From: a virus | Lineage: Duplodnaviria > Heunggongvirae > Uroviricota > Caudoviricetes | Virus record (IMG/VR): IMGVR_UViG_3300029533_000034 | Length of the DNA: 64,000 bases | Strand: one strand, 5' to 3' | Shown here: piece after piece, positions 1 to 64,000 of the stretch | How positions within the stretch are numbered: position 1 is the stretch's first letter | Layout: each line of letters starts with the position of its first letter | The notes under the pieces: model-generated | Told to the model about the DNA's origin: nothing | Seen by the model: only the letters and a program-made list of their open reading frames with translations | Databases searched by the model: none | Made by a program: the position numbers and the translations under genes

Positions 1-633
1 GAGTTTCTTGTCGTCGGACTTGGACTTTTGTATCTTGCAGGAATTGTTCTGTTGATTGCGGTGCCTGTTCTGGTATTTTACTACGGCATTTTCAGAGGTG
101 GATTTGCTTCAGAAAAATTGAAGGAAATGTGCAAGATTGCAGAAAAATATGTTGACGCAAGCGATCAATATGAAAATTTGCGAGATGATTTTGCATACGG
201 CAAGAAGAAATATCGTGTTGAAAATTTTGAGAAGCTGTGCGAGTATCTTGGAAAGTATTACGAAACTTTCAACAAGGATGTGGGGTACAACATGGTTCCA
301 GGCAAAACGATGGAAGAAAAGGGATATTTTCTGAAGAGAATACAAAACCCTTATGACTTTTCGTGCAGGTTTCCGCACTTGTTTGGAATATGTGGATGGA
401 AATTAGAATATGGTGTACATGCGAAAATTACGAAGTTCAACCTGTTTAACGATATTGTTAAATCAGGAGAAGAACCCTCAGTATTTACTGATCAGGTTAA
501 GAAGTTGTACTCAACAGAAGATGAATTCTGTCATGACGTTAAAATTTTCAAGACCAAATGTGTATCCATTATGGTTGCGGCGATGGTCCTGTACGCAATC
601 TTCGTACTTCCACTGTGTTTTATGTTCTTTTAA
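1..633 (+). CDS. membrane protein, 5' end outside window (partial)
   Basis: ORF frame is open from nt 1 with no upstream stop; hydrophobic N- and C-terminal segments. Confidence 0.5.
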   Translation, partial: EFLVVGLGLLYLAGIVLLIAVPVLVFYYGIFRGGFASEKLKEMCKIAEKYVDASDQYENLRDDFAYGKKKYRVENFEKLCEYLGKYYETFNKDVGYNMVPGKTMEEKGYFLKRIQNPYDFSCRFPHLFGICGWKLEYGVHAKITKFNLFNDIVKSGEEPSVFTDQVKKLYSTEDEFCHDVKIFKTKCVSIMVAAMVLYAIFVLPLCFMFF

Positions 634-705
634 ACAATCCAAATATCACATTAAAGAGAGGGAAAAATTTTCCTCTCTTTTTTTTATAAAATTTTCCAAA
701 ACTCT

Positions 706-745
706 TTGACAATTTTTTGAATGGCGCAATATGTATATTAGAAAA
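706..745 (+). promoter_or_regulatory. recurring phage promoter, copy 1 (TTGACA - 17 nt spacer containing GGCGCAAT - ATATGTAT)
   Basis: matches 10 other copies of the motif in this window. Confidence 0.5.
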
Positions 746-1121
746 GATAAACAGACATTTGTTCGAGAGGGGATTTTGTATGTACAAAAAGAGAGTTAAG
801 GGGAAAGGAAGAAAAACAAAGAAAAAACAGGAAAACCTCTACCGGTTTGGGAATGGAGAAAAAATTCTGTTTTCTTATTCACAGAAGCGTAAGATGGATC
901 GGAAGTCTCATGTAGAAAGCATTGCATGTACGAGAAAAGCAGGAGAAAATTACTGGGATATGTGGGACAGGGGCTACCCGAACCGGACAAGAATTAGAAC
1001 GTATTTTACACACCTGTCAATATAGCAATTAAAAGTAATCAGTTTGTTTTTATTTATGTGAGAGAACCAATGGCGCTCCCGTATGGAGCATTTGGAAATT
1101 GTAGTTTTTGAGGTAACTGTG

Positions 1122-1529
1122 ATGCAGAATATTAGTATTAACGAAACGCAAAATTGTGTTAATTTGGACAGAAAAATCAACTTAAAAGATGGTGCAGTTG
1201 TTGTGCAGAAGAAAAGAGGAAATGTAATCGGAGTATATTTGGTAATTCCATTCCGGGACGACAAACACAAATATGGAGGCGATAGTCCATCTGGCTACTG
1301 CAGTCTTGTTAATCTTGATGATGGAAAGATTTCTTTTGAAGAAAGATGTTGCCGGACAACAACGGAACGAAGAGTTCTCAGACATTTGACAAAAGCAGGA
1401 TTTACCTATCCTTATGACCCGGATTCTCACGACCAGGATGGTAAATTTTGTAATATGAGAGTTCAGGTATACAACAATGGCAATTACAAAATCAATCTTG
1501 AGTTGGGGGAGGAATATACTCTTATTTAA
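1122..1529 (+). CDS. hypothetical protein
   Basis: ORF with GAGGT RBS before internal ATG. Confidence 0.5.
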   Translation: MQNISINETQNCVNLDRKINLKDGAVVVQKKRGNVIGVYLVIPFRDDKHKYGGDSPSGYCSLVNLDDGKISFEERCCRTTTERRVLRHLTKAGFTYPYDPDSHDQDGKFCNMRVQVYNNGNYKINLELGEEYTLI

Positions 1530-1549
1530 AAGAATTCGGAGGGAAAATC

Positions 1550-2098
1550 ATGGAAGAAAAAGAATTTGAAGATTTAAAAGAGACAAAAAGATATAAATGT
1601 CGGTTCTGTCATCCATTCACGGGAAAGAAATTTAATGAGTTTCATTGTGTTGTCAATGGGTGGGAAGACGATCAGGTGAAAGTGGTTTCACACAAAGAAT
1701 GTGAAGAATGTAAAAAATACAAGAGCCGGTATATTGAGTATCCGTTGACAATTAATGGTATCGAAAATGCAAAAATAGAGACAAAAGGTATTAGATATGA
1801 ATGTGGTACGTTGTGTGAAGTTGTACCGTGTGGAGAAGAGTATGGAGGGAAGTCTTACATAGGTATTTACATTGGAGATTTGCCAATAAGTATCACAACA
1901 TCATTGGATGAAAAGACATGTATTTTAAAGAATAGTACCTTCAATAATCCGGCTATCTTTGTGCCAGAGTTAAAAAGAATCGTTTACGGATGTGGAAGTT
2001 GGTGGCGTGCAATCAGATCGCTTGAGGATTTTAAAGGTATATCAGAGGAAGATATTAATGACACATGGTATGTCAAGCTATTAAGAGAAATCAATTAA
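1550..2098 (+). CDS. hypothetical Cys-rich (zinc-finger-like) protein
   Basis: ORF, GGAGGG RBS, CxxC pairs near N-terminus. Confidence 0.55.
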   Translation: MEEKEFEDLKETKRYKCRFCHPFTGKKFNEFHCVVNGWEDDQVKVVSHKECEECKKYKSRYIEYPLTINGIENAKIETKGIRYECGTLCEVVPCGEEYGGKSYIGIYIGDLPISITTSLDEKTCILKNSTFNNPAIFVPELKRIVYGCGSWWRAIRSLEDFKGISEEDINDTWYVKLLREIN

Positions 2099-2125
2099 GT
2101 TAAGGAGGAATTTGGGAGTGTTATT

Positions 2126-2590
2126 ATGAGAATTCCATTACCGTGTAAGTTTGGAGAAACATTCGAGTATAAGGGGAAAAGTCTGAAATTATTGAGTGTA
2201 TCATGGTTTAAATGGTCGTATAAGGGTTTGGAATTTACGTATACCACGGATAAGGAATTTGTCACCAGCACCGATATGAATCAGCCGGAGTATATGGAAA
2301 TTCCAGATGAAATGGTTAAATCGTGTCAAATTAAAGGTCTTGGCTATCCTTTGAAGGGGATTGGCTATGTAGCAGGAATTGAATTTCGGGAAGGCCGTTT
2401 ATTCGCGGATATTATTGTTGAGAGCAGATATTTGGTGCATATTCTCTGCGAGTGTGATGAAAATGGAAAATATAAGAAGAGCGGAGAAATTCAATTTCCA
2501 CCGGTTCCGAGTTTTGAAACGGACGAGAAACGAAAGTCGGCGGTTTTAAAGCAGTTTCATGATGTACCTTTTGGAACTATCAAATTGTAA
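2126..2590 (+). CDS. hypothetical protein
   Basis: ORF with AGGAGG RBS. Confidence 0.55.
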   Translation: MRIPLPCKFGETFEYKGKSLKLLSVSWFKWSYKGLEFTYTTDKEFVTSTDMNQPEYMEIPDEMVKSCQIKGLGYPLKGIGYVAGIEFREGRLFADIIVESRYLVHILCECDENGKYKKSGEIQFPPVPSFETDEKRKSAVLKQFHDVPFGTIKL

Positions 2591-2616
2591 GATATGCATA
2601 AGAAAGAGAGGATACA

Positions 2617-2946
2617 ATGAGATTAATTAACAAAAACAAAGGAACTCCGTTTGCAGATGTAGGTGCATACGCTTGCGAGCTTACTGACGAATTGGATGCT
2701 CTTATGAAGGCTATGTCAGACGCAAGTGCCAACCGGCACTATATTTTGGCGGATGAATTCTGTAAAAGGAATAAATGCCTTGCAATCCGTATACCAGGTT
2801 GCACTTTGGGAGGAATACATTACAACCACGACAATATTGTTACAGGGATCGAAATTAATACAGACTGCATGAACAAGATATATTTATTGAACGCAAAAGA
2901 ACTGGTTAATAAATACATCGGAGATAAAATTGAGTTTGCAAAATAA
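2617..2946 (+). CDS. hypothetical protein
   Basis: ORF with RBS. Confidence 0.55.
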   Translation: MRLINKNKGTPFADVGAYACELTDELDALMKAMSDASANRHYILADEFCKRNKCLAIRIPGCTLGGIHYNHDNIVTGIEINTDCMNKIYLLNAKELVNKYIGDKIEFAK

Positions 2947-3348
2947 GTTTCTCTGGTAAGTTTCGGAGGAAGAAAAAAGGAGAATCATGGAAATGGAAGT
3001 ATGGCCAGTTCTAACTGATAAAAGCCGAGCAATTACTTTCTGCTTGCTGGCATTTCTATATCAAACAGGTATTTCATATTAAAGTTAAAGAAAGGGAGCA
3101 TCTTTAAAATTTTCCCTTTAAAATATACAAAGGACTGGTACAACATATGAGAACAGAAACAACTAGCATTTCGGCAAGAAGAAAGAAAAAGACGAATACA
3201 GAACTTAATAAGGTTAATCATGAGGCGCGTGCGCGGGGCATGTCGTATGGACAGTATTCATCCAAGGCGTATGCCCCGGTGGTTGAAAAAAGAGGAAGAA
3301 TTGTGTAAGGATGTACTTTGATTGATCAAAGTTAGTTAACACAAAAAT

Positions 3349-3398
3349 AGCAAGCAGTTTCTCGTTTCCAGAAATTCTGGGAAAGAAACTGCTTTTTG
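3349..3398 (+). terminator. rho-independent terminator (hairpin aagcagtttct...agaaactgctt + T-run)
   Basis: inverted repeat followed by TTTTT. Confidence 0.4.
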
Positions 3399-3553
3399 TA
3401 TACATTGAATGCCTTGGCTGCATCAGAGGTATTCGTCGATGTCGTCGTAGTCCTGTATATCTTTAATATGCAACAAGAAAAGTTTGCGGCGCTTTTTTCA
3501 TCTCATATTCCTGATGTAAACAAATTTTGAAAATCGAAAGGAGATAATTTATT

Positions 3554-5470
3554 ATGGAAGGACAGATGAGTTTATTCAATACACCGGAGGTATCCGGAAC
3601 ATCGGCGCTTAAGGTTTCCAGAGATTTTGGAGAACATATCGGAGGCGCGAGAAAGGAACTCTGGTCAGCTGGAGGCATCAATCTTGAGGATCTTTTGGAT
3701 ATGAATGATGCTGAGAAAGCAAAATTCGTAAAGAAAGACAATATCTGGAAGAAACCGGATTACGAGCAGATGGTTGAAGCTGGCGTTCCGAAGGTAGTCG
3801 CTTACGCGATCAAAGAGGTGCGCAATGCAATTCCAGCAAAGCCATATGTTTCGTATTTCGAGCAGGACGATCCAGAAAAGGTGAAATACCGGATGGAGTG
3901 TTACGTCAAATTCGTGACCATGATCAGGGATACCATGTCGGGTGTTTCTTCTGAAGAAGAGTTCATGGAGAAACAGCAGGTTGTTTACAACCAGATTGTT
4001 GATCCGGAGCGCAGTACGCGTTACAGTATCTCTTCCAAAACGGAGTATACCGGATTATTCCAGACAAAGCTTTTGCGTGCAATCCGCTGCAATCACCAGA
4101 CGTTCTGCAATTACATACATTATATGGAGATGGAACAGTTTGCTGTGAAGAAAGAGGATAAGGTTCCGGCAGGATGGAAGATTGAAAAATATTCCCCGGA
4201 TGGTTTTTACAGCCGTAGCCGTGTCGGATGCATCAGAGATACTTACATTGTTTCCAAAGGGTATTCTGTCATTGAAAAGAATATCACAACATACGAGGAA
4301 GCACTTTGTAAGTGTCAGGAATATGCAAAGCAGCTGAGAGCCAAGAAGCCTCGCAAGGCTTCTGCTACTCCAAAGCAGCTGAAACGGGTTGAGCGTACCG
4401 GTCTTCCTGATGTCCGGAACGGACGGGATATCGTAGGAGAGGATTTCCTTAAGGATTTTGGTATCCGCGGTGGAGAGTTCGGCAACTGGATGTCCGAAAA
4501 GGACGCACAGGCAAGTCTTAACATGGCGTACGAAGCATTCTGCGATTTTGCAGATGTCCTTGGCATCCCGTTATCTTCTGTGTCTTTCTGTGGCCGTCTT
4601 GCAATCGCTTTTGGTGCAAGAGGGCGGGGTTCTGCCGTCGCTCATTACGATCCGCTTCGTGAGGTAATCAATATTACGAAGATGAAAGGAGCCGGATCGC
4701 TTGGCCATGAGATGTTCCATGCACTTGATGACATCGTAGCAAAGAAATTGGGATTAAAGAAGATGATGACAGAATCATTTGAGAAAGAAAAAATCCCGGA
4801 GAGTGTGCGAAATGTGATTTCTGCCATGCAGTACCGCAAGGCGACAAAAGAAGAGATCGAAGCTGAGAAGGCAAAGAAAATTGGGAATACAGAAAAACTT
4901 CTTCAGAAATGCATTGATTCTGTTTTCCCGGCAGACGGTCTTACAGATGCGCAGGTCAAAAAGAGAGCGGAACTGGTAAGGAATATCTTCGCAGATAAAG
5001 AGGAGCACCTTATATCCATTGATGGAACGGCAACAGCTGCAATCGAGGCACTTTCTTCCTACAAAAAAGAAGTGACTGGGCGTGTGATCAATAAGGAATC
5101 CAGAAAAGATCTGTTCTGGACCTGGTACAGATACGAAAGGGCTGTGACTGCTTCCTATAATGACATGCAGATGTTATCGGAATACCACAAGGAATCCAAA
5201 AAGATGGATGACTGCACTGCCAAAGACAAGTTTGGATACTGGTCATCCACCGTTGAGATGTTTGCCCGCGCTGGTGCATGCTACCTGACCGATATGCTGA
5301 AAGCCAAGGGCGCCAAGAGCGATTACTTATCCGGGCACTCAGAAAGCTGTGTAGGCATGGATAAAAACCTTAATCCTGTTTATGCGATGCCGCGTGGAGA
5401 AGAGCGCAAAGCGATCAATGCAGCAATCCATGACATGATCGAAGATCTCAAGGCAAAAGAACTCATTTAA
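3554..5470 (+). CDS. large 638-aa protein with HExxH (HEMFH) zinc-metallopeptidase-like motif; possible polyvalent/antirestriction-type protein
   Basis: long ORF, GGAGA RBS, HEMFH motif at about aa 390. Confidence 0.6.
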   Translation: MEGQMSLFNTPEVSGTSALKVSRDFGEHIGGARKELWSAGGINLEDLLDMNDAEKAKFVKKDNIWKKPDYEQMVEAGVPKVVAYAIKEVRNAIPAKPYVSYFEQDDPEKVKYRMECYVKFVTMIRDTMSGVSSEEEFMEKQQVVYNQIVDPERSTRYSISSKTEYTGLFQTKLLRAIRCNHQTFCNYIHYMEMEQFAVKKEDKVPAGWKIEKYSPDGFYSRSRVGCIRDTYIVSKGYSVIEKNITTYEEALCKCQEYAKQLRAKKPRKASATPKQLKRVERTGLPDVRNGRDIVGEDFLKDFGIRGGEFGNWMSEKDAQASLNMAYEAFCDFADVLGIPLSSVSFCGRLAIAFGARGRGSAVAHYDPLREVINITKMKGAGSLGHEMFHALDDIVAKKLGLKKMMTESFEKEKIPESVRNVISAMQYRKATKEEIEAEKAKKIGNTEKLLQKCIDSVFPADGLTDAQVKKRAELVRNIFADKEEHLISIDGTATAAIEALSSYKKEVTGRVINKESRKDLFWTWYRYERAVTASYNDMQMLSEYHKESKKMDDCTAKDKFGYWSSTVEMFARAGACYLTDMLKAKGAKSDYLSGHSESCVGMDKNLNPVYAMPRGEERKAINAAIHDMIEDLKAKELI

Positions 5471-5565
5471 CAACAACGAAGAAGGGCTTGCGGCGGTGCA
5501 GGCTCTTTTTTTGTTTCATATTAAAGAATATAAACAATTTGATCATCGAAAGGAGAAAAAATACT

Positions 5566-6450
5566 ATGAAAAAATCAAACGAAGAAAAAACTTATGCAAC
5601 TCTTAAACTTGGTAAGACTTATAAGTTTGCCGGATACAATTGGATGGCCTGTGAAGTGGATAATGACTGTCATGTTGTTGTAATCCAGTCGCATGGGGTA
5701 ACCCATGGTGCATGGCCTGGATATACAATGCCACAGTTTGGAAACGGCAATTACTATTCCAATTCCATTGATGGAAAGGACATCAGCGACTACGATGACA
5801 AGATGCGGGCACTTTACGATGACATCAAAGATGCAGAGGATAAAGCTGCTCCTTATGGGGAAGGACTGTATTTGATATCAGTGGAAAAAGCCGAGTTTAA
5901 GGAATGGGATAACACAGGTTCCGGAAATTACTGGCAGGCATTGAAGGCAACGGCAGAAAACGCCCATTCGTTCCGGGATGCCAATTACTTTGCGTGGCTC
6001 GGTGCTGACAATGGCAGCAAAGGCGCGTGGTGTGTTGACTCGGATGGCTGCTTCTACAACTACTTCAATAAACGCAACGACTTTGTTATTGCCCCATGCT
6101 TCAACTTAGATTTATCGAAGGTTAAAGTTGTAGATAACGAAATCGTCATTATAGACAATAAATTTGGTATATCCTTAATTGAGAAACCAGATGTTTATGG
6201 CCTGGTAAAATCAGAAATCATTAAAATGTATGACATGCTGGACACGGATGAAGTATACCCGTTAGAAATCAGCGGTTCCCAGAGTTCTGCAATGGGCTTT
6301 ATTACCCAAAAGGCAGCGGAAGTCATTGATTATGACTACGAGAATTCGGGGCTGAATGAATTTATATCATCTATTCTGGATGATATGGATAAGGAATCAG
6401 AAGACAGTATCTATGATTTCCATGGTATTAAAATTCATCTTGAACGTTGA
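5566..6450 (+). CDS. paralog family A protein (GYxW...QSHGVTHGxWPG...APxFNLDLSKVK), copy 1 of 3
   Basis: AAAGGAGA RBS; clear similarity to the ORFs at 29494 and 52459. Confidence 0.6.
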   Translation: MKKSNEEKTYATLKLGKTYKFAGYNWMACEVDNDCHVVVIQSHGVTHGAWPGYTMPQFGNGNYYSNSIDGKDISDYDDKMRALYDDIKDAEDKAAPYGEGLYLISVEKAEFKEWDNTGSGNYWQALKATAENAHSFRDANYFAWLGADNGSKGAWCVDSDGCFYNYFNKRNDFVIAPCFNLDLSKVKVVDNEIVIIDNKFGISLIEKPDVYGLVKSEIIKMYDMLDTDEVYPLEISGSQSSAMGFITQKAAEVIDYDYENSGLNEFISSILDDMDKESEDSIYDFHGIKIHLER

Positions 6451-6554
6451 TCAGCCATACATAACCCGATGCATCGGGAACTAAAAATTGAGGTTCCCGT
6501 GTAAGGGGGGAACCTCTTTGTTTAACAGCATTGTGCTGAGAAAGAGAGGAAAAT

Positions 6555-7007
6555 ATGAGCTATTACAAAGTAAGAAGTGTTGCATTTAAGCGGTCTATTG
6601 GAGAAATCTATGTTACCTGTGCCGATTCGTCCCTGCGCCCACTCAAGTATTACAGGAGCGAATACGCAGAGAATATTGAGGATTTCGCAGAAAAATGCAA
6701 GCTGTTCTGGGTGGATGTCCTGTCTGGAAATTTCCAGTTTACGGAGAGTAATCAATGGCATTTTTATGTTAAGAATGCTTATGCAGAAATGCACCTGATT
6801 GCACACAACATCGACATTTTCAGCAAGGATTTGGATTACAGAACTAATTTTTATAATGAATTGCAAGAATATGTTGCAAAAACATATCTTGTGCCGATCG
6901 TGACAAGGGAAGCGAAGCGTATTGACATTGATTTTGAAGCTGGCTTCGCAGAAAAATGTCAAAAAAGATGGGATGAGATCGACAAGGAACGTGCAGAAAA
7001 CAAATAA
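6555..7007 (+). CDS. hypothetical protein
   Basis: ORF with AGAGAGGA RBS. Confidence 0.55.
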   Translation: MSYYKVRSVAFKRSIGEIYVTCADSSLRPLKYYRSEYAENIEDFAEKCKLFWVDVLSGNFQFTESNQWHFYVKNAYAEMHLIAHNIDIFSKDLDYRTNFYNELQEYVAKTYLVPIVTREAKRIDIDFEAGFAEKCQKRWDEIDKERAENK

Positions 7008-7061
7008 ATCTGCATACGCACTGCATTAATATCAGATGTATTTCCCGGATGGGATACTCTT

Positions 7062-7400
7062 TTGAGTAAAAAAGAGAATCGTACCATTGTTGCAAAGAGC
7101 CAGCATTACGATAATCACGGTTTACTGGATAATTCAGATGAAACAGCTGTTGTTCTTTCAGAAGGCAGTGGAAATGATTGGCGCTGGATTGCATACGCAA
7201 ATATGGAAGATCTTCCGGAGATTCTGGAAAAATATCCGCAACTTGTAAGAGCTGTCACTGTCGAAGCATCATATCAGTCCGGAGAGCGTGCTATAATGGA
7301 TGGCTATACAAAAATCTGTCAGAAACCAGATGGGAAGGCTCTGTATGCAGAAAATAGTAATGGAAAAGTATCCTGGGCAGAGAAAATTGGATATTGCTAG
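7062..7400 (+). CDS. hypothetical protein (TTG start in ORF track)
   Basis: ORF; weak RBS. Confidence 0.4.
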   Translation: MSKKENRTIVAKSQHYDNHGLLDNSDETAVVLSEGSGNDWRWIAYANMEDLPEILEKYPQLVRAVTVEASYQSGERAIMDGYTKICQKPDGKALYAENSNGKVSWAEKIGYC

Positions 7401-7711
7401 GATGTGTAAGAAGCATGCAACAAATTACATCATATAACCAGCTGTTAACTAATATTTCAGAGCATCCAGAATATCCATACATAATCATTGATTTTCTTGT
7501 TGTAAATGATGAGAAAGTAGATCTTTGGTGTTCGCAGCGTACTTCATCATTATTGAAGATTGGAGAACCAAAGTATCGGCTATTGAGAGGAAAAGTAGCT
7601 TATGATACCACGGAAATGAAAAGAATAGGCAGAGAGATAAAGAGAAAACTGCAGAAAGATTTGCGAGGTACCGGGTTTAAGGTACACAGCAACTTGCGGT
7701 TTAAAATCTGA
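7394..7711 (+). CDS. hypothetical protein
   Basis: ORF; start uncertain. Confidence 0.35.
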   Translation: MLGCVRSMQQITSYNQLLTNISEHPEYPYIIIDFLVVNDEKVDLWCSQRTSSLLKIGEPKYRLLRGKVAYDTTEMKRIGREIKRKLQKDLRGTGFKVHSNLRFKI

Positions 7712-7810
7712 CATTTGCAGACAGTATTAAGGAGAGTCTTCGGGCTCTTCTTTTTTTTGTTTCATATTAAGGGTGTAAGCAAAAACATATTTGAAAGGAG
7801 AATTGAAACT

Positions 7811-8305
7811 ATGAAAGAGTACAAAGAATTTAAAGATCAGGATGAAATGTATAAAGTAATTACTTCCTGGAGTAATTGTTGCGGTGACCTGCATCACAAC
7901 GGGGAATACGATGTCAGCGAGGAACAGCTTCCGGAAGAATTGCAAAGGGCATACCGCGAACTGTGGGAAGAAGGTAACGGATGCCTGGAATATCTTCTTG
8001 AGTATGGTGGCAGATATTACGTTGCGTTGTCTGCGGAATTTGATGGCGATTACGCAGATATGCTTGGTCTTTCCATGGACGAACTGTATACGGTTGGTAA
8101 ATGCAATGCACTTAAACTGTATTGCACGGATCTGTTTAAGGATACACTGCTTCTTATGGCAAAAAAGCCGCTAGATGGAGATTGCCACGAATTCATATTC
8201 CTGGTTCCGGCAATGGAGTCGAAGGAAGTTTACGATGAAATCGAGAAGGAAATCAGCGAAAAAATCTGGGATGTCCCGAAGGAAGTTGTGGATAAGAGAA
8301 GATAG
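7811..8305 (+). CDS. hypothetical acidic protein
   Basis: GAAAGGAGA RBS before internal ATG; upstream UTR shares the motif TTTTTTGTTTCATATTAA with the 5500 region. Confidence 0.55.
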   Translation: MKEYKEFKDQDEMYKVITSWSNCCGDLHHNGEYDVSEEQLPEELQRAYRELWEEGNGCLEYLLEYGGRYYVALSAEFDGDYADMLGLSMDELYTVGKCNALKLYCTDLFKDTLLLMAKKPLDGDCHEFIFLVPAMESKEVYDEIEKEISEKIWDVPKEVVDKRR

Positions 8306-8453
8306 CAACAAATCACTTAAGGGGGAATGGGAAACCGTTCCTTCTTTTTCTGCCTGCAAGCAGACGATGTATACAGTTTATCTCAAAAATTAAAATATGA
8401 GGTTTTTCAGTATACGGTTGCAAAAATATTTTTAAAAAACTTTCTAAATTCCT

Positions 8454-8492
8454 TTGACAATTTTCCAGATGGCGCAATATGTATCATGTAAA
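8454..8492 (+). promoter_or_regulatory. recurring phage promoter, copy 2
   Basis: TTGACA...GGCGCAATATGTATCATG. Confidence 0.55.
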
Positions 8493-8631
8493 GGTCATAA
8501 ACCGAGCTGCCAGGGTTACCGGCTGGCAGAAATCCTTTCGATATTTGTTTACGCTTCCGGGGAAACCCGGAAAGGAGCAGGAGGACAGCAGCACATGCTG
8601 CTTCCGGGTCCGATTCCCGGATGCTTCTTTT
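8490..8631 (+). ncRNA. structured ~140-nt RNA, family copy 1 (5' hairpin, GNRA hairpin, variable hairpin, tRNA T-arm-like hairpin, U-tract)
   Basis: about 85% identical to 3 other copies, with compensatory changes in the stems. Confidence 0.55.
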
Positions 8632-8695
8632 ACAAGACCGCACGAAGCGGCACAAAAACCATATAAACATGACAAAGTACAGGGAGATTAAAAAA

Positions 8696-10999
8696 ATGAA
8701 TCAGAATAAGAAGATAGCAGAGAAAAAATCAAGACCATACCAGCAGGAATGCATTGATAAGGTAGATAGCTTAAAAGAAGGAAGATTCCTGATTGCTCTT
8801 GCAACAGGGCTTGGGAAGACATGGATCTTCTCCCACTTTAAGAGATACGGAAGGGTACTTATTCTTTCACACAGGGATGAACTGGTCAACCAGCCGAGAC
8901 GGTATTTCGACTGTAGTTTTGGCGTAGAAAAGGCAGAAAACCATTCCAATGGGGAAGAGGTAGTATCTGCGAGTGTTCAGACACTCAGCCATGACTCCCG
9001 TCTTAAGCAGTATAAGCCGGACGATTTCCACACGATCATCATTGATGAGGCGCACCACGCTGCCGCACCATCCTATAAGAAGATCTTAAATTATTTTTCC
9101 GGCGCTAAGCGTGTAATCGGTGTCACGGCAACTCCGAAGCGTGGCGACAACGTCCGGTTAGATGACGTTTTTAACGAGATTATTTATGCAAAGGATCTTC
9201 GTTGGGGGATTAAAAATAAATATTTAAGTCCGGTGCACTGCCGGGAGGTCCGTGCAAAATATTCCCTGAAAGGCGTAAAAAAATCTATGGGGGATTTTAA
9301 TGTATCCGATTTGGACGGTTGTATTACGGAAGAAGCTGTAATAAGTGTTGCAAAAGTTCTTACAGACTGTCTCCAGGAGAATCGGCATATTCTTATTTAT
9401 TGTACTACTGTCAGAACCTGTAATTTCCTGAAGGCAGTAGTTGACAAACTGCTCCCGGAAAAAGAACGTGGCAGTGTTGCTGTTTTATCAGGGAAAACAC
9501 AGGAAGAAGATAGAAAAAATATGCTTGATGGTTTTATGAACGGGAGTGTCCGCGCCATTATTAACTGCATGGTTTTAACAGAAGGTACAGATCTTCCTAT
9601 TGCGGATACCATTATCAACTTCCGGCCGACGTGCAACGCGTCTTTGTATCAGCAGATCATCGGAAGAGGAACCCGGCTCTATGAAGGTAAGGAAAACTGT
9701 TTATGCATTGATATTCTTCCAGATGATGGCAGCGGGACAAGAAATCTGTGTACAGCTCTTACTCTTTTTGGTATAGATGCAAAACTTCTTGGAAAGAAAC
9801 AGTCTCGAATGCTTGAAGGTGAGATTGATCCGCTTGAGATTAGCGATGAAATTGCAGGACGATTTGCAGAACTTACAAAGGCGTATGAATATCGGTTGGA
9901 GCAGGTTAATCGCTTTGTGCAGGAGCAGGAAGAAATTATATCTTCTGCGCGGAAGAAACCACATGCAGATTTAAGCGACCTTGCGCATGCAGTAGATAAA
10001 TATAATTCAAAGAAAATGGATGAATTCCAAAATGATTATGATTTTCTTGGAATGGATTACTCACTTATGCCGGATACGGAACATCGTTATTGTATCAAAC
10101 CTACATGGAATGACCATATTTACCTTGCTGATCCAGATGTTATGGGTAATACAACAGTTACGTTTGATCTTACTGCCAGTGTCGGGAAATATTATATCGG
10201 TGAAATGAAAATGCAGGATGCAATTTCATTTGTTCATGATTTTTGTATGGTATCTCCAGATTATATGAAATATTCCTGGAACGTGGCATTACAAGATGAA
10301 TGGGGGAAAATAAAAGCAACTGAAAATCAAATTGGACGTCTTATGAATGAGTATGACGGGTTTCACAAAGGAAATATTAACAAGCTCCAAGCATCCAGAC
10401 TGATTGATCTTGCCTCTCGTATTTCGAAGATGAAGGCAGAGGGGAAAATGATGCTTATTACACCAAGAATGCAGGAAAAAACAATTGATAAAAAAAAGAA
10501 AATGTTTAAGGAAATACTCGAAAAGGAACTGAGGGCAAAAGAGCAGGGGCGTAGTGAGTTTGGAGAATTCCAGTCGAAAATCTTTGCTTTGGCAGAAAAA
10601 AAGAAAAAAGACGAAGAGAAATTAAAGAACCAAAAGCCTTTGGAAGAAGAAATGCTCGAAAATGGGGCAATTACAGTTAATATTGCTGTTTTTAGTTCAA
10701 AAAAAACAGCAAGCGATGCGCAGATAAAATTTCTTGGTAATTTAAAAGATAAATTAAAAACCAGAGGAGTGGCTGTTGATAAAAAAATTCCTTATATAGG
10801 AATGGGAGCAGAAGAGGCAAGTGTATATATTACTATATTAAAAACGCTTGTAGATCGTAACGTAGACCTTATAAAATATGGGGAAAAAATTTATTTTAAT
10901 CCAAATACAATCATGGGTGTTGTATTAAAACTAAAGGACACTTCATCCAGAGAAATTAAATGTTGTGTCCCGTTCGAAAAAATAGAAGAATTGAGATAA
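8696..10999 (+). CDS. SF2 (DEAD/DEAH-type) helicase with long K/E-rich C-terminal extension
   Basis: motifs GLGKT (I), IIDEAHH (II), GVTATP (III), QQIIGRGTR (VI); GGGAG RBS at the 8696 ATG. Confidence 0.8.
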   Translation: MNQNKKIAEKKSRPYQQECIDKVDSLKEGRFLIALATGLGKTWIFSHFKRYGRVLILSHRDELVNQPRRYFDCSFGVEKAENHSNGEEVVSASVQTLSHDSRLKQYKPDDFHTIIIDEAHHAAAPSYKKILNYFSGAKRVIGVTATPKRGDNVRLDDVFNEIIYAKDLRWGIKNKYLSPVHCREVRAKYSLKGVKKSMGDFNVSDLDGCITEEAVISVAKVLTDCLQENRHILIYCTTVRTCNFLKAVVDKLLPEKERGSVAVLSGKTQEEDRKNMLDGFMNGSVRAIINCMVLTEGTDLPIADTIINFRPTCNASLYQQIIGRGTRLYEGKENCLCIDILPDDGSGTRNLCTALTLFGIDAKLLGKKQSRMLEGEIDPLEISDEIAGRFAELTKAYEYRLEQVNRFVQEQEEIISSARKKPHADLSDLAHAVDKYNSKKMDEFQNDYDFLGMDYSLMPDTEHRYCIKPTWNDHIYLADPDVMGNTTVTFDLTASVGKYYIGEMKMQDAISFVHDFCMVSPDYMKYSWNVALQDEWGKIKATENQIGRLMNEYDGFHKGNINKLQASRLIDLASRISKMKAEGKMMLITPRMQEKTIDKKKKMFKEILEKELRAKEQGRSEFGEFQSKIFALAEKKKKDEEKLKNQKPLEEEMLENGAITVNIAVFSSKKTASDAQIKFLGNLKDKLKTRGVAVDKKIPYIGMGAEEASVYITILKTLVDRNVDLIKYGEKIYFNPNTIMGVVLKLKDTSSREIKCCVPFEKIEELR

Positions 11000-11069
11000 T
11001 AATATTATATTAAAAATAAAAGGTTGATACTATGTATAAAAATAAATACAATATTCTTTTAAAAAAATT

Positions 11070-11108
11070 TTGACGATTTTTAAGATGACGCAATATGTGT
11101 ATTGTAAA
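11070..11108 (+). promoter_or_regulatory. recurring phage promoter, copy 3
   Basis: TTGACG...GACGCAATATGTGT. Confidence 0.5.
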
Positions 11109-11247
11109 GGTTATAAACCGAGCTGCCAGGGTTACCGGCTGGCAGAAATCCTTTCGATATTTGTTTACGCTTCCGGGTAATACCCGAAAGGGATAGTGAG
11201 GACACAGCGTAAGCTGTTCTGGGTTCGACTCCCGGATATCTCTTTTT
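11105..11247 (+). ncRNA. structured ~140-nt RNA, family copy 2 (3' hairpin is GGGTTCGACTCCC, i.e. a canonical tRNA T-arm)
   Basis: paralog of 8490, 33063, 36227. Confidence 0.55.
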
Positions 11248-11286
11248 TAAATGAAATTACAGAAAAAACAATATGGAGGGAAAAAG

Positions 11287-11592
11287 ATGGACGAGTTGAT
11301 CTGGAAACTTCGGGCATATGCTGATGCATACGAAAAAGAACCAACAGGGCGGGAAGTCGAGGGCACCGTGGAATTGCTCGAGAATTCTGCAGATGTTTTG
11401 CAGGAAGCAAAAGAATCCGTTGAGAAATTAAAGCAGAGGTTTATGTATGGAATGGATGTCCATTATCAGGGGAACGATGCGGATGATTATATTGAATGTC
11501 CATTCTGCGGATATGAGGTTGCAGCGATCGACGATTACCGTGAGCAGCGTCCAAATCATTGTCCGAAATGCGGAACAAAACTGATATACTAG
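11287..11592 (+). CDS. small protein with C-terminal zinc ribbon (CPFCG...CPKCG)
   Basis: GGAGGG RBS. Confidence 0.5.
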   Translation: MDELIWKLRAYADAYEKEPTGREVEGTVELLENSADVLQEAKESVEKLKQRFMYGMDVHYQGNDADDYIECPFCGYEVAAIDDYREQRPNHCPKCGTKLIY

Positions 11593-11631
11593 GCAAACAA
11601 AGTTAGTGAATAGCTTTAAGCCACTGTTATA

Positions 11632-11866
11632 GTTGCACCCCGCAAGGGTGCAGGGTTGAAATATTATACTGAATCGTCGCTGCCTGCATAGATATAGTTG
11701 CATCCCTTATGGGATGTATGGGTTGAAATTCAATAGAAACAGATGCATTCGGAGGTGTTACAAGTTGCACCCCCGCAAGGGGTGCATGGGTTGAAAATAA
11801 GAAATGGTAGGAAGGAATTCAGATATGAACATTAGTTGCATCCCGCAAGGGGTGCAGGGGTGAAAT
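11632..11866 (+). CRISPR. CRISPR mini-array 1: 4 degenerate type I-C-like repeats (GTTGCACCCCGCAAGGGGTGCATGGGTTGAAAT), 3 spacers of 34-37 nt
   Basis: repeat/spacer periodicity read directly from the sequence. Confidence 0.8.
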
Positions 11867-12025
11867 AAAAGGATGTTGCCATATATGTCAACCAAACTCG
11901 GCTATTGAATAAATAACCGAGCATGATTTCTTCGGAACTGCTGAATCATGCAGTCTGACTGGTGAAGCGATGGTATACATATTTGAGCAAATTAAACAAA
12001 AATACAGAATCAGAGGAGAAATAAC

Positions 12026-12676
12026 ATGTCAAAAACAAAAGGACTATCAAAGAAGAAAAAATTACTAAAAACGCTCATGTATAAATGCCTTCCATTTAAG
12101 GTATTACTTATTGTCTTTTTATATGCAGTAATTGGATTTATTAACATTCCAATTAATAAATGGCTTAGTTTCAACTGGCAGAAATGGTCAGATGGGGAAT
12201 ATCATCCTTTTTTCGGTGCATTTTTTGTTCTTCCATTTTCTGAACTGTTAAGTTGTTTAATTGTGTTTGCTGTTATTTGCGCAGTTTATTATTTTGTCAG
12301 TGGAATAATCGCATATAGGAATTATTGTTACATCCCCCTTACAGAAAATGAAATCAGGAAAAAAGGATTCAGAAACGCAGATGAGTATTTTGCCTACGTG
12401 TGCGACATGTGTTCTTATGGTTTTAAAAATAATAAAGACTACATTCTTATTGGCGATGAAGACTTCCGAAAAATGTTAACTACCTGTCTGCAGGTATTTC
12501 CTGATAATGGGACAATTTTTGGAATAAACCGCCATATGGTACGAAATATCATATGGAATCCTGATTTTCTTTCCGCGCTTGCACTAGCCAGTGACCAAAG
12601 GGCGGAAATCATCAATGGACGTGTTGTATTGTCTGGCACCACAAAAGATGGTGACAGAAAAGAATATAAAATATAA
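12026..12676 (+). CDS. integral membrane protein
   Basis: AGGAGA RBS; several hydrophobic helices. Confidence 0.55.
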   Translation: MSKTKGLSKKKKLLKTLMYKCLPFKVLLIVFLYAVIGFINIPINKWLSFNWQKWSDGEYHPFFGAFFVLPFSELLSCLIVFAVICAVYYFVSGIIAYRNYCYIPLTENEIRKKGFRNADEYFAYVCDMCSYGFKNNKDYILIGDEDFRKMLTTCLQVFPDNGTIFGINRHMVRNIIWNPDFLSALALASDQRAEIINGRVVLSGTTKDGDRKEYKI

Positions 12677-12692
12677 AGCAAGGAGATATAAT

Positions 12693-12911
12693 ATGCCAAA
12701 GAAAGCATCAGAAACACCGGAGGTGCCATCATATATCCCTCCGGCAAGTGAAAAGGAAAAGATTATAGAAAAGATCCGAAAAAAAGGAATTGAATGCAAA
12801 CCGGATGGTACCGGGATTCCAATATTCGACACAAATGACCCGAAAGTAATGGACATGATCCGAAAAGAGATCAATGAACGTTTTTCGTTCGGATTTCATA
12901 TTCGTCCGTAG
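12693..12911 (+). CDS. small hypothetical protein
   Basis: AAGGAGA RBS before internal ATG. Confidence 0.4.
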   Translation: MPKKASETPEVPSYIPPASEKEKIIEKIRKKGIECKPDGTGIPIFDTNDPKVMDMIRKEINERFSFGFHIRP

Positions 12912-12920
12912 GAGGGATAT

Positions 12921-13448
12921 ATGATGGAAACAATAAGAGACTACGAAGCAATGGTATACGTACTTGAACACAACCGGAAAAGCGCCGGGACTGGAGAAAA
13001 TATCAGCTGGAAGAAAATATCATATGAAAAGTTAAGTAAAGAGATGAAAAGCTATACCGGACGGATTAAGCGTATGCTTGGAGAACTTATATTAAACGGA
13101 CGGATAGAGATTAAAACAGAACGTCCCTTTGTTTACCGTGTTCTTATTAAATCCGTGTTTACAGAAGAAGAATTTAAGAAATACCAGGATACCCGTCTTC
13201 TTGGAAAATTCCATGACTCATTATCAAAATTAACTGATACTGTGGAAACTGCTTCCGAAACAGTACAAGCTGTTTGGCGTCCAAGTGAAGCTATGCAGAA
13301 ACGCCAGACGGGTGCGGGGAATACGTTTGTGTATAGCAAAGCGAATTCTTTAAGCGTGCATGAGAGTTTTGAGCGGTCGAAGCAGGATAGAGAATATCGG
13401 CCGGCAGGAGAAAAGGCAGGAAAGAGAAAAGCTGTAACGATATGGTAG
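12921..13448 (+). CDS. hypothetical protein
   Basis: GGAGGG RBS. Confidence 0.5.
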   Translation: MMETIRDYEAMVYVLEHNRKSAGTGENISWKKISYEKLSKEMKSYTGRIKRMLGELILNGRIEIKTERPFVYRVLIKSVFTEEEFKKYQDTRLLGKFHDSLSKLTDTVETASETVQAVWRPSEAMQKRQTGAGNTFVYSKANSLSVHESFERSKQDREYRPAGEKAGKRKAVTIW

Positions 13449-13578
13449 TCGGCGTCCCGGCTGCTGGAAAGGAGTAACTTACAATGGGAAATTACACGGA
13501 AATTAACGTATGTTTTGATTTGTTTAAAAATACATCAGAGAAAATTCTTTTGGAAAGAAGAAATAAGAAGTAGAAAAT

Positions 13579-13761
13579 ATGAAGAAATATATCATTGCAT
13601 TTGGAGTTTCATTTTTTATTTTTTCGTTTTTGATTGTGTGTGGCATATTGCTGTTTGGACTACAATATGTGTTGCATACACCAGCCTTTACATATTTTTG
13701 TGTATTTGGCATGGCATTTGTTGTGTCCTGTGTTTGTGCATATGCTCAAAAGAGGAAATGA
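13579..13761 (+). CDS. small hydrophobic protein
   Basis: ORF; weak RBS. Confidence 0.3.
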   Translation: MKKYIIAFGVSFFIFSFLIVCGILLFGLQYVLHTPAFTYFCVFGMAFVVSCVCAYAQKRK

Positions 13762-13768
13762 TTTGCTT

Positions 13769-14137
13769 ATGATAGAACATCAAAATGAAGACACAGAAAT
13801 GCCAGCAGAATTACCGGATCATAATTTTTTTAAATGTGACAGATGGTTCGGTATTGCATGCTGTGACAGTTATTATTTTGATGGACAAACCTGCAGCAAA
13901 ATGAAATTCGATAATATCTCGGATACATGGAAAGCCAATATCGGGGCTAACTTAAAAGACCAATGTTCCGAAATAAAAAAGTTCACGGGCTGGCTGGCAC
14001 CACATATCTGTATCTTTGGCTTCGTTGGTTATACCAGATATGAAGAATTTTACAATCCTACCTTGATTTGCATCAAAGATGGCGAAGCTATATTCAAGCA
14101 GATTGATGTTAAGAAACCGGAAAGAGGTGAAACGTAA
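13769..14137 (+). CDS. hypothetical Cys-containing protein
   Basis: internal ATG with RBS. Confidence 0.45.
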   Translation: MIEHQNEDTEMPAELPDHNFFKCDRWFGIACCDSYYFDGQTCSKMKFDNISDTWKANIGANLKDQCSEIKKFTGWLAPHICIFGFVGYTRYEEFYNPTLICIKDGEAIFKQIDVKKPERGET

Positions 14138-14601
14138 TGTATGGTCTTATCATTAAGAAAGAGTGGCTGGATTTAATCATGTCCGGAAAAAAGACTCTGG
14201 AGATCCGCGGAAGCAGGACTTCCCATGCAGGAGAAGAGATTGCGCTTCTCGAAAGCGGATCACAGAAGATCCGTGGTTTTTGTACGATTAAAGAAGTAAC
14301 GGCCTTGGATAAAGGAAAATGGGAAGCACACAGAGATCGCCATTGCGTGGATATGCCGTGGGAAAATCTTATTAAACGATATAAGACGCCATATGCGTGG
14401 CACTTATCTTCAATCACACCAACGGAGGAATTTACATATGAGCATCCAAAGGGTGCCGTGATCTGGGTTAACCTGGATCATGTTCCTGTATTTAAAGAAG
14501 TGAACAATAAAGGAGGAAATTGTCATGAGCAAATCAAGGGAACCAGCTTGCACAAATATTTCATCTCGGGAGGGTTCTATGGAAAATATCATAACTTATA
14601 A
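14137..14601 (+). CDS. ASCH (PUA-like) domain protein
   Basis: GKKTLEIRG motif typical of ASCH domains. Confidence 0.6.
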   Translation: MYGLIIKKEWLDLIMSGKKTLEIRGSRTSHAGEEIALLESGSQKIRGFCTIKEVTALDKGKWEAHRDRHCVDMPWENLIKRYKTPYAWHLSSITPTEEFTYEHPKGAVIWVNLDHVPVFKEVNNKGGNCHEQIKGTSLHKYFISGGFYGKYHNL

Positions 14602-14989
14602 AATGACAAACTTATTTTCAACACCAGATCTGGTTTCTCTTTTCACATCTGTTGGATGGGTTAATGAAAGTGCAGAATATCCTAATCGATTGGAAAATGC
14701 AATGTATCATTCAGATATTGTTTTTAGCGCATGGGACGGAGATAAGCTTGTTGGTTTATTAAGTACCATAAGTGATACAATGCATGTTTATATAACATAT
14801 CTTCTAGTCGATCCATCTTATCAAAATAGAAAGATAGGTACTAAATTGCTTAATATGTTTGAAAAACATTATGTTAATTACAAAAAAGAACTTAAAACGG
14901 AGAAAGCATCAGATTATTATAAACGCTTTGGGTGGCATTCGGATTCTGTGGGGATGGTTAAGAATGATCTTCCCCTTTATGATTATTGA
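14579..14989 (+). CDS. GNAT-family N-acetyltransferase
   Basis: GGGAGGG RBS; acetyl-CoA-binding-like motif ...YQNRKIGTKLL... Confidence 0.6.
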   Translation: MENIITYKMTNLFSTPDLVSLFTSVGWVNESAEYPNRLENAMYHSDIVFSAWDGDKLVGLLSTISDTMHVYITYLLVDPSYQNRKIGTKLLNMFEKHYVNYKKELKTEKASDYYKRFGWHSDSVGMVKNDLPLYDY

Positions 14990-15259
14990 TTCTTAACAAA
15001 TGTACCAATTGCGAAGTAGGAGGAGATGCGAATGTCATATATGAGTGAGTGGATTTATTCCGAAGAAGATTTACGGGAATCGGTTAAAGAAGATCGGGAA
15101 TATATTCGGGAAGAAATCAGACAAGCCATTGAGAATGGCGTCATCAAAATAGAAACCGGTTCAGAAAAGTTATTTGAAATATTAAAGTGAGGAAAATATT
15201 TTATGGGAGTCAATGGAATGAATTAAATATGCATTTAAATGAGAGGCTGGTGAAGATTT

Positions 15260-15457
15260 ATGAAAATCGTACCTTTGTTTTTATTGATAGGCGGAATAAC
15301 CTTATTAGTTCTTTGTCTAGTCTTACTTGTGCAGATCGCAACTCATAAATTAATGTCTAATAGAAGTAGCCTGCCTATCTATATATGCTTTATTATTTTA
15401 GCAGTTGCTGATATTGTAACAGGGATTTCAACACTTGGAGGTTTTAACCATGAATAA
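15260..15457 (+). CDS. small membrane protein
   Basis: ORF, hydrophobic. Confidence 0.35.
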   Translation: MKIVPLFLLIGGITLLVLCLVLLVQIATHKLMSNRSSLPIYICFIILAVADIVTGISTLGGFNHE

Positions 15458-15875
15458 CGTTGTATTGATAATTATAGCTATTGCCACAACATTTGTAATT
15501 GATAAAGTATTTGATGATGTTCTAAGTCCTGCTGCAAAGTTTATTGTGACATTGTTGACGATATTGCTTTTCGTTTTTGTTTATGTTTTTGGACAGTATG
15601 CAGCGGGTTCTGCCACTGCTGAACTACACAAATTTGTAGAACAACTTGATACGGAACAGCAGAATCAGGTAGTTGAGACAGAAAAACAAGCTAATCCAAA
15701 AAAGCAAACAAGAAAAGAGCAGGAAGAGAAATTACATAAACTTGCCGCATCTGGTAAAGCGAAGATTGTAATAGATGGTGAACCGACAAGTGATGAGTTT
15801 GATATTGATGGCATTAAATTAAAAGATTATGATATCAAATTTAAGAATGGAAAAGTCTATTTGATATCAAAATAG
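15450..15875 (+). CDS. membrane protein; C-terminal module (DIDGIKLKDYDIKFKNGKVYLISK) paralogous to the C-terminus of the ORF at 26928
   Basis: GGAGG RBS. Confidence 0.45.
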   Translation: MNNVVLIIIAIATTFVIDKVFDDVLSPAAKFIVTLLTILLFVFVYVFGQYAAGSATAELHKFVEQLDTEQQNQVVETEKQANPKKQTRKEQEEKLHKLAASGKAKIVIDGEPTSDEFDIDGIKLKDYDIKFKNGKVYLISK

Positions 15876-16112
15876 GAAGCTATTACTATGTATTTCATTA
15901 CTCTTATCTAAGTTTTGGTAGAATTAAAGAGGTTTGTCATGCTTATTGTTTTGAGCGTCATTATAGTATTTAGGGGTAATTCAGAATGGGTATCCTGCAA
16001 GAATTGTAATAGAAAAATCTGAGGCTATTAATTCATTATTCTTTCCTAAAAATACAGAAGTCAAAGATTAGATTATTCTTGCAAAAATGCATTTAAGGAG
16101 GAACAAATTTTA

Positions 16113-17117
16113 ATGAATACGTTGGAAAATTTAGAAATGGTATTGTTTGACTTTGATGATACGCTGTGCATACATAATCATCGCTCGGATGCTTATGAGG
16201 AAATGATGGAATATTTGTCATATATTCATTCAGGTGAAACATTTCCAAAATCATGGAATAAAGCAAAACCGAATTTGCAGTTAAAGAAATTCATGGATTA
16301 TCTTGCTTATAAGAATATCCCTATGGGTTTAATTAGCGGAGTGCGTGATTGTAAGACTGCGGAAAGAAAGATCAAATGGGTTAAAGAAAATTACGGTTAT
16401 TTACTGGAAAATTACTGTGTATCCAGTCAGGAACAGAAGATTATTGAACTTAAGGTCCTTGCAAAGGTTAACAGGCTTCATGAAAATCAGATTGCTATTA
16501 TTGATGATATGTATTCAAACCTTGAAAAAGCAGAAAGTGAGGGATTCATTGCTCTTTCCCCAATGCAGGTTGTTAATTTGTTTAATGAAACATCTGAACA
16601 AAAGTCTGCTGCAAGGATTATACCAGATTGCGATTTTCAACTGTATAATGAATTGAAAAATAAATACATATTCTGGGATATAGACAGCACTTTAGCGGCA
16701 TACAGGTTTAACGGGCATGTTTCAGATCCGGAAGGTACCGATAATGGTATGAGTTTAAAAGAAATCGAGGATGGGGTTTTTCTTAAGAGGAAGCCGTCCT
16801 GTCATATGCAGATGGTGTTGTCTACATGTGGCGCGAAGCAGAACATTGTGATGGGGCACTGCCAGGTGCAAAAAGAAATGGATGATAAACAGCTCTGGCT
16901 GGACAAGTATTATCCAAGTATCACAGATCGTTTACTTGTATCGGAAAACAAATCAAAAGCAGATACCATTTTGCAATACTGTAAGGATCATGATATTAGC
17001 TTGCAAGATGTAGTATTTGTAGACGATGTGATTTCATTTTTACGTGAAGCAGAGCGAAAAGGAATTGAATCATTTCATATCAGTAGTTTCCTGGATTGGG
17101 ATTTCGAAAGGAGGTAA
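16113..17117 (+). CDS. tandem HAD-superfamily hydrolase (two DxDxT motifs: DFDDT and DIDST)
   Basis: AGGAGG RBS; HAD motif I present twice. Confidence 0.6.
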   Translation: MNTLENLEMVLFDFDDTLCIHNHRSDAYEEMMEYLSYIHSGETFPKSWNKAKPNLQLKKFMDYLAYKNIPMGLISGVRDCKTAERKIKWVKENYGYLLENYCVSSQEQKIIELKVLAKVNRLHENQIAIIDDMYSNLEKAESEGFIALSPMQVVNLFNETSEQKSAARIIPDCDFQLYNELKNKYIFWDIDSTLAAYRFNGHVSDPEGTDNGMSLKEIEDGVFLKRKPSCHMQMVLSTCGAKQNIVMGHCQVQKEMDDKQLWLDKYYPSITDRLLVSENKSKADTILQYCKDHDISLQDVVFVDDVISFLREAERKGIESFHISSFLDWDFERR

Positions 17118-17121
17118 CATA

Positions 17122-18192
17122 ATGGATTTATGTATTGACTACAACTTGTTGTTTGCAGAATTAAAGAAACATGGTTTCTGCCTTGGTTTTTCAACAATTG
17201 AGGATGTTGCGCTTTCAAAGGAGCAGGTGGATTACTGGCATCGTGGAAATTTTGTTTGTTATGTAAAATCGAAGGGATTAATTGCAACTTATGTATGCTT
17301 TATTACCGGTGATGAATTGAAAGATGAATTCTCTACTTATAAGAGTGTTCATGAGCATTTGAATTTCACAGATACTATAGAAACTCAGCGGAGACCATCA
17401 ATCGTTGAAGCATTTGAAAACGTTTTATTTACCAGTTATTCTGATGCAGTTGCTAAATATAAGCAGATGCTTGCTGTTTTTCCAAAATTTACACCAGCAT
17501 TTAAAGAATTGTTTGCAGAAGAAATGGATGCTCTTGCAGTATCTAATACGTCAATTCAGGTTAAACCTGATTTGTCGAAAATTTATATAAATAAAGAGCA
17601 TGAATATTGTTACATCTCAGCTGTTACACCGGATAGTGTCTGCGTTAAGCGACTCACCGATGCATCTTTTGACAAAGAGCTGGATTATCGTGAATTGCAG
17701 CAATACACTGCCGTTCCAGAAGTTTTTGACGAATTACGTTCACTTTTGTTAACAGTATTACACGGTCTTTCTTCTGTTATCAAGATAAATAATCTGCCCG
17801 AAGATAACAGTGTTTCTTTGAAATATTATAATGAAACAGATGAATTCGGTGATGTAACAACATATACTGTAGTTGGTCAAAATTTCGAATTGATCCTTAC
17901 AAATATGCTTGGTGCTTCCTGTTATTTGAGTGATAAGTCTTGTATACATGATTCAGATAATGAGTGTCACGCATACGATATTGCTGATGTTTTTTCAGCA
18001 AATGCAAAAGCCAAACGTATTCATGATTTTCTTGTAAAACTCATGAAAGAGTTTGCTCCTATTTTAGCAGGTGACCTGGCATTGCGGAAGCAGCTTTTCG
18101 ATTATTTGTATACACTTGAGGATGGTGATAATTCCGTTAATGCGCAGCAACTAGGGTTGCCAGATAATACGGATTCTTTGCTTCATAAATAG
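17122..18192 (+). CDS. hypothetical protein
   Basis: AAAGGAGG RBS. Confidence 0.55.
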   Translation: MDLCIDYNLLFAELKKHGFCLGFSTIEDVALSKEQVDYWHRGNFVCYVKSKGLIATYVCFITGDELKDEFSTYKSVHEHLNFTDTIETQRRPSIVEAFENVLFTSYSDAVAKYKQMLAVFPKFTPAFKELFAEEMDALAVSNTSIQVKPDLSKIYINKEHEYCYISAVTPDSVCVKRLTDASFDKELDYRELQQYTAVPEVFDELRSLLLTVLHGLSSVIKINNLPEDNSVSLKYYNETDEFGDVTTYTVVGQNFELILTNMLGASCYLSDKSCIHDSDNECHAYDIADVFSANAKAKRIHDFLVKLMKEFAPILAGDLALRKQLFDYLYTLEDGDNSVNAQQLGLPDNTDSLLHK

Positions 18193-18220
18193 GAAGAAAA
18201 AGGAGGAAAATAATTGCGAT

Positions 18221-19012
18221 ATGTATACTAAAATATATGCTATTTTTACGACAGTGGTTAAATGTTTTATTCTGGCGTGTGGTATATCTTTATTACTATT
18301 TTTCTTTTATGATAATGAATTAGAACCAACAAAAGACAATATTAAATGTGTAGTTAGCATAATATATACGAATTTATTAACTGAAGTAGTAATTACATAT
18401 TTATTTAAAAAATTAATTGGTAGTATTAAGGAAGACGTTGTAAATGCAAAGCCGTATGGAAAAGCGCAAATAGGAAATAAAGAAAAAACGTATGAGAATA
18501 TAAGAGAAATGATTACTGTTCACGAAGCAGGTCATGCAGTAATGTCTTATTTAAAAAATGCAGATACAATTATTGTGAATGCTTCTCTTTGCGAACCAAA
18601 TGTAGTATCGGGATATGATAGCGTAGTAAATGCAGAAGTTGTGAAAAGCATGATACTTATTAAATACGCAGGAGCAATAGCAGAAGAATTAATATTTGGA
18701 CATTATAGTGCAGGTTCTTTTTTCGGATCTAATTCAGATAATTCAGATTTTAAAAGTGCGACGGAATTAATTAAGGGCTACATTACTATGATTAATCCAG
18801 AACGGAGCAAAACACTATTAGATGACGAACTGAAAGATCAACTTATAGATATATCAAAAGCTTTTTATCAAGAATGCAAAGAATTACTTAGCTGTAATAT
18901 AAAATTAGTTGAACATTTATCTAATGTATTGACATACAAAGAAAGATTAACCACAGAAGAAGTACTTGAGATAATAAATGCTTTCAAGGAGAGCAAAGAA
19001 AGAAATACTTAA
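18221..19012 (+). CDS. membrane-anchored peptidase M41 (FtsH protease-domain) homolog without an AAA module
   Basis: HEAGHAV zinc motif plus downstream GAIAEEL..FG helix, as in the FtsH C-terminal domain; N-terminal TM segment. Confidence 0.65.
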   Translation: MYTKIYAIFTTVVKCFILACGISLLLFFFYDNELEPTKDNIKCVVSIIYTNLLTEVVITYLFKKLIGSIKEDVVNAKPYGKAQIGNKEKTYENIREMITVHEAGHAVMSYLKNADTIIVNASLCEPNVVSGYDSVVNAEVVKSMILIKYAGAIAEELIFGHYSAGSFFGSNSDNSDFKSATELIKGYITMINPERSKTLLDDELKDQLIDISKAFYQECKELLSCNIKLVEHLSNVLTYKERLTTEEVLEIINAFKESKERNT

Positions 19013-19149
19013 ATTTTTATCATTTCAGGATGTCACGATTATAACGAAGCAAACAGAGGAATGGAGATTGGCTTTGGTATTTCTCTTATCCTCGCCCAAA
19101 TTGTTGTTACGTTGACATATCTGGCTTTTGGAGGTGTGTTGTAATTTCT

Positions 19150-19222
19150 TGCGGAGCAGAGCAGAGGAGGCTCACCGGGCTCATGACCTGGGTGTCGGAG
19201 GTTCGATTCCTTCCTCCGCAAT
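19150..19222 (+). tRNA. tRNA-Met/Ile2 (anticodon CAT)
   Basis: cloverleaf: acceptor tgcggag/ctccgca, D-stem gagc/gctc, anticodon loop cuCAUga, T-loop TTCGATT. Confidence 0.65.
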
Positions 19223-19339
19223 TAATTTTAAAAAAGGGAGGTTATAACATGTTCTAACTGATTAGAAAACATAAACAAGCATTCGTTCAAAAGAAAAATT
19301 CGTATGTGAAAAAAGGATGGGAGGAAAAGAAAGAAAATC

Positions 19340-20305
19340 ATGGGAATGGATGTAAACATGCTTGCCTGCGTGCGGGCACTTGCAGAAAACAGAATACAGG
19401 ATGCGAAGAAATACGCGTTCTGCTGTTGTGCCAATGACAATACGAAGAAAAATGAGAGCCAGGTCAGAAGATACAAAAATCTTCTGCTCAACGGTCCAAA
19501 CATGATCGAGCTGCCGGCAAATCTCAACGGGCTCCTGCGTATGGAAGATGTGTCCGGCTTTCATGCCGAGCGGTACTACCTTGGGAAAACCCAGTGGGAT
19601 CTTTTTGAAAAGATTAAGCGTGGTGTGGCGGTCACGCTTAAATTAAGGGAGTATGGGATTCCCTACAAAAACAGCACCCTCATATACGGCGTGCCCGGCA
19701 CTGGGAAAACGGAGTTTGCCAGATATGTGGCGTATTCCCTTGGTATTCCTTATGCCTACATTAATTTTTCCTTCCTGATCGATTCATACATGGGGAATAC
19801 ATCGAAGAATATCCAGCGTGTGTTTGATTTCTGTAAGGGGCAGAAATGTGTCCTGATGCTTGATGAGATCGACTGTATCGGAATAAAGCGCGGCATGGGA
19901 GCAAATGGGGGATCAGATGGGGAAATATCAAGAACGACCATTTCTCTTATGCAGGCATTGGATGACCTGACAGACGGGCAGATCATCATTGCTGCCACAA
20001 ACCGGTACGACCTGCTTGATCCCGCTTTGTCCAGACGATTCCAGAACCATGTAGAATTCCGTCCATTCAATTTTGAAGAAAACAGGGAGATGGTGGAAAA
20101 ATTCCTGGCGGCAGTGGACGAGTCTTTGCTGAGTGTTATGGAAATTGTAACGTATACAAGAGAAAACCATACGCAAGCAGAAGTAATAGGGTATCTTATT
20201 GAAGTACTGACGCGCAAGGTATCGCAGGAAGTGGATGTGGAAGCGGCGCTGGAAGCACTAAAAAGTGGGAATGGAAGAACAGATGACCGGGAAAAGCTTT
20301 TCTAA
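19340..20305 (+). CDS. AAA+ ATPase (classical AAA clade, FtsH/ClpX-like)
   Basis: Walker A GVPGTGKTE, Walker B LMLDEID, second region of homology ATNRYDLLDPALSRRF. Confidence 0.75.
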   Translation: MGMDVNMLACVRALAENRIQDAKKYAFCCCANDNTKKNESQVRRYKNLLLNGPNMIELPANLNGLLRMEDVSGFHAERYYLGKTQWDLFEKIKRGVAVTLKLREYGIPYKNSTLIYGVPGTGKTEFARYVAYSLGIPYAYINFSFLIDSYMGNTSKNIQRVFDFCKGQKCVLMLDEIDCIGIKRGMGANGGSDGEISRTTISLMQALDDLTDGQIIIAATNRYDLLDPALSRRFQNHVEFRPFNFEENREMVEKFLAAVDESLLSVMEIVTYTRENHTQAEVIGYLIEVLTRKVSQEVDVEAALEALKSGNGRTDDREKLF

Positions 20306-20335
20306 CCGGTATTAATGGCAATAAGGAGGAAAATC

Positions 20336-21409
20336 ATGGATAATCAGATTAACATTAAATATATGTTCACCGTGATCGGTGGAGGCTGGGAGCGTGTATC
20401 GAGGGCGTATTTTATTGCTGATGATAGAGTTTATTTTTTAAATAAGTTTTCACCAGCGGATTTAAAAATGCTGGAGAAGCATTTTGATGATATCACAGCT
20501 ACACTTGCTTCCGTGAATTTTGATACAACCGGGCTGGATTTTGTGAATCACGGGACGAATGTAGGGTTTGATATGCCGACAATTACTATGTACCGGTATG
20601 AAGATGGGAAATACAAAAAATTGTGGTCAGAAGGGGATTATCGAAATTCAGAAGCTGTCGATACAATCCAGAGCATTTTTCAGGATTCCCGTTACCTGGC
20701 AAAAGGGGGAAAACCGGTCTGCAAATACCGCTACTTCATGAGTGGGATGTTTTACCCGACTGACGGAAACGAATACGAGATCAATATTCCATCTCCAGTG
20801 ATACATGACTCTAAAGAAGAAGCTATGGCTGATGAAAACTTTGGTTACCGCTTTATACAGATAGATAGATCGGTTGGACCGGTAATCGTTATATTTGAAA
20901 ATGAAAATTTCAAAGTCACGACTGATGAAAAAGGTCAGTCCTGTTTAGAGCAATGGGTTGAAGGGAAAATCGTCGGTATTTATACGTTTGAACAATTCAA
21001 AAAATCGGGCGGATACATTCGGATGCTTAAACCGGAATGCAAAGGGAGAGGTTTCATTGATGGAAATACCGATTTTGTTCCAACGGAGAAAACGTTTGTG
21101 GACATATTCCCGGATATTCAGCCGAAAAGGCTTTATTACATTGATAACGAAGCATATTATATTGATGAATTAAAGAGAAATAAGGAAGAAACAGAAGGAG
21201 AAATTCCTTCATTCGTCATCGGAGAGGTGGACAGTGACGCAGAAGCTGCGGAAATAATTGCAAATCTTGATGCCAGCCGTCCAGACCAGCAGATGACTCT
21301 TGCAAAGAAGGGCTGCGGGATGTCGTTTGCTACAAAAATGGATGTTGTTCGGACGTGTTTTAACGAGAATGACGTGCAGGTTGTGATTGATCCGAAGAGG
21401 GAGGTTTGA
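20336..21409 (+). CDS. hypothetical protein
   Basis: AAGGAGG RBS. Confidence 0.55.
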   Translation: MDNQINIKYMFTVIGGGWERVSRAYFIADDRVYFLNKFSPADLKMLEKHFDDITATLASVNFDTTGLDFVNHGTNVGFDMPTITMYRYEDGKYKKLWSEGDYRNSEAVDTIQSIFQDSRYLAKGGKPVCKYRYFMSGMFYPTDGNEYEINIPSPVIHDSKEEAMADENFGYRFIQIDRSVGPVIVIFENENFKVTTDEKGQSCLEQWVEGKIVGIYTFEQFKKSGGYIRMLKPECKGRGFIDGNTDFVPTEKTFVDIFPDIQPKRLYYIDNEAYYIDELKRNKEETEGEIPSFVIGEVDSDAEAAEIIANLDASRPDQQMTLAKKGCGMSFATKMDVVRTCFNENDVQVVIDPKREV

Positions 21410-21413
21410 AAAA

Positions 21414-21950
21414 ATGAGAAAAAATAAGATTCTTGGAAGAGTAGCAGCGTACGTAGCTGCAGGCGTGCTTGTACTTTCAAGTTGCACAGCTTGTGGCGTC
21501 AATATATACAGCACTATGGATGACAAAATTGATCTTGTGATTGAAGGGGAGAAGAACATTGCGCAAATTTCATCCATTGTCGGATCACCGGTGGCATCAT
21601 TGACTTCAAAAGATAATGTATTGGTAGTCAGGTATAAAAATGGCGCATCTTACACATCTGGAATAAAACGTGACGGATGTAAGCTGATTTTTACAAATAA
21701 GGTTACAAATACAAGCAATGTCCTTTCAGATCAGCAAGTTAAGGACGTCATCTGTTACTCATTTGAAGACTATATGGATAACCAGGATGTGCAAAAAGTA
21801 GTAGATGAGATCTGCCATGCGTATAAAGAGGACATGCTTTACAACGGTTCGTTTAAAGACGAGGGCATAAAATACGATGTATTGTTTGTTACGAGTGATC
21901 GAGGTGAAGAGTTGAGGGACGTTACCCTGCAGATAACTGCAAAACATTAA
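21414..21950 (+). CDS. lipoprotein (signal peptide + lipobox LSSC)
   Basis: GGGAGG RBS. Confidence 0.55.
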   Translation: MRKNKILGRVAAYVAAGVLVLSSCTACGVNIYSTMDDKIDLVIEGEKNIAQISSIVGSPVASLTSKDNVLVVRYKNGASYTSGIKRDGCKLIFTNKVTNTSNVLSDQQVKDVICYSFEDYMDNQDVQKVVDEICHAYKEDMLYNGSFKDEGIKYDVLFVTSDRGEELRDVTLQITAKH

Positions 21951-21970
21951 CAATAGGAAGGAGAAAATTA

Positions 21971-22738
21971 TTGAAGAAGAGAATAGTAGTTTCGGTGATT
22001 GAAATTCTGCTGGCATGTCTGGTTATTGTTGCAATGCTTTTTGGTACTTTTTATGTCAGTCGGAAAATTGATCAAAGATTTTTTACAGGTAAGTCCTACA
22101 TATATTTGTATCCAGAAGAAGATAACACACCTATTTCTGTTAGTCTTTCTGATGATACGGTGTATGCGTCAGAAGATCCTTATCCAACATTCAGTCATGA
22201 AAGCACATGGAATGTCAAGGGAGACCATGATGGTTTTATTGAGTGTAATGGAGAATATTATAACAAATTGGAACGAAAAGTGGAGGGATTTGATTGGAAA
22301 TGGGATTTCCGTAAGGGATACTGTGTTTCAAAGGAAGAAACATATTCGTTTATATATAAATCATTGAAACAGCTTGGCGTGAATGATTTTGAGGCAAGGA
22401 AATTCCTACATGACTTACCATGGATGGATCGTTCTCCATATAATGTTATTTCGTTTCAGTCAGATATATATCAGGACCATGTGAAGCTGAAAACGGAACC
22501 GGAGTCTGATACCGTGAACCGTATATTTATGGTTTGGTATCCGTCAAAAAAGAAAATTAATATTGAACCTCAGAAGCTTGCTACTTTGAAAAGAAAAGAT
22601 TTTGATGTTCTTGAACTAGGTTATACGGAAACGGAAAAATGGATGTGCGTTTTTTCAAAGGAAGATCGATTTTATCCAAGACCGTTTTTGTCTTTTCATC
22701 CTGAAATAAGAAAAATAATGGATAATATCAGGAAATAG
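21971..22738 (+). CDS. membrane-anchored protein (TTG start)
   Basis: AGGAAGGAGA RBS; N-terminal TM segment. Confidence 0.5.
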   Translation: MKKRIVVSVIEILLACLVIVAMLFGTFYVSRKIDQRFFTGKSYIYLYPEEDNTPISVSLSDDTVYASEDPYPTFSHESTWNVKGDHDGFIECNGEYYNKLERKVEGFDWKWDFRKGYCVSKEETYSFIYKSLKQLGVNDFEARKFLHDLPWMDRSPYNVISFQSDIYQDHVKLKTEPESDTVNRIFMVWYPSKKKINIEPQKLATLKRKDFDVLELGYTETEKWMCVFSKEDRFYPRPFLSFHPEIRKIMDNIRK

Positions 22739-22763
22739 ACGATTTTAGGAGAAAAATTGATTT

Positions 22764-22964
22764 ATGGGATCAAAGGATTTTATTTTTTATTATTACATAG
22801 TTTGCGGAATATTATTGATGGTATATGGATTCGTGTTGATTGGCGGTTTTCTTAAAATGAAAAGCAACGATACTGGTGTGCCTTATCTAATAGTAGGTAT
22901 TGTTGAAATTTTTTTAGGTATTTTATTGATGTTTTTGTTGTGGAAAACAAAATTTGCTTATTAA
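22764..22964 (+). CDS. small membrane protein
   Basis: AGGAGA RBS. Confidence 0.4.
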   Translation: MGSKDFIFYYYIVCGILLMVYGFVLIGGFLKMKSNDTGVPYLIVGIVEIFLGILLMFLLWKTKFAY

Positions 22965-22986
22965 AAAAGTGATGGAGGAAAGATTA

Positions 22987-23373
22987 TTGAAGAAGAGAAT
23001 AGGAATGCTTACAGTAATTGGATGTATTTTTTTTAGTGGAATGTTTGTCGGTGGATGCAGAATGCCGGATACGGTTAAAGGAACATTGTCGTCAGATGGA
23101 ACTATCTATGATGTTGAGTCGTACAAGTTGAGTGGAGACGTTACGTTTCTTCCAATTTCTGTACAGAAGATTGATAACCACAGTGCAGAGTCGACTGTGA
23201 TTACAGAATTTGTTAATATCAAGGATAAGACGGTGTGGATGCAGTCGTACAAAGGATATTATCGGGCAGACAGTGGTGTTGGGCAGAGCATGGTTCAAGA
23301 ACTTGATCCGGATGGAAAACCGAAGCTGTATACCGGGGATATTAACGAACTGATCAAGAAGTTCCAAAAGTAA
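22987..23373 (+). CDS. lipoprotein (TTG start, lipobox VGGC)
   Basis: GGAGGAAAG RBS; the start context mirrors the 21971 gene; 3' end is duplicated at 43195-43340. Confidence 0.5.
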   Translation: MKKRIGMLTVIGCIFFSGMFVGGCRMPDTVKGTLSSDGTIYDVESYKLSGDVTFLPISVQKIDNHSAESTVITEFVNIKDKTVWMQSYKGYYRADSGVGQSMVQELDPDGKPKLYTGDINELIKKFQK

Positions 23374-23444
23374 TCAGATCCGCAAAGTTGCCTCATGCCG
23401 GGGCAGTTTCTTATCGTCAAATACGGATACACAGAGGTTTAAAT

Positions 23445-24185
23445 ATGTTGGAAAAATACAGTTATGAATTGTGGAATGGAAATTGCCTGGAATTAATGAA
23501 ATCTATTCCTGATAAATCAATAGATATGATTTTATGTGATCTGCCATATGGGACAACTAAGTGCAAATGGGATATCGTAATACCATTTAAACCGATGTGG
23601 GATCAATATAGTCGTATTGCAAAAGATAATGCTGCAATCGTATTGTTTGGACAGGAGCCATTTTCTTCTTTATTAAGGGTAAGCAATATCAGCGATTACA
23701 AGTATGATATTTACTGGGGAAAAGAGCGGTTAACAAATATTAATCAGGTTAAACGGAGAGTTGGGAAAACTGTAGAGACAATATCTGTATTTTATAAAAA
23801 ACAATGTACATATAATCCTCAAATGGTTAAGCATGAAGGAAAACTAAGGAAAAACAGGGTAAAAAATGGTAAACTCGGAAAACTTACAGATGAAAATGAA
23901 AAAAAAGTAATTGAGTATAATGATACTGGGTGGCGTTACCCTACGCAAGTTTGGAAATTTCAAAGAGATTGTCTGACTTCAAATTTGCATCCAACCCAAA
24001 AACCATTGCTTTTATGTGAGACACTTGTCAAAACATTTTCCAATGAAGGCGATATTGTCCTGGATAATTGTATGGGATCTGGAACGGTTGGTGTAGCATG
24101 CAAACTTTTAAACCGTAAATTTATTGGTATAGAACTTGAAGAGAACTATTTCAAAATTGCAAAGGAAAGGATTGACCATAATTGA
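23445..24185 (+). CDS. orphan DNA N6-adenine/N4-cytosine methyltransferase (beta class)
   Basis: DLPYG (DPPY) catalytic motif near the N-terminus, SAM motif LDNCMGSGTVG near the C-terminus. Confidence 0.8.
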   Translation: MLEKYSYELWNGNCLELMKSIPDKSIDMILCDLPYGTTKCKWDIVIPFKPMWDQYSRIAKDNAAIVLFGQEPFSSLLRVSNISDYKYDIYWGKERLTNINQVKRRVGKTVETISVFYKKQCTYNPQMVKHEGKLRKNRVKNGKLGKLTDENEKKVIEYNDTGWRYPTQVWKFQRDCLTSNLHPTQKPLLLCETLVKTFSNEGDIVLDNCMGSGTVGVACKLLNRKFIGIELEENYFKIAKERIDHN

Positions 24186-24225
24186 GAAAAGGACAGATTA
24201 AATTACTGGAAAAAGCAGAAAAGAG

Positions 24226-24492
24226 ATGGTACAGATGAAAATATATAGACCTCAAACCATAGAGGTTAGAAATCGTATAGCAGAAGAAATCAGAGGAACA
24301 GAAGAAATTTTTTATGTATGTAATGCAAATGAATACAAATTATTAAAGGAAATATCTGAAGAAAAATTTAACTCATTAGATATTCATTCTGAGGAGCATG
24401 AAATTGGTAATATATTGCTATATGAAACAGGGGAAACGTTTATTCTTGATGGATTAGGATACTTACGAGTGGATTTTAAGTATGTGAACTGA
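24226..24492 (+). CDS. hypothetical protein
   Basis: ORF. Confidence 0.4.
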   Translation: MVQMKIYRPQTIEVRNRIAEEIRGTEEIFYVCNANEYKLLKEISEEKFNSLDIHSEEHEIGNILLYETGETFILDGLGYLRVDFKYVN

Positions 24493-24537
24493 AAATTTAC
24501 TAAAATTAGAATTGAAAAAGAGATTTACAAAGGACAG

Positions 24538-25245
24538 ATGCACTGTGCAACGTGTATGCAGCATTTCACAAATGTCGAAAAGGCAACGACACAATATAAA
24601 CCAGAAATTGATGAAGGGAAAATTAAAAATCATAAAAATTTATCAAATGAAAATGGAGGATATTTTATGCATGGAGATTTATTAAAAAACGAAATACAGC
24701 TTGCAAAGGATGAATGTTGTGTTATTTTTGACTTTGGTTGTTATTTCCCTTATAAAAATACGGAAGATCTGACGTTTGATTTTTCGTTAGGAGGGAAGCA
24801 GCTTCATGATAAAAAATTAAATCATAGGTATCCTAATACCGGATATCAGACAATTTCACGAAAATATGGAAGAAAAGTGAGTAAACTAGGATATCCATAC
24901 GTTATGAAATTGGACGAGCAGGATATTATGCTTTTGAAAATCAAGGTTGGATTATGTGAAAACACAAATACTTTAATTTTCCCCATTCAGACATATATGA
25001 CGCAAGATCGTCCGGCATGTGTATTATCGATGTATTACATATTCGATGAAATGAAAGTTCGTTTTATGTCCCATGAAGATTCAAAAGACGGTGGATGGCA
25101 TCAGCATAATTGGTATAATTATATGCCGGCTGAATCGATTGGAGAAAATGAAAGTCTGATAACTGGAAAAATGGAAGGAGACCGTATCATTTACCATGAT
25201 GTGATCAAACCATTCCCGTCTTCAAAAGACAATCTTCTAATCTAA
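24538..25245 (+). CDS. hypothetical protein
   Basis: ORF. Confidence 0.5.
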   Translation: MHCATCMQHFTNVEKATTQYKPEIDEGKIKNHKNLSNENGGYFMHGDLLKNEIQLAKDECCVIFDFGCYFPYKNTEDLTFDFSLGGKQLHDKKLNHRYPNTGYQTISRKYGRKVSKLGYPYVMKLDEQDIMLLKIKVGLCENTNTLIFPIQTYMTQDRPACVLSMYYIFDEMKVRFMSHEDSKDGGWHQHNWYNYMPAESIGENESLITGKMEGDRIIYHDVIKPFPSSKDNLLI

Positions 25246-25409
25246 CAATAAACATGAAATTACTTAAAAACAAATAATAAATTTAATTTAGGAGCTTCCT
25301 GTATACTTTAAAGAGTAAAGGGAATTGACCAAAAAGAATACCTCAAGTAAATTTAGATTATTACTGACCGGCCAGTTAGTAAAATCTAAAAACACAAGAG
25401 GTATTCAAG

Positions 25410-25891
25410 ATGAATATTAAAGCAAGAAGAACAAAAAAACAAGTAAATGTAGAAAATCAGGCAATTAATCTTTTGTCAAAAGAAGAACTGAACAAGAAAA
25501 TAGAGGTGGTAGAAAAAGAATTGAGATCCTATACCTGGCGTGAACTTGAAACACAGAGAAATACAAAAATCGACTTCACCGGGTGCATGTTCCAAAGAAC
25601 AGCAAGTTCAACCATCTGAGGGAACTGCTCCCGGAATCCTATGAATGGATCCGTACAGGCAGCCGTCTCCGCATGGAAGGTATTGAGATGGGACACTGTG
25701 TGAATTCTTACTGGCAATACATAAACCAGGATACCTGTGCCATATATTCCTTTACAGCAGGAGAAAAACGCTACGCTGCAGAATTCCGTGTTGGCAGGAA
25801 CGGGAAATATACGGTTAAGCAGATCCAGTCAAAGTATGACAGGAGATGTCCGGCTTCTGTCCGGAAACAGGTAAGTAAGTTGATTTCCTAA
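25410..25891 (+). pseudogene. PcfJ-like domain protein split by a frameshift (ORFs 25410-25619 and 25583-25891)
   Basis: C-terminal ORF carries the LRMEGIEMGHCVNSY motif of PcfJ-like proteins; the two overlapping frames join near 25550-25620. Confidence 0.45.
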
Positions 25892-25990
25892 TCGGTACCG
25901 GAAACAAAACTGCCATATGGAAAACATGGCATGCGGATTTTTCTGTCATCCTTTAAATACGGAATAAGATCGGAGGTTCGATAATAAATC

Positions 25991-26176
25991 ATGGGTTTTA
26001 AATTTGAAGAAAAAAGCGTCAGCTTAAAATGCACTGAGTGCGGTCAGGATTACGAAGATACGCAGATAATTGTGAATGGTGTTCCGAGCTGCAAATTCCA
26101 CATATGTCCGGAATGTCAAAGAAAGTTTGAGAAAGTTTTGAAAAGATCAACGAAGTTAATAGGAAAAGGGGGATAG
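25991..26176 (+). CDS. small zinc-ribbon protein (CTECG...CPECQ); paralog at 56486
   Basis: ORF; paralogy. Confidence 0.45.
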   Translation: MGFKFEEKSVSLKCTECGQDYEDTQIIVNGVPSCKFHICPECQRKFEKVLKRSTKLIGKGG

Positions 26177-26585
26177 GAAATGAGTACATTTTTTTGATTT
26201 TTGGAATTATTATTGTAGTTGTTGGAGTAATTATCGCAATATTCGGCGGGGTTAAAAGGGATGGTGTAATGTATTATGCCGAATACTATGACGGTATGCA
26301 AGCACCATTTACAGTTTGCAAGTGGTGTAATGATTTTCAAATATTAGAAGAGTTATTAAAAATACTTCTGATATTTTATATCATTTATATTAACAATATT
26401 GTGAGTCAAACACCTAAACTGAAAGCTTAGAGACAAATACCAACAGAAAGCAATCAAAGAGCGTGAGAAAGTTAACGACGTGTATGTAATAAATAAGAAT
26501 TAGATGAAGAAATTACCAAAATTGTTTAAAGAAAAAAGTCCAAAAATCAATAGTTTGGGGCTTGAAATTATAAGAGGAAGAAAAT

Positions 26586-26891
26586 ATGGACAATAGAAAA
26601 AAGAAGCCGGAAAAGAAAAAACTTCCGGAAGTCTTGGCATTAAAAACTGTACGAGGAGGTTTAGGTGACTGTGCGGGGAACGAGATGCTATACAGAGGGA
26701 TTCGGTGCGGAGAACCCTTGATCTGTACAGATCCGAAAGGAAAGCTTTACAGTATGACTTATAAGATGGCCAAAGAGCATAACTACATTGTGCGTGAGTT
26801 TAATCTTAACCAACCTATATTGTCTGACGGCTGTGATTTCATGAAGCGTAATACCTCAAAGGGAATAAAAAGAAAGAGAGCTGAAAAGTAG
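26586..26891 (+). CDS. hypothetical basic protein
   Basis: AGAGGAAGA RBS. Confidence 0.45.
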   Translation: MDNRKKKPEKKKLPEVLALKTVRGGLGDCAGNEMLYRGIRCGEPLICTDPKGKLYSMTYKMAKEHNYIVREFNLNQPILSDGCDFMKRNTSKGIKRKRAEK

Positions 26892-26927
26892 GTTGTAATA
26901 AGAATGCTGCTACGATTATGAGGTATT

Positions 26928-27149
26928 ATGATTGTATTATTAGGCATTGGTATGATCATAGGACGGAATGAAAAATCGCCTTATGAAATACAGGAAGAAC
27001 TTGAGTCAAATGCTATTGAAAACTATGATAATGGTTCAGATGTTTATATCAATGGCAAGAAAAACAATGACATAGATATTAATGGTATTAATCTTGATAA
27101 ATACAATATTAAAATCAAGGAAGGAAAAATTTATCTGATTGATAAATAA
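26928..27149 (+). CDS. small protein paralogous to the C-terminus of the ORF at 15450
   Basis: ORF; paralogy. Confidence 0.4.
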   Translation: MIVLLGIGMIIGRNEKSPYEIQEELESNAIENYDNGSDVYINGKKNNDIDINGINLDKYNIKIKEGKIYLIDK

Positions 27150-27228
27150 GCAGCCAAAACACAGTTCCATATTCATGATATAGGACTGTGTTTTTTTGTA
27201 AGAAAATAAATAAAATTTTAAATTTCCT

Positions 27229-27265
27229 TTGACGAATTTTGAGATGGATAAATATATATACTGAA
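27229..27265 (+). promoter_or_regulatory. variant copy of the recurring promoter (TTGACG...GGATAAATATATATACT)
   Basis: -35 and spacing conserved; the GCGCAAT block has diverged. Confidence 0.4.
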
Positions 27266-27350
27266 GATAAAAATTGCCATACAGGAGACAGAACACATAG
27301 AATTTTCTGTCATCCTTTAAATATCAGAAAATTAAAGGAGAATAATTTCC

Positions 27351-28787
27351 ATGAAAGAAAATTTTTTCCACCAGCTTCTTTCCATGTTTAGGGTAACACC
27401 GGAATATCCGGAAACACTTATCCCGTCCGTAGAGGAAACCGCGAGAATTTTAAAAATAAACCCGGAAATATATAAGAGATTTGAGAATGCCTACCAGACT
27501 TCAGATGCTATAGGTATTCCCGGCTATCCCGTAAATGCAAAACAGGCTGCCAGAGAAAAAGAGGGAGTGGGTACATCTGCTCCGGATCTTTCCTCTCTTA
27601 TGAACAGGATCGTTAGAGAGTTGGAAAACGATACTTTTATCTGGCAGTACACGGATGGAACTGTTTCCCCATTTAGTATCAACATTCCGGAAATACCGGA
27701 ACCTGTAACAGTGGAAGAGTTAAACATGATTCCACGGGAATACCGCCCACAGCTTGCCGGGAATGTCGTCTGCAGGGGCTGGAATGACCATGCTGGACGG
27801 CAGGCTGCATACTGGTATAACCTTGCAGTCACTGGAAAATCAGAAAAGAAAAGGGAAGAAGCTTATTCCATGTTCCGGAAAAGTCTGGATATCCTTAACC
27901 CTGATCTTGTTACATACAAAATGATGGGGATGAATGTCAATTCCATGGGTTACTGGCTTCCAAAGATGGTGAATGCCATAAAGGAAGACGGCTTCTTTAA
28001 AATTCCAGGCACAACAATCATTAAAATCCCGCTTCCTCTGTTACAGCTCACATTTCTGGAATACAGCGACATTAACCGTACAACCCTTGATATCGTTGAT
28101 GATTACTGCAGGAAGGTTTTTTCGTTGGACGAGACAAAGGAATACTTCATTAAAACCGGAGTTTTTTCATCCAAATATGATTTCAGAAATGCCCGTGTAA
28201 GTGGGGCAAAGGAAGTCCGTGAACTTGGCGAATACCTGCTGTATATCCATGGATTTTCAAGGGTTGTTGGTGGTCCAACATCCTATGGTGCTGCCACAAC
28301 TAACGAGTGGGTGGTTCGTGACTTTATTCCAGACACAGAGAATAACCCAACGATCTACCATGGTCTGCCGCTCCATACGGAATACCGGGTATTTGTGGAT
28401 TTTAATGCTACGGATCCCTTTGAGCAGGTGCTTGGTATCAGTCCATATTGGGAACCAAAAACCATGAAAAATCATTTCAAGCCTCTTGCAGAAGGCCGCA
28501 GGGGAATGGATCCGGATGCATACCATGACTACTGCACGTATTCCGTTGCCGAGGAAAAACTGATGAAGAGGTACGAAGAAAACAAGGAGAGGGTTCTGAA
28601 TCATGTTTTGAATATCGTCCGCTGCAATGAACAGATGCACGGACAGTGGTCCATGGATATTATGCAGAATGGAAATGATTTCTGGTTTATCGACATGGCA
28701 ACAGCAAGTGAATCTGCATTAAAAGAATGTATTCCGAAAGGAAAATTAAAAAAGATGAAAGAAAACTGGATTCCGGAGATCAGATAG
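27351..28787 (+). CDS. hypothetical 478-aa protein (possible ATP-grasp-like C-terminus, unverified)
   Basis: long ORF; AGGAGA RBS. Confidence 0.6.
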   Translation: MKENFFHQLLSMFRVTPEYPETLIPSVEETARILKINPEIYKRFENAYQTSDAIGIPGYPVNAKQAAREKEGVGTSAPDLSSLMNRIVRELENDTFIWQYTDGTVSPFSINIPEIPEPVTVEELNMIPREYRPQLAGNVVCRGWNDHAGRQAAYWYNLAVTGKSEKKREEAYSMFRKSLDILNPDLVTYKMMGMNVNSMGYWLPKMVNAIKEDGFFKIPGTTIIKIPLPLLQLTFLEYSDINRTTLDIVDDYCRKVFSLDETKEYFIKTGVFSSKYDFRNARVSGAKEVRELGEYLLYIHGFSRVVGGPTSYGAATTNEWVVRDFIPDTENNPTIYHGLPLHTEYRVFVDFNATDPFEQVLGISPYWEPKTMKNHFKPLAEGRRGMDPDAYHDYCTYSVAEEKLMKRYEENKERVLNHVLNIVRCNEQMHGQWSMDIMQNGNDFWFIDMATASESALKECIPKGKLKKMKENWIPEIR

Positions 28788-28796
28788 GGGGAAACT

Positions 28797-29504
28797 ATGA
28801 AAATTATTTATTCTAAATATACATTTGAAGAAGTCCACAATACAAGAAGAAAATGGTTATCTGATGAACCTGGTACATCGCATGAAAAAATAAAAATTGT
28901 ATTACGATCCTTTCCATTTTTAGTTTATTTTTTATTTTGTGAGTATATCCTTTTCAAGTATACCCTTCTCATTAACATATTTGATTATTCACAGCCGCTG
29001 GCTTATAGAAATGTTATGAGGAAAATAATGAACCTTGATATTTATAAAAGCGCAGGGGTTTATACGAAGTTTTCAATCGATATACTATCGTACATATGCT
29101 ATATGAGCGCTATTGGCATTGCATTATGTCTAATAGCGATACTAATTCGCAAAATATATAAAAATATTGTATGCAGGATTATACCAATCAGTACGCCATG
29201 TATAGATAGAAATAAGAAAAATCGATACGGGTATGATAAAACAATTGATATTGAAAAATTACTTGAAAGACAGAAAATGTTAAAAGAATTTATCAGTGAT
29301 CACAATGCAGTATTTGTTCTAACAGGGAACATGTTAAAAGTGACAATTTGTGAAGATGGATATTGCGAAGAAAAGTCTTTCCAGTTATCAGAGACAGAAG
29401 CAAAAAACATTCGGGAAAATGGGACATTTGATTTTTCTTATCTTGATGAAGAATGGGAAAAAATAATGTCGTACATACGAGGAGAAGAGAAATATGAACA
29501 GTGA
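28797..29504 (+). CDS. membrane protein
   Basis: ORF; hydrophobic segments. Confidence 0.5.
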   Translation: MKIIYSKYTFEEVHNTRRKWLSDEPGTSHEKIKIVLRSFPFLVYFLFCEYILFKYTLLINIFDYSQPLAYRNVMRKIMNLDIYKSAGVYTKFSIDILSYICYMSAIGIALCLIAILIRKIYKNIVCRIIPISTPCIDRNKKNRYGYDKTIDIEKLLERQKMLKEFISDHNAVFVLTGNMLKVTICEDGYCEEKSFQLSETEAKNIRENGTFDFSYLDEEWEKIMSYIRGEEKYEQ

Positions 29505-30069
29505 AATATTTAGAGTAGGTCAAACCTACAGTTTCATGGGTTACGATTGGACGGCCTGTGAGCTGATCAATAAAGGTAAAACCCTTGTGATTCAGTCCCA
29601 TGGTGTAACCCATGGGGAATGGCCGGGCTTTGTAATGCCACAGTTTGGAAATGGTGATTACTATTCCAAATCCATTGATGGCAAAGATATCAGTGCCTAT
29701 GACAACAAGATGAAAGAACTGTACGATACCATCAAGGATGCAGAGGATTCATCCGTTTCCTATGGAAAAGGTCTGTACCTCATTCCCAAAGAAAAAGCCG
29801 GTTTTACGGAGTGGGGTGAACCCGGTTCTGGCAACTACTGGCAGGCTTTGAAAGAGGCAGCGGAAGACGCTCAGTCGTTCGGGTCTCGCTACAACTGTGC
29901 GTGGCTTGGTACCGTCAACGGTAGTTACAGCGCGTGGTATGTCTACTCGGATGGCAACGTCTACTACGGCAACGGTCAGGGCTACGACTATGTGGTCGCG
30001 CCCGCTTTCAACCTTGACTTGTCCAAAGTTAAAATTATCGAAAATCAAATTATCAAAAATGAAAAATAA
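29494..30069 (+). CDS. paralog family A protein, copy 2 of 3
   Basis: GGAGAAGAGA RBS; similarity to 5566 and 52459. Confidence 0.6.
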   Translation: MNSEIFRVGQTYSFMGYDWTACELINKGKTLVIQSHGVTHGEWPGFVMPQFGNGDYYSKSIDGKDISAYDNKMKELYDTIKDAEDSSVSYGKGLYLIPKEKAGFTEWGEPGSGNYWQALKEAAEDAQSFGSRYNCAWLGTVNGSYSAWYVYSDGNVYYGNGQGYDYVVAPAFNLDLSKVKIIENQIIKNEK

Positions 30070-30102
30070 GGTAGGAAAGGCAGGGGAAAAAGAGGTGTGA
30101 TT

Positions 30103-30258
30103 ATGGCAGAAAGAACAGGGAAAAAGAAAAAGACTCCGATGTATGCGGACCGGATCGGCGGTGTCCGTCCGGTGTATGCATGCCCGTCATGTGGGGAGCA
30201 TCTGTTTATTCCGGATATCTGCGTAGCGTGCGGGCAGAGAATCAAATGGGATAGTTAA
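30103..30258 (+). CDS. 51-aa zinc-ribbon protein (CPSCG...CVACG); degenerate paralog at 44562-44702
   Basis: AAGAGGTG RBS; not in ORF track because under 60 aa. Confidence 0.4.
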   Translation: MAERTGKKKKTPMYADRIGGVRPVYACPSCGEHLFIPDICVACGQRIKWDS

Positions 30259-30333
30259 TGTGTAAGAAAAGAGCCTTTGGACGAGGTTCTTTTTTTTATT
30301 TAAAAAAAATTTTCAAGAAATTTCTGATTTTCT

Positions 30334-30372
30334 TTGACGATTTTTCAAAAGGCGCAATATGTGTAATGAAGA
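30334..30372 (+). promoter_or_regulatory. recurring phage promoter, copy 5
   Basis: TTGACG...GGCGCAATATGTGT. Confidence 0.5.
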
Positions 30373-30403
30373 CGAAAATAAGACGATTTTGGAGGGAGAA
30401 AAA

Positions 30404-30733
30404 ATGAAAATTTACTTTGAGGATGGAAAACTTGTCAATATTAAGCAATTACCGATTGCGCCGGATTATGTGATTGATGCTTCTGATGGAGTAACTGCCT
30501 GCATGGATATGCTGGATCGAATTTACTCGACTAATCGAGATGCAGTTGTATATACAAATTCAATTATTGCATTCAGTAACCGGTATGCATGGAATGAAGA
30601 GAAGAAAATTTCGGATGTTTACATCAGAGATGGAGAGGGTATGGAATTCACCAATATCGCGCTTCTGACCAATAGACTACTGCGGGAAGGACATAATCTC
30701 GCAAAATTGTATCTTGGTGGTGAGTTCCGGTAG
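30404..30733 (+). CDS. hypothetical protein
   Basis: GGAGGGAGA RBS. Confidence 0.5.
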   Translation: MKIYFEDGKLVNIKQLPIAPDYVIDASDGVTACMDMLDRIYSTNRDAVVYTNSIIAFSNRYAWNEEKKISDVYIRDGEGMEFTNIALLTNRLLREGHNLAKLYLGGEFR

Positions 30734-30749
30734 GAAAGAAAGTCAAATC

Positions 30750-30995
30750 ATGGACAAAAATGGATCAATTAATGAGTGGACGTATAAGGAAACTATCCGG
30801 GCTGCAAAAAGCAGTATGCATACGGAAAAGAATATGTACAGATGGGATGTCCTACGGCATCTTATTGAATTTGCGGAGGCATACAAAAAGAAACTTGATG
30901 AATACCATGCGGTCGGAACCCCAGAAGAGTGCCGGGAAAACGCAGAAAAACAGAGAAAGGAAGAAAAACTGAGTAAGAATCTAGTTTGCATATGA
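30750..30995 (+). CDS. hypothetical protein
   Basis: AGGAAAGAAAG RBS. Confidence 0.45.
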   Translation: MDKNGSINEWTYKETIRAAKSSMHTEKNMYRWDVLRHLIEFAEAYKKKLDEYHAVGTPEECRENAEKQRKEEKLSKNLVCI

Positions 30996-31124
30996 GAGTA
31001 TAACAGATTCAAGATCGGTTGTATGTATTATTTTTGAAAGGGGTGATGCCTATTGAGAGTTAATTTTAAAGAGAGTACATAAATAGCAGTTTAAAAATTT
31101 CATAAAGAATGTGAGGGAAAATAT

Positions 31125-32909
31125 ATGAGTGGTTTACCATTAGATCCTATTATTATTGCGGTTGTTGCTGTTGTTGTGATCCTTATCTGCATACTTGCCA
31201 GCGGGTATGTCAAAGCGCCAGCAGACAAGGCGTACATCATTTCCGGACTTAAGAAAGTGCCAAAGGTGTTAATTGGCCGGGCGGGAATTAAGATTCCTTT
31301 TCTGGAAAGAAAAGACGAACTTCTGTTGAAGCAGATCGGTATTGATATTAAAACCGGAGGTTATGTTCCAACGAAAGACTTCATTGGTGTTGATATTGAT
31401 GCGATTGCAAAAATCCGTCTGATTTCCATGCAGGATGTAGGAAAAGAGAAAACCTATACCAGAACAATCGTTGATGAGATTACTGACGGAAGCAATACAA
31501 AAGATGGGGATAAGGAATATTCAACTCATACAGAGGCCGTAACAATCAAGATTACAGAAGATATGGCGCGTGCGGCAATGCGAAATTTTCTTAATATGAA
31601 AGAATCCAACATTATCGAGGCATTACAGGATTCCTTACAGGGAAATATGCGCGAAATCGTTGGTACGCAGACTTTACGTGCTTTGTGCCAGGATCGTAAA
31701 TCCTTTGGTGATGAGGTCCAGAGTAAGGCACAGCCGGACATGAATGCCCTTGGTGTATGGATCGAGTCATGCAATATCCAGCGTATTGAGGACGAGCAGG
31801 ATCTGATCAATGCCCTTGGTATGGACAACATGGCTGCCATTCAGAAGAGTGCAAGTATTGCAAAGGCAGAGGCAGACAAAGACGTTGCAATTGCGCAAGC
31901 AAAGGCAGCAAGAGAAGCAAACGATGCAAAAGTTGCCGCTGACACGGAAATTGCTGAGAAGCAGAACGACCTTGCAATCAAGAAGGCAGAGTTGCAACAA
32001 CTTTCTGACACAAAGAAGGCGATTGCGGATGCTGCATATAAGATCCAGGAGCAGGAACAGCGTAAGGCGATTGAGACATCAAAGGTTAATGCAGATATTG
32101 CGGAGCAGGAAAGAACTGTTGAACTTCGAGAAAAGGAAGCACAGGTTGCAGAACAGACGCTTAATGCGACGGTAAAGAAGCAGGCGGATGCAGACAAGTA
32201 CAGCAGACAGCAGGCTGCAGAAGCAAATCTGATTGAAAAATCCCGTCAGGCCGATGCAGAAAAATATCAGCAGGAGAAAGAAGCAGAAATCCAGCAGATT
32301 AAGGCAGAGGCAGACAAGGAAGCGAAGAAGAAAGAAGCGGAAGGTATCCTTGCGGTCAAGAGAGCTGAAGCGGAAGGTATTGCCGCTGTAGGTAAGGCAG
32401 AAGCAGAAGCGATCGAGGCGAAGGGTCTTGCAGAGGCGCAGGCGATGGAGAAGAAAGCGGAAGCTTATTCGAAATACAATAAGGCTGCCGTTGCAGAAAT
32501 GATGATTAAAGTGCTTCCGGAGATTGCAGCCAAAGTTGCCGAGCCGCTTGGACAGATTGATAAGATTACAATCATCGGAGGCGGCGAGGGCGGCAATGGT
32601 GTCGATCAGGTTGCCGGAAATGTACCTGTTGTTATGGCAAAGGTCTTTGAAAGCGTTAAGGAAGCGACTGGAATTGATCTGACAAGCATTGTTAATGCTG
32701 AGTCTTACGATGCAAAGGTTAACCGCAATGTTAATTTGACCGGCATTAATGACATGGTGACAATTTCTGGTGGATCAAAGAGTGAAGCGGACGAAAATGG
32801 AACCGCAAATTCCGGCATTGATTCTGACTTTGCGGAAGAGAATGCAGAGACGATTCGTTCCGTGGCAGATAACTCCAATCAGGAGCAGGCTGACGGTAAT
32901 CTGATTTAA
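31125..32909 (+). CDS. flotillin-like SPFH/band-7 protein with long A/E/K/Q coiled-coil tail
   Basis: N-terminal TM segment, SPFH core, then a ~300-aa coiled-coil, as in YqiK/FloT. Confidence 0.7.
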   Translation: MSGLPLDPIIIAVVAVVVILICILASGYVKAPADKAYIISGLKKVPKVLIGRAGIKIPFLERKDELLLKQIGIDIKTGGYVPTKDFIGVDIDAIAKIRLISMQDVGKEKTYTRTIVDEITDGSNTKDGDKEYSTHTEAVTIKITEDMARAAMRNFLNMKESNIIEALQDSLQGNMREIVGTQTLRALCQDRKSFGDEVQSKAQPDMNALGVWIESCNIQRIEDEQDLINALGMDNMAAIQKSASIAKAEADKDVAIAQAKAAREANDAKVAADTEIAEKQNDLAIKKAELQQLSDTKKAIADAAYKIQEQEQRKAIETSKVNADIAEQERTVELREKEAQVAEQTLNATVKKQADADKYSRQQAAEANLIEKSRQADAEKYQQEKEAEIQQIKAEADKEAKKKEAEGILAVKRAEAEGIAAVGKAEAEAIEAKGLAEAQAMEKKAEAYSKYNKAAVAEMMIKVLPEIAAKVAEPLGQIDKITIIGGGEGGNGVDQVAGNVPVVMAKVFESVKEATGIDLTSIVNAESYDAKVNRNVNLTGINDMVTISGGSKSEADENGTANSGIDSDFAEENAETIRSVADNSNQEQADGNLI

Positions 32910-32924
32910 CGGAATATGTAATTT

Positions 32925-32970
32925 AAGGCATATACTAGGGCTTATTTGCTCATGGTATATGCCTTTTTAC
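32925..32970 (+). terminator. rho-independent terminator (aaggcatatac...gtatatgcctt + T-run)
   Basis: 10-bp inverted repeat. Confidence 0.5.
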
Positions 32971-33027
32971 ATTGAAAAGGATCAAGCAGGACACGGTGTA
33001 AGTTTTTTAAAAGCTCTCTAAGCTTCT

Positions 33028-33066
33028 TTGACATTTCAGGAGATGGCGCAAGATGTATCATGTAAA
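33028..33066 (+). promoter_or_regulatory. recurring phage promoter, copy 6
   Basis: TTGACA...GGCGCAAGATGTATCATG. Confidence 0.5.
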
Positions 33067-33205
33067 GACCATAAACCGGGCTGCCAGGTTACCGGCTGGC
33101 AGAAAACTCTTTCGATATTTGTTTACGCTTCCGGGTAATACCCGGAAGGGATAGTTGGTTCGCAGCGTAAGCTGTTCCGGGTCCCATTCCCAGATATCCC
33201 TTTTT
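33063..33205 (+). ncRNA. structured ~140-nt RNA, family copy 3
   Basis: paralog; loop and stem substitutions preserve the hairpins. Confidence 0.55.
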
Positions 33206-33275
33206 CAAATGAAATTACAGAAAAGTCTGGCGTCGTCCACACGATTCGTGCCCGTGAGCAAAGAGAACAAAGGAG

Positions 33276-33343
33276 CACACCCGGAAGGAATCGAACCCTC
33301 GTTGGCGGTTTTGGAGACCACTTTCTGTCCATCAGACAGGTGT
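33276..33343 (-). tRNA. tRNA-Trp (CCA)
   Basis: minus-strand cloverleaf; T-loop TTCGATT; anticodon loop cuCCAaa. Confidence 0.6.
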
Positions 33344-33349
33344 ATATAG

Positions 33350-33439
33350 CGCAGACACCGGGGTTCGAACCCGGACAGCGGTTGTGCCGCATGCCACATT
33401 AGCAGTGTGGAGGGGTACCAGTTACCTTTATATGTCTGC
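33350..33439 (-). tRNA. tRNA-Ser (GCT), long variable arm
   Basis: acceptor gcagaca/tgtctgc; anticodon loop cuGCUaa; T-loop TTCGAAC. Confidence 0.65.
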
Positions 33440-33444
33440 ATAAG

Positions 33445-33516
33445 AGGCATCGGAGGGAATCGAACCCTCACCTTCCGGGTTGCAACCGGACGCCTTAGCC
33501 GTTTGGCTACGATGCC
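33445..33516 (-). tRNA. tRNA-Cys (GCA)
   Basis: acceptor ggcatcg/cgatgcc; anticodon loop uuGCAac. Confidence 0.7.
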
Positions 33517-33547
33517 ATATATGGGTTCCCCTGATAAGGGAGGAGAG

Positions 33548-33631
33548 CGCTGTGCCATGGATTCGAACCTTGACATTCTTTCGGGATGGCGGTTTTTAAG
33601 ACCGCTGCTTTCCCGGTTGAGCCAGTACAGC
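33548..33631 (-). tRNA. tRNA-Leu (TAA), long variable arm, two stem mismatches
   Basis: anticodon stem gcggt/accgc, loop cuUAAaa; T-loop TTCGAAT. Confidence 0.5.
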
Positions 33632-33875
33632 AAAAATAAAGGCACACACCTCTCAATTGAAAGATGTATGCCCCGTTTTCTTAAGTATTTCCTATATTTT
33701 CCCAGAAATTCCCCAGCAATAATCACATTTCTTTCAATTTGAGACGGTATTTACGAGCACGATAACTGCACCAGCTGCATGACTGCGGCTGACTGATACT
33801 TCTCTGTGGACACTGTCTCATTTCTGTTGTCATCATTGTTTTTCCTTCCTTTCCTTGAATTTTTTCAATATTAAG

Positions 33876-33949
33876 TGTGCCTGGTGGGACTTGAACCCGA
33901 CGACGCCACGATTAAAAGTCGCGTGCTCTGCCAACTGAGCTACAGGCAC
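33876..33949 (-). tRNA. tRNA-Lys (TTT)
   Basis: acceptor gtgcctg/caggcac; D-arm TAGCTCAGTTGGCAGAGC; anticodon loop cuUUUaa. Confidence 0.7.
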
Positions 33950-33954
33950 ATGAG

Positions 33955-34026
33955 CGGATCAGGAGGGAATCGAACCCTCGTTTTCCGGTAGACAGCCGGG
34001 TGTAATAGCCTTTATACTACAGATCC
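33955..34026 (-). tRNA. tRNA with GTC anticodon (Asp?); unusual T at position 37
   Basis: canonical T-arm GAGGGTTCGATTCCCTC; anticodon loop cuGUCua. Confidence 0.5.
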
Positions 34027-34030
34027 ATAA

Positions 34031-34103
34031 AGCTCCCGTCCGGCTTCGAACCGGAAACCTTCTGATTACAAATCAGATGCACTGCCAGTTGTGCTACAGG
34101 AGC
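34031..34103 (-). tRNA. tRNA-Thr (TGT)
   Basis: acceptor gctcctg/cgggagc; anticodon stem tctga/tcaga, loop uuUGUaa. Confidence 0.6.
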
Positions 34104-34108
34104 AGGAA

Positions 34109-34181
34109 CACTTCCGACGGGTGCTGACCCCGCTATCTCCGCCGTGACAGGGCGGTGACTCTGCTGTTTGTCCTCGGAAGT
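34109..34181 (-). tRNA. non-canonical tRNA-like gene with a perfect Asp anticodon arm (ccgcc-cuGUCac-ggcgg) but T-loop GTCAGCA instead of TTCGA
   Basis: acceptor acttccg/cggaagt perfect 7 bp; D-stem 3 bp. Confidence 0.4.
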
Positions 34182-34185
34182 ATAG

Positions 34186-34267
34186 TGCGCTGGGGAGGAC
34201 TCGAACCTCCGGTGTTTCTTTGTGGCTGATTTACAGTCAGCTGTCTTCGCCGCTGGACTACCAACGC
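34186..34267 (-). tRNA. tRNA-Tyr (GTA), long variable arm
   Basis: anticodon stem gctga/tcagc, loop cuGUAaa; T-loop TTCGAGT. Confidence 0.65.
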
Positions 34268-34272
34268 ATGAG

Positions 34273-34344
34273 CTGATCCGGAGGGACTCGAACCCTCAAC
34301 GCCCCGGTTAACAGCCGGGTGCTCTACCATTGAGCTACGGATCA
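34273..34344 (-). tRNA. tRNA-Asn (GTT)
   Basis: acceptor tgatccg/cggatca; D-arm TAGCTCAATGGTAGAGC; anticodon loop cuGUUaa. Confidence 0.7.
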
Positions 34345-34345
34345 G

Positions 34346-34417
34346 AGCATGTGACGGGTCTCGAACCCGCCCGTCCTGCTTGGAAGGCAGGTGTGCCGCC
34401 AACAACACTTCACATGC
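34346..34417 (-). tRNA. tRNA-Gly (TCC)
   Basis: acceptor gcatgtg/cacatgc; anticodon stem cctgc/gcagg, loop cuUCCaa. Confidence 0.6.
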
Positions 34418-34984
34418 ATACGGATAAAAGAAGTGCCTGTTTTCTCTTATCCATTCAGTTTTTTACCGCATCGCTGCGGAGTGGACAGGAGTGGTAATGA
34501 TCCACCCTGTAAGGATTTTCAGTCCCTCGCTAATCCATCTCAGCTACCTGTCCATGGCTTTTCTGCAATAAAAAAGCCGCATCAAGAAATTTTCCTTCTT
34601 TCTGCGGTCATCTGCGTTTTGCAATATTTCGGTTTTAAGTGCCTGGTTTAAAATCGAAATCGACCGCGGGAAGGTGTATCATAATAGTTCTGTCCCCATG
34701 TTTTCCCGGATTTTGAGCATGAGAAACTAAACATATTGCTGAAATCGCCGTATGTTCTACAATCATTATTAAAATTTTTACTGCTCATCATCTTTAACAT
34801 GGTTTTCTTTTCCTTTCATTTTAATTAATGCTGGATAAACAAAAAGCCCGTCACTTAACTCAAAGCTACACATTCAAATAGCTCTGAGTTAAAAGACAGG
34901 CACTTCTTTTATCTCATGAGCCTATCATATCATACTGATCGTGAAGTGTCAACAGGAAATTTGAAAAAATAAAACAAATAAAAA

Positions 34985-35012
34985 TCTCCGCCAAATAAGA
35001 CGGAGATTTGAA
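34985..35012. terminator. bidirectional terminator hairpin (aatctccg...cggagatt)
   Basis: 8-bp inverted repeat flanked by A and T runs; sits at the 3' end of the minus-strand gene. Confidence 0.45.
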
Positions 35013-35014
35013 AA

Positions 35015-35635
35015 TTAACATATTAATTCGTAGTCGTACAGATCGAGCGGCGTTTTGTTTCCGCTGGACCACTCAAACTCTTCGTTGTCCCAAATGCTGC
35101 GGGCGTTGTTCAGATTGATCTCATCCGTCAGTACCTTTTCTTCGATATTAATGAACCGTTCCAAAGATTCTTTGAAGCGGTTGATGACTTCCTCGGGATT
35201 CTTTGAATGCCAGCTGTATTCGTCGAAAAACCTTCCACTGGCGGTAATTGTTAATTCCTCGCCGTTATCCGACAATCCAGACAATTCAAATGTAGCGTCT
35301 TCCTCGGAAATATCGCTATAATATTCGCCAGGTTTATTGGTATCGTTGATTTTGTTCCCAAGTCCTTCCGCTTTTTCCATCAGGTCATAAATTTCCTCTG
35401 GAATCGTAAGGTAATCTTCCGGATAGTATTCCACGGTTGGCTTGATTTCTTCGATCGGAAGCTTTTCAACGAAATCGTCTCCTTTGAAAATAGCAAAAGA
35501 GTTCATACCTCTTGCGCTGATCTCAACTTTCCCGCATTTGCATGGGAATATTTTTAAAAGTCTTCTATCTCGAGTGTCATAAGCTACTGAAAAAATGCCG
35601 CATTCTTTGCATTTAAAATTTCTTTGTGTTTTCAT
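35015..35635 (-). CDS. hypothetical protein with N-terminal zinc ribbon (CKECG...CKCG); the only minus-strand protein gene
   Basis: internal ATG (MKTQRNF) with GAAGGGAGAAAAA RBS; longer ORF start overlaps the plus-strand promoter. Confidence 0.55.
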   Translation of the reverse strand: MKTQRNFKCKECGIFSVAYDTRDRRLLKIFPCKCGKVEISARGMNSFAIFKGDDFVEKLPIEEIKPTVEYYPEDYLTIPEEIYDLMEKAEGLGNKINDTNKPGEYYSDISEEDATFELSGLSDNGEELTITASGRFFDEYSWHSKNPEEVINRFKESLERFINIEEKVLTDEINLNNARSIWDNEEFEWSSGNKTPLDLYDYELIC

Positions 35636-35718
35636 GATTTTTCTCCCTTCATCAATGGTTTTATTTACACTTTTAATATGAAATATTAAACATATTTCAA
35701 AAAATTTCCCGGAAATTT

Positions 35719-35757
35719 TTGACGAAATTTCAAAAGGCGCAATATATGTAATGAAAG
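35719..35757 (+). promoter_or_regulatory. recurring phage promoter, copy 7
   Basis: TTGACG...GGCGCAATATATGT. Confidence 0.5.
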
Positions 35758-35872
35758 GAGGAGGAAATACAAATTGGAATGTTTGACATGCAAGAAACAC
35801 TGATCGCAGGGAGGCCGCTGTTCAGAGAACGTGAGAAACTGCCTGCATTATGAGGAAGAACCAAGAGGAAAA

Positions 35873-36106
35873 ATGGTCCGGACAGAACTGTCTTTTCGTA
35901 TGGATGCAGAGGCGGAAACTCCGGTGGTCAGATTTGGAGAGAAAATACTGGTTTCCGATGGTTCAAAAGCGGTCGAGATGACTGTGATCAAGATCAACTG
36001 GGTTAATCTTCGGGATATGCTCTGCAATGTATCCGCGGATTATCATGAGAATGAGATGCCGCGATTTGAGAAAGAAAAGAAGTTCAATGTAGTTGAGAGA
36101 AAATAG
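35873..36106 (+). CDS. small hypothetical protein whose stop codon abuts a solitary CRISPR repeat
   Basis: AGAGGAAAAATG RBS. Confidence 0.45.
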   Translation: MVRTELSFRMDAEAETPVVRFGEKILVSDGSKAVEMTVIKINWVNLRDMLCNVSADYHENEMPRFEKEKKFNVVERK

Positions 36107-36136
36107 TTGTACCCTATGCGGTGCATGGGTTGAAAC
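36106..36136 (+). CRISPR. solitary CRISPR repeat unit (GTTGTACCCTATGCGGTGCATGGGTTGAAAC)
   Basis: single repeat with an intact hairpin and no adjacent spacer-repeat units. Confidence 0.5.
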
Positions 36137-36190
36137 TAAAGTCACATTTAACATGAAACAAAATTTTTTCAAAAACTTTCAAAATTCCCT

Positions 36191-36229
36191 TGACGAATCC
36201 CCAGATGGCGCAATATGTATCATGTAAAG
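36191..36229 (+). promoter_or_regulatory. recurring phage promoter, copy 8
   Basis: TTGACG...GGCGCAATATGTATCATG. Confidence 0.55.
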
Positions 36230-36365
36230 GTCATAAACCGAGCTGCCAGGGTTACCGGCTGGCAGAAATCCTTTCGATATTTGTTTACGCTTCCGGGGAA
36301 ACCCGGAAGGGATAGTGAGGACGCAGTGTAAGCTGTTCCGGGTCCGATTCCCGGATATCCCTTTT
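36227..36365 (+). ncRNA. structured ~140-nt RNA, family copy 4
   Basis: paralog of 8490, 11105, 33063. Confidence 0.55.
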
Positions 36366-36645
36366 AACTGCCGCAGGTGGTCTTCTCAAATTCAGCTGTC
36401 TGCGGCCTGTGGGATTTCCCACTGAACCAAAATAACGATAACCGCCAGAATTACAGCAGCGTGCGTTGGCGTGAGAACTATCGGCGCACAGGGATTACTC
36501 CTTTCATATTTATCTATCACACCTTTTCGTACATCGTATGGAGAGGCTGTGGAACAGCAGGTGCGTAGCCACGGGCTATTCCGGGATCGTTCCCCAGATG
36601 TTCCATTTTTAAAACATTAAAACAAATTACAGGAGGAAAATAGCG

Positions 36646-37368
36646 ATGGAAAAAGAAGTGGTATATGTCGCAGAACTGGATTCCGATGTTGACGATGTCG
36701 TTGCAGCAAATTACTTATATAATGAAGGGGTCTTAAAATGCGTAGTATGTGACCCATATCCAAGGACACCGGAGGGATTGGCACGAAAGGGAAAGCTGGA
36801 AGCGCTTGGCATCGATGTGGTTAAGAAAATGCCACCGGTTGCAAAATATGTGTTTGTTGGCGGCGCACTTACGGCTGTTGCTGGCTATATCCGGATGCAC
36901 CATGTCGACTGGCTGGTAATGAACGGAGGCTTTGTTGGAGCAAATATTGCGACCCTTGAACTGGATAAGTTCAAGGGGAAGAACACTGTCCGTACCTTCA
37001 ATTTCAACTGCGATGTTGTGGCTGCAGATACGGTTTTGAAAACTGATGAGAAGCATATTTCTCATATTGTTCTTGTTGGAAAGAACGTCTGCCACGATGT
37101 CCGGAATACGAGGAATGGTATCTGGAGTGGCGAGAAATACAAGAAATTGTTTGATGAGTACCGCGTTAAAGATGAGAAGCGTCAACATGACCTACTTGCC
37201 TGCCATGAGGGACTTGCATTCCTGCGGGGAACCAGTAAGATCTGCGAGTATGAGACAGTAAGGCCGTACAATACAGGTTTGAATGGCAAGCTGACACAGT
37301 GGGGCAGCACAAAAACTATGGAAACACCATATCGCGAAGTGCTTGCCGCTGTTGGCTATCGGGATTAA
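36646..37368 (+). CDS. nucleoside hydrolase (IunH/RihA-like) family protein
   Basis: N-terminal Asp cluster ELDSDVDDVVA, plus MNGGF...GAN...TFNFNCDVVAA...VL...HD, colinear with the IU-nucleoside hydrolase motifs DxDxxxDD, MGG..GN..EFN..DPEAA. Confidence 0.5.
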   Translation: MEKEVVYVAELDSDVDDVVAANYLYNEGVLKCVVCDPYPRTPEGLARKGKLEALGIDVVKKMPPVAKYVFVGGALTAVAGYIRMHHVDWLVMNGGFVGANIATLELDKFKGKNTVRTFNFNCDVVAADTVLKTDEKHISHIVLVGKNVCHDVRNTRNGIWSGEKYKKLFDEYRVKDEKRQHDLLACHEGLAFLRGTSKICEYETVRPYNTGLNGKLTQWGSTKTMETPYREVLAAVGYRD

Positions 37369-37370
37369 AA

Positions 37371-37679
37371 GTTACACTCCGCGAGGGGTGTATGGGTTGA
37401 AATTGAATAAATAATGCATCATAAGATATTCCAAATTGTTGCACCCCGCGAGGGGTGCAGGGATTGAAATAAAAGAACCTCTTCGATTCCCGAACACCCT
37501 TGTCTAGGTTGCACCTCGTAAGAGGTGTATGGGTTGAAATCCGGATCTGCTCTGCGGTTAGCATGGCACCACGTTGTTGCACCCTGCGAAGGGTGTATGG
37601 GTTGAAATGTGTTACCATTCCATCTTCTCCACGTCTAACTCTAGTTGCCCCCCCCCGCGCGAGGGGCGCATGGGTTGAA
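37371..37679 (+). CRISPR. CRISPR mini-array 2: 5 degenerate repeats, 4 spacers (34-37 nt); starts 2 nt after the stop codon of the hydrolase gene
   Basis: read directly from the sequence. Confidence 0.85.
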
Positions 37680-37789
37680 ATTGATTTACAGCCGGGGCAA
37701 GAAAATGTACGCTACAAAGTCCTTTCGCACCTGTCTTTTCTGTGGTATACTAAAAGAATAAAAGATATATCCAAGGAGAAGGTTAAAGG

Positions 37790-38662
37790 ATGAGAAAAAG
37801 CATAAAAGATTTTGGAAATTTTGTGAGAAAAGATAATTACCCGGGACTTCCGGAAGAACTGAAAGAGTTTAACTATTTTTTGAGTGATGGGGAAACTGGT
37901 CATGTAATCATGGCTGTGCCGGAACACAAGTTGGAGAAGGCGGAAGAAAAAGGGGATAATCTGGATGACTATGAATGTCCGGTTCCGGTGGCATATGTTC
38001 TTAAGAATGGGTACCGGCTGTATAAGGACCATGTAATATGTCAGGTTCCGTACGATGAGAAACTGGGGATACGTATTCCGGAAGAATATTACGAACCATT
38101 GATCATTTCTACAGATGCCGGGAAAGCAGAGGAGCCGACATCCGGAGAGTTCCCTTATGAGAAAGGAAAATGCTATCCGGAATTTACAAACCATGCAGAA
38201 GCTGTAGTTGCGGACATCGTTAAGGATTACGTGCAGATTCGCGTATTTTTCAAAAATCCTACAGAAAACGAGATTGCACAGTTTTCTCCGGATTCCAGAC
38301 TGGAAATCCGTTTTACAGAGATGGATGGGACCGGTCTGTTTACCGTCAAAGCTGGCAATTTGTCATGGATGGACGCACCATACCATGCGAAACTTGCAAA
38401 AGATTTGTCAGGATTCAATTTTACAGCAAAAGGTGAAATCCCACTGTATCTCCTCCTGATCGACTCGTCGATTGGTGAAGTTAAAGCGGTTCGAAATGTC
38501 CATCTGTCAGAAGAGTTTTCGGGAAAGTTGAGAAATCTGGTGGATCGTCAGATTAACTCTGATTTTGATAGGAAGAAATATGCTGATATCCTGTCCAATA
38601 TTTACCTTCTATTCGGTTCAGATGAGCTGGCGGATGCCAGTACCATTAAGTGCCAGTGGTAG
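37790..38662 (+). CDS. hypothetical 290-aa protein sandwiched between CRISPR arrays 2 and 3
   Basis: AAGGAGAAGG RBS. Confidence 0.6.
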   Translation: MRKSIKDFGNFVRKDNYPGLPEELKEFNYFLSDGETGHVIMAVPEHKLEKAEEKGDNLDDYECPVPVAYVLKNGYRLYKDHVICQVPYDEKLGIRIPEEYYEPLIISTDAGKAEEPTSGEFPYEKGKCYPEFTNHAEAVVADIVKDYVQIRVFFKNPTENEIAQFSPDSRLEIRFTEMDGTGLFTVKAGNLSWMDAPYHAKLAKDLSGFNFTAKGEIPLYLLLIDSSIGEVKAVRNVHLSEEFSGKLRNLVDRQINSDFDRKKYADILSNIYLLFGSDELADASTIKCQW

Positions 38663-38682
38663 GTAAGAAGATATACTTTACT

Positions 38683-38903
38683 GTTGCGCCCCATTGGGTG
38701 CATGGGTTGAAATCTGAAACCGAATAGATTGGATAGGACAGGCTGAGGTTGCACCCCGCGAGGGGCGTATGGGTTGAAATAGTCCGGACAATCAAAAACG
38801 ATATCGAAGAGCTGTCGTTGCACCCTGCGAGGGGTGTATGGGTTGAAATTGCAGAAAGATCAGGATTGGAAGGTTGCATCCTATGGGATGCATGGATTGA
38901 AAC
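38683..38903 (+). CRISPR. CRISPR mini-array 3: 4 degenerate repeats, 3 spacers (34, 36 and an unusually short 23 nt)
   Basis: read directly from the sequence. Confidence 0.8.
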
Positions 38904-38939
38904 GAACATATTTGTTATTATTTATTATTGAGATCAGAA

Positions 38940-38978
38940 AGGTCTGCAGTCAGTTAATCTGGCTGCAGATTTTTTTTG
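38940..38978 (+). terminator. rho-independent terminator (tctgcagtcag...ctggctgcaga + T8)
   Basis: inverted repeat plus T-run. Confidence 0.5.
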
Positions 38979-39006
38979 CAATTTTTCAAAAATTTTCCAA
39001 AATCTT

Positions 39007-39045
39007 TTGACGATTTTTTAAAAGGCGCAATATACATATTGAAGG
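39007..39045 (+). promoter_or_regulatory. recurring phage promoter, copy 9, directly upstream of cas5c
   Basis: TTGACG...GGCGCAATATACAT. Confidence 0.55.
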
Positions 39046-39086
39046 GATAAACAGGGGCTTGCCGCTGTTGATTACCAGAGTTAAAA

Positions 39087-39114
39087 GTTGTGCCCCTATG
39101 GGGTGCATGGGTAA
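39087..39114 (+). repeat. degenerate CRISPR-repeat-like element in the cas5c 5' UTR (GTTGTGCCCCTATGGGGTGCATGGGTAA)
   Basis: the 5' 24 nt match the repeat consensus; the 3' handle has diverged. Confidence 0.35.
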
Positions 39115-39126
39115 TAAGAGAAAGGA

Positions 39127-39801
39127 ATGGAAAAAGAAAAAATGGGAGTGAAACTAAAAGTCTGGGGAGATTATGCATTGTTCACCAGACCGGAACTGAA
39201 AACAGAACGGTATACCTATGACGTGATGACTCCGTCGGCAGCTAGGGGGATTCTGGAATCCATCTACTGGCATCCGGGATTACGGTGGTACGTAGATAAA
39301 ATCCACGTATTAAATCCGATTGCCACTACAAGCGTAAGAAGGAATGAACTTCTCAGCAAGATACCGAAATCAAATATGTTACAGGCATATAACGGCGGCG
39401 ATGTCAAGCTGTATAATTCGTCAAGAGACGATATTATCCAGAGGGCATCCGTGATCCTCCGTGATGTCAGCTACGTGATTGAAGCACATTTTGAAATGAC
39501 GGACAAGGCAAGCCCGACGGACAGCCCGGCGAAGTTTATCAGCATCTTTAATAACAGGGCAAGAAAAGGGGCGTGCTATTCGATGCCGTATTTCGGGGTA
39601 AGGGAATTTCCGGCACACTTTGAACTCTATGAAGGTGATGAAAAGATCCCATCCTGTTATGAAAGACTTCCGGACAGGGATTTCGGGCTGATGCTTTATG
39701 ACCTGGATTATTCCTGCGGAAGAGATATCCAGCCAATGTATTACCATGCAGTTATGAAAAATGGCATCATTGATGTCGGGAACAGTGAGGTGTTTCGATG
39801 A
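39127..39801 (+). CDS. cas5: type I-C Cas5c (Cas5d) crRNA-processing subunit
   Basis: N-terminal region VWGDYALFTRPELKTERYTYDVMTPSAARGILESIYWHP matches the Cas5d family signature. Confidence 0.9.
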   Translation: MEKEKMGVKLKVWGDYALFTRPELKTERYTYDVMTPSAARGILESIYWHPGLRWYVDKIHVLNPIATTSVRRNELLSKIPKSNMLQAYNGGDVKLYNSSRDDIIQRASVILRDVSYVIEAHFEMTDKASPTDSPAKFISIFNNRARKGACYSMPYFGVREFPAHFELYEGDEKIPSCYERLPDRDFGLMLYDLDYSCGRDIQPMYYHAVMKNGIIDVGNSEVFR

Positions 39802-41537
39802 TCCTGCAGTCACTTGTAAAATTATATGAAACGCTTGCAGACCAGGGGAAAGTATCCCGTCCCGGCTGGTGCAATGCAAAGGTATCCTATGCAGTGGTGT
39901 TAAACCACGATGGGATAATCCAGGATATTGTTTCCGTAAAGCAGGAGATACAGAGAGGGAAAAAAACTGTTGAAATTCCGACAGTTATGCAGGTTCCAGA
40001 GATGGTCACCCGGGGTAACAACATTGCTTCCGGCTTTCTCTGCGAAAATGCAAAGTATCTCTTTGGAATTGATGAGAAGATGAACCCGCGTACGCTTGAC
40101 TGTTTTAAAGCAGCAAGGAAGAAACATCTTGATATCCTTGATGTCGTGGATGAGTCGGCAGCACAGGCAGTGTGCCGCTTTTTCCGTTCATGGGATCCGG
40201 AACAGGCACTGGATCACCCGGCAGTTGCGAAGCTTGCGGAAAAGTTTTATAAAGGCGGGAACCTCGTATTTGAGGTAGACGGCAAATATGTGCATGACAA
40301 TGAGGCCGTGCGCAGAGCATGGCTGGATTACAGCAGCGTACCATATGAAATGGTAACAGGAAGATGCCTGGTTACCGGGAAGAAAGCAGAGATTGCCCGC
40401 ACACATGGGAAGGTCAAAGGAGTGCCGGGAACACAGTCATCCGGTGCGGCGCTTGTATCCTTTAACGGCGCGTCCCTTGAGTCTTATGAGAAAACACAAA
40501 GTTATAACGCGCCGATCAGCACCTATGCGGCGTATGCATATGTGACAGCATTAAATTACCTGCTTTCCACGGACGGGTACCACAGCAAGGTAGGAGATTT
40601 CATGGTGGTCTTCTGGACGGATTCCGGGGATGTGGATGATGTAAGCAGACTGCGGAAGATGATGGGGAGCGCCAATGAAAAAGATCATGTCCTTGCAGAT
40701 CCGGATGAAAAACTGTACGTGCTCTGTCTTGCACCGAATGCCGGCAGAATTGCAGTCCGGTTCTTCTATGAAGATGCCATCGGAGTGATCTGGAAGAACC
40801 TGTTGGAACATGCCCGCCGGATGATGATCATAAAGCCGGCGTTTGAGGATCAGGAATTCATCAATATCTGGCAGATGCTTATGGAGACGGTAAACCAGAA
40901 CCTTACAGACAGGACCCCGGTTCCGCATATGGCTGCGATGACGTTACAGTCGGTCATTTCGGATACCAAGTATCCGCAGAGCCTGTATGCAGGAGTGCTG
41001 TCCCGCATCCGTGCCGAGCACAAAGGCGTTACTTACAGAAAAGCAGCGGTCATCAAGGCTTTTTTAATAAAGAACTATAAATGGGAGGAAGGGAAAAATA
41101 TGGAAGTATTAAACGAAGACTGCAGAGACCGTGCGTATATCCTCGGCAGGCTGTTTGCGGTAATGGAAAAGACACAGAAGGAAGCAATTGATAACATCAA
41201 CCAGACGATCTGTGACAAGTTTTACAATTCCGCATGCACAACGCCAGGATCGGTATTTCCGGTGCTGATCAGACTGTCCAACAGTCATTTAAGCAAGCTG
41301 AAACGCACAAAGCCGGGCAGAGGATATTATTTTGCGGCTAAGATCCAAAGTTTGATGGGTCTGATTCCGGTTACAGCGGATGATCCGGGGTTCCCGAAGC
41401 GTTTCACGTATGAGGATCAGGGCAAATTCGCACTTGGTTATTACCACCAGATGCAGGCAGAATATACAAGCAATAAGTCAAAAGACAGCGATCCTGAAAG
41501 CAACCAGACAAATGCAGAGAAGATGGAGGAAAACTAA
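39798..41537 (+). CDS. cas8c: type I-C Cas8c (Csd1) large subunit
   Basis: N-terminus MILQSLVKLYETLADQGKVSRPGWCNAKVSYAVVL matches Csd1; ATGA start/stop overlap with cas5. Confidence 0.9.
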   Translation: MILQSLVKLYETLADQGKVSRPGWCNAKVSYAVVLNHDGIIQDIVSVKQEIQRGKKTVEIPTVMQVPEMVTRGNNIASGFLCENAKYLFGIDEKMNPRTLDCFKAARKKHLDILDVVDESAAQAVCRFFRSWDPEQALDHPAVAKLAEKFYKGGNLVFEVDGKYVHDNEAVRRAWLDYSSVPYEMVTGRCLVTGKKAEIARTHGKVKGVPGTQSSGAALVSFNGASLESYEKTQSYNAPISTYAAYAYVTALNYLLSTDGYHSKVGDFMVVFWTDSGDVDDVSRLRKMMGSANEKDHVLADPDEKLYVLCLAPNAGRIAVRFFYEDAIGVIWKNLLEHARRMMIIKPAFEDQEFINIWQMLMETVNQNLTDRTPVPHMAAMTLQSVISDTKYPQSLYAGVLSRIRAEHKGVTYRKAAVIKAFLIKNYKWEEGKNMEVLNEDCRDRAYILGRLFAVMEKTQKEAIDNINQTICDKFYNSACTTPGSVFPVLIRLSNSHLSKLKRTKPGRGYYFAAKIQSLMGLIPVTADDPGFPKRFTYEDQGKFALGYYHQMQAEYTSNKSKDSDPESNQTNAEKMEEN

Positions 41538-41538
41538 T

Positions 41539-42450
41539 ATGAGCAAACCGATTCAGAACAAATATGATTTTGTAGTATTATTTGACGTAGAGAATGGAAA
41601 CCCAAACGGCGATCCGGATGCTGCAAACATGCCAAGGGTTGATCCAGAGACCGGCATCGGTCTTGTGACAGACGCCTGCTTAAAGCGAAAGATCCGCAAC
41701 TATGTGGAAACAGCAAAGGAAGATGCAGACGGTTTCAAGATCTACATCAAAGAGGGTATTCCGTTGAACCGCAGCGATCTTAAGGCAATCGAAAACCTTG
41801 GTGTTGATGTTGATGACAGTAAGAAGGCACTTGAGGATGTCAAGAAACTGAAAAAGACCGATGAGAACGTAGACCTTAAGCTCCGTGACTATATGTGCAG
41901 CAACTACTACGATATCCGTACGTTCGGTGCTGTTATGACCACTTTTACAAAGGCGGCATTAAACTGTGGGCAGGTACGCGGCCCGGTACAGATTGGCTTT
42001 GCAAAAAGTATTGATCCTGTTTTCAGCCAGGATATTACTGTAACCAGAGTTGCGATCACAACCGAAAAGGATGCCGAAAAGAAGAACACCGAGATGGGAA
42101 GAAAGAGCATTATCCCTTATGGTCTCTACCGCGTGGAAGGATATGTTTCTGCCAACCTTGCCCGCAAGACCACCGGTTTTTCCGAAGATGATCTGGATCT
42201 TCTCTGGAAAGCCATCATCAATATGTTTGAAAATGACCATTCTGCAGCACGCGGGAAGATGGCGGTACGTGAGCTGATTGTATTCAGGCATGACAGCGAA
42301 CTCGGCAACTGTCCTTCCTACAAGCTGTTTGAAGCAGTTGATGTCAAGAAGAACGATGATGTCGAGTTTCCTCGCAAATACTCTGATTACACCGTAAAGA
42401 TCCATGAGGATGCAATCCCGGGTGGTGTGACGATGACGCGCATGATTTAA
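41539..42450 (+). CDS. cas7: type I-C Cas7c (Csd2) backbone subunit
   Basis: N-terminus MSKPIQNKYDFVVLFDVENGNPNGDPDA is the Csd2 signature; the ORF-track start at 41380 is an in-frame upstream extension. Confidence 0.9.
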   Translation: MSKPIQNKYDFVVLFDVENGNPNGDPDAANMPRVDPETGIGLVTDACLKRKIRNYVETAKEDADGFKIYIKEGIPLNRSDLKAIENLGVDVDDSKKALEDVKKLKKTDENVDLKLRDYMCSNYYDIRTFGAVMTTFTKAALNCGQVRGPVQIGFAKSIDPVFSQDITVTRVAITTEKDAEKKNTEMGRKSIIPYGLYRVEGYVSANLARKTTGFSEDDLDLLWKAIINMFENDHSAARGKMAVRELIVFRHDSELGNCPSYKLFEAVDVKKNDDVEFPRKYSDYTVKIHEDAIPGGVTMTRMI

Positions 42451-42470
42451 AAGTGCTTCCGGCAGCCACA

Positions 42471-42497
42471 AAGCAGCCCGTTTTTTGAGGGCTGCAC
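42471..42497 (+). terminator. terminator hairpin (gcagcccg-TTTTTTGA-gggctgc)
   Basis: inverted repeat with internal T-run just after cas7. Confidence 0.45.
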
Positions 42498-42698
42498 CTG
42501 CCGGTTGTATTGGGATGCCTGGTCCAGGTGCGAACCGGAGACGTACGTAGTTTCCAGAGGAGGTTCGCACGGGGGTGAGAAGGCGAGATGTACAAGAGAG
42601 CGAGAATCCCAACCACGGGAGGCAGTTGTGGATGGGTTAATTAGGGAAATTGTTTAATATTTTGGCGGACAGGAAACAGGTTTCCGTTCGCGTTTACA

Positions 42699-43130
42699 GT
42701 GGCGCCCGTGGAGGGGCGCATGGGTTGAAACAAATTAAAATGAGGAACACCATATTTTTCACGTTGTACCCCCCCCAACGAGGGGGGTACAAGGGTTGAA
42801 ATTCCTGTGGCAAATCCATAAACAGCGCGAGTTGCACCCCACAAGGGGTGCAAGGGTTGAAATAGAAGTGTAATGTAAAATCTCCATGCTCTATTCAGTT
42901 GCACCCCACAAGGGGTGTATGGGTTGAAATATATAAAAATGATGAATATGTAAAAATAAAAGAGTTGCATCCCTTATGGGATGTATGGGTTGAAATCACT
43001 GCTGCCCTTTGTATCTTCTCCGTGGTAAAACGTTGCATCCCTTATGGGTGCATGGGTTGAAAAGATTGTGACAAATCCATATCTTCGGGGAAGGTAGTCG
43101 CGCCCGCGAGGGGGTATATGGATTAAGGAA
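42699..43130 (+). CRISPR. CRISPR mini-array 4: 7 degenerate repeats (31-40 nt, last one decayed), 6 spacers of 28-35 nt
   Basis: read directly from the sequence. Confidence 0.85.
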
Positions 43131-43194
43131 AATAAATTAGAAAAAATGAGTAATTGCTGAAGGATGATCTTCCGATTATTATCGAGGATGAGAC

Positions 43195-43340
43195 GGTCTG
43201 GATGTAGTCGTACAAAAGTTGTTCCGGAGTGTATGCCGACAGCATCGGGCAGGGCATGGTCCAGGAACTTGATCCGGACGGAAAGCCGAAGCTGTATACT
43301 GTGGATGTTAACGAGCTGATCCAAAAATTTCAAAAGTAAC
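43195..43340 (+). pseudogene. duplicated 3' fragment of the lipoprotein gene 22987-23373 (about 80% nt identity), no start codon
   Basis: direct alignment with 23228-23373. Confidence 0.5.
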
Positions 43341-43424
43341 TCGCTGTAAAAGCTGTCTCTTTCAGGGGCAGCTTTTTTGTATGTGGGAAAATTTTTAAAA
43401 AAATAAAAAAGTTTCCATAATCTT

Positions 43425-43463
43425 TTGACGATTTGGAAGATGGCGCAATATGTATATTGTAAT
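43425..43463 (+). promoter_or_regulatory. recurring phage promoter, copy 10
   Basis: TTGACG...GGCGCAATATGTAT. Confidence 0.5.
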
Positions 43464-43546
43464 GGATAAACATGGAGTTCTTTTAAATCTTAATTTAGTT
43501 AACTCAATGTTTAAAAACATTACAGTAACAGTAACGGAGGGAAAAT

Positions 43547-44269
43547 ATGAAGAAAAGAACAAAGTTAATAGGATTGATACTTTCTGCAGCACTTTTGACG
43601 GGTGCTTTTACAGGATGTTCCTATGAGGAGGAATATGTTCCAGTAGATACACAGACTGATGTTTTACAAAATACCGAAAACAGCAATGGAACTGTAAGTA
43701 TTCCAAACTTAACACAGAATCTTCCTGTAAATGGAGAAGATTTCTCATTGATATGTAAGTATGATACGGAAAAGTATTCTTTGAAAAACTGGCATGTTAC
43801 GGATGCAAAATCGATTAACATGAATGTACATACCAAAAATTTACCGGATGGGTATGATGTCATGGTGGAGCATATGCATGCAGACATCTCGCTTATAAGT
43901 ACATCTCCGCAGATCAACGGTATTACACAGGATTCCATGGATAATTCTTTCCACGGAAACACCCAGGACGGTTTTGTGATTGATAATAAAATAAGTTATT
44001 ACCGAACTTTTGCAATAGAAGGATACACGGATCAGTTTTACCATTTGTGGGGGTATGCATTTGGAAATTGCGGAACTATAAGCAGTACTTATCAACGTTT
44101 GACAGAACTCAATATTATTAAAGTTGGGACATATGCTGAACGCTTATCTGTTGTTTATGATCTTGCCATCAAGACTCCAGGCGATAAGAAATACCATTCC
44201 ACTTCTGTAAAGAGTGAGATTTTAATCCCCGTCAGCCAGAATGTCAAAACAAGAACCGTGGAATATTAG
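43547..44269 (+). CDS. lipoprotein (lipobox FTGC)
   Basis: GGAGGG RBS; signal peptide. Confidence 0.6.
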   Translation: MKKRTKLIGLILSAALLTGAFTGCSYEEEYVPVDTQTDVLQNTENSNGTVSIPNLTQNLPVNGEDFSLICKYDTEKYSLKNWHVTDAKSINMNVHTKNLPDGYDVMVEHMHADISLISTSPQINGITQDSMDNSFHGNTQDGFVIDNKISYYRTFAIEGYTDQFYHLWGYAFGNCGTISSTYQRLTELNIIKVGTYAERLSVVYDLAIKTPGDKKYHSTSVKSEILIPVSQNVKTRTVEY

Positions 44270-44280
44270 GAGGTCAGGTC

Positions 44281-44562
44281 TTGAGAATTTATATAAAGAA
44301 TAAAAATAACTTTGAAAATTTTTTGATTCTTATTTTTGCCATCATTTTTATAATTTTTTCAATTGTTATTTCTGCTATATATGGCACAGAGGGCCTTATG
44401 GCCATTATTGTACTTTTAACAATATGTTGTTTTGGAATAATTGCTGTTATGCTTATCATTTTGGCAATTTATGGCATAGTCATTCTTATAAAAAATACAT
44501 TTGGGATAAAATGTGACAGGTCAGAATGGAAAGATAAAAGTGGGAAAAAGAAGAAAAAATAA
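44281..44562 (+). CDS. small polytopic membrane protein (TTG start)
   Basis: AGGAGG RBS; very hydrophobic. Confidence 0.45.
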   Translation: MRIYIKNKNNFENFLILIFAIIFIIFSIVISAIYGTEGLMAIIVLLTICCFGIIAVMLIILAIYGIVILIKNTFGIKCDRSEWKDKSGKKKKK

Positions 44563-44702
44563 GAAAATTTCAAAATACGCAAATCGGACAGGGGTGGACC
44601 CAGTCGGTATATGCCTGTCCGACATACGGGGAACGTTTGATCAGTCCAGATATCTGTATTGAATGCGGTCAGCGAATTCGATGGTGGATCAAAAAAAAAT
44701 GA
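44562..44702 (+). pseudogene. degenerate paralog of the zinc-ribbon gene at 30103 (no start codon; second Cys of the first CxxC lost)
   Basis: in-frame alignment VYACPTYGERLISPDICIECGQRIRW versus VYACPSCGEHLFIPDICVACGQRIKW. Confidence 0.35.
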
Positions 44703-44716
44703 AGGATGGTGAAATA

Positions 44717-45133
44717 ATGTCAGCACATAAAAAGATACCCAAGAAAATCCGGCTTCTGGTGTATGAAAAATGCAACCACCGGTGTGCATACTGTGGATGT
44801 GAGCTGGAATACAAGGATATGCAGGTGGATCATGTTAAGTCTGTTTTTGCCAATACCGATGTCAGCCATACAATGACAGAAGAGGAAATGTATTCGGAAA
44901 AGAACTTACTTCCGGCATGCCGGCAGTGTAACTTTTATAAGTCATGTGATAACCTGGAGTCTTTCCGTGAAGCATTAACAAACACACTAATGAGAAACCT
45001 GCAGAAAACATTTCAGTATCGTCTGGCAATTAAGTATGGACTCATACAGGAACATATTGAGCCGGTGCAATTTTATTTTGAAAAAATTGGCATTAACATA
45101 GATGCCTCAGATTGCGGTCAAAAGGAGGAATAA
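44717..45133 (+). CDS. HNH endonuclease
   Basis: CAYCGC...DHVKS...N...CRQCN zinc/HNH motif. Confidence 0.7.
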   Translation: MSAHKKIPKKIRLLVYEKCNHRCAYCGCELEYKDMQVDHVKSVFANTDVSHTMTEEEMYSEKNLLPACRQCNFYKSCDNLESFREALTNTLMRNLQKTFQYRLAIKYGLIQEHIEPVQFYFEKIGINIDASDCGQKEE

Positions 45134-45268
45134 CATGGAAGATAGATATTTATTGCGGTCAGAAATTGGAAATGAAATTTAACTTTCTTTGGTGTGGAAG
45201 AGAATTAATTAAAGAAAATTTTGGTGGAGTTTTTAATGATAAGTCAGATACGAAAGAGAGGATAAATT

Positions 45269-45412
45269 ATGAAAAATAGTATCAATAATTGGTTCAAAAA
45301 GAATACTAAAGAAGAAGAAAAAATATTTAGACAAGGGTTACTTGCTTTTTTAATATTTATTATTGTAGTGATACTCTTAAAAGTATTTAGATTGGGAATT
45401 TTTTATGGGTAA
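45269..45412 (+). CDS. 47-aa membrane peptide
   Basis: AAAGAGAGGA RBS; under 60 aa so not in the ORF track. Confidence 0.35.
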   Translation: MKNSINNWFKKNTKEEEKIFRQGLLAFLIFIIVVILLKVFRLGIFYG

Positions 45413-45424
45413 AGGGAGAGAACA

Positions 45425-45619
45425 ATGAAAGTAATAACTGCAAGCACAATTGGAAATCTTATCTCAGCACACATAGAAGGGGATGAGAAAAAATTTCTCG
45501 CATATGCAAATTTTATTGCAGATGCATATGACGAAGCAGGAGAAGAGCGTAGTGCTAGAATTATTAGAAAAAGGATAGACGGTACATATAAAAATGAAGC
45601 ACAAGTTACTTTGGATTAG
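45425..45619 (+). CDS. small hypothetical protein
   Basis: AAGGGAGAGA RBS. Confidence 0.45.
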   Translation: MKVITASTIGNLISAHIEGDEKKFLAYANFIADAYDEAGEERSARIIRKRIDGTYKNEAQVTLD

Positions 45620-45880
45620 AACGATAAACTGACACTTCAGCCGGGCGATATCCTGTATGTCCGGGAAACATTTATTCAGGCGGCGGCACACAGTTTTTGG
45701 TACAAGGCTGACGATAAATCGTGGATGTCTCAAGGATTACTTTAGAAACCATCCATCCACATGCCGAAAGAAGCGGCTCGTATCTGCTGAAGGTTACGGA
45801 AGTGAGAGTAGAGTGATTGCAGGATATCACGGTGGATGGGTGTCACAGAGAGGAGAAGCCGGAAGGAGTGTGAACGATGT
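45620..45880 (+). pseudogene. frame-disrupted paralog fragment of the ASCH-like gene 48882-49508
   Basis: nt alignment of 45633-45800 with 49105-49270 (cagccgggcgatat...ccatccatccacatgccgaaagaagc...). Confidence 0.5.
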
Positions 45881-46194
45881 TAGAACTTACAGGAAAATGC
45901 TGTGATGCCATTACTGCAGTAGAATTTTTTGAATCGTTGGCAGAAATTATTCCAGAAGATAATAGAACGGACGATTTTTGCGACGAATATGAACAGGCAT
46001 TAAACCGATTTCGCTATGAAGCGGCAAAGGATATTGGGGCAAGAAAACGTATTGTGAAAGCGGCTTACAAGCACCATCACGATTTGATGTATTGCGGGAA
46101 ATGCGGCTTTTGTGCGAATGAACCAAGTTATACGTTTTGTCCTAACTGCGGAACAAGGTACATTCGAACGAAAAATGCCTGTTTAGAATTTTGA
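45877..46194 (+). CDS. hypothetical protein with C-terminal zinc ribbon
   Basis: GGAGTG RBS; CGKCG...CPNCG. Confidence 0.5.
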   Translation: MLELTGKCCDAITAVEFFESLAEIIPEDNRTDDFCDEYEQALNRFRYEAAKDIGARKRIVKAAYKHHHDLMYCGKCGFCANEPSYTFCPNCGTRYIRTKNACLEF

Positions 46195-46219
46195 AGCAAA
46201 TCGAAAGAGGGTGGAACGC

Positions 46220-46423
46220 ATGGCGAATAAAGTGAAATGGCTTGATGAAAATTGCCATAAATGCGGAGCGCGGATGAATAGTTGGGATGCTCGGTTGACT
46301 AAGACTTTTAAGGTGCGGAATACGTGCGAGAAGTGCTTTTGCAAGATTTATGACATGGATCAAGACGCATTTCGTAGCAAAATGGAAGATTTTTGGGGCA
46401 TTCGTCCGTGTCAGGGGATCTGA
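46220..46423 (+). CDS. small zinc-finger protein
   Basis: AGAGGGTGG RBS. Confidence 0.45.
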   Translation: MANKVKWLDENCHKCGARMNSWDARLTKTFKVRNTCEKCFCKIYDMDQDAFRSKMEDFWGIRPCQGI

Positions 46424-46425
46424 TT

Positions 46426-47613
46426 ATGGAATATAACGAATTGACAAAGCGGTTGCTTGCAGAAGGTTATACTGCCGACCACCATCCTGATTATGTACAG
46501 ATAGATACGAGCAGGCTTCCTGGGGACAATCCGTTGAACAATCTTGCGGGTGGATTTAAGTATAAACGATTCTACAGAGATAGCATTATTTACAAGACTG
46601 GTTGCGGGAAGTACATAATGGGAAGCCATGTAATAGGTAATCTTGGATATATTATTGATTGGAGCCATGAAAATGACAATCCGGTGTTTCGATGCCCTTA
46701 TGATAAGCCGGAATGTGAGTACAATGATTCACGATTGTATGGCACACAAGGCGGAGGGTTGTGTATTCAATGTTTTTGTACATGCCATAAAACAGATGAA
46801 TTGTACGATTATGAAAACAGTATAGAAAAGGCTAACAAGGAACGTAAAGAAGAAAGGGAACGGAAGTATAAGGAATATGCTGATGCTCATGGTGGAAGAG
46901 TTTGCCAGAATCATATGTTTTATGATGAGCGAACGAAAACTTGGATACAACGCTATGATCCAATAAGGTGCGCTAAAATGTGCCTCTCACACAACGGATA
47001 TTGCCCGATTCTTGGACGACAGCTGAGCAGAAAACGTGGAAATGTGTATTATGACTTACGAAAATCCGGAGCGGTGCGACATGAAGCGCAGATTTCCCTG
47101 TTTGAAAAGGACAGATGGGAGACTGTGAAAAAGGGTATTCGTTTTCTTGATCATCCCTGCAGCATGGATATTTGCGAGGCAATTGCAAAAACATCACAAG
47201 AGGCTATTCGATGGCATTATAAAATCAATAATTCCTTTGAAAAATTAGAGGACGAAACTCTTACATGGGAAATTTACAACATCCGGGCAGAAAGCAAGCC
47301 GAGTCGAGACCTCATGCAGGATCTGCAAGATTTACGAGATGGAGTTGAACTTGTATGGGAAGATGATCGCATCAAAGAAGAGAAAGAGCAGAAAAAGGAA
47401 AAGCGAAAGCAGTTAAGACAGAAAGCCGTTGATCGGCTTGAAAAGAAGCTGATCGAGATTGGATATGAAAATCTTTCAGCTACATCCATTGACCGTGTGC
47501 ACGCGGATAAGTGGCTGGATCTGGAACGATTGGAAGAGTTGAAGAATATCCGGAAACAGAAAATAAAAGAAGAACAGGAAAAGCCTGTACAACTTAGCCT
47601 GTTTGATTCGTGA
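46426..47613 (+). CDS. hypothetical protein with Cys-rich core and K/E-rich coiled-coil tail
   Basis: long ORF. Confidence 0.55.
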   Translation: MEYNELTKRLLAEGYTADHHPDYVQIDTSRLPGDNPLNNLAGGFKYKRFYRDSIIYKTGCGKYIMGSHVIGNLGYIIDWSHENDNPVFRCPYDKPECEYNDSRLYGTQGGGLCIQCFCTCHKTDELYDYENSIEKANKERKEERERKYKEYADAHGGRVCQNHMFYDERTKTWIQRYDPIRCAKMCLSHNGYCPILGRQLSRKRGNVYYDLRKSGAVRHEAQISLFEKDRWETVKKGIRFLDHPCSMDICEAIAKTSQEAIRWHYKINNSFEKLEDETLTWEIYNIRAESKPSRDLMQDLQDLRDGVELVWEDDRIKEEKEQKKEKRKQLRQKAVDRLEKKLIEIGYENLSATSIDRVHADKWLDLERLEELKNIRKQKIKEEQEKPVQLSLFDS

Positions 47614-47628
47614 TTATCGGAGAAAAGA

Positions 47629-48537
47629 ATGAAAATAAGTTTGATAGACGTTGACGGGCATAATTTCCCAAGCCTGCCTCTTATGAAGCTGTCTGCTTGG
47701 CATAAGAAGAAAGGGAATGTGGTTGAATGGTATGATCCACTGACCGCATGGCAAAATCCGCCGGACAAGGTATACATGAGTAAAGTGTTTACTTTTACAC
47801 CGGATTATCCTCATCCGGTATGTGCCAGTGAAGTAGTAAAAGGCGGAACTGGATACCATTATCCAGACGGTGGTGAACCTCTGCTTCCAGAGATCGAGCA
47901 TTTCTATCCGGATTACAGTCTTTATCCGGATTTATGCAAGGACACAGCGTATGGCTTTCTGACAAGGGGATGCCCGCGCGGGTGCGATTTTTGTATCGTA
48001 GGGAAGAAAGAGGGCAGATGTTCTGTAAAGGTCGCAGATTTGTCGGAGTTTTGGAACGGTCAGAAAAATATAGTCCTGCTTGATCCGAATATGTTTGCAT
48101 GCAGAGATTGGAAAGATTTAAGCCAACAGCTCATTGACAGTGGTGCGTGGGTAGATTTTTCCCAAGGTTGCGATATTCGAATTATGACAGAGGAAAAAGC
48201 AGAATACATTCGGCAGATGAAAATTAAGAACATCCATTTTGCATGGGACAGATACGAGGACAGAGACAAAATCGTTCCACGGTTTGAGATGTTTAAGCAA
48301 CTTACCGGGTGGGATTACAGGAAAATGACGGTATATGTTCTGTGTGGATTTAATACCACCATTGAACAGGACTTGGAGCGAATATATACGCTTCGGGATC
48401 TCGGTTACAGTCCTTATGTGATGATTTATGACAAATATAAGTTGAAACAGGGCGATGAACTGAAAAAGTTACAGCGTTGGGTGAATTCGAGATTTGTTTT
48501 TGCCGCTGTAAAAGAATTTGAAGATTATAAGCCGTAA
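47629..48537 (+). CDS. radical-SAM-like protein (CPRGCDFC = CxxxCxxC) with N-terminal B12-binding-like domain
   Basis: GGAGAAAAGAATG RBS; CxxxCxxC motif at about aa 115. Confidence 0.5.
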   Translation: MKISLIDVDGHNFPSLPLMKLSAWHKKKGNVVEWYDPLTAWQNPPDKVYMSKVFTFTPDYPHPVCASEVVKGGTGYHYPDGGEPLLPEIEHFYPDYSLYPDLCKDTAYGFLTRGCPRGCDFCIVGKKEGRCSVKVADLSEFWNGQKNIVLLDPNMFACRDWKDLSQQLIDSGAWVDFSQGCDIRIMTEEKAEYIRQMKIKNIHFAWDRYEDRDKIVPRFEMFKQLTGWDYRKMTVYVLCGFNTTIEQDLERIYTLRDLGYSPYVMIYDKYKLKQGDELKKLQRWVNSRFVFAAVKEFEDYKP

Positions 48538-48881
48538 GGCAAGAAAGGAGCCGAACCTCCGGCCGGGGTAACGATATCGATCAATATCATGAATGTCCTT
48601 ATTCCGACAAAGACGATGTAGACGATTGTATGGATTATTTTATGGGTGAATGCCAGAACACATGCAGTTTCTGCCCTATGGAAGACAAATATGGAGTGAT
48701 CTAGTAAATTACTTGTTGAGGGGAAAATAAGAATTTATTTTAAAAGGGAAAGGAGAAAAAATTATGGATCAAAATACTAAAGTGGTAGTTTCAGCAGCTA
48801 TTATTGTTGACTGTATTTTCCGTATATTCCAATTCTTTCATATGAGATAGTGATACAGGTTGTAAAGGAGTGGTGATAAAG

Positions 48882-49508
48882 ATGGCAATAAAACCGATTT
48901 TATTCAATACAGAGATGGTCAGGGCAATTCTGGAAGGTAGAAAGAGTTGCACCAGAAAAATTGTGAAACCGCAACAGCTCATAGGGATGTTGCCGGATAA
49001 ATGCAAAAATGGAGCACCTGAAAAATTCTTGAAAGAAAAGAAACTCATGTTCAAACCATATTGCGATATGACAGATATAGAACTGATAAATACTGCATAC
49101 AAAGCTCCATATCAGCCGGGCGATATTCTTTATGTCCGGGAAACATGGAAAAAGGCGCCGAACGGATACTATTACTACGAAGATTGGCAAAGAAATGACA
49201 TTGCCGATGTTACAAAGTGGAAACCATCCATCCACATGCCGAAAGAAGCCGCGCGTATCTGGCTGAAGGTTACGAATGTGAGAGTGGAGCGGTTGCGGGA
49301 GATCAGCGCAGAAAGTGCGTTGGCAGAAGGAGCAGATAAGTATATCCACACAAATGGAGGACTTGATGAAAACATGACAATTACATCGTTTATAGGGATT
49401 TGGAACAGTACCATCAAAAAATCTGGCCTTGACCGCTACGGCTGGGATGCGAATCCGTGGGTGTGGGTAATTGAATTTGAGCGGTGCGAGAAGCCGGAGA
49501 GAGTGTGA
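48882..49508 (+). CDS. ASCH-like domain protein (ILEGRKSCTRKI)
   Basis: AAAGGAGTGG RBS; a fragment copy lies at 45620-45880. Confidence 0.55.
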   Translation: MAIKPILFNTEMVRAILEGRKSCTRKIVKPQQLIGMLPDKCKNGAPEKFLKEKKLMFKPYCDMTDIELINTAYKAPYQPGDILYVRETWKKAPNGYYYYEDWQRNDIADVTKWKPSIHMPKEAARIWLKVTNVRVERLREISAESALAEGADKYIHTNGGLDENMTITSFIGIWNSTIKKSGLDRYGWDANPWVWVIEFERCEKPERV

Positions 49509-49512
49509 TGGT

Positions 49513-49806
49513 ATGTGTACAATGAAGTGGAAAGAAGTTGCCCCAGAACAAGATGACTGGGAAAAGCAAATAGACATCGTTGCTTATTATGGCGGTATCA
49601 CCGTAGGAAGCATTGTTTATTGTGGCGAAGAGATAGGATGGCAGTCAGTGATTGATGGCCACATGAATTTTATGCAAGCCGAATCCTTAGAGGATGCCAA
49701 AAGGGAAATGATTGATATATTGGAGGAGCACTGTACCGACCAAATCAACTATTATAAGGAGTTACAGGGATACTTTGAAGGATTAAATGCAGCGGAGGTG
49801 AACTGA
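49513..49806 (+). CDS. hypothetical protein; its 5' ~80 nt is duplicated at 50598-50675
   Basis: ORF; internal ATG. Confidence 0.4.
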   Translation: MCTMKWKEVAPEQDDWEKQIDIVAYYGGITVGSIVYCGEEIGWQSVIDGHMNFMQAESLEDAKREMIDILEEHCTDQINYYKELQGYFEGLNAAEVN

Positions 49807-49991
49807 TGGTTAAAGCAGTATTGGTTATAGATATGCCGGAATCGTGCGATATGTGCGATTTTGCAGACGATACACAGCCACCAAGGTATGGAGAGCGAAC
49901 GTTGTATTGCAATGCTCCAGGTATTGGAGATGATGTGACAGATTATATTGCGTGCAGACCAGATTGGTGTCCGCTCCGGGAACTGCCATAG
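49806..49991 (+). CDS. small Cys-rich protein
   Basis: GGAGGTG RBS. Confidence 0.45.
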   Translation: MVKAVLVIDMPESCDMCDFADDTQPPRYGERTLYCNAPGIGDDVTDYIACRPDWCPLRELP

Positions 49992-50084
49992 AAACAGTAA
50001 GTGAATATGCAAATCTTGTCTGGAAAATTGCAGGTTGGAATGTGTGCCTGGATGAAATCTTAAAGTGAATGGGAGTAGAATTGT

Positions 50085-50315
50085 ATGAATAAACGAATTG
50101 CGAAAAAGAAATATAAGAAAGCTGTTGAGATCATAAAAAATCCTAAAGCACATGGATTAGCTTCAGTAATGATTATCAACCAAGCTTGTGTTGATACAAA
50201 TGGGCAGCCGTGTGATCCGAGGGAAAAACCGGATTCAAGGATAATTCGCCTTAAACGTCCAAAGATCATCTATATTCGCGATTGCAAAACCGATAAGGAA
50301 AAGTGGAAGTGGTGA
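50085..50315 (+). CDS. small basic protein
   Basis: GGAGTAG RBS. Confidence 0.45.
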   Translation: MNKRIAKKKYKKAVEIIKNPKAHGLASVMIINQACVDTNGQPCDPREKPDSRIIRLKRPKIIYIRDCKTDKEKWKW

Positions 50316-50362
50316 TTGAAGGAAGTGTGTTTCCGCCTATGACAAACGAAAGGATTTTGATT

Positions 50363-50656
50363 ATGAAACGTATTTTATTTTGTATATCACTAAGGTTTAT
50401 TATGGCGTCTTTTTTTGTCCATGTAACTTTATCAGAGCCGGTAGTTAAATTCTTTATGAAATTTTCAAATAATATAGAGGAAGTGGCTTGGTTCCTTATA
50501 GTATGGTTTTTAATAGTGGAATGGTTTTTTACTCTGGTTGTAACAACAGATTTGGCAAGTTTGTTTTTCAAAAACGATTCTGAAAACAATGAACCGAAGT
50601 ATCAGGCAAGTGGAAAGAAGTTGCCCCAGAACAAGATGTCTGGGAAAAGCAAATAG
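50363..50656 (+). CDS. small membrane protein; 3' end overlaps a duplicated fragment of the 49513 gene
   Basis: AAAGGA RBS. Confidence 0.4.
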   Translation: MKRILFCISLRFIMASFFVHVTLSEPVVKFFMKFSNNIEEVAWFLIVWFLIVEWFFTLVVTTDLASLFFKNDSENNEPKYQASGKKLPQNKMSGKSK

Positions 50657-50996
50657 ACATCGTTACCTATTATGGCACTTAATTTTGTAATCCATGACAA
50701 AATTGATAACGAAGAAATTGCTGACAAGATTATGGATATCCTCACAGAAGAAAGCGTCGTCGATACTATCTTGGAAGCAAGTGGTTTTGCAAATTAAAGA
50801 AGGTATACTTAATCTAACCGGCATTCCTCGAATCCATATCAGAAATAAATTAGAGCAAAAACTAATTGATTTCATATTAACAGAATTCAACGCTATAAAA
50901 TAACTAAAATTTCAGTGTAGCTGCAACACCTACATCGCAGTTATCCTAACAGACTTTAGGTGTTGCAATAATTTTAAAAAAAATGGAGATACAGAA

Positions 50997-51191
50997 ATGA
51001 AATATGATAATATTAAATACCATCTAATCAATACTATCAATGAAGTAGCTAAAGAAATTTATTCTTTAGATGAATTTTCTCAAAATCAAATATTCAATGA
51101 AGCTATCATTCCAGATGAGCCAACTTTATTATTTTTAAATAATAGCTACTATTGTTTAAACGAATTACTCTTAAGCCTTAATAACCTATGA
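50997..51191 (+). CDS. small hypothetical protein
   Basis: AATGGAGA RBS. Confidence 0.4.
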   Translation: MKYDNIKYHLINTINEVAKEIYSLDEFSQNQIFNEAIIPDEPTLLFLNNSYYCLNELLLSLNNL

Positions 51192-51493
51192 TTTTTTTGT
51201 GGCACCTGGCGTATGGATCTTTCCATTCACCAAAATAATAAAATTTAGGATGCCAATCGGGAATCCTCTGTTATTCAAATATGCTATTTTTTTCAGTTCT
51301 TTTCATTGCATTCCTGCTTATTGGTTTATGCCATCAGTCACGAAACGAGAAGAAAAAAGTATCCGTGCCACCGGTATATGTCAGGGAGCCGACTTTGGAC
51401 GAAGTAAGGGAAAAGATAAATGATGTGATTGGTTTTACGAGAGTTCAGTTTTCTTATTTAATTTAAAACGATATCTAAAAGGAAGATTCTAAA

Positions 51494-51955
51494 ATGTCAT
51501 ACAGAACTTACATTAACAATACGCAGGTGTTTGGCAACAACGAACGTTACCCGGAATGGATCAAGTACGTTGAAAGCAAGGGTATTACAGTCGGTGAAGA
51601 AGGAGATTATGAGGGAGAACTTGACGATTTCATGGAAGCTCTGGATGTCGTCGAGTCAATCGTAATGCGGCTTGAATCAGAAAGGCGGGAGAGGAAAAAG
51701 AATGGAGAAAAGTTCTTCAACCAGAGTATTTTTGATCTGGGGGATATTTACAATGAAGTTGTTGAAGATCCGGAAGAAGAAAGCCTGCTCGACAAAGAAT
51801 TCCATTACCTTGAGAACGGATATATGTTTATGCCGCATGCTTTCTATAAAGCCTGCGAAGACATCCTCGAATACAAAGGTCATTCCTGGAGAGGAAAACA
51901 TACAAAAATTTTCAAGTTGAAGGAAGGCTGCAAGATCAAAGTGAGTGCCGGTTAA
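51494..51955 (+). CDS. hypothetical protein
   Basis: AAAGGAAG RBS. Confidence 0.5.
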   Translation: MSYRTYINNTQVFGNNERYPEWIKYVESKGITVGEEGDYEGELDDFMEALDVVESIVMRLESERRERKKNGEKFFNQSIFDLGDIYNEVVEDPEEESLLDKEFHYLENGYMFMPHAFYKACEDILEYKGHSWRGKHTKIFKLKEGCKIKVSAG

Positions 51956-52271
51956 TTTCTTATATTTCCTATTTACAATTTTATGTTTGTTGTATTTGTA
52001 TATAGCAGGGTGGGTGTGCGGAAGCTCAAGAAAACTAATGCATGCTTTGAGTGCACTGTGGTATTTATTCCTGGCTGCTCTTGCTCTTCAGTTCCGGTAT
52101 CAGGGTAATTTTTGGGAGAAAGCGACAGAGTTTTCATTTACGAATTGGAAAGATATTGTGTTTCTTGTGATGTATGCGATCCCTATTGTGTTAACAGTTG
52201 CAGATATCGTGCTTGCAAGAAAATATGATAAGAAAGAGAAAAATAAAGAGGATTCAAAATATACAGAGTGA
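51945..52271 (+). CDS. membrane protein
   Basis: ORF; start uncertain. Confidence 0.35.
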   Translation: MPVNFLYFLFTILCLLYLYIAGWVCGSSRKLMHALSALWYLFLAALALQFRYQGNFWEKATEFSFTNWKDIVFLVMYAIPIVLTVADIVLARKYDKKEKNKEDSKYTE

Positions 52272-52458
52272 TCATCTTGGCTTTGTTATTTACTCGGCCT
52301 GCAAAATTTGCATATCAACTTGGAGTGTCGAATAAAGATAATAATTGGATAGTTGGAAGCATGTGTCCGGTAGCATTAACAATATCCAATATTGTAATAT
52401 TTCATATTAATAACTATATCGAAAAGAAAATCAATGAGTGAAAGTGTGAGGAAGAAAA

Positions 52459-52992
52459 ATGAAATTGGAATTAGGTAAAATATATAATTTCATTGGGTAT
52501 AAATGGATACCATTTGAAAATTATGGTGAAGAAGTCTGTATACAATCGCTTGGCATTACTATTGGTCCATGGCCTGGATATACATTAAAAGATTGCGGAA
52601 ACGGGAACTTTTGCAGAGCAAATTTACCAGAAAGTGTTGATTTTTATGACGATAAGACTCTTATGGTTGCAAAGATGCTTGCCTCAATAAATGGTATACC
52701 TGAAGGATTTTCGCTTTGGTTACCATTCACAGGCTGCGAAAGAAATCATCAATGGATGGAAGCGTTACAAAGAGCATGTTCATATTCACACAGAAAGGTA
52801 TGGACAGGCAGTTATGGTAATGTGTACAAAACCTTTTGTGGCAAACAAAAATACACAGCGTGGTATGTAGATAAGAATGGGAATTTTTCCAAATGTTCTC
52901 AAGACAAAAAGTTAACTATTGCTCCATGCGCTCGTCTTAAATTATCTAAAATAATTGTACAAGATAATAAAATTGTGATCGCTGAAAAATGA
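52459..52992 (+). CDS. paralog family A protein, copy 3 of 3 (most divergent)
   Basis: GAGGAAGAAAAATG RBS; GYKW...QSLGITIGPWPG...APCARLKLSKI. Confidence 0.55.
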   Translation: MKLELGKIYNFIGYKWIPFENYGEEVCIQSLGITIGPWPGYTLKDCGNGNFCRANLPESVDFYDDKTLMVAKMLASINGIPEGFSLWLPFTGCERNHQWMEALQRACSYSHRKVWTGSYGNVYKTFCGKQKYTAWYVDKNGNFSKCSQDKKLTIAPCARLKLSKIIVQDNKIVIAEK

Positions 52993-53088
52993 ATTATGCA
53001 CAAGGCAGGGTGCCTTTTTGTACAACTGCACAGGAGATGAAGCAGATATGATGGGTTGGTTATAATAAAATTAACAAATACAGTATAT

Positions 53089-53190
53089 GTGGCGGTAGCT
53101 CAGTCTGGTAGTAGCACTCCTGTATGGCATCGTAAATGCGTGTAAGGAACCATGCAGGTGTTGTCGGAGGTTCAAATCTTTCCCGCCACA
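53089..53190 (+). tRNA. atypical ~102-nt tRNA-like gene: canonical acceptor, D- and T-arms, but a 9-bp stem with 22-nt loop in place of the anticodon/variable region
   Basis: acceptor gtggcgg/ccgccac; D-arm TAGCTCAGTCTGGTAG; T-loop TTCAAAT; no standard 7-nt anticodon loop identified. Confidence 0.4.
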
Positions 53191-53203
53191 TCAATCACTA
53201 TTT

Positions 53204-53509
53204 ATGGAGGTTTATATGTTATTAACTGAAACAGAAAGCAAAGTTTTGAGATATTTACGAAATCCCTTTGAAATGTTTCAAGAGAAATATTCCCCTATCA
53301 ATGACTTATCAAACGAAGACATTGTGTCTTTATACAACAAAATGGACGCAGTAATTGAGGATGAAGGAAATACGAGACGAAGTTTAAACAATTATGATGA
53401 AATGTATGTATTGGAACTCTTAAGTGTCAAAAACCTTCTTTTAAAAGAGATTAATAAAAGAGGTTTGAATACATTAATAAATAAAAACTTGATAAATAAT
53501 AATTTATAG
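53204..53509 (+). CDS. hypothetical protein
   Basis: GGAGG RBS. Confidence 0.5.
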   Translation: MEVYMLLTETESKVLRYLRNPFEMFQEKYSPINDLSNEDIVSLYNKMDAVIEDEGNTRRSLNNYDEMYVLELLSVKNLLLKEINKRGLNTLINKNLINNNL

Positions 53510-53597
53510 GAGGTATCACTTTAATTTGGAGAAGTCTGAATGCGGTAACCTGTGAAAAATGTAAAGAATTAGGAGTTAGAAAGGAAAAAAATGAATA

Positions 53598-54056
53598 ATG
53601 AAAATATTTGAAAGAATTAAAAGAAAATATACAAATGGAGATCCATCTTCTGCAGAAAAAACGGGAATACAGAAGAAAAAAATACCATATGGTTACACAT
53701 TTTACCCGGTGTTGTGGAATGGGGGGAAATATGCAGTTAATCTCTTATTGGGAGCATATGGGTATATGTATGTTTATGCATATATTTACGAATACAGAGA
53801 AAAAAAGAGCTTTTTGAAAGGACACAACGGAAAATTTCTGTTCAATGCAGGAAAAATAAGCATGCAAGATGTTGCGCCATCAGATATTCCCCCGGATCTT
53901 AATTCTGAAAAGGCACTTTCTTTGCTTTACCCGAATATCATCATGGAAGCCTTTGCTATATATGGGGCAGATCTGCATAACCGGTCCTGGCTGAATGAAG
54001 AAGAAAAGAAAACTGCTGAGTGGAATGGGGTTATTTCTGAGAAAACAAAAGATTAG
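53598..54056 (+). CDS. hypothetical protein
   Basis: preceded by a conserved 55-nt leader that is also found at 55168. Confidence 0.5.
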   Translation: MKIFERIKRKYTNGDPSSAEKTGIQKKKIPYGYTFYPVLWNGGKYAVNLLLGAYGYMYVYAYIYEYREKKSFLKGHNGKFLFNAGKISMQDVAPSDIPPDLNSEKALSLLYPNIIMEAFAIYGADLHNRSWLNEEEKKTAEWNGVISEKTKD

Positions 54057-54195
54057 TTTTTCCGATGATCGTATCACATAAAAACCAAGCTGGAAGCTGC
54101 CGCGTCTTCGCGTGCAGATCAGTTAGAGAGTGAAATACTCGGTTATACGTTATAATATATTGTATAAATATTATTCCAACAAACGGAGGAGCGAT

Positions 54196-54657
54196 ATGGT
54201 TAATCTGCTTAATGACAAATTGTATAATCAATACTATCCTCTTAAAACAGAGGAAGAAAAGAATGAATTTTTGAATTCTAATAGTACAGAAATACATAGA
54301 ATGATAAGAGATATTGGTTATGATGCAAGAAATGAATTATATGCAATAGAACACGAATATGTAAAAAAAATGAAACCTACAGTATCATTTCTAGGAAATC
54401 CTAAATATCGAAATATTGCACATAATGAATACCTCGCTCATAAGATGCTTATGGATAGACGGGTTAAAGATATAACAGAAAAACTTCCAGATTTAGACTC
54501 TCTGGCGTGCAAAATTATATATCATGAATATGAAAACATTACTCTTGACGAATTAAATTATGTTTTAAGGCTAAAAAATTTTAACAAGCATAAAACTGGG
54601 ATGATGTGCGTGTTATCGTTAATTTTATTGATTGTATGCGCTTGTATTTTTCTATAA
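54196..54657 (+). CDS. hypothetical protein with C-terminal TM anchor
   Basis: ACGGAGGAG RBS. Confidence 0.5.
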   Translation: MVNLLNDKLYNQYYPLKTEEEKNEFLNSNSTEIHRMIRDIGYDARNELYAIEHEYVKKMKPTVSFLGNPKYRNIAHNEYLAHKMLMDRRVKDITEKLPDLDSLACKIIYHEYENITLDELNYVLRLKNFNKHKTGMMCVLSLILLIVCACIFL

Positions 54658-54682
54658 AATTCATAGAAAGACGGTGATACAG

Positions 54683-54892
54683 ATGCCTAGACCAAAGAAA
54701 GACGGGCGATATTTGAATTTATACCTTGACAGAGCGTTACATAAGGAATTTGAGCAGTTCTGTGAAAGTCTTGGACAAACCAAGACGGTTGCTGCCGAAA
54801 GAGCTTTCCGCATGTATATGGATGCTATGAAGCAGAATCCTGAGCAACTATTGAAAATAAGGAGGAAAGATAAAATATGTCAGATACATTAA
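54683..54892 (+). CDS. small DNA-binding-like (ribbon-helix-helix-like) protein
   Basis: ORF; weak similarity pattern only. Confidence 0.35.
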   Translation: MPRPKKDGRYLNLYLDRALHKEFEQFCESLGQTKTVAAERAFRMYMDAMKQNPEQLLKIRRKDKICQIH

Positions 54893-55218
54893 ATATATTA
54901 AAAGGAATAAAGCTATTGTTTAAAAGAGGAGAAACTTTTTATTATGCTAATAGAAATACAAAACAGGCAGAAAAGTGTACTGTTGTTGATTGAGTTTGTC
55001 AATATCCGATGGCGTATATAGCCAAAAACGAAGCATCGGTAGAAACTTTTAAATGTTATCATGATTTCGGGTGTTTTGCATCGGAGCAAGAAGCCTATGA
55101 TGATGCTCAAATCGAGGCGGATAGAATAATATTGATTTGTCCTATTCTATGTGACGATCTTCAAATAATGCGGTAACCTGTGAAAAATGTAAAGAACTAG
55201 GGAGTAAGAAAGGATAAA

Positions 55219-55440
55219 ATGAATCAAATCGAAAAATGCAATAAATTTGCAAAAAATTGCCTATCTTCCATAGCGACAGTTCATGGAATCATCATGATTG
55301 TTCTAGGAGTTATTTTAGTTGTTAATTCATTTAAACTTAAAGACGATGAGGATGATTCTTGGTGGGCTGGTCTAATAGGCGGTATTGTCGCATTTTTTTT
55401 GGGTGTTTTAACGATTATATTGGAATACAAATATTCGTAA
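55219..55440 (+). CDS. small membrane protein, tandem paralog 1 (VVNSFKLKDDED...LIGGIV.FF.GVLT.IL.YKYS)
   Basis: preceded by the conserved 55-nt leader. Confidence 0.45.
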   Translation: MNQIEKCNKFAKNCLSSIATVHGIIMIVLGVILVVNSFKLKDDEDDSWWAGLIGGIVAFFLGVLTIILEYKYS

Positions 55441-55467
55441 AACAAAAATAAGAAAGGATCAGAGAAA

Positions 55468-55659
55468 ATGGGATTACAAATGAGAAAAATACCAAATGAT
55501 TACTCATTTGACATGATAGTTCTAGGAATTATTTTAGTTGTTAATTCATTTAAACTTAAAGACGATGAGGATTATTTTTGGGTGGTTAATCTAATAGGCG
55601 GTATTGTCGTATTTTTTTGGGGTGTTTTAACGATGATATTAGCATACAAATATTCGTAA
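55468..55659 (+). CDS. small membrane protein, tandem paralog 2
   Basis: about 70% identical to 55219-55440. Confidence 0.45.
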   Translation: MGLQMRKIPNDYSFDMIVLGIILVVNSFKLKDDEDYFWVVNLIGGIVVFFWGVLTMILAYKYS

Positions 55660-55767
55660 AACAAAAATAAGAAAGGATTGTAGTGATATACTAATGTTGT
55701 AACAGAAGTGCCTAATTTCACAAAAATTTTAAAAGCTGGTTAATTTTAAAAACTTTTCAAGATTTCC

Positions 55768-55806
55768 TTGACGTTTTTTCAAATGACGCAATATTTATAG
55801 TACAAG
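55768..55806 (+). promoter_or_regulatory. recurring phage promoter, copy 11
   Basis: TTGACG...GACGCAATATTTAT. Confidence 0.5.
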
Positions 55807-55838
55807 GACAAAAAATGCGAAGTACAAGGAGAAAAATT

Positions 55839-56471
55839 ATGGGAAATTTAAAGAAAATTGCTGTATTAACACTGATTGCCGGCATGTTGTGCGCATGTAC
55901 CGGGTGCGGGTTGTTTGATAGTGAGGTTAATGAGTTGAACGGAACAATAAAAGGAAATACCTATAATATTTCCTTTTATTCCAATGAAGGAGAGAAATTC
56001 ATGGAAATGTCCGGTCAGAAGATTGACATGAATTCGAATACTGTTGAAGAACCTACATATACGGATAGCGGGTGGGGATATACCCAGACTCTTTCCAGTG
56101 TAGTCACAATTACTGTAGATGGCAAGGAAGTTGAAAGCTGTGGAACTACAATGTTGTTTGCAGAAAATGGCCTGTCGCCGGATGTTGATTTTACACAGCC
56201 GGATAAAATTAACAGTAAGACGGATGGGAAGCTGTCTGATAATACTATTATTGCCAAGACTATAAATAAATATAAAAACTATTTTGGAAAGTCTAGGATT
56301 GTAGTCATTCAGTCACAACTTGGAGATCCAATCTGCGCATATTCCGGGGATGAAGTGTATTGGAAAGTGTGCAAGGACCTACCAAAGACAACAAAACTGA
56401 TGGTTGATGGAAAGGCGTTGTATATCCACCGTGCGAATTTCCAGATCATCGACAAAGCACTTCTTAAATAA
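55839..56471 (+). CDS. lipoprotein
   Basis: AAGGAGAAAAATTATG RBS; signal peptide + Cys. Confidence 0.55.
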   Translation: MGNLKKIAVLTLIAGMLCACTGCGLFDSEVNELNGTIKGNTYNISFYSNEGEKFMEMSGQKIDMNSNTVEEPTYTDSGWGYTQTLSSVVTITVDGKEVESCGTTMLFAENGLSPDVDFTQPDKINSKTDGKLSDNTIIAKTINKYKNYFGKSRIVVIQSQLGDPICAYSGDEVYWKVCKDLPKTTKLMVDGKALYIHRANFQIIDKALLK

Positions 56472-56485
56472 CGGGAGAAAAAATA

Positions 56486-56662
56486 ATGGAAATTCATAAA
56501 AGAAACGTTGTGATCAAATGTCATGAGTGTGGTCGGGATTATGAAGATACGCAGGTAATTGTGAATGGTATTCCGAGTTACAAATTTCATATATGTCCGG
56601 AATGTCAAAGAAAATTAGTTGAGGCAGTTTTTGGGAACAACGGAAATAACATAAGGAAGTGA
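56486..56662 (+). CDS. 58-aa zinc-ribbon protein, paralog of 25991-26176
   Basis: CHECGRDYEDTQVIVNGIPSYKFHICPECQRK aligns with the 25991 protein. Confidence 0.45.
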   Translation: MEIHKRNVVIKCHECGRDYEDTQVIVNGIPSYKFHICPECQRKLVEAVFGNNGNNIRK

Positions 56663-56666
56663 ATGT

Positions 56667-57431
56667 ATGAAAAAAATAATAAAGCGTATGCTTCAGGCAA
56701 AAACAAAAGAAGAACTTTTGACATGCGAGGTAGATCTGCAGATTCAATACAATCACCTTTCAGAAGAATTGTTGGAGGATGGTGCGATAAGCGAAAAGGA
56801 TTACGAGGGAATTTTCACGTTTTACCGTTCCTCTCGTGAATTGTTGGTGGATATTAATGAGAAAGCAGAAAATTTACATAAAAAATTTCCGAGAGCCATT
56901 GAGATTTTACAGCTTGCGATTTTGTACTATTCCCGAGAAATTCTGAATTTGTTGTATTCGGGATATTGGGATAATCTGCTTGTGATGAAGGGCAAGAAAA
57001 AAGAGCGGTTTGTTAATCTGGTTGAAGAACTTGAAAAAAGCCAGATGGGATTATTCCTTGGTCTGTGGCGGTGTTTTTCTTTTGCAGTTATCGGTATTGG
57101 GGATTACAAAAAAAGATCAGAAAGCCGGAATCGCAAAAGGTGGACTGAATATTGTACTGTATTAGAATTGGATCAGCCAGAGGAAATTACTATTTATAAC
57201 AATGATTATGAAGAGCTTTTGAATCATTCTTTAACTTCCTTTGGTGGAAGCCTATTTTCGCAAATTGTAGACGGGTGTCTCGGGCAATACATTGCTTATT
57301 TTACAAAGATCGAATACATACTTAATTATCAGCCGATTTTCGTAGGCGCAGCATTTACATTGTTAAAAAATATAGTAGAAGAAAAAGAGAAAATCGCAGA
57401 AAACCGAGGTGCAAAAGATGTTAAACATTAA
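56667..57431 (+). CDS. hypothetical protein
   Basis: AAGGAAGTG RBS. Confidence 0.55.
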   Translation: MKKIIKRMLQAKTKEELLTCEVDLQIQYNHLSEELLEDGAISEKDYEGIFTFYRSSRELLVDINEKAENLHKKFPRAIEILQLAILYYSREILNLLYSGYWDNLLVMKGKKKERFVNLVEELEKSQMGLFLGLWRCFSFAVIGIGDYKKRSESRNRKRWTEYCTVLELDQPEEITIYNNDYEELLNHSLTSFGGSLFSQIVDGCLGQYIAYFTKIEYILNYQPIFVGAAFTLLKNIVEEKEKIAENRGAKDVKH

Positions 57432-57613
57432 CAATATGTGCTTAAAAGAAAAGATTTTGATGTTTTTGAACTAGGTTATAAACTTATGGAGAAAAGCCAC
57501 AGGCTTGCCTGTGGGATGAAGCCCTATTTTCCACTTGTTTTTTAGTATGCTGTTGTTTATTATGCGAACAATTTAAAACATTATGTTCCATTGGAAGATT
57601 TGGAGGTGATGCC

Positions 57614-59317
57614 ATGATAAATGGAGAGTTGATAGTAGACAATTTTGCCGGCGGTGGCGGTGCATCCACTGGTATAGAACTAGCAACAGGCTACAGTGTA
57701 GACATAGCCATCAACCATGATCCGGAAGCTATAAAAATGCATAGAGCGAACCATCCGAACACAAAGCATTACTGTGAAAATGTGTGGGCGGTTGATCCGG
57801 TCAAGGCATGCAATGGGCATCCTATCGGACTTGCCTGGTTCTCGCCGGACTGTAAGCATTTCAGTAAGGCGAAAGGCGGAAAACCAAAGGATAAGAATAT
57901 CCGTGGTCTTGCTTGGGTAGCATTACGCTGGGCAGGACTTGTCAGACCGAGGGTTATCATGTTGGAGAACGTGGAAGAGTTCAAGACATGGGGACCATTG
58001 AATCGGCGGCATCATCCAATTAAGGCAAAACAGGGTAAGACATTTGAGCGGTTTGTGCAACAACTTCGGGAGCTTGGCTATGAAGTGGAGTTCCGTGAGC
58101 TGATTGCTGCCGATTATGGTGCGCCGACCATGCGCAAACGATTCTTTATGATCGCGCGGTGTGACGGCAAGCCGATTGTATGGCCAGAGCCAACACACGG
58201 ACCGGCAGACAGTGAAGAGGTAAAAGCCGGACTGTTAAAACCATACGTTGGAGCATACACGCAGATTGATTTCAGCCGGCCGTGTCCTTCGATTTTTGAT
58301 ACATCAGAGGAGATCAAAGAAAAGTACGGCATCCGGGCAGTACGTCCATTGGCGCAGAAAACAATGGATCGAATCGCAAGAGGATTGAAAAAGTTCGTAT
58401 TAGACAATCCGGAGCCGTTTATTATTCAGTGTAACCACGGCGGCGAGCGCAGACCGAACGATATCCGGGAACCGATGCCGACCATAACCGGAAAGCATGG
58501 ATACGGGATTGTGGAACCTAAGATTGTTCCATATATTGGAACCAATACAACAAATCATCCAGGTGGAAATTGTAAAAATCCTATACATACAATTACCACA
58601 GGAAATCAACAGTGTCTTATCAGCCCAACGCTGATTCAGTATTATTCCGGAACATCGAAGGATGAAGTCAGAGGGCAATCGATTGAAGAACTGATTATGA
58701 CCGTGGATGGTTCGAACCGATACGGATTGGTCACGTCGTTTTTACATAAATATTATGATGGAGGATACACTGGAGCTGGTGATACTGTCGAAAATCCGTT
58801 GCCGACAGTAACATCCTGGGATCATAACAGTCTGTGTGCAGTTAATCTGATCCAAATGAATAATCATTGCGATGGAAGGGACGTGAAGGAGCCAATTCCA
58901 ACAATCACAGCAGGCGATGGTCATTTCGGAGAGGTTAGAGCATTTCTGATCAAGTATTATGGTTCGGGAACTGGACAGGATGTTAAGGAACCTTTGGATA
59001 CGGTTACATCAAGAGATCGATTTGGTTTAGTTACAATTAATGGTACCGATTATCAGATCGTAGACATCGGATTGCGGATGCTAGAGCCAAAAGAACTGTA
59101 TGGATGCCAGGGATTCCCCGATGATTATATTATAGACCATGACTACACAGGGAAAAAGTATCCGAGAAGTGAACAGGTACGTAGATGTGGCAATGCAGTA
59201 TGTCCGCCAATACCGGCTGCATTGGTAAAAGCGAATCTGCCGGAGTTATGTGTGGCGAAGCGTACCGGCAATATGAAAATCCGGGAGGAACAGACCGGAC
59301 AGCTTAGATTTGCATAA
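57614..59317 (+). CDS. orphan DNA (cytosine-5)-methyltransferase with long C-terminal target-recognition region
   Basis: motif I DNFAGGGGAS, catalytic SPDCKHFS (PC-type), ENV motif MLENVEEF, TMRKRFFMIA. Confidence 0.75.
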   Translation: MINGELIVDNFAGGGGASTGIELATGYSVDIAINHDPEAIKMHRANHPNTKHYCENVWAVDPVKACNGHPIGLAWFSPDCKHFSKAKGGKPKDKNIRGLAWVALRWAGLVRPRVIMLENVEEFKTWGPLNRRHHPIKAKQGKTFERFVQQLRELGYEVEFRELIAADYGAPTMRKRFFMIARCDGKPIVWPEPTHGPADSEEVKAGLLKPYVGAYTQIDFSRPCPSIFDTSEEIKEKYGIRAVRPLAQKTMDRIARGLKKFVLDNPEPFIIQCNHGGERRPNDIREPMPTITGKHGYGIVEPKIVPYIGTNTTNHPGGNCKNPIHTITTGNQQCLISPTLIQYYSGTSKDEVRGQSIEELIMTVDGSNRYGLVTSFLHKYYDGGYTGAGDTVENPLPTVTSWDHNSLCAVNLIQMNNHCDGRDVKEPIPTITAGDGHFGEVRAFLIKYYGSGTGQDVKEPLDTVTSRDRFGLVTINGTDYQIVDIGLRMLEPKELYGCQGFPDDYIIDHDYTGKKYPRSEQVRRCGNAVCPPIPAALVKANLPELCVAKRTGNMKIREEQTGQLRFA

Positions 59318-59550
59318 ATTGCATAAATTGCTATACTGTAAAAAGAAAATGTAAACATTGCTATCATTTGTATTTTTATAGGCGTTCATATGCGCAATAC
59401 ATAATTCTTTTTGAAAAAGCAATGAGATGGTAACAAAGAAAAAAGGAGAGTGAAAGAGTGGTTTAAAATTTTGAGGCGTATGGAGTTGAAATTACGGTAG
59501 AGAAACCAATTGCTGTATGCGTAGCGTGCTCATTTTGTGTAAACATAGAT

Positions 59551-59916
59551 ATGGCGGTGGATAAAAATGTTACTCATTTTTGTGAAATTCTTGGGAAAGA
59601 AATGACTAATCAAGAAGCTGATAATAAACCTTGTTCAGAATGTCCAATTACATATAGAAATAAAGAGTCTTTAAATGAAAAGAAGGAGAAAGGAAAAATG
59701 TTGATAATAAGTATTGTAATTTTATTTATGGGACTTGTATACATGGGGTCTATTGGAGTTGAAACTTTTTCACGCTCATTAATTTTTATTATGATTTCCA
59801 TCGTTGAGCTTTTTCTTATCGTGTATGCGGACCGAAAAGATTTTGAAGAAAAAAGAAAACGTGATCATTCCATAACTCAATATGATCCGGATGAAGAAAC
59901 AATAGAAGAGAATTAA
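59551..59916 (+). CDS. small protein with C-terminal TM helix (alternative strong-RBS start at 59698)
   Basis: ORF. Confidence 0.4.
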   Translation: MAVDKNVTHFCEILGKEMTNQEADNKPCSECPITYRNKESLNEKKEKGKMLIISIVILFMGLVYMGSIGVETFSRSLIFIMISIVELFLIVYADRKDFEEKRKRDHSITQYDPDEETIEEN

Positions 59917-60139
59917 AAAAATGGGGGATGAAATTTGCTATTTGCATGCTTCAGAATAAGAAATTAAAAGGATAATGGGGAATAGAAATGGGAGTTTTTC
60001 AAACAAAAGTATACAAGGAATGTTATCCATTTTCGAGAGAGGTTTTGTACAATACAGAAAAACGGAAATTAATAATTCATTTACTAGATATGCCATATCA
60101 ATGCTTTCAGTTATTTGAATAAAGGTGGTGATATAATTA

Positions 60140-60408
60140 TGCATGAAATAGAAAACAAAATTTTAGAAGAATTGCTTGTTGCACCTTTGTGCATTGTTCA
60201 AGACCGGTATGGTGGATGTTATTCTGGAGCAGAATATCTGGCATTTAATATGGAACCGTATTTAGTAACAGAATTGGACGTAGATGCAGGTGATATGAGC
60301 TGTCGCGATTTTTGGGAATACGAAGCGAAAGAGTATATTATTGGAAAAGGAAATACTCCGTTAGAAGCACTATGCGATTTACAAATTAAATTAACTTCAA
60401 AGAAGTGA
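60140..60408 (+). CDS. hypothetical protein
   Basis: AAAGGTGGTG RBS. Confidence 0.45.
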
Positions 60409-60602
60409 TTGTGGCAGAAAGAACGGGTATAAAATGAAAAAGCTTCCATGGCTTGTCTTATCTATCAATAACAGCAGAGTACCACTTCCATAGGATGCTC
60501 CGCATGGGAGTGGTAGTTCATAAAAAAGCTTCCATCAATGCTTTTGAAAAGCTATAATTATAACGTGTTATGGTCAAGCTTATAATAAGGAGATGAATAA
60601 AT

Positions 60603-61013
60603 ATGTACGGTATATCAAGGAAAATCCATGAGAGATTCATAAATAGAAAGTCAAAGAAACACGATGAAAAATATACAGTTCCATTTCCTACGGATATTCC
60701 AAACCCTAGTCTCGTGGTTATCGGTACTCCGGGGTGTGGTAAATGTCGGATGCCTCTACGCATCCGTGAAATATATTGTGACCAGAAAGAAATCACCAAC
60801 CCATTTGCAACAAAGCCAACCGGCTTTGAGGTACAAACTGCAGATGATGAAGATTTCAAAGTAAATGCTACGACAGTAAAGCAGCCAATAACAAGCACTT
60901 CTACCACAATGACAGATGTTCCATTTGGAAAGTTCGTGCGAGTAAGAACGTACAACGATTCCGGATCAAGTAAGATTGTTGGACGGTGGAGCGAAGCAAT
61001 CAAAATCAAATAA
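60603..61013 (+). CDS. hypothetical protein
   Basis: AAGGAGATG RBS. Confidence 0.5.
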   Translation: MYGISRKIHERFINRKSKKHDEKYTVPFPTDIPNPSLVVIGTPGCGKCRMPLRIREIYCDQKEITNPFATKPTGFEVQTADDEDFKVNATTVKQPITSTSTTMTDVPFGKFVRVRTYNDSGSSKIVGRWSEAIKIK

Positions 61014-61218
61014 GATCCAAAAGAAAGGCACCCGAAAGGATGTCTTTTTCTTTGCAAAAATGTATATATACGCTATAATCGCATAATTATATCTACTATG
61101 AGCATGGAATTTTCAACAAATACCAGGCGAACGATGACATTCTCTACGAGGATGCCTTCGGCAACATCGTCATCCAGACGGAATCCACAGACCGGAACAG
61201 TAACAGCTTTTCCGCACT

Positions 61219-61249
61219 ATAGGGTATAATGGGATGTATGGGTTAAAAT
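61219..61249 (+). repeat. solitary half-degenerate CRISPR repeat (3' half ATGGGATGTATGGGTTAAAAT matches the consensus)
   Basis: alignment to the repeat consensus. Confidence 0.35.
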
Positions 61250-62186
61250 GCAATCAGGCTGCGGATGCTACCGGCTTGTTGCGCCTTATGAGGCGCATGG
61301 ATGGGAACTGCGGCAGCCAGTTTCTTGCTTTGAAATGTCTCACATGGCATCGTCTTCACCTTGTTGAATGCATGACCAGGGAGAAAACTTATCTTATCTC
61401 CAATCTTTATCTGAAATTCAGCGAATTGCAGATGCTTGAAGGAGATGACCAGCCTTTCTGCGATATATATGGCGCTACATTTTCCAGTGTATTAATGGAA
61501 TACCTTTCCCCGGAAGAAATTTTAGCTTCTTCCGAAGAAGATCTGATTGCATTACTTGCTGAAAAAGCCGCAACCGCATTAAGGATATAAGCAAGACCGC
61601 AGATTTATTAAAGAAAGCTGCCAGAGATTCTTATCGTCTGGATAAAGCTCTTTATGAGCCTTTAAATGTGTCTATTGCCAGTTCTTTCAACTGCATTGAA
61701 ACCTTTAAAAGAGAAATCAAAGCCATTGACAATGTTATCGAAAAGGAAATCAAAGGTTTGAACCCAAATGCCTTTATTATTCTTCAATCTATTGATGGCA
61801 TCGGTCCTGTCTTTGCTGGTTGCATAATTGCTGAAATAGGCGATATAACCGCTTTTCATTCATCTGATGCTCTTGCCAAGTACGCCGGTCTCACATGGAA
61901 ATCCAACCAGTCCGGTGATTTCGACGGAGAAGATACTCCCATGATAAAAGCCGGTAATCGTTATCTGCGATACTATATTGGCGAAGCTGTCAACAGTATG
62001 AGAAAACACAACGTTGAGTACAGAGTGTACTATCGGAAGAAGTACAATGAAGTTCCGAAACATCAACACAAAAGAGCACTCGCGCTGACTTCACGCAAAT
62101 TCGTTCGTTTGGTTTATGGATTGCTGGCCAGAAACCAACTGTACTCCGGCGTATCGCTGGATACATCAATTAAAGATTCTAACTAG
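61234..62186 (+). mobile_element. IS110-family transposase remnant (C-terminal domain intact in ORF 61668-62186; upstream part frameshifted; N-terminal DEDD domain absent)
   Basis: LQSIDGIGPVFAGCIIAEIGDITAFHSSDALAKYAGLTWKSNQSGDF...KAGNRYLRYYI is the IS110/IS116/IS902 C-terminal signature. Confidence 0.55.
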
Positions 62187-62685
62187 TCGAACTTATGTTT
62201 TGATTGAATCATAGGTCTATTAAAGTTACCCTTTTTCTGAAAAACATATCGAAATCTTTTCAAAAATCATCTTGACATATCACCAGATTGCTTTCTTTCA
62301 TGCGTAATATAACGATACATCTTTATGCCATATATACATTATGTGACATTCTGTTGGTAAAGTCAAACAATTTACACCTTAAAAGATGTAAAATCGTGAT
62401 TGACTTTACACCCTTTAAGGTGTAAAATAAACATATAAGTTATAGGGGAGGACGGCTATGAAATATGAAGTAACATATTCCTGCGGTCATACAGGAACCG
62501 TTCAGCTATACGGGAAACAGATGAAAGAGAACGGAAGATTTCCTATTATAAAGAATACGGACTCTGCTCTGAGTGTCAGAAAAAACAAAAGCAGAAAGAG
62601 AATGAAAAAATGGGGTTTGTATTGTGCAGTACTGTAGAATATGAACTTTCAGGGAAAAGATTAAAGAAGAGGTAGGTATTGACTA

Positions 62686-63252
62686 ATGGATGGAATATAT
62701 TATAAAAATGTGGATATTTACGATTTGCCATCAATACTGGAAAACGGATTGCTCAGTATGGATGAATCCGGCAATAATAATTGGCAGGATAACAACCGTG
62801 TAGACAACCGGACAGATGTCGTATATTTATTCCGACCGGTAAATGAAGGAACTTTGCTGGAAATTCCATCATTCCCTGAATATGGTGTTGCACTGGTAGA
62901 ATGTATCGCGGATGCCGAACCATCCAAAATGTCATTGCAGGACTGCCATTTTGGAAAATACAGGGAATATATTGCAAAAAGAATTGCCCCGGAAAATATA
63001 TTGCGTGTATTTATACCTAAACTTTTCGAGAAAAATATTGATATTGCATCGGATAAGATATGTTTATGCAGGATGAAAGCAAGTGTGTATGGAAAAGATG
63101 GACTTGTCGAGGCATCTGCAGATACTTTGAAACTGTTTGCTGAAACAGCACCAGTACGCTGGACACAGATTGACGGGTATTTCCGAGGAATATACAATGA
63201 CGGAAGTGGAGTATTCGACCTTTATAATGTAAGATACCAGATTCCGGAATAA
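62686..63252 (+). CDS. hypothetical protein
   Basis: ORF. Confidence 0.5.
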   Translation: MDGIYYKNVDIYDLPSILENGLLSMDESGNNNWQDNNRVDNRTDVVYLFRPVNEGTLLEIPSFPEYGVALVECIADAEPSKMSLQDCHFGKYREYIAKRIAPENILRVFIPKLFEKNIDIASDKICLCRMKASVYGKDGLVEASADTLKLFAETAPVRWTQIDGYFRGIYNDGSGVFDLYNVRYQIPE

Positions 63253-63303
63253 TTTAAAAAATCAAAGGAATGTGGGTAATGAAAAATGGAAGGTGAAAGT
63301 TTT

Positions 63304-63939
63304 ATGAAAATAACCGGAAGACAAACAGAACCTATTAAATGTTATAAAAAAGACCAGTTAACAGAGGATTTTTTTGCTGGACAGATCTGTTCCCGTAAGG
63401 GAATGGAGACAGAAAAATATTGGAGTGATGCATTCAAATCCAGTCTCCGAGACATTCTTGATGAAGTATACTGCAGCGATTATGAAGACATCAGGGATGA
63501 TATTGATTCAGACTGGAACATGGATTACGAAACATACCAGAATCATTACAGTTTCATCTGCGGAATCATTGATATGGATATGAAAGACACATATGAAAGT
63601 TATTCTAGTAAGATGGAAAGAATCGGGAAAATATCTTCTGCGTATGCAAATGCCATTCATAATTTTCCGGATGACATTGCTTACACGGTTTCTTTTTCCA
63701 GGAGCAGCTGTTCGGTATATCTGAATACAGATATTCCTGTCCGGAAGGATTCCGTAGAACGATTTCTCTCCGTTCTTGAACCTTTACAGGGAATTATAGT
63801 ATCGGAAACATATTCCGGATATGAGAGAAAAGATTACGAAGACAGCAGCCTTACAATAAGGATATCAGACCATGATTTCGGGGGAAACAGGGATTATTCC
63901 TACCAGTTCCCATGTGTTAATGTGATTGTTGAAGTATAA
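63304..63939 (+). CDS. hypothetical acidic protein
   Basis: GGAAGGTGAAAG RBS. Confidence 0.5.
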   Translation: MKITGRQTEPIKCYKKDQLTEDFFAGQICSRKGMETEKYWSDAFKSSLRDILDEVYCSDYEDIRDDIDSDWNMDYETYQNHYSFICGIIDMDMKDTYESYSSKMERIGKISSAYANAIHNFPDDIAYTVSFSRSSCSVYLNTDIPVRKDSVERFLSVLEPLQGIIVSETYSGYERKDYEDSSLTIRISDHDFGGNRDYSYQFPCVNVIVEV

Positions 63940-64000
63940 CATGAATTCTAAAAAATAAAGGGATCAGAGAAAAAATGCTTAAATATAAAATAAATATTTT

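Follow-up and report, generated by a model that had tools for sequence, protein, structure and literature searches.

Lone type I-C CRISPR repeats in a large gut phage are candidate Cas5c processing sites within mRNAs

Three sites in a 64-kb stretch of phage DNA (hereafter, the window) carry lone CRISPR repeat units. Tentatively, and with slightly less than even confidence, we read these units as array-derived hairpins embedded in mRNAs, where Cas5c would recognize and cleave them; the unit in the leader of the cas operon would process the transcript of that operon or feed back on it. Related loci establish the broader pattern in this phage clade, in which repeat units are appended to protein genes and, to judge from their placement, co-transcribed with them. 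Between one and six units occupy a given site across relatives, and the minimal state is one lone unit.

The type I-C repeats of the window form a single family with at least 24 members, every one of them on the + strand (Table 1). Four short arrays lie between protein genes without leaders of their own. They start 0–40 nt past the stop codon of the preceding protein gene, or ~250 nt past it in one case, and no two repeats inside any one array are alike. Array C has one, three or six units in relatives, and a single decayed unit is left at the array B site in the lineages with a type II leader stem (see below). These short arrays, with spacers matching relatives, resemble the virus-borne mini-CRISPR arrays of inter-virus conflicts (PMC10120712; PMC10651486), from which they differ in their dissimilar repeats and in their leaderless position between protein genes. 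One array spacer matches the window's own gene at 17827 over 24 of 32 nt, and a spacer match between relatives L021 and L035 extends over 28 of 29 nt; the two spacers tried against IMG/VR gave no target. A covariance model trained on 19 array repeats only, with the lone units left out, scored array units at 38–53 bits and recovered all three lone-repeat sites, which are therefore members of the repeat family. Rfam returned no match at any of the three. The 73-nt D1 boxes that recur in the window are, we infer, promoters.

Table 1. Coordinates of the repeat units, arrays, genes and associated elements in the window
Feature	Position	Strand	Remarks
Mini-array A	11632–11866	+	4 units
Promoter-like 73-nt box (repeat family D1)	35683–35755	+	5′ of small gene; 1 of 10 copies in window
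Small gene, 77-aa form	35873–36106	+	ORF; ends in unit 1
Solitary repeat unit 1	36106–36136	+	Predicted Cas5c cut between 36125 and 36126
Mini-array B	37371–37681	+	5 units; begins 3 nt past stop of gene 36646–37368
Mini-array C	38683–38903	+	4 units; begins 21 nt past stop of gene 37790–38662
Promoter-like box (family D1)	38971–39043	+	5′ of cas operon leader
Leader unit, repeat-derived hairpin	39087–39118	+	Predicted cut between 39107 and 39108
cas5c	39142–39801	+	Pfam Cas_Cas5d 9e-38; TIGR01876 3e-49; ORF also readable from 39127
cas8c (csd1)	39798–41537	+	Pfam Cas_Csd1 8e-161; TIGR01863
cas7 (csd2)	41539–42450	+	Pfam Cas_Cas7 3.5e-106; TIGR02589; 303 aa in relatives
Mini-array D	42699–43130	+	6 units plus degenerate terminal unit; 3′ of cas7
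3′ half-repeat (3a)	61219–61249	+	5′ stem arm missing
Degenerate full unit (3b)	61278–61308	+	28 nt after 3a
IS110-family transposase remnant	61668–62186	+	C-terminal domain only; Pfam Transposase_20

The hairpin of the family covaries. Across 49 distinct units, 94.8% of the stem cells are paired, two-sided changes affect seven of the eight stem pairs (in 30 cells), and none of 500 shuffles reached the observed covariation. The stem is followed by [U]GG, with U in 41, the first G in 48 and the second G in 47 of 49 distinct aligned rows, a count that includes gaps and one row that is a reverse-strand partial match. BhaCas5c recognizes the base of the stem together with U22-G23-G24, UGG being the main cleavage determinant, and SmuCas5c tolerates downstream changes beyond UGG (PMC8524198). 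We took a Cas5c substrate hairpin to have a stem of ~7 bp, a loop of 3–5 nt and a 2-nt 5′ overhang (GU), and a handle to be an 11-nt 3′ tail ending in UUGAAAC/U. The leader unit and unit 3b have such a hairpin; unit 3a, which has no 5′ arm, does not.

The window comes from a large human-gut phage (gut jumbo-phage clade; genome 240–356 kb) that carries its own type I-C Cascade genes. The sequence-only reading of this DNA had assigned it a cognate Cascade, and both Pfam and NCBIfam identify cas5c, cas8c and cas7. Translation of cas5c most likely starts at 39142 (ATGGGAGTG) and not at 39127, since relatives L012 and L024 have their first ATG in another reading frame. The phage Cas5c matches the PDB Cas5c 7kha at 1e-66. 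It keeps the invariant catalytic Lys ('AKF' aligned to 'GKH') and the Tyr in SIYWHP, and has a Phe at the position of the general-base His of Dvu and Smu Cas5c; among Cas5c proteins only the Lys is invariant, and the position of the general-base His varies (PMC8524198). The Tyr and Lys speak for this protein as the putative cognate processing enzyme; the Phe counts against its being active. No cas3 was seen within the 64-kb window; a helicase at 8621–10999 was rejected as Cas3, being RadD- or ResIII-like, devoid of an HD domain and unlike the Cas3 of L014.

Megablast of 35000–43500 against the phage GenBank collection found no match, and tblastn with Cas5c against the same collection found only MT836695 and one match at 26%. 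MT836695 was set aside; it is a 9-kb host-like type I-C locus that has no leader unit and carries a 770-aa ORF 5′ of cas5c, in the usual place of cas3. The phage itself was not found in IMG/VR, and the sole Cas5c match there was also set aside as it looks host-derived: a truncated cas5c precedes an apparently complete cas operon and an array whose repeats are identical. Distant homologues of a 290-aa neighbouring protein (P0123 and P0124) were discarded too, as they occur in phages without cas genes. A scan of genome contigs with GTGYATGGGTTGAAAY for a host repeat gave chance single matches only.

A degenerate unit had been proposed in the cas5c 5′ UTR, between promoter and ribosome-binding site (RBS), and our analysis bears this out. 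The leader unit, GTTGTGCCCCTATGGGGTGCA followed by TGGGTAATAAG, scores 21.3 bits under the covariance model (E 6e-3 over 128 kb) and sits between the promoter-like box at 38971–39043, itself preceded by a terminator-like hairpin (38936–38976), and the cas5c start. Its 8-bp stem is fully paired, with two G.U pairs and a UAU loop, and minimum-energy folds include this canonical hairpin. The handle keeps UGG and is degenerate in the last 6 of its 11 nt; it reads TGGGTAATAAG or TGGATGATGAG, and relatives differ in the distal 6 nt.

The leader unit is present in ~40 related loci and occurs in every examined locus covering the cas5c 5′ region, as a fixed single unit that is never expanded to an array. 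Its stem occurs in two main versions, types I and II, and a minor one, type I′; none has a mismatch and all retain UGG directly 3′ of the stem. Type I pairs TGTGCCCC with GGGGTGCA, and type I′ loses the loop-closing pair only (the stem length is given as 8 bp for both). Type II has a 6-bp stem, TGCATC/GATGTA, with a UUCG loop. Types I and II are separated by three one-sided, pairing-preserving changes, one double change and a symmetric 2-bp loss per arm. Outside the hairpin the leader has diverged strongly, compared with ~97.6% identity in the cas genes. As there are just two main stem versions and a minor variant, the covariation of the leader traces to very few evolutionary events. Recombination with an unsampled repeat in another part of the 240–356-kb genome may have replaced the stem; neither the type I nor the type II stem was found elsewhere in the collected related loci, so that no gene-conversion donor was seen.

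In the mechanism we propose, Cas5c would act on the message that encodes it, cutting or binding the 5′ UTR between 39107 and 39108. A cut there, ~34 nt before the start codon, would strip the transcript of its 5′ leader and thereby tune cas expression; that the sign of this regulation is negative feedback is a guess. The leader unit keeps the stem and the UGG required for cutting by Cas5c, and the distal handle, required for Cascade loading, appears to be lost. Among the roles raised by the sequence-only reading, processing sites, exemplified there by Cas5c cleavage of the cas leader, fit best with the universal leader unit, its paired stems and its retained UGG, the cleavage itself being a prediction.

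Unit 1 lies at the end of a small gene. Its sequence, GTTGTACCCTATGCGGTGCATGGGTTGAAAC, has one exact match in the window, where none is expected by chance, and its first G is the final base of the TAG stop codon of that gene (36104–36106). The overlap with the stop codon had been noted correctly. The accompanying description as intact does not fully hold: with 28.5 bits (E 8e-5), compared with 38–53 bits for array units, unit 1 is repeat-derived yet not fully intact. The handle is complete, with TGGGTTGAAAC as the 11-nt 3′ tail, and TGG stands directly 3′ of the stem. The ViennaRNA minimum-energy fold is an alternative, non-canonical one in which UGG is buried; in the canonical hairpin, unit 1 can form six base pairs, one of them G.U.

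Sequence constraint on unit 1 persists. In all lineages its first base is the G of the TAG stop codon, despite differing C-terminal codons. Its stem is TGTACC/GGTGCA or, by a compensatory change with the same 5′ arm, GGTACA; further variants are TGCATTCC/GGAATGCA and the same 5′ arm with GGGATGCA. Among six lineages it has a single variable site, 36123 (G to A), where the substitution turns U.G into U-A and improves canonical pairing. The 205 nt around unit 1 contain 5 variable sites, compared with 5–13 per 40 nt in the small gene. As the conserved block also holds the next promoter box, this conservation may be due to something other than the repeat.

The origin of unit 1 is visible in a sister lineage, L017, in which its homologue heads an array, with a spacer and then another repeat behind it; with at least two repeats and spacers of ~30–40 nt taken as the definition, the L017 site is an array. 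Unit 1 of the window stands in the place of a 462-nt stretch of L017 that comprises spacer, second repeat and a gene, and around 36106 and 39087 the covariance model found no second unit in the window at a distance of up to 100 nt. At this mini-array site unit 1 is the anchor (first) repeat, and in the window lineage the only one left. It would most likely still mark a processing site at which the small-gene mRNA is separated from the transcript that follows; from the small gene to the next promoter box no terminator-like site was found.

The third site had been described as a lone half-repeat next to an IS110 remnant. Both the half-repeat and the remnant are there, and the half-repeat is not solitary, a degenerate full unit lying just downstream. 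Unit 3a (GGGATGTATGGGTTAAAAT; 16.7 bits, E 0.1) is identical to the unit at 11709–11734 at 24 of 26 nt, and no hairpin is predicted for it. Unit 3b (GTTGCGCCTTATGAGGCGCATGGATGGGAAC; 23.6 bits, E 1.5e-3) has a predicted canonical hairpin of 6–7 bp with TGG after the stem and the handle TGGATGGGAAC. The 172-aa ORF of the remnant spans only positions 191–342 of the 343-position NCBIfam IS110 model, and its product is 28% identical to residues 260–391 of an intact IS110 transposase in L019. All relatives retrieved share at least 98.8% identity over the aligned region and 99.9–100% over site 3, so conservation at this site is uninformative. Site 3 is a decayed two-unit mini-array truncated beside the IS110 remnant, and is probably inert. 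Targeting of the repeats by IS110 was rejected, as full copies in L003 and L019 lie at window positions 35756 and 36501, outside repeats.

A first alternative, which we consider unlikely, is that array turnover through recombination, deletion and IS activity left all lone units behind as neutral, now functionless relics. Decay of former arrays, as the sequence-only reading had also suggested, accounts for the half-deleted repeat beside the IS110 remnant and in part for unit 1, given the two-repeat array that its homologue heads in L017. The range of unit numbers per site, the 462-nt difference from L017, the low score and in silico misfolding of unit 1, and IS110 and IS30-like insertions that are polymorphic among relatives near the arrays also agree with turnover. 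The B-site unit of the type II lineages is plainly decaying: it has stem mismatches, has lost UGG and scores 10.5 bits. By contrast, units 1, 3b and the leader unit have all kept UGG. Moreover, the coding sequence beside unit 1 and the leader unit is less conserved than these two units, which array decay does not explain. The sole substitution in unit 1 strengthens its pairing, and the leader unit persists in all relatives, fully paired in two main versions amid diverged surroundings. Absence of the units from close relatives had been named as the mark of pure decay, and both unit 1 and the leader unit are present in relatives.

A second alternative, which we judge quite improbable, is that unit 1, and perhaps others, is a Racr-like decoy that soaks up host type I-C Cas5c and Cas7 and is co-expressed with a small anti-defence protein. 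The layout invites this comparison. As in viral solitary repeat units (SRUs) and RNA anti-CRISPRs (Racr), exemplified by RacrIC1 beside acrIC5 (PMC10651486), a single type I-C repeat hairpin follows a small gene on the same transcript; acrIC5 and racrIC1 are 11 nt apart and bicistronic (PMC10651486). A Racr promoter is expected within ~250 bp of the repeat, often beside an acr gene; here a promoter-like box ends 350 nt ahead of unit 1, and the small gene occupies the interval. Type I-C systems occur in plausible hosts, the nearest bacterial homologues of the phage Cas5c (62–67% identity) being from Lachnospiraceae and Clostridiales. The small gene evolves fast and resists annotation. In most relatives it encodes 110 aa with an N-terminal CxxC...C...C extension, which in the window lineage would start from TTG 35774 and is cut by a nonsense mutation (TGA, 35801–35803). 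Its AlphaFold model is unusable (pLDDT 37.6), and its product has no match in Pfam, NCBIfam, PHROG or the PDB, solved Acr structures included, which counts against an anti-CRISPR partner. Unlike Racr loci, for which the lack of associated cas genes is a criterion, this phage encodes matching Cas5c, Cas8c and Cas7 on the same strand, 3 kb downstream of unit 1, along with four arrays; a decoy would also poison this Cascade and more than 19 functional-looking repeats. The homologue of unit 1 in L017, at the head of an ordinary repeat-spacer-repeat array, likewise counts against a decoy.

Very improbable, in our view, is a role as a CreR/crlRNA-type guide, in which a unit and its downstream pseudo-spacer would direct Cascade to partly complementary DNA, with repression of the cas promoter or of other genes as the outcome. 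The presence of the leader unit in all related loci examined is compatible with such a role, as are the lack of cas3 in the window, owing to which Cascade may repress, a spacer of array D in the L017 lineage that has 15 nt in common with the cas promoter box, in the −35 region, and the short, 28-nt spacer of site 3 with TATAAT just 5′ of its handle. The PAM of type I-C systems is TTC. Within the 64-kb window, out of a genome of 240–356 kb, no pseudo-spacer of a lone or terminal unit has a TTC-flanked seed match (12 nt, at most 2 mismatches) or a match with up to 9 mismatches in 32 nt, and the 'spacer' of the leader unit is its own RBS and start codon, with AAG at the PAM position. Repeat-like elements by cas promoters regulate types I-B, I-E, I-F and V-A (PMC10120712; 10.1101/2023.03.10.532045). 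Like CreR, CreA and crlRNA (PMC10120712; 10.1101/2023.03.10.532045; PMC9458426), the leader unit is a degenerate, conserved repeat by a cas promoter, with suspected tuning of cas. Those elements work as small RNAs in their own right, which lead the effector to promoter DNA via a partly matching spacer (PMC10120712; 10.1101/2023.03.10.532045; PMC9458426), whereas the leader unit lies within the 5′ UTR of the cas mRNA, on the sense strand, has no PAM-flanked target in the window, and conserves the parts for RNA cleavage and not those for guide loading.

Two further systems are close to the proposed Cas5c sites in mRNAs. SRUs 5′ of cas12a in type V-A systems (PMC10120712) are likewise lone, low-identity repeats before the gene of their processing enzyme; they and the leader unit are both conserved in their clades and have no evident spacer target. 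The CRISPR type (I-C) and the enzyme are different here, and the leader unit is phage-borne. Hairpins for Csy4 (Cas6f) placed in mRNAs are a synthetic tool for controlling stability and translation (PMC4604432), and their arrangement, an endoribonuclease site in the 5′ UTR or between cistrons, is the one we propose here as a mechanism. We found no natural Csy4-like equivalent involving Cas5c and its own operon in the literature searched, and no description there of RNA-level autoregulation of a natural Cascade operon.

A wider claim, which we regard as somewhat unlikely, is that the phage clade has co-opted CRISPR repeats as general mRNA punctuation, with Cas5c as an mRNA-maturation enzyme cutting between cistrons at single or multiple repeat units and, in its own 5′ UTR, at a repeat-derived hairpin no longer able to load guides; if true, it would amount to RNA-level autoregulation of the Cascade operon. 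Current explanations of solitary repeats are twofold: they act as anti-CRISPR decoys, or they are regulatory guides that target DNA. If the reading of lone units as Cas5c sites within mRNAs is correct, they would represent a third use: a repeat for processing only, in the leader of the operon for its own processing enzyme, conserved via compensatory changes in the stem. The endoribonuclease activity of Cas5c would then be a post-transcriptional feedback sensor, and the phage would have arrays alternating with protein genes on one transcript, a natural counterpart of engineered Csy4 insulators.

The window phage is large and occurs in many human-gut metagenomes; identical proteins are also carried on contigs of up to 241 and 356 kb. 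Ten tRNA genes are clustered in the window, and a 102-nt tRNA-like Rfam match (53089-53190, 33.6 bits), absent from the ARAGORN calls, possibly represents a tRNA carrying an insertion. Pfam and NCBIfam models identified a type I-C effector operon consisting of cas5c, cas8c and cas7 only; the ORFs scanned across the 64 kb include no cas3, cas1, cas2 or cas4. The sole large helicase, considered as a Cas3 candidate, is RadD-like and was rejected. The phage Cas5c is near that of D. vulgaris (7kha, 1e-66), and its closest bacterial homologues, 62-67% identical, come from Lachnospiraceae and Clostridiales. Tyr and the invariant Lys are retained, and Phe stands in place of the His. The cas5c gene most probably begins at 39142 (ATGGGAGTG), since relatives have the ATG at 39127 out of frame.

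Type I-C-like repeats form four short arrays in the window (arrays A to D), all on the + strand. Every repeat within an array is distinct, which is unusual for CRISPR arrays, yet the 8-bp hairpin is kept through compensatory changes and a near-invariant tail, ATGGGTTGAAAT, is common to the repeats. Double changes affect 6 of the 8 stem pairs among the 19 window units. Among 49 distinct clade units they affect 7 of 8, with 94.8% of stem cells paired and the observed covariation matched by none of 500 shuffles, although this alignment was fitted to the covariance model and its counts are biased towards structure. The divergence may protect against repeat-repeat recombination, or may reflect growth by cassette exchange rather than acquisition.

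Features of the window and of related loci, with sequence variants of the lone units
Feature	Sequence	Coordinates	Strand	Details
Array A	window	11632-11866	+	4 units
Array B	window	37371-37681	+	5 units
Array C	window	38683-38903	+	4 units
Array D	window	42699-43130	+	6 units and a degenerate terminal unit
Unit 1	window	36106-36136	+	covariance model 28.5 bits, E 8e-5
Leader unit	window	39087-39115	+	covariance model 21.3 bits, E 6e-3 (extent of the match)
Unit 3a	window	61200-61249	+	covariance model 16.7 bits, E 0.1 (extent of the match; half unit at 61219-61249)
Unit 3b	window	61278-61308	+	covariance model 23.6 bits, E 1.5e-3
Leader type I	window, L017 group			GTTGTGCCCCTATGGGGTGCA|TGGGTAATAAG
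Leader type I'	L046			one G to T change, loop-closing pair alone lost; canonical 7-bp stem, pentaloop
Leader type II	L012, L013, L024, L036, L039, L047			GTTGCATCTTCGGATGTA|TGGAT(G/A)ATGA(G/T)G
Unit 1 type a	window, L012, L046, L047			stem TGTACC/GGTGCA
Unit 1 type a'	L048, L039			stem .../GGTACA; U.G pair to U-A
Unit 1 type b	L017 group			stem TGCATTCC/GGAATGCA
Unit 1 type c	L049-51			stem TGCATTCC/GGGATGCA
D1 promoter-like boxes	window	670-742, 8418-8490, 11034-11106, 27193-27265, 30298-30370, 35683-35755, 36154-36226, 38971-39043, 43389-43461, 55732-55804		
Structured element copies	window	8424-8635, 11040-11250, 32998-33208, 36160-36369		
Related structure	window	36400-36612		
IS110-family element	L003	1927-3535		full length; at window 35756/35757
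IS110-family element	L019	2709-4328		full length; at window about 36501
Element encoding a 437-aa HTH_38-domain protein	L004	4302-6000		at window 37697-37713

Diverged lineages were gathered through homologues of Cas5c, of its 290-aa neighbour and of the small protein encoded upstream of unit 1, together with one DNA-pattern scan of metagenomes; ten further loci (L002-L011) are near-identical to the window, with everything kept, and are uninformative. Array B has 2 units in the L017 lineage and one decayed unit in type II lineages (L012, L024, L036, L039, L047). That unit, with stem mismatches, AGA in place of UGG and a score of 10.5 bits, is an example of neutral decay in this genome. Array C has 3 units in L017 (6894-7045), 6 in L046 (7815-8148) and 1 in L012 (3306-3337) and other type II lineages; its first and last units are retained while internal repeat-spacer cassettes are exchanged between relatives. 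Since adjacent repeats are never identical, this exchange looks unlike canonical leader-end acquisition. Otherwise near-identical phage genomes also differ in mobile insertions around the arrays, one of which, the L004 element, is possibly IS30-like.

The arrays are co-linear with the genes: the distance from a protein gene's stop codon to the start of A, B, C or unit 1 is 0-40 nt, array D starts ~250 nt past cas7, and none of the five has its own promoter box in the window. A lone unit is thus an array site of this gene-appended kind at its smallest. Separately, a stretch 75 nt 5' of array D (42620-42650, GTTGTGGATGGGTTAAT) resembles a repeat with its hairpin deleted; it sits in the region that follows cas7, which over 250 nt is GC-rich and apparently structured.

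A sequence-only reading had proposed solitary CRISPR repeats at three positions. A covariance model built from the 19 array units alone and run on both strands of the window with filters off gave four matches outside the arrays in total, and these recovered repeat-derived units at all three positions. Unit 1, described there as intact, belongs to the family but falls 10-25 bits short of array units in score; the leader unit in the cas5c 5' UTR runs further than proposed, to 39118; and the half unit at the third position is not solitary, a second, degenerate full unit lying 28 nt downstream.

The leader hairpin occurs at the same place in every locus covering the cas5c 5' region. In type II, compared with type I, three stem pairs are altered on one side with pairing preserved, one is altered on both sides and two are lost symmetrically; mismatches are absent. 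The remaining leader is barely alignable between the types; the block 38919-43539, cas genes included, is 97.6% identical as a whole between L012 and the window. Neither leader stem is present in any array unit of the sequences compared, so no gene-conversion donor was seen. GTTG on the 5' side and A|TGG on the 3' side are retained in both types, and the TTGAAAT part of the handle is gone from both. BhaCas5c is reported to recognise chiefly the base of the stem and U22-G23-G24, changes further downstream are tolerated by SmuCas5c, and handle contacts serve assembly of Cascade (PMC8524198). Read with that work, the kept stem base and UGG and the lost handle point to a unit that would have what cutting needs and not what loading needs.

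At the third position (site 3), unit 3a comprises the 3' arm and handle only and is identical to the unit at 11709-11734 at 24 of 26 nt, the first bases of the next spacer included. Unit 3b has a full hairpin and the handle TGGATGGGAAC; the spacer is short (28 nt), and TATAAT lies just 5' of the handle. The IS110 remnant downstream is frame-shifted and without its DEDD domain. All relatives compared are 99.9-100% identical across the site and hence uninformative on constraint. We take site 3 to be a mini-array in decay; a regulatory role like that of a crlRNA, conceivable from the short spacer and the TATAAT, has no support. The view that the lone units are neutral relics suits site 3 and the overall fluidity of the arrays but not the leader unit, and we consider that explanation unlikely overall.

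Unit 1 begins at the G of the small gene's TAG stop in all lineages, even where the last codons vary. Behind the type b unit come a 38-nt spacer, another well-formed repeat and, on the opposite strand, an additional gene of 91 aa; behind type c lies what seems to be a second repeat in decay. L017 has 462 nt in place of the 33 nt at window 36110-36142, so the window unit is a collapsed, or never expanded, array. Across six type-a lineages, variable sites number 5-13 per 40 nt in the small gene and only five in the 205 nt at 36076-36280, one of them in unit 1 (36123, U.G to U-A). The gene has a conserved N-terminal CxxC...C...C, a zinc-ribbon-like extension read from a TTG behind a strong AGGAGG (window 35774-35803). 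It looks expendable: a TGG-to-TGA nonsense codon cuts the extension in the window lineage, leaving a 77-aa form from an internal ATG, and L048 has an internal deletion. No terminator-like site was found between the small gene and the next promoter box. In ViennaRNA, types b and c take the canonical fold and type a prefers an alternative one, CAUGGGU pairing with ACCCUAUG (-12.5 kcal/mol), which would speak against a canonical role.

The layout of small gene and repeat resembles acrIC5-racrIC1 (PMC10651486), as expected of a Racr-like decoy. This explanation is improbable, given that the phage itself carries the cognate Cascade and that in a sister lineage unit 1 is the first repeat of an ordinary array. 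Least probable are DNA guides of the CreR or crlRNA type, as no pseudo-spacer has, within the window, any near match or a seed match flanked by TTC, the type I-C PAM, and the 'spacer' of the leader unit consists of its own RBS, where AAG occupies the PAM position.

Several spacers have matches of their own. The spacer after unit A2 (11730-11761) matches the phage's own gene 17044-18192 at 24 of 32 positions (17827-17858), which points to the homologue in related phages as its target, the resident copy having escaped. An array D spacer of L021, TTTTAAAAGTGCGACGGAATTAATTAAGG, matches L035 12056-12084 at 28 of 29 positions, consistent with phage-to-phage targeting. Another, ACCAAAATCTTTTGACATTCTTATAAATGGTAACA in L017 (also L018-L023, L035, L042 and L045), shares positions 2-16 with 15 consecutive nt of the window (38997-39011), where ~0.1 such matches are expected by chance. 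Its target is the -35 region of the promoter box before the cas operon, with TTT on the PAM side; either a partial match of the CreR type or acquisition of the spacer from a relative's promoter box could explain it.

That box belongs to family D1, a 73-nt promoter-like sequence (TTGACG ... GGCGCAATATGT) with ten copies in the window. It is not scored as a promoter by a simple sigma-70 scan and may represent a phage-specific promoter class. A structured non-coding element of ~165-210 nt follows straight after the box in four copies, each ending in a tRNA T-arm-like hairpin (TTCCGGGTCCGATTCCCGGA); Rfam gives a weak, partial match between it and the tRNA-like portion of Deinococcus Y RNA (RF01053, 28 bits, E 0.006, 561-nt search).

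Earlier work describes solitary viral repeats, regulatory mini-arrays within cas loci and conserved lone repeats that lie upstream of cas12a (PMC10651486, PMC10120712, 10.1101/2023.03.10.532045, 10.1101/2024.10.29.618823). In the literature searched we found neither a natural repeat-derived endoribonuclease site in the 5' UTR of that enzyme's own operon nor arrays serving as inter-cistronic elements; the nearest functional analogue of the proposed sites is engineered Csy4 hairpins in mRNAs (PMC4604432). Our leading, still tentative reading, which draws on few independent evolutionary events, is that the units may be sites in mRNAs that derive from arrays and are processed by Cas5c, with the leader unit acting on its own cas operon. 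Cas5c would then cut unit 1 and the leader site. Unit 1 would set the 3' end of the small-gene mRNA, and a cut at 39107/39108 would remove the 5' leader ~34 nt upstream of the cas5c start, altering the fate of the cas mRNA.

What the first reader, a model, noticed from the sequence alone, without database searches (positions are those of the whole stretch)
36227..36365. Family of four paralogous ~140-nt structured RNAs with a tRNA-like 3' domain, each fired by the conserved promoter
The copies are at 8490-8631, 11105-11247, 33063-33205 and 36227-36365. Each starts about 7 nt after the -10 of the recurring promoter.

Shared architecture:
- P1 hairpin gctgccag-ggttaccgg-ctggcag
- conserved single-stranded tract aaatcctttcgatatttgtttacg
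- P2 hairpin cttccggg-GAAA-cccggaag, a GNRA tetraloop
- variable P3 hairpin
- P4 hairpin that is a tRNA T-arm (ccggg-TCCGATT-cccgg; in copy 2 a canonical ctggg-TTCGACT-cccgg)
- an acceptor-like closing stem gggata.../...atatccc
- a U-tract

The copies show covariation. In copies 2 and 3 the P2 loop is TAATA instead of GAAA, with a matching stem change. P3 is acagc-GTAA-gctgt in copy 2, gcagt-GTAA-gctgt in copy 4 (a G.U wobble), and gcagc-ACAT-gctgc in copy 1.

This is a selected RNA structure, not a protein-coding repeat. It matches no family I can name. Copies precede unrelated cargo: the helicase, a small gene plus array 1, the tRNA operon region, and the hydrolase plus array 2.

Candidate roles:
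- a cis-acting antitermination element (put/nut-like) that loads the early transcription complex
- an attenuator or leader sensing a common signal
- a stand-alone sRNA with a tRNA mimic, for example a priming or decoy function
Basis: seen in the sequence. Interest (0 to 1): 0.85.

Follow-up and report, generated by a model that had tools for sequence, protein, structure and literature searches.

The report
Phage small RNAs with tRNA-like tails
A large human-gut phage carries several copies of an undescribed ~140-nt non-coding RNA: its front half is complementary to the ribosome-binding leaders of another set of phage genes, and its back half folds like a tRNA without an anticodon, so it is probably a phage-made translational regulator with a tRNA-shaped end.

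Summary
Four ~145-nt paralogues sit at the stated coordinates, each directly behind the recurring TTGACR…GGCGCAATATGT motif. A fifth, divergent tRNA-like module lies at 36551-36610.

About 20 homologues occur in human-gut metagenome contigs of up to 212 kb. None was found in IMG/VR or GenBank phages, and none reaches an Rfam threshold.

The 3' half is a true tRNA mimic:
- an acceptor stem
- a joining strand with an invariant GG
- a short arm capped by a tetraloop
- a T arm, then a U-run

On 20 distinct sequences, 96% of pair cells are paired and 8 of 17 pairs carry changes on both sides.

New here: the "single-stranded tract" is complementary to a second recurring leader family (T-run, TTTCATATTAA, TGTAAAC…ATCGAAAGGAG, ATG). 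Mean predicted duplex energy is -16.9 against -10.4 kcal/mol for other ribosome-binding regions. For the divergent type C it is -20.3 against -11.7. No shuffled tract of 100 did as well.

My best reading is a trans-acting antisense sRNA that masks those ribosome-binding sites. The tRNA-like module would serve 3'-end formation, processing or stability. This is unproven.

The alternatives are not excluded: a cis attenuator, or a decoy or scaffold like a Y RNA. It fails the membership tests for Y RNA, tRNA and tmRNA. I rate it a new variant of a known kind.

The parts
36190..36222 (+). Recurring promoter-like motif of copy 4 (TTGACG at 36190-36195, GGCGCAATATGTATCA at 36207-36222)
   Evidence: The motif occurs 11 times on the + strand. 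It lies upstream of nearly all homologues. Promoter function is inferred.
36223..36365 (+). Copy 4 of the type-A RNA (the finding)
   Evidence: R1 169.9 bits, E 1.9e-39. Fold z-score -2.25.
36243..36265 (+). P1 hairpin CUGCCAG-GGUUACCGG-CUGGCAG
   Evidence: Present in all predicted folds. The stem is invariant in 15 distinct sequences, so there is no covariation evidence.
36266..36289 (+). Linker tract AAAUCCUUUCGAUAUUUGUUUACG, the proposed antisense element
   Evidence: Complementary to class-2 leaders. Duplexes are -17 to -24 kcal/mol. The class shift has 0 of 100-200 shuffled tracts doing as well.
36290..36309 (+). P2 hairpin CUUCCGGG-GAAA-CCCGGAAG, abutting the acceptor stem
   Evidence: Type C has GAACGC-GAAA-GUGUUC at the same place and type B' has an 11-bp hairpin.
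36309..36361 (+). tRNA-like module: acceptor 5' strand 36309-36314, GG-containing joining strand 36315-36322, tetraloop-capped arm 36323-36336, T arm 36337-36355, acceptor 3' strand 36356-36361
   Evidence: R2 77.4 bits. Covariation counts. Sub-threshold Rfam hit to the tRNA-like part of Deinococcus_Y_RNA.
36362..36365 (+). U-run after the acceptor stem
   Evidence: A short U-run follows the acceptor stem, directly or after one base, in types A, B, B' and C. Its role as a terminator or an RNase Z context is inferred.
8454..8633 (+). Promoter motif plus copy 1 (RNA 8487-8633), upstream of the SF2 helicase gene 8696-10999
11070..11248 (+). Promoter motif plus copy 2 (RNA 11103-11248), upstream of the zinc-ribbon gene 11287-11592 and a CRISPR mini-array
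33028..33206 (+). Promoter motif plus copy 3 (RNA 33061-33206). It has no downstream + strand gene and converges on the minus-strand tRNA array
   Evidence: The locus carries a deletion in L030 and is recombined in L009.
36461..36610 (+). Type B' element: hairpin 36461-36489, CUCCUUUC-containing linker 36490-36522, hairpin 36523-36547, tRNA-like module 36551-36604, U-run 36606-36610. It lies just upstream of the hydrolase-like gene 36646-37368
   Evidence: The A+B tandem is conserved in 8 loci.
3501..3556 (+). Candidate target: leader of gene 3554-5470. GTAAACAAAT (3516-3525) and TCGAAAGGA (3534-3542) are exact complements of the tract and cover the Shine-Dalgarno sequence
   Evidence: Best of 146 ribosome-binding regions, -22.5 kcal/mol. 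7 of 300 shuffled tracts reach that energy.
5514..5568 (+). Candidate target: class-2 leader of gene 5566-6450
   Evidence: -16.9 kcal/mol, rank 6 of 146.
7760..7813 (+). Candidate target: class-2 leader of gene 7811-8305
   Evidence: -18.0 to -24.1 kcal/mol.
35633..35683 (-). Candidate target: class-2 leader on the minus strand
   Evidence: -14.4 kcal/mol with type A and -20.4 with type C.

Best explanation
These are paralogous, modular non-coding RNAs of a large human-gut phage. They are transcribed from the phage's recurring TTGACR…GGCGCAATATGT promoter.

**5' half (about 85 nt): the sequence-specific effector**
- It consists of hairpin P1, a 24-nt linker and the GNRA-capped hairpin P2.
- The linker (UCCUUUCGAU·AUUUGUUUACG) base-pairs in trans with the 5' leaders of a second recurring class of phage genes. 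Those leaders read: T-run, TTTCATATTAA, TGTAAAC, 8-14 nt, ATCGAAAGGAG, 7-10 nt, ATG.
- Pairing would clamp the start of the leader and the Shine-Dalgarno sequence and so block translation initiation, or change mRNA fate.

**3' half (about 55 nt): a tRNA mimic without an anticodon, followed by a U-run**
- It occupies the place where sRNAs normally carry a terminator hairpin.
- It most likely serves 3'-end formation and stability, as a leaky intrinsic terminator, as a substrate for the host's RNase P, RNase Z and CCA enzymes, or both. These enzymes also mature the phage's own CCA-less tRNAs.
- Transcripts that are neither terminated nor cut continue into the downstream gene.

**Shown:** the copies, the structure with compensatory changes, the promoter adjacency, and the specific complementarity.

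**Inferred:** transcription, pairing in vivo, repression, termination and processing.
For: **Family and structure**
- Four copies plus a fifth module in the window.
- About 20 homologues in gut metagenome contigs.
- tRNA-like module on 20 distinct sequences: 96.2% of cells paired and 8 of 17 pairs with changes on both sides. Slid controls give 3 or fewer such pairs and 40-54% paired.
- The T-loop is UUCGANU or UCCGAUU, and the joining strand keeps an invariant GG.
- The 5' half is nearly invariant in sequence, while the tRNA-like half changes by compensated substitutions.

**Complementarity to class-2 leaders**
- The best of 146 ribosome-binding regions in the window is the leader of gene 3554, with 10 + 9 nt exact complements spanning the Shine-Dalgarno sequence.
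- Class-2 leaders take ranks 1, 4 and 6 of 146.
- With the class defined only by its TTTCATATT[AG]A core plus SD-ATG, and with the top site left out:

| Tract | Class-2 leaders (kcal/mol) | Other ribosome-binding regions (kcal/mol) |
|---|---|---|
| Type A | -16.9 | -10.4 |
| Type C | -20.3 | -11.7 |

- No shuffled tract of 100 reaches either difference, and the reversed tract shows no preference.
- Type C pairs almost continuously (-28.0 kcal/mol) with a leader 250 nt downstream of it.
- There is an intermolecular swap: AUCGAAAGG pairs with CCUUUCGAU in type A, and AUUGAAAG pairs with CUUUCAAU in type C.
- Pairing of the tract with the RNA's own 5' end is weak, at -5.4 kcal/mol.

**Stand-alone contexts**
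- Copy 3 has no downstream gene. In L041 the RNA is followed by a new promoter.

**tRNA context**
- The phage tRNAs are CCA-less with U after the discriminator, as the element is.

**Precedent**
- C4 RNA of P1/P7 and CI RNA of P4 are phage regulatory RNAs matured by RNase P (PMC5499578).
Against: - There are no expression data. The 5' and 3' ends are unknown.
- The class-2 family was recognised after its members appeared among the top hits, so the tests are partly post hoc.
- By energy alone the single best site is reached by 7 of 300 shuffled tracts.
- The complementarity could be a by-product. The RNA's own 5' leader (UGUAAA…CGAG) resembles class-2 leaders, and the tract pairs with that leader.
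- Types B and B' show only a small preference for class-2 leaders: -3.8 and -2.6 kcal/mol.
- Three of four copies sit as 5' leaders with no promoter before the next gene, which also fits a cis role.
- The acceptor stem plus U-run is a weak, branched terminator. In type C and in the A+B tandems the tRNA-like module is internal to a longer transcript.
- The model does not explain why a full tRNA elbow, rather than a plain hairpin, is kept.
Confidence: 0.42

Rival explanations
1. The element is a cis-acting leader or attenuator. The tRNA-like stem plus U-run is a conditional terminator or processing site in the 5' UTR, and it sets how much transcription or translation reaches the downstream gene. 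A tRNA-binding factor or the tRNA-processing load would be the signal.
For: - Copies 1, 2 and 4 (with B') lie 40-60 nt upstream of genes with no promoter motif in between.
- The hydrolase-like gene must be read through two such modules.
- In L023/L038 the 5' half runs directly into a Shine-Dalgarno sequence and ATG.
- A U-run follows the acceptor stem, directly or after one base, in all types.
Against: - Copy 3 and the L041 copy control no gene.
- Pairing of the tract with the cognate downstream ribosome-binding sites is unexceptional: ranks 108, 27 and 36 of 146.
- The folds suggested no alternative antiterminator structure.
- The downstream genes are unrelated: an SF2 helicase, a zinc-ribbon protein and a nucleoside-hydrolase-like protein.
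Confidence: 0.25
2. The element is a tRNA-mimic decoy or scaffold, like a Y RNA. The tRNA-like module is the business end. It would bind a host tRNA-recognising protein such as PNPase/Ro60, a tRNA-targeting defence nuclease, EF-Tu or a modification enzyme, either to sequester it or to redirect it.
For: - The only Rfam similarity is to the tRNA-like part of the Deinococcus Y RNA: 28.2 bits, E 0.006 in a 551-nt search, and 23.3 bits in L022.
- That module has the same layout: a D-loop-like strand, a 5-bp arm and a T arm inside a closing stem (PMC4201824).
- The T-loop and the GG are conserved.
- The RNA is multi-copy and follows the phage's recurring promoter motif.
Against: - No TROVE/Ro60 protein was found among all ORFs of 350 aa or more, nor among the neighbouring ORFs that were scanned.
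- There is no long terminal stem and no GNCGAA motif.
- The score is far below the Rfam threshold of 80 bits.
- The tRNA-like half is the less conserved half in sequence, and it is missing in the L023/L038 variant.
- There is no anticodon loop, so it cannot act as a decoy for anticodon nucleases.
Confidence: 0.15
3. The element is a put/nut-like processive antitermination signal that modifies RNA polymerase leaving the promoter.
For: It sits immediately after the promoter, and the 5' half has two hairpins.
Against: - There is no sequence or structural match to any Rfam cis-regulatory family.
- Only 4 of 11 promoters carry it.
- Copy 3 leads nowhere.
- The idea explains neither the tRNA-like module nor the complementarity to leaders.
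Confidence: 0.05
4. The element is mainly a recombination or regulatory cassette: a repeated promoter plus stem-loops that shuffles genes, as PeSL cassettes do in T4-type phages. The RNA itself would have no function.
For: L009 is a recombinant between copy 3 and copy 4 that removes the tRNA array. L030 and L025 show deletions or junctions at the copies.
Against: Compensatory changes in three helices across divergent types and the retained complementarity to leaders show selection on the RNA itself.
Confidence: 0.05

Closest known systems
C4 antisense RNA of phages P1/P7 and CI RNA of satellite phage P4
   Same: - Both are phage-encoded small regulatory RNAs made from the leader of a transcription unit.
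- Both are substrates of host RNase P (PMC5499578).
- From my own knowledge of the literature: C4 pairs with a ribosome-binding region, and CI pairs with complementary sites in the leader.
   Different: - C4 and CI are hairpin-like substrates without a T-loop (PMC5499578). This RNA has a full acceptor/T-arm/elbow mimic.
- Here the antisense part lies 5' of the tRNA-like part.
- It is multi-copy.
- No Rfam C4 hit was obtained.
- Processing and pairing are untested.
Deinococcus radiodurans Y RNA (Yrn1, Rfam RF01053) and bacterial YrlA
   Same: - It has a tRNA-like module with a D-loop-like strand, a short arm and a T arm enclosed by a stem.
- It is about 72% identical over 43 nt to the RF01053 consensus (my count on the alignment; layout).
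   Different: - No Ro60/Rsr gene nearby.
- No long Ro60-binding stem and no GNCGAA motif.
- 28 bits against a threshold of 80.
- It has an extra 85-nt 5' domain.
tRNA-like domain of tmRNA
   Same: It has an acceptor stem, a T arm and a D-loop without a D-stem, with another helix in place of the anticodon arm (from my own knowledge).
   Different: - The domain is formed by one contiguous 55-nt stretch, not by the 5' and 3' ends.
- There is no tag reading frame and there are no pseudoknots.
- ARAGORN finds no tmRNA.
- G3·U70 is not conserved.
tRNA-like processing signals (plant mitochondrial t-elements, MALAT1 mascRNA) and tRNA scaffolds
   Same: An anticodon-less tRNA mimic embedded in a longer transcript, where RNase P and RNase Z cuts would define RNA ends (from my own knowledge).
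   Different: Those are eukaryotic or organellar. Cleavage is untested here. This element is additionally followed by a U-run and preceded by a conserved effector domain.
HK022 put RNA
   Same: It is promoter-proximal and its 5' half has two hairpins.
   Different: No sequence or structural similarity was detected. The two hairpins are separated by a 24-nt conserved linker. One copy has no operon to antiterminate.

Membership tests
Bacterial Y RNA (Yrn1/YrlA) | Encoded within about 4 kb of a Ro60/Rsr (TROVE) gene on the same strand (PMC4201824) | tested here: not met
   Pfam scans of all ORFs of 350 aa or more and of many neighbouring ORFs found no TROVE domain. The rest of the roughly 200-kb genome was not seen.
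Bacterial Y RNA (Yrn1/YrlA) | Long stem formed by the 5' and 3' ends with the Ro60-binding site, or the GNCGAAN0-1G motif near the 5' end | tested here: not met
   The closing stem is only 6-7 bp. No CGAA occurs anywhere in the type-A sequence.
Bacterial Y RNA (Yrn1/YrlA) | Rfam model reaches its gathering score | tested here: not met
   RF01053 scores 28.2 and 23.3 bits against 80, and only over model positions 43-85.
Bacterial Y RNA (Yrn1/YrlA) | tRNA-like effector module with a T arm | tested here: met
tRNA | Cloverleaf with a D arm and a 7-nt anticodon loop, detected by ARAGORN or Rfam RF00005 | tested here: not met
   Neither tool calls it. The arm is capped by a 3-4-nt loop. Types A and B have no D stem. 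Only type C has a D-arm-like hairpin.
tmRNA | tRNA-like domain formed by both termini, plus a tag ORF and pseudoknots | tested here: not met
   ARAGORN finds no tmRNA. The module is one contiguous stretch.
RNase P-matured phage antisense RNAs (C4, CI) | Complementarity to a leader or ribosome-binding region of phage transcripts | tested here: met
   In silico only.
RNase P-matured phage antisense RNAs (C4, CI) | Maturation by RNase P | not testable with these tools
   The acceptor stem and T arm together give a 12-13-bp stack, as in tRNA. The phage tRNA genes abut each other directly, so structured 5' flanks are tolerated. There are no cleavage data.
RNase P-matured phage antisense RNAs (C4, CI) | Homology to the Rfam C4 family | tested here: not met
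   No hit at E <= 10 in 36150-36700 and none at the gathering score in the window.
Intrinsic terminator | Stable G+C-rich stem directly followed by a U-run | tested here: inconclusive
   The scanner flags only the T-arm hairpin, with a distant U-run. The stem next to the U-run is the 6-7-bp acceptor stem of a three-way junction, and downstream genes need read-through.
Any curated Rfam family | Match at the gathering threshold | tested here: not met
   Only tRNAs are found in the window.

The most novel reading that the evidence does not exclude
The tRNA-like module is not a passive cap. It would be an adaptor that brings a tRNA-recognising machine to whichever phage mRNA the antisense tract has bound. 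Candidates for that machine are RNase P/RNase Z, PNPase as with Y RNAs, or the ribosome. This would make the RNA a natural guide RNA for targeted mRNA cleavage or ribosome interference, used by a jumbo phage to time expression of one class of its genes.
Probability: 0.1. Interest if true: 0.85.

Novelty: new variant of a known kind. Interest (0 to 1): 0.6.

Why it matters
- If the reading is right, this is a new family of phage regulatory RNAs. It joins an antisense "seed" against a whole class of phage 5' leaders to a complete anticodon-less tRNA mimic.
- tRNA mimicry in bacteria is known from only a few RNAs (tmRNA, Y RNAs). A multi-copy mimic in an uncultured gut jumbo phage that also carries its own type I-C Cascade and CRISPR mini-arrays would add a case, with directly testable predicted targets.
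- The natural CGA/CAA swap between type A and type C and their leaders offers ready-made compensatory pairs for experiments.
- It also gives a handle on temporal gene control in a phage group that is absent from the phage collections searched here.

Tried and rejected
- **Rfam.** At gathering thresholds only tRNAs were found. With relaxed thresholds on three stretches, the only hits were sub-threshold ones to Deinococcus_Y_RNA and tRNA-Sec.
- **Public phage collections.** blastn against GenBank phages found nothing. Exact-pattern and protein-guided scans of IMG/VR found no relative carrying the RNA. The hydrolase relatives L001-L004 lack it, and the helicase, Cas8c and promoter-pattern scans gave nothing or chance hits.
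- **GTDB genomes.** One chance hit, L052.
- **Exact antisense targets.** A search for exact or near-exact targets of the tract, allowing no wobble pairs or bulges, found only the copies themselves.
- **Cis anti-Shine-Dalgarno idea.** I considered that the tract masks the ribosome-binding site of its own downstream gene. I rejected it because those sites rank 108, 27 and 36 of 146.
- **Link to CRISPR.** Rejected. The helicase after copy 1 is RadD/XPB-like and not Cas3, and the Cascade operon's own promoter lacks the RNA.
- **Y RNA membership.** Rejected (see the membership test).
- **Element after type C in L022.** It has a B-like hairpin and a plain terminator, but its tract is not complementary to the leaders (-7.9 kcal/mol), so I did not use it as evidence.
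- **MAFFT alignment of the tRNA-like modules.** It misplaced the variable arm, so the covariation counts were made on a model-fitted alignment. That alignment leans towards the structure.
Full report
**1. The observation**

- Aligned with their upstream regions they share 82% column identity. Aligned over the RNA alone they share 90%.
- A covariance model built from them (R1) finds the four copies at 8487-8633, 11103-11248, 33061-33206 and 36223-36367, with E between 2e-40 and 6e-37.
- It also finds a fifth, partial match at 36549-36606 (E 2e-4), which covers only the tRNA-like part.
- The copies differ by single-nucleotide indels. The overlapping minus-strand ORFs differ between copies in start codon, length and position relative to the element. 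This is not a coding repeat.
- The copies are G+C-rich (47-53%) in a window of 39% G+C.

**2. The promoter**

The motif TTGAC[AG]-N14/15-GGCGCAA[TG]ATGT occurs 11 times in the window, always on the + strand. Each of the four copies begins right after one.
- A plain sigma-70 scanner does not call it, because no hexamer at the usual spacing fits TATAAT well.
- That it is a promoter, and where transcription starts, are therefore inferences.
- Seven of the eleven motifs are followed by ordinary leaders without the RNA.

**3. Relatives**

| Collection searched | Result |
|---|---|
| Rfam, gathering thresholds | only tRNAs |
| GenBank phages (blastn) | nothing |
| IMG/VR (exact patterns, protein-guided scans) | no relative carrying the RNA |
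| Metagenome contigs (19-mer from the conserved tract) | 47 loci, about 20 with the RNA |

- Nearly all of the RNA-bearing loci are from human-gut assemblies, on contigs of up to 212 kb.
- Because that scan was anchored on the tract, the tract's invariance among those homologues is partly due to how they were found. Among the four window copies, which were not found that way, the tract is also nearly invariant.
- Nearly every type-A homologue follows the promoter motif.
- Informative variants:
  - L030 has lost the promoter and P1 at the copy-3 locus.
  - L009 is a recombinant between copy 3 and copy 4 that removes the tRNA array.
  - L023 and L038 keep the 5' half but have no T arm, and run straight into a Shine-Dalgarno sequence and ATG.
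  - In L041 the RNA is followed by another promoter motif.

**4. Anatomy**

The family is modular.

*The 5' half* holds a 20-nt start, hairpin P1, a 24-nt linker, and hairpin P2 capped by GAAA or UAAUA.

*The 3' half* is a three-way junction:
- a 6-7-bp acceptor-like stem
- an 8-10-nt joining strand with an invariant GG
- an arm of 4-11 bp capped by a 3-4-nt loop (GUAA, ACAU, AAGC, ACG or GAGA)
- a 6-bp T stem with a T-loop UUCGANU or UCCGAUU
- a U-run, directly after the acceptor stem or after one base

*Other types.* More divergent versions keep the order hairpin, CYUUUC-containing linker, hairpin, tRNA-like module:
- Type B and B' always lie about 180 nt downstream of a type-A copy.
- Type C is at L022:6790-6934.
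- Type C even has a D-arm-like hairpin (GUGC-UGGC-GCAC).

*Covariation.* A second model of the tRNA-like module (R2) finds 30 instances, 20 of them distinct. The window's real tRNAs score 15 bits or less with it. On that alignment:
- 96.2% of pair cells are standard pairs.
- 8 of 17 pairs carry changes on both sides, for example U-A to C-G at acceptor position 5 in 7 sequences.
- With the 3' partners slid by 1-3 columns, 3 or fewer such pairs are seen and only 40-54% of cells are paired.
- The alignment is fitted to the model and the sequences fall into only about five lineages. The support is therefore good but not a formal probability.

*What is not supported by covariation.* P1 never varies in 15 distinct type-A sequences and so carries no such evidence. 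P2 is supported by comparison between types: CUUCCGGG/CCCGGAAG in type A, GAACGC/GUGUUC in type C (both with GAAA loops), and an 11-bp hairpin in B'.

**5. Comparison with known tRNA mimics**

The only Rfam similarity is sub-threshold, to the tRNA-like part of the Deinococcus radiodurans Y RNA.
- It scores 28.2 bits against a threshold of 80, with E 0.006 in a 551-nt search, and 23.3 bits in L022.
- According to Chen et al. 2014 (PMC4201824), Yrn1 has the same layout inside its Ro60-binding stem: D-loop features, a 5-bp arm and a T arm.
- Y RNAs are defined by a nearby Ro60 gene, a long terminal stem, and a GGUCCGA or GNCGAA motif. None of these is present here (sequence).
- ARAGORN calls neither a tRNA nor a tmRNA.

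I therefore file it under none of these families.

**6. What the linker does**

I first tested whether the anti-Shine-Dalgarno-like linker (AUCCUUUC…) masks the ribosome-binding site of its own downstream gene. Whole-leader folds suggested this for copies 2 and 4. The idea failed: in a ranking of 146 ribosome-binding regions, the cognate sites are ranks 108, 27 and 36.

The same ranking put a different site first, the leader of gene 3554.
- There GTAAACAAAT and TCGAAAGGA are exact complements of the two halves of the linker. They are separated by 8 nt and cover the Shine-Dalgarno sequence.
- The predicted duplex is -22.5 kcal/mol. 7 of 300 shuffled tracts reach this energy somewhere among the 146 regions.

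This site belongs to a second recurring leader family ("class 2"): a T-run, TTTCATATT[AG]A, about 3 nt, TGTAAAC, 8-14 nt, ATCGAAAGGAG, 7-10 nt, ATG.
- It is present upstream of genes 3554, 5566 and 7811, upstream of a minus-strand gene at 35683, and in L019, L022, L030, L038 and L040.
- Its members take ranks 1, 4 and 6 of 146.

To limit circularity I defined the class only by its core plus SD-ATG and left out the top site. Mean duplex energies were then:

| Tract | Class-2 leaders (kcal/mol) | 89 other ribosome-binding regions (kcal/mol) |
|---|---|---|
| Type A | -16.9 | -10.4 |
| Type C | -20.3 | -11.7 |

- No shuffled tract of 100 reached either difference, and the reversed tracts showed no preference.
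- An earlier, less strict version gave the same result for all four types, though the shift was small for B and B'.
- Type C pairs almost continuously (-28.0 kcal/mol) with the leader that lies 250 nt downstream of it in L022.
- Where leaders read AUUGAAAGG instead of AUCGAAAGG, type C reads CUUUCAAU instead of type A's CUUUCGAU. This is an intermolecular compensatory pattern.
- The linker's pairing with the RNA's own 5' end is weak at -5.4 kcal/mol, so that pairing should not keep the linker occupied.

Caveats:
- The class was recognised post hoc.
- The RNA's own start (UGUAAA…CGAG) resembles class-2 leaders, so part of the complementarity could be a by-product of an internal helix.
- Nothing is known about expression.

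**7. What the tRNA-like module does**

It sits where sRNAs usually carry a terminator, and a short U-run follows it in every type.
- The phage's own ten minus-strand tRNA genes are CCA-less and packed end to end, and every trailer starts with U.
- The host must therefore mature these tRNAs with RNase P, an RNase Z-type 3' endonuclease and the CCA-adding enzyme. That RNase Z prefers CCA-less precursors with U after the discriminator is my own knowledge of the Bacillus enzyme.
- The mimic has the same 12-13-bp acceptor/T stack, a U discriminator and a U-rich trailer, so it is a plausible substrate for these enzymes.
- Copy 3, which faces the 3' end of the tRNA operon with no gene to express, needs some way to end there.
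- By contrast, copies 1, 2 and 4 must allow read-through, because no promoter precedes the next gene.
- In type C and in the A+B tandems the module is internal to a longer transcript. It is therefore not simply a terminator.
- The 5' half is conserved in sequence, while the tRNA-like half is conserved mainly in structure. That fits a sequence-specific effector joined to a structural handle.

I infer a role in end formation, processing and stability, but I cannot tell which.

**8. Verdict**

This is a real and, as far as these libraries show, undescribed RNA family.
- My best-supported mechanism (about 0.4) is a trans-acting antisense sRNA against class-2 leaders with a tRNA-mimic 3' module.
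- The nearest functional precedents are the RNase P-matured phage regulators C4 (P1/P7) and CI (P4). Those lack a T-loop (PMC5499578).
- A cis attenuator (about 0.25) and a decoy or scaffold like a Y RNA (about 0.15) remain open.
- I rate it a new variant of a known kind, of moderate to high interest.

Noticed in passing
39127-42450 (+): A phage-borne type I-C Cascade operon sits behind one of the recurring promoters: cas5c 39127-39801, cas8c 39798-41537 (Csd1, E 8e-161) and cas7 (ORF 41380-42450). No cas3, cas1, cas2 or cas4 turned up among the window ORFs scanned (all of 350 aa or more and many smaller ones). The helicase at 8696-10999 is RadD/XPB-like and not Cas3.
   Followed up: partly
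11629-11870, 37370-37690, 38683-38900, 42698-43064; solitary units at 36106-36135, 39088-39117, 61216-61307: Many I-C-type repeats (GTTGCACCCCGCGAGGGGTGTATGGGTTGAAAT) are scattered as mini-arrays and single units. Some single units lie just upstream of promoters or between a promoter and cas5. They could be crRNA sources, Cas5-dependent transcript-processing sites or repeat decoys.
   Followed up: no
3501-3556, 5514-5568, 7760-7813, 35633-35683 (-); L040:83, L040:522, L038:1304, L022:537, L022:7140: A second recurring intergenic cassette (T-run, TTTCATATTAA, TGTAAAC…ATCGAAAGGAG, ATG) may be a second promoter or leader class of the phage. I used it here as the candidate target set.
   Followed up: partly
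53089-53190 (+): A tRNA-like gene with an insertion of about 36 nt in the anticodon arm. Rfam tRNA scores it at 33.6 bits, but ARAGORN does not call it. It could be an intron-bearing tRNA or another anticodon-less mimic.
   Followed up: partly
33275-34553 (-), 19149-19222 (+): There are ten tightly packed CCA-less tRNA genes on the minus strand and a tRNA-Met on the + strand. Every 3' trailer begins with U.
   Followed up: yes
L009:1136-1284, L030:2999-3116, L025:6793-6866: The RNA copies act as recombination points in relatives. L009 joins the copy-3 promoter and 5' part to the copy-4 3' part, which deletes the tRNA array. L030 has a deletion of the promoter and P1. In L025 a copy without the promoter lies at a contig end and may be an assembly chimera.
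   Followed up: partly
55293-55459 and 55512-55678 (+): A tandem 167-nt repeat at 92% identity lies just upstream of the promoter at 55768. It appears to contain small ORFs with similar ribosome-binding regions.
   Followed up: no
5603-5902 vs 29510-29809; 23281-23373 vs 43247-43339; 26001-26127 vs 56490-56616: Dispersed duplicated gene segments at 72-86% identity indicate paralogous gene families or modular shuffling within the phage.
   Followed up: no
L022:2642-6649: In a relative, the A+B RNA tandem precedes a 1335-aa ORF instead of the hydrolase-like gene. Type C follows that ORF's terminator.
   Followed up: no

Follow-up and report, generated by a model that had tools for sequence, protein, structure and literature searches.

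Type I-C CRISPR variants without Cas3 and Cas1-2 are already known from phages (Al-Shayeb et al. 2020, PMC7162821). The locus analysed here lies in a 64,000-nucleotide stretch of DNA (the window, by which we mean the whole of that stretch), and its carrier is a large gut phage, probably with a host among the Lachnospiraceae. The window resembles the earlier systems in having cas5c-cas8c-cas7c without cas3, cas1, cas2 or cas4 on a large phage, and in its compact arrays, a spacer against other phages and an SF2 helicase elsewhere. It differs in that several mini-arrays are interleaved with unrelated protein genes and in that the helicase, which adjoins another mini-array, lies 28 kb from the cas operon; genes like the two interleaved ones that concern us here, gene 1 and gene 2, are not described among the system parts in the passages of the paper that were consulted.

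All three cas genes score above the model cut-offs (cas5c, TIGR01876, 168 bits; cas8c, TIGR01863, 389 bits; cas7c, TIGR02589, 340 bits), and Pfam and PADLOC agree on them. The first-pass annotation had called the system Cas3-less, and within the 64-kb window this holds: searches with queries from the closest complete systems detected no cas3, cas4, cas1 or cas2, either here or in the sister contigs. We weighed whether the 792-aa helicase at 8621-10999 might be a Cas3 in disguise and rejected the idea; the protein fits generic SF2/restriction-type helicases far better than Cas3 models, and tblastn detected no likeness to the Cas3 of related systems.

The order of features proposed from the sequence, running from copy 4 of a small-RNA cassette through gene 1, array 2, gene 2, array 3 and a promoter to cas5c/cas8c/cas7c, is as claimed (Table 1). 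The small-RNA copy comprises a promoter-like TTGAC(A/G)-N17-TATGTA, a conserved RNA of ~150 nt and, just before a TTTT, a terminator-like hairpin; no Rfam family reached its gathering score in the region, where there were only two weak, chance-level matches, and the copy has a weak, sub-threshold match to Y RNA at 36315-36357. The promoter-like site of gene 2 retains its TTTTCTGTGGTATACT core in the related contig L001, although the sequence farther upstream diverges. Just 10 nt 5' of the cas5 start codon stands a degenerate repeat (39088-39117) with an intact hairpin and a mutated 3' handle. Both open reading frames are real genes: dN/dS against L001 is 0.066 for gene 1 and 0.113 for gene 2, demonstrating strong purifying selection, and each has many homologs. 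On these two grounds, we rejected a reading of them as spurious ORFs.

Table 1. Features of the region surrounding genes 1 and 2 and the cas operon, in window positions.
Feature	Position	Strand	Remark
Solitary type I-C-like CRISPR repeat	36106-36135	+	immediately 3' of the stop codon of ORF 35831-36106
ncRNA copy 4 (four-copy small-RNA cassette), 5' of gene 1	about 36162-36365	+	
Gene 1, 240 aa, nucleoside-hydrolase fold (predicted)	36646-37368	+	AGGAGG 9 nt upstream
CRISPR mini-array 2	37371-37681	+	starts 2 nt past the gene 1 stop codon
Promoter-like site of gene 2, TTCGCA-16-TG-TATACT	37724-37751	+	putative function
Gene 2, 290 aa, two domains	37790-38662	+	AAGGAG upstream
CRISPR mini-array 3, four repeats/three spacers	38683-38903	+	
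Strong intrinsic-terminator-like hairpin, 18 pairs then T run	38936-38976	+	closes the gene 2/array 3 unit
Repeated promoter element 5' of the cas operon	38983-39047	+	further copies 35695-35759, 36166-30
Copy of gene 1 3' end and array 2 first repeat	39057-39117	+	ends in a degenerate repeat
cas5c	39127-39801	+	
cas8c	39798-41537	+	
cas7c	41539-42450	+	
CRISPR array 4, six repeats and a degenerate terminal repeat	42699-43128	+	terminator 43348-43376

Structure prediction gives the product of gene 1 a compact version of the nucleoside-hydrolase (NH) fold. The best matches of its AF2 model (pLDDT 94.4, pTM 0.92) in a Foldseek search of the PDB all have this fold (6zk3, 6zk5, 4kl0, 4p5f and 3fz0; TM 0.45-0.61, E from 2e-6 for 6zk3 and 6zk5 to 1e-3) and include plant NRh (6zk3), XopQ (4p5f) and IG-NH (3fz0). 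The match to PF01156, at 26 bits and E 9e-6, is under the Pfam cut-off of 34.2 and aligns residues 51-179 with profile positions 100-227, spanning NFN and ending before H181; the same profile is matched at E 0.001 or better by 28 of 30 family members, the best at 1.4e-8. Fold search and family matches together bear out the nucleoside-hydrolase-like assignment of the first-pass annotation, the structural check having returned the NH fold and not an unrelated one. The motifs, too, are essentially those first reported. The shortening of the canonical DxDxxxDD is right, the Asp motif being D12-S-D14-V-D16-D17 (DxDxDD), and NFN (119-121) and CDVVAAD (122-128) stand where EFN and DPEAA had been read; MNGG occupies 92-95. 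Across 30 family sequences, the Asp motif is invariant and the other three motifs are invariant or nearly so, and D12, D14, D16, D17, N93, N119, N121, D123, H181 and D182 never vary. Gene 1 shares with the IU-nucleoside hydrolases of PF01156 the predicted fold, and its N-terminal Asp cluster and its MNGG, NFN and xHD motifs are putative counterparts of theirs. It departs from them in its length of 240 aa against about 310 aa, with the C-terminal part missing, in an Asp motif two residues shorter (all four Asp kept), in NFN replacing EFN, in its sub-cut-off Pfam score and in being phage-borne; nor does it have a sequence-level relative in the PDB, where the family profile found no match even at E 10.

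The enzyme would most likely use a Ca2+ coordinated by D12, D14, D16, D17 and D182 to bind a ribosyl group, and would hydrolyse an N-glycosidic bond, H181 possibly serving as the acid for the leaving group. The candidate substrate is a nucleoside or a nucleotide-derived small molecule, and the reaction would serve the nucleotide economy of the phage or remove a nucleoside-based host molecule. A rival reading makes gene 1, independently of the phage CRISPR system, a counter-defence enzyme instead of a metabolic one, which would destroy a nucleoside-derived immune signal or a toxic nucleotide of a host defence system, with ADP-ribose-derived Thoeris signals and modified nucleotides as candidate targets. 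The NH fold with its preserved putative ribose/Ca2+ site, the strong purifying selection and the structural match to the NH-fold effector XopQ, which has a crystal structure with ADP-ribose (4p5f), are all consistent with such a role, and the gene moves among the variable accessory regions of many large phages. Nevertheless, we regard this rival as rather improbable. Searches of PHROGs, PADLOC and NCBIfam with gene 1 returned nothing, nor did we find relevant literature on a nucleoside hydrolase in connection with phage, anti-defence or CRISPR, and the homolog in one 432-kb phage is surrounded by PIF1 helicases, a Dam methylase, and C-C bond lyase and ATP-grasp genes, a DNA-metabolism setting that fits nucleotide or DNA-modification metabolism equally well.

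The family is widespread, with 385 matches among 90%-identity clusters and homologs at 26-76% identity in many other large phages; among the INPHARED phages, neither megablast with 36000-43000 nor tblastn with gene 1 found a match. The neighbours of the homologs vary from phage to phage and may be DUF5052, PIF1 helicases or a homolog of window gene 47629-48537. These neighbourhoods, taken as 10 kb on each side of the homolog, bear directly on the proposal of the first-pass annotation, according to which gene 1, gene 2 or both supply the Cas3-less Cascade with accessory or effector subunits. The proteins would be recruited after R-loop formation and replace Cas3; in the case of gene 1, the attack could fall on nucleosides or nucleotides at the target or close to it. 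Outside the lineage of the window, none of 51 gene 1 loci (L013-L018 and the 45 IMG/VR loci L020-L064) has cas5, cas7, cas8 or type I-C repeats within that distance. Apparent matches to the repeat core in L020-L047 were rejected as chance matches inside the gene 1 coding sequence and another gene.

The search from the Cas side points the same way. Genes 1 and 2 are absent, by tblastn or HMM, from all 79 of the closest Cas7 relatives outside the lineage, which come from metagenomes; among the 80 closest relatives, the two genes occur on a single contig, itself of the same lineage. Most of the 79 loci have cas4-cas1-cas2, and many have an ORF of 720-800 aa 5' of cas5; two of these were checked in Pfam and both were Cas3. 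Genes 1 and 2 occupy the position that cas3 has in the closest complete systems, and this position, together with their retention beside the cas genes in all nine lineage contigs examined (L001-L008 and L109) and the failure to find any other effector in the window, speaks for a part in Cascade. The conservation of the interleaving, however, is confined to one shallow lineage of 90-95% protein identity, and thus the sister contigs do not amount to independent evidence. Furthermore, neither protein matches a PADLOC or Cas profile or has a nuclease or helicase fold, and their dS against L001 (0.32 for gene 1 and 0.48 for gene 2) differs from, and lies below, that of the cas genes (0.73-0.95). 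A source of Cas3 is also conceivable, as a Faecalimonas MAG has a host-type array with the same repeat as the window, and the presence of this repeat in the Faecalimonas chromosome makes the borrowing of a host Cas3 plausible. Altogether, we consider it very unlikely that either gene supplies a Cascade subunit, and for gene 1, the 51 cas-free loci are the outcome that the first-pass annotation had itself named as refuting the proposal.

The region as a whole is recombination-prone, array-rich and variable. Array 2 of L001 consists of two degenerate repeats and a 600-bp insert, L003 has an IS110 upstream of gene 1, and the junction of the gene 1 3' end with the repeat has been duplicated 5' of cas5. 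The spacer sets of the sister contigs are almost wholly different, and the lower dS of genes 1 and 2 relative to the cas genes is a further sign of plasticity.

Gene 2 was said to have no recognisable domain. That remains correct for Pfam, NCBIfam and PADLOC, none of which gives a match, but the C-terminal half (residues 123-285) aligns with almost all of PHROG 12389, at E 4e-17. The protein consists of an N domain (~1-105), a disordered linker (106-117) and a C domain (~120-289), and it differs from PHROG 12389, to which no function is attached, by the additional N domain of ~100 aa that elsewhere forms a separate gene family. Structural searches of the PDB and BFVD gave no match to a named protein, BFVD yielding only unnamed phage proteins. 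The family comprises 1,562 representatives (50% identity) at E 0.001 or better, and its two domains are found alone, in swapped order or fused to other partners: the N domain is promiscuous and may stand alone, be fused to a helix-turn-helix (HTH) or other domain (HTH in P0125 and P0172) or follow the C domain. Members occur in temperate phages, in phage early regions and in the C. scindens phage phiCs5676-1, on Streptomyces, Paenibacillus and Oscillibacter plasmids and, beside ArdA and a relaxase, on a conjugative element. Gene 2 belongs to a large, unannotated family of proteins of mobile elements with two separable domains. Own promoter and terminator signals, domain shuffling, a patchy occurrence in unrelated phages, on plasmids and on a conjugative element, and a setting of small early genes and anti-restriction genes are traits in common with phage morons and other accessory genes of variable regions. 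For phages and conjugative elements, Iyer and colleagues reportedly catalogued, in 2017, the modular domains of 'polyvalent proteins'; the behaviour is alike, but none of the described domains was matched, Pfam being empty for gene 2.

For gene 2, the case against a role as a CRISPR accessory is less complete. The loci of its relatives were located with an alignment of the N domain; the full-length alignment contained no sufficiently conserved stretch. At about 40 loci in about 12 sequence/context groups, including 28 IMG/VR N-domain loci and L009-L012, there are no cas genes within 10 kb, which argues against such a role. On the other side stands a sole further lineage, L065-L068, with a family member near cas genes. 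In L065, a stand-alone homolog of the N domain (P0290, 62% identity) is located two genes 5' of a divergent Cas3-less cas5-cas8c-cas7. The Cas5 and Cas7 of this operon share no more than 30-31% identity with those of the window, and a search of IMG/VR with its Cas7 found no relatives. If Cas3-less type I-C operons are rare in phages, this link exceeds what hitch-hiking would lead one to expect.

Two related explanations have been built on it. In the first, only gene 2 is CRISPR-related, and the N-domain family modulates type I-C systems; acting, for instance, as a regulator or an anti-CRISPR, it would block or redirect the type I-C machinery of the host and leave the phage to work with its own Cascade. 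The presence of the family near two unrelated phage Cas3-less type I-C operons would thereby be accounted for. An HTH gene abuts the L065 cas5, the fusions of N domain and HTH are reminiscent of Acr-Aca fusions, and family members are found in neighbourhoods of an anti-defence type, such as that with ArdA. Yet the family reaches Streptomyces plasmids and is mostly without cas genes nearby, a protein of 290 aa and two domains is unlike the typical small Acr proteins, and we looked for likeness to known Acr proteins or an adjacent aca-type HTH gene in the PDB, BFVD and the window and found none; no HTH gene adjoins gene 2 in the window, and the HTH fusions are confined to distant family members. 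Moreover, L065 has a homolog of another accessory gene of the window (62686-63252), adjoining the N-domain gene, and the co-location may thus reflect a common gene pool. We judge modulation of this kind unlikely. The second explanation, to which we give slightly less credence, is that the N-domain family works with the phage Cas3-less Cascades themselves. It could regulate, act as an anti-host-CRISPR factor or serve as an adaptor; as the last, the N domain would guide an effector other than Cas3 to targets bound by Cascade, the effector in this case being the C domain fused to it. The suggestion stems from the distance of only 0.5-2 kb between the N domain and each of two Cas operons with ~30% protein identity to each other.

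The arrays around the two genes are, by their sequence, genuine. Array 2 has five 33-nt repeats and four spacers, its last repeat being degenerate at the 5' end; across arrays 2 and 3, repeats are 31-33 nt and spacers 23-40 nt long, and the repeat pattern has 11 matches in the window against none in 100 shuffles. The array 3 spacer at 38781-38816 matches four other phage contigs (L104-L107) over 36 of 36 positions, directly after 5'-TTC. TTC is the type I-C PAM, and with perfect protospacers next to it, array 3 is functional in principle. Of two window spacers scanned in IMG/VR, the other had no match, and no protospacers of window spacers were found in the collected loci.

Overall, genes 1 and 2 are probably independent, moron-like accessory phage genes in a variable region and not components of Cascade. 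Cargo that merely hitch-hikes had been offered in the first-pass annotation as the alternative, and it has turned out the better supported reading because relatives of the two genes almost never adjoin cas genes. Their place, that of cas3 in the closest complete systems, and their retention across the lineage sit less easily with it. Arrays 2 and 3 are genuine sources of crRNA without a promoter element of their own; most likely, they are carried in the 3' untranslated parts of the gene 1 and gene 2 transcripts, from which Cas5c would release the crRNAs. With arrays carried in this way, the interleaving would not require the two proteins to be functionally connected to Cascade. The proposed co-transcription draws solely on promoter and terminator scans, in which the count of promoter-like sites is no higher than in shuffled sequence. 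Interference would then probably proceed via a host Cas3 or through binding alone. For gene 2 itself, gene context suggests that it is most likely an early-expressed factor for host takeover or counter-defence, whose N domain would bind a target and whose C domain would act on it.

Tempting as it was to connect a nucleoside hydrolase with a Cascade that has no nuclease, the connection is thereby removed as unsupported. The compact NH-fold subfamily is large, well conserved and common in large gut phages, with invariant residues at the predicted catalytic site, and is unstudied; the gene 2 family, with about 1,560 representatives and neither annotation nor a structural relative, is a reasonable target for anti-defence screening. 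The locus is also a clear case of mini-arrays scattered among ordinary genes, probably using the promoters of those genes. The phage targets rival phages, and the arrangement bears on the expression and renewal of phage arrays that have neither leaders nor adaptation genes.

The two open reading frames that the first-pass annotation placed between CRISPR arrays, a nucleoside-hydrolase-like gene (g1) and a second gene (g2), are real: they show low dN/dS against the sister contig L001 (g1 0.066, g2 0.113; the adjacent cas genes span a comparable 0.03-0.08) and numerous homologs each. Both lie where that annotation put them, each with a Shine-Dalgarno-like sequence upstream. The surroundings, too, are as described, with type I-C-like repeats (GTTGCACCC..GGGTG.ATGGGTTGAAAT; 11 matches in the window against 0 in 100 shuffles) and arrays around the two genes and cas5c-cas8c-cas7c downstream. 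The operon deserves to be called Cas3-less, as the Cas3, Cas4, Cas1 and Cas2 proteins of the nearest complete systems found no match in the window or the sister contigs. Just upstream of the region, ten tRNA genes are clustered on the minus strand (33275-34553), opposite to almost all other genes of the window; one more, a tRNA-Met gene, lies at 19149.

Coordinates of genes, repeats and RNA cassettes (window positions unless a contig is named)
Feature	Coordinates	Strand	Remarks
g1	36646-37368	+	240 aa; Shine-Dalgarno-like sequence upstream
g2	37790-38662	+	290 aa; Shine-Dalgarno-like sequence upstream
cas5c	39127-39801		score far above curated cut-offs
cas8c	39798-41537		score far above curated cut-offs
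cas7c	41539-42450		score far above curated cut-offs
Repeat array	11630-11796		three-repeat mini-array
Solo repeat	36106		
Array 2	37371-37681		five repeats; begins 2 nt past g1 stop
Array 3	38683-38903		four repeats
Degenerate repeat	39088		10 nt before cas5
Array 4	42699-43128		
Duplicate of g1 end and repeat	39057-39117		last ~9 g1 codons, stop and first array-2 repeat
Small-RNA cassette, four copies	8420-8640, 11036-11250, 32994-33210, 36156-36365		
Second phage-borne Cas3-less type I-C system	L065:8001-15114		15-repeat array

The assignment of g1 to the nucleoside hydrolases is right for the fold and the probable chemistry, the part that falls away being strict family membership: the Pfam IU_nuc_hydro match (residues 51-179, E 9e-6) scores 26 bits, under the cut-off of 34.2, which at the sequence level leaves the protein outside the family proper. 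The same profile matches 28 of 30 members of the g1 family, at best with E 1.4e-8. An AlphaFold2 model based on 30 homologs (pLDDT 94.4, pTM 0.92) confirms a predicted nucleoside-hydrolase fold rather than an unrelated one, the closest PDB structures all being proteins of that fold (TM 0.45-0.61), headed by maize NRh2b and NRh3 (E 2e-6) and followed by the XopQ/XOO4466 effectors and IG-NH, with only generic Rossmann-like matches below them. Invariant in the family alignment are D12, D14, D16 and D17, forming a DxDxDD motif that lacks two residues of the canonical DxDxxxDD, as well as N93 (of MNGG), N119-F-N121, D123, K146, N147, C149, H150, H181-D182, C186 and E188. In length the protein falls ~70 residues short of classical nucleoside hydrolases; its remoter relatives (26-37% identity), from phages of 130-570 kb, have 285-299 aa and a TDxGxDPDD variant. 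Sequence-level comparison with PDB chains gave no match, nor did PHROGs, PADLOC or NCBIfam. We infer a Ca2+-dependent N-ribohydrolase, which would act as a compact enzyme on a nucleoside-type substrate.

Both genes had been proposed as candidate accessory or effector components of the Cas3-less Cascade, with hitch-hiking cargo as the alternative, and for g1 the distribution of its relatives speaks against the former. The family has 385 matches among 90%-identity clusters, and none of 51 homolog loci outside the window's own lineage carries cas genes within 10 kb in tblastn searches with Cas5, Cas8c and Cas7 of the window and of a second phage system (contig L065); the few matches to the repeat core at these loci are chance hits inside coding sequence and not CRISPR repeats. 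Neighbours differ from locus to locus: a 75%-identical homolog sits among small unknown genes on 219-kb phage-like contigs (L013-L015), and one with 62% identity, on a 432-kb contig (L016), is flanked by genes for PIF1 helicases, a Dam methylase, a C-C-bond lyase and an ATP-grasp protein; the remainder include 45 further loci from IMG/VR (L020-L064). In many other phages (L013, L020, L021, L024 and others) a DUF5052 gene directly adjoins the homolog on either side, which may reflect a loose functional pairing or a common mobile cassette; the window's own DUF5052 homolog (55815-56471) is 19 kb from g1. A homolog of window gene 47629-48537 likewise adjoins g1 homologs at other loci. g1 thus behaves as a mobile accessory gene.

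The verdict on g2 is less simple. That it has no recognisable domain is true of Pfam, NCBIfam and PADLOC, which gave no match, but its C-terminal half resembles PHROG 12389 (function unknown; E 4e-17). A word-indexed search returned five relatives, an exhaustive HMM search 1,562 representatives (E ≤ 0.001). The protein consists of two separable domains (N, residues ~1-105; C, ~120-289), which in the family also stand alone (~100 and ~175 aa), swap their order or join other partners, examples being HTH fusions of the N domain (P0125, P0172) and a 265-aa protein of ~160-kb phages whose C-terminal part is the N domain (L074-L092); g2 is a modular mobile-element protein. Full-length relatives (37-43% identity) lie on a 108-kb phage contig (L009), where neither cas genes nor repeats are near. 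A short contig (L019) bears two copies in tandem. The 28 IMG/VR N-domain loci (L069-L096) have no cas genes. Further N-domain genes occur in a temperate phage (L098), in a phage early region (L100), on plasmids of Streptomyces, Paenibacillus and Oscillibacter, in a conjugative element with relaxase, TraG-type coupling protein and ArdA (L102), and in phiCs5676-1, a phage of Clostridium scindens, where the gene follows those for a helicase, a PAPS reductase and ParB. The last two (L102:1492-7256; OR574845.1 18990-22862) have in common a SNF2-type helicase and a PAPS-reductase-like gene, which may be the domain's more usual genomic company; ParB is additional in phiCs5676-1.

What keeps a CRISPR-related role of the N-domain family alive is a second co-location. 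On a 95-kb phage contig (L065-L068), a divergent Cas3-less cas5-cas8c-cas7 operon has P0290, which shares 62% identity with the N domain, two genes upstream, the order being N-domain gene, 353-aa unknown, 292-aa HTH_3 protein whose gene overlaps the start of cas5, cas genes, array and resolvase. The link is weakened by the N domain being far more alike between the two phages than their Cas proteins, which have only 30-31% identity, and by another accessory gene common to both, right beside the N-domain gene of L065. It is weakened further by the L065 Cas module, for which IMG/VR yielded no relatives. We consider a tie between the N-domain family and the Cas3-less I-C systems of phages very unlikely.

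Viewed from the Cas side, the picture is similar. Among the 80 closest Cas7 relatives on metagenome contigs (71-91% identity), g1 and g2 accompany only L109, a member of the window's own lineage; tblastn and HMMs found neither gene on the other 79. Conservation of the interleaving accordingly holds in contigs of 90-95% protein identity (L001-L008, L109) and nowhere beyond. Nearly all relatives reaching far enough carry cas4-cas1-cas2 downstream, and in many an ORF of 720-800 aa precedes cas5, at the place of cas3 (Pfam identified both of two such ORFs as Cas3). The phage operon thus seems to descend, in stripped-down form, from complete Lachnospiraceae-type I-C systems; g1 and g2 do not belong to the ancestral module. 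A further IMG/VR phage contig (L097:7873-13228) holds a truncated cas5 followed by cas8c, a cas7 with 75% identity to that of the window, cas4, cas1, cas2 and an array; an endolysin takes the cas3 position, and genes for NrdD and a reverse transcriptase are found upstream.

The arrays on either side of the two genes are genuine guides against rival phages, judging from perfect protospacers adjoining TTC, the type I-C PAM. The array-3 spacer 38781-38816 has full-length (36/36) matches on four IMG/VR phage contigs of 40-56 kb (L104:9033-9069, L105-L107), directly 3' of TTC and inside the gene of a 135-aa HTH regulator; the targets are probably temperate. Such phage-phage targeting is already published, and this spacer fits that account (PMC7162821). 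A near-identical repeat (GTTGCACCCCGCGTGGGGTGCATGGGTTGAAAT) adjoins sugar-metabolism genes at a chromosomal contig end of a Faecalimonas sp. MAG (CAYLRF010000017.1; L108:4640-4671), a likely host, or relative of the host, with a compatible I-C array. This suggests that the phage could borrow the host's Cas3 and Cas1-2, as proposed for phages with host-like repeats in the same paper (PMC7162821), so a phage-encoded substitute effector would be unnecessary, though the phage might still have one. A 792-aa SF2 helicase (8621-10999; ResIII and Helicase_C, RadD- or type I R-subunit-like), lying between two small-RNA cassette copies (8537, 11153) and followed by the three-repeat mini-array, recalls the helicase in place of Cas3 that PMC7162821 describes for phage I-C variants; it lacks specific similarity to Cas3.

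Why genes and arrays interleave is most simply read from transcription. A repeated promoter element (TTGAC-N17-TATGTA/TATACA) lies upstream of g1's small-RNA cassette and of cas5 and is absent before arrays 2 and 3; upstream of g2 an extended -10-like site (TG-TATACT, 37724-37751) is conserved, and the sole strong terminator of the stretch (38936-38976) follows array 3. The scanned promoter sites are not statistically enriched. We infer that each mini-array rides toward the 3' end of the transcript of the gene before it, from which Cas5c would free it. The cassettes combine a promoter-like element, a highly conserved RNA stretch of ~150 nt and a tRNA T-arm-like hairpin (CCGGGTCCGATTCCCGG) followed by TTTT; similarity to the bacterial Y RNA model is weak and sub-threshold (E 0.035), and they may encode a Y-RNA-like or tRNA-mimic RNA.

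The region has evidently been rearranged by repeat-mediated recombination. The duplicate between promoter element and cas5 ends 10 nt before the start codon, and its repeat keeps the hairpin with a mutated 3' handle (ATGGGTAATAA); since the C-terminal peptide VLAAVGY is conserved in g1 homologs of array-less phages, the fragment derives from g1. It could be a Cas5c-binding site autoregulating the operon or a mere recombination scar. The lower dS of g1 (0.32) and g2 (0.48) against L001, compared with 0.73-0.95 for cas5/cas8c/cas7, points to mosaic histories of these neighbouring genes. In L001, array 2 has shrunk to a pair of degenerate repeats with ~600 bp of unrelated DNA, the array-3 spacer set differs between sister contigs, and an IS110-family transposase just upstream of g1 in L003 (6988-8214) shows that the region tolerates insertions.

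Overall, the evidence does not support a functional link between g1 and Cascade, and the link of g2 to Cascade is weak. The two are most likely unrelated phage accessory genes in an array-rich variable region, and the role of g2 would probably be in host takeover or counter-defence.
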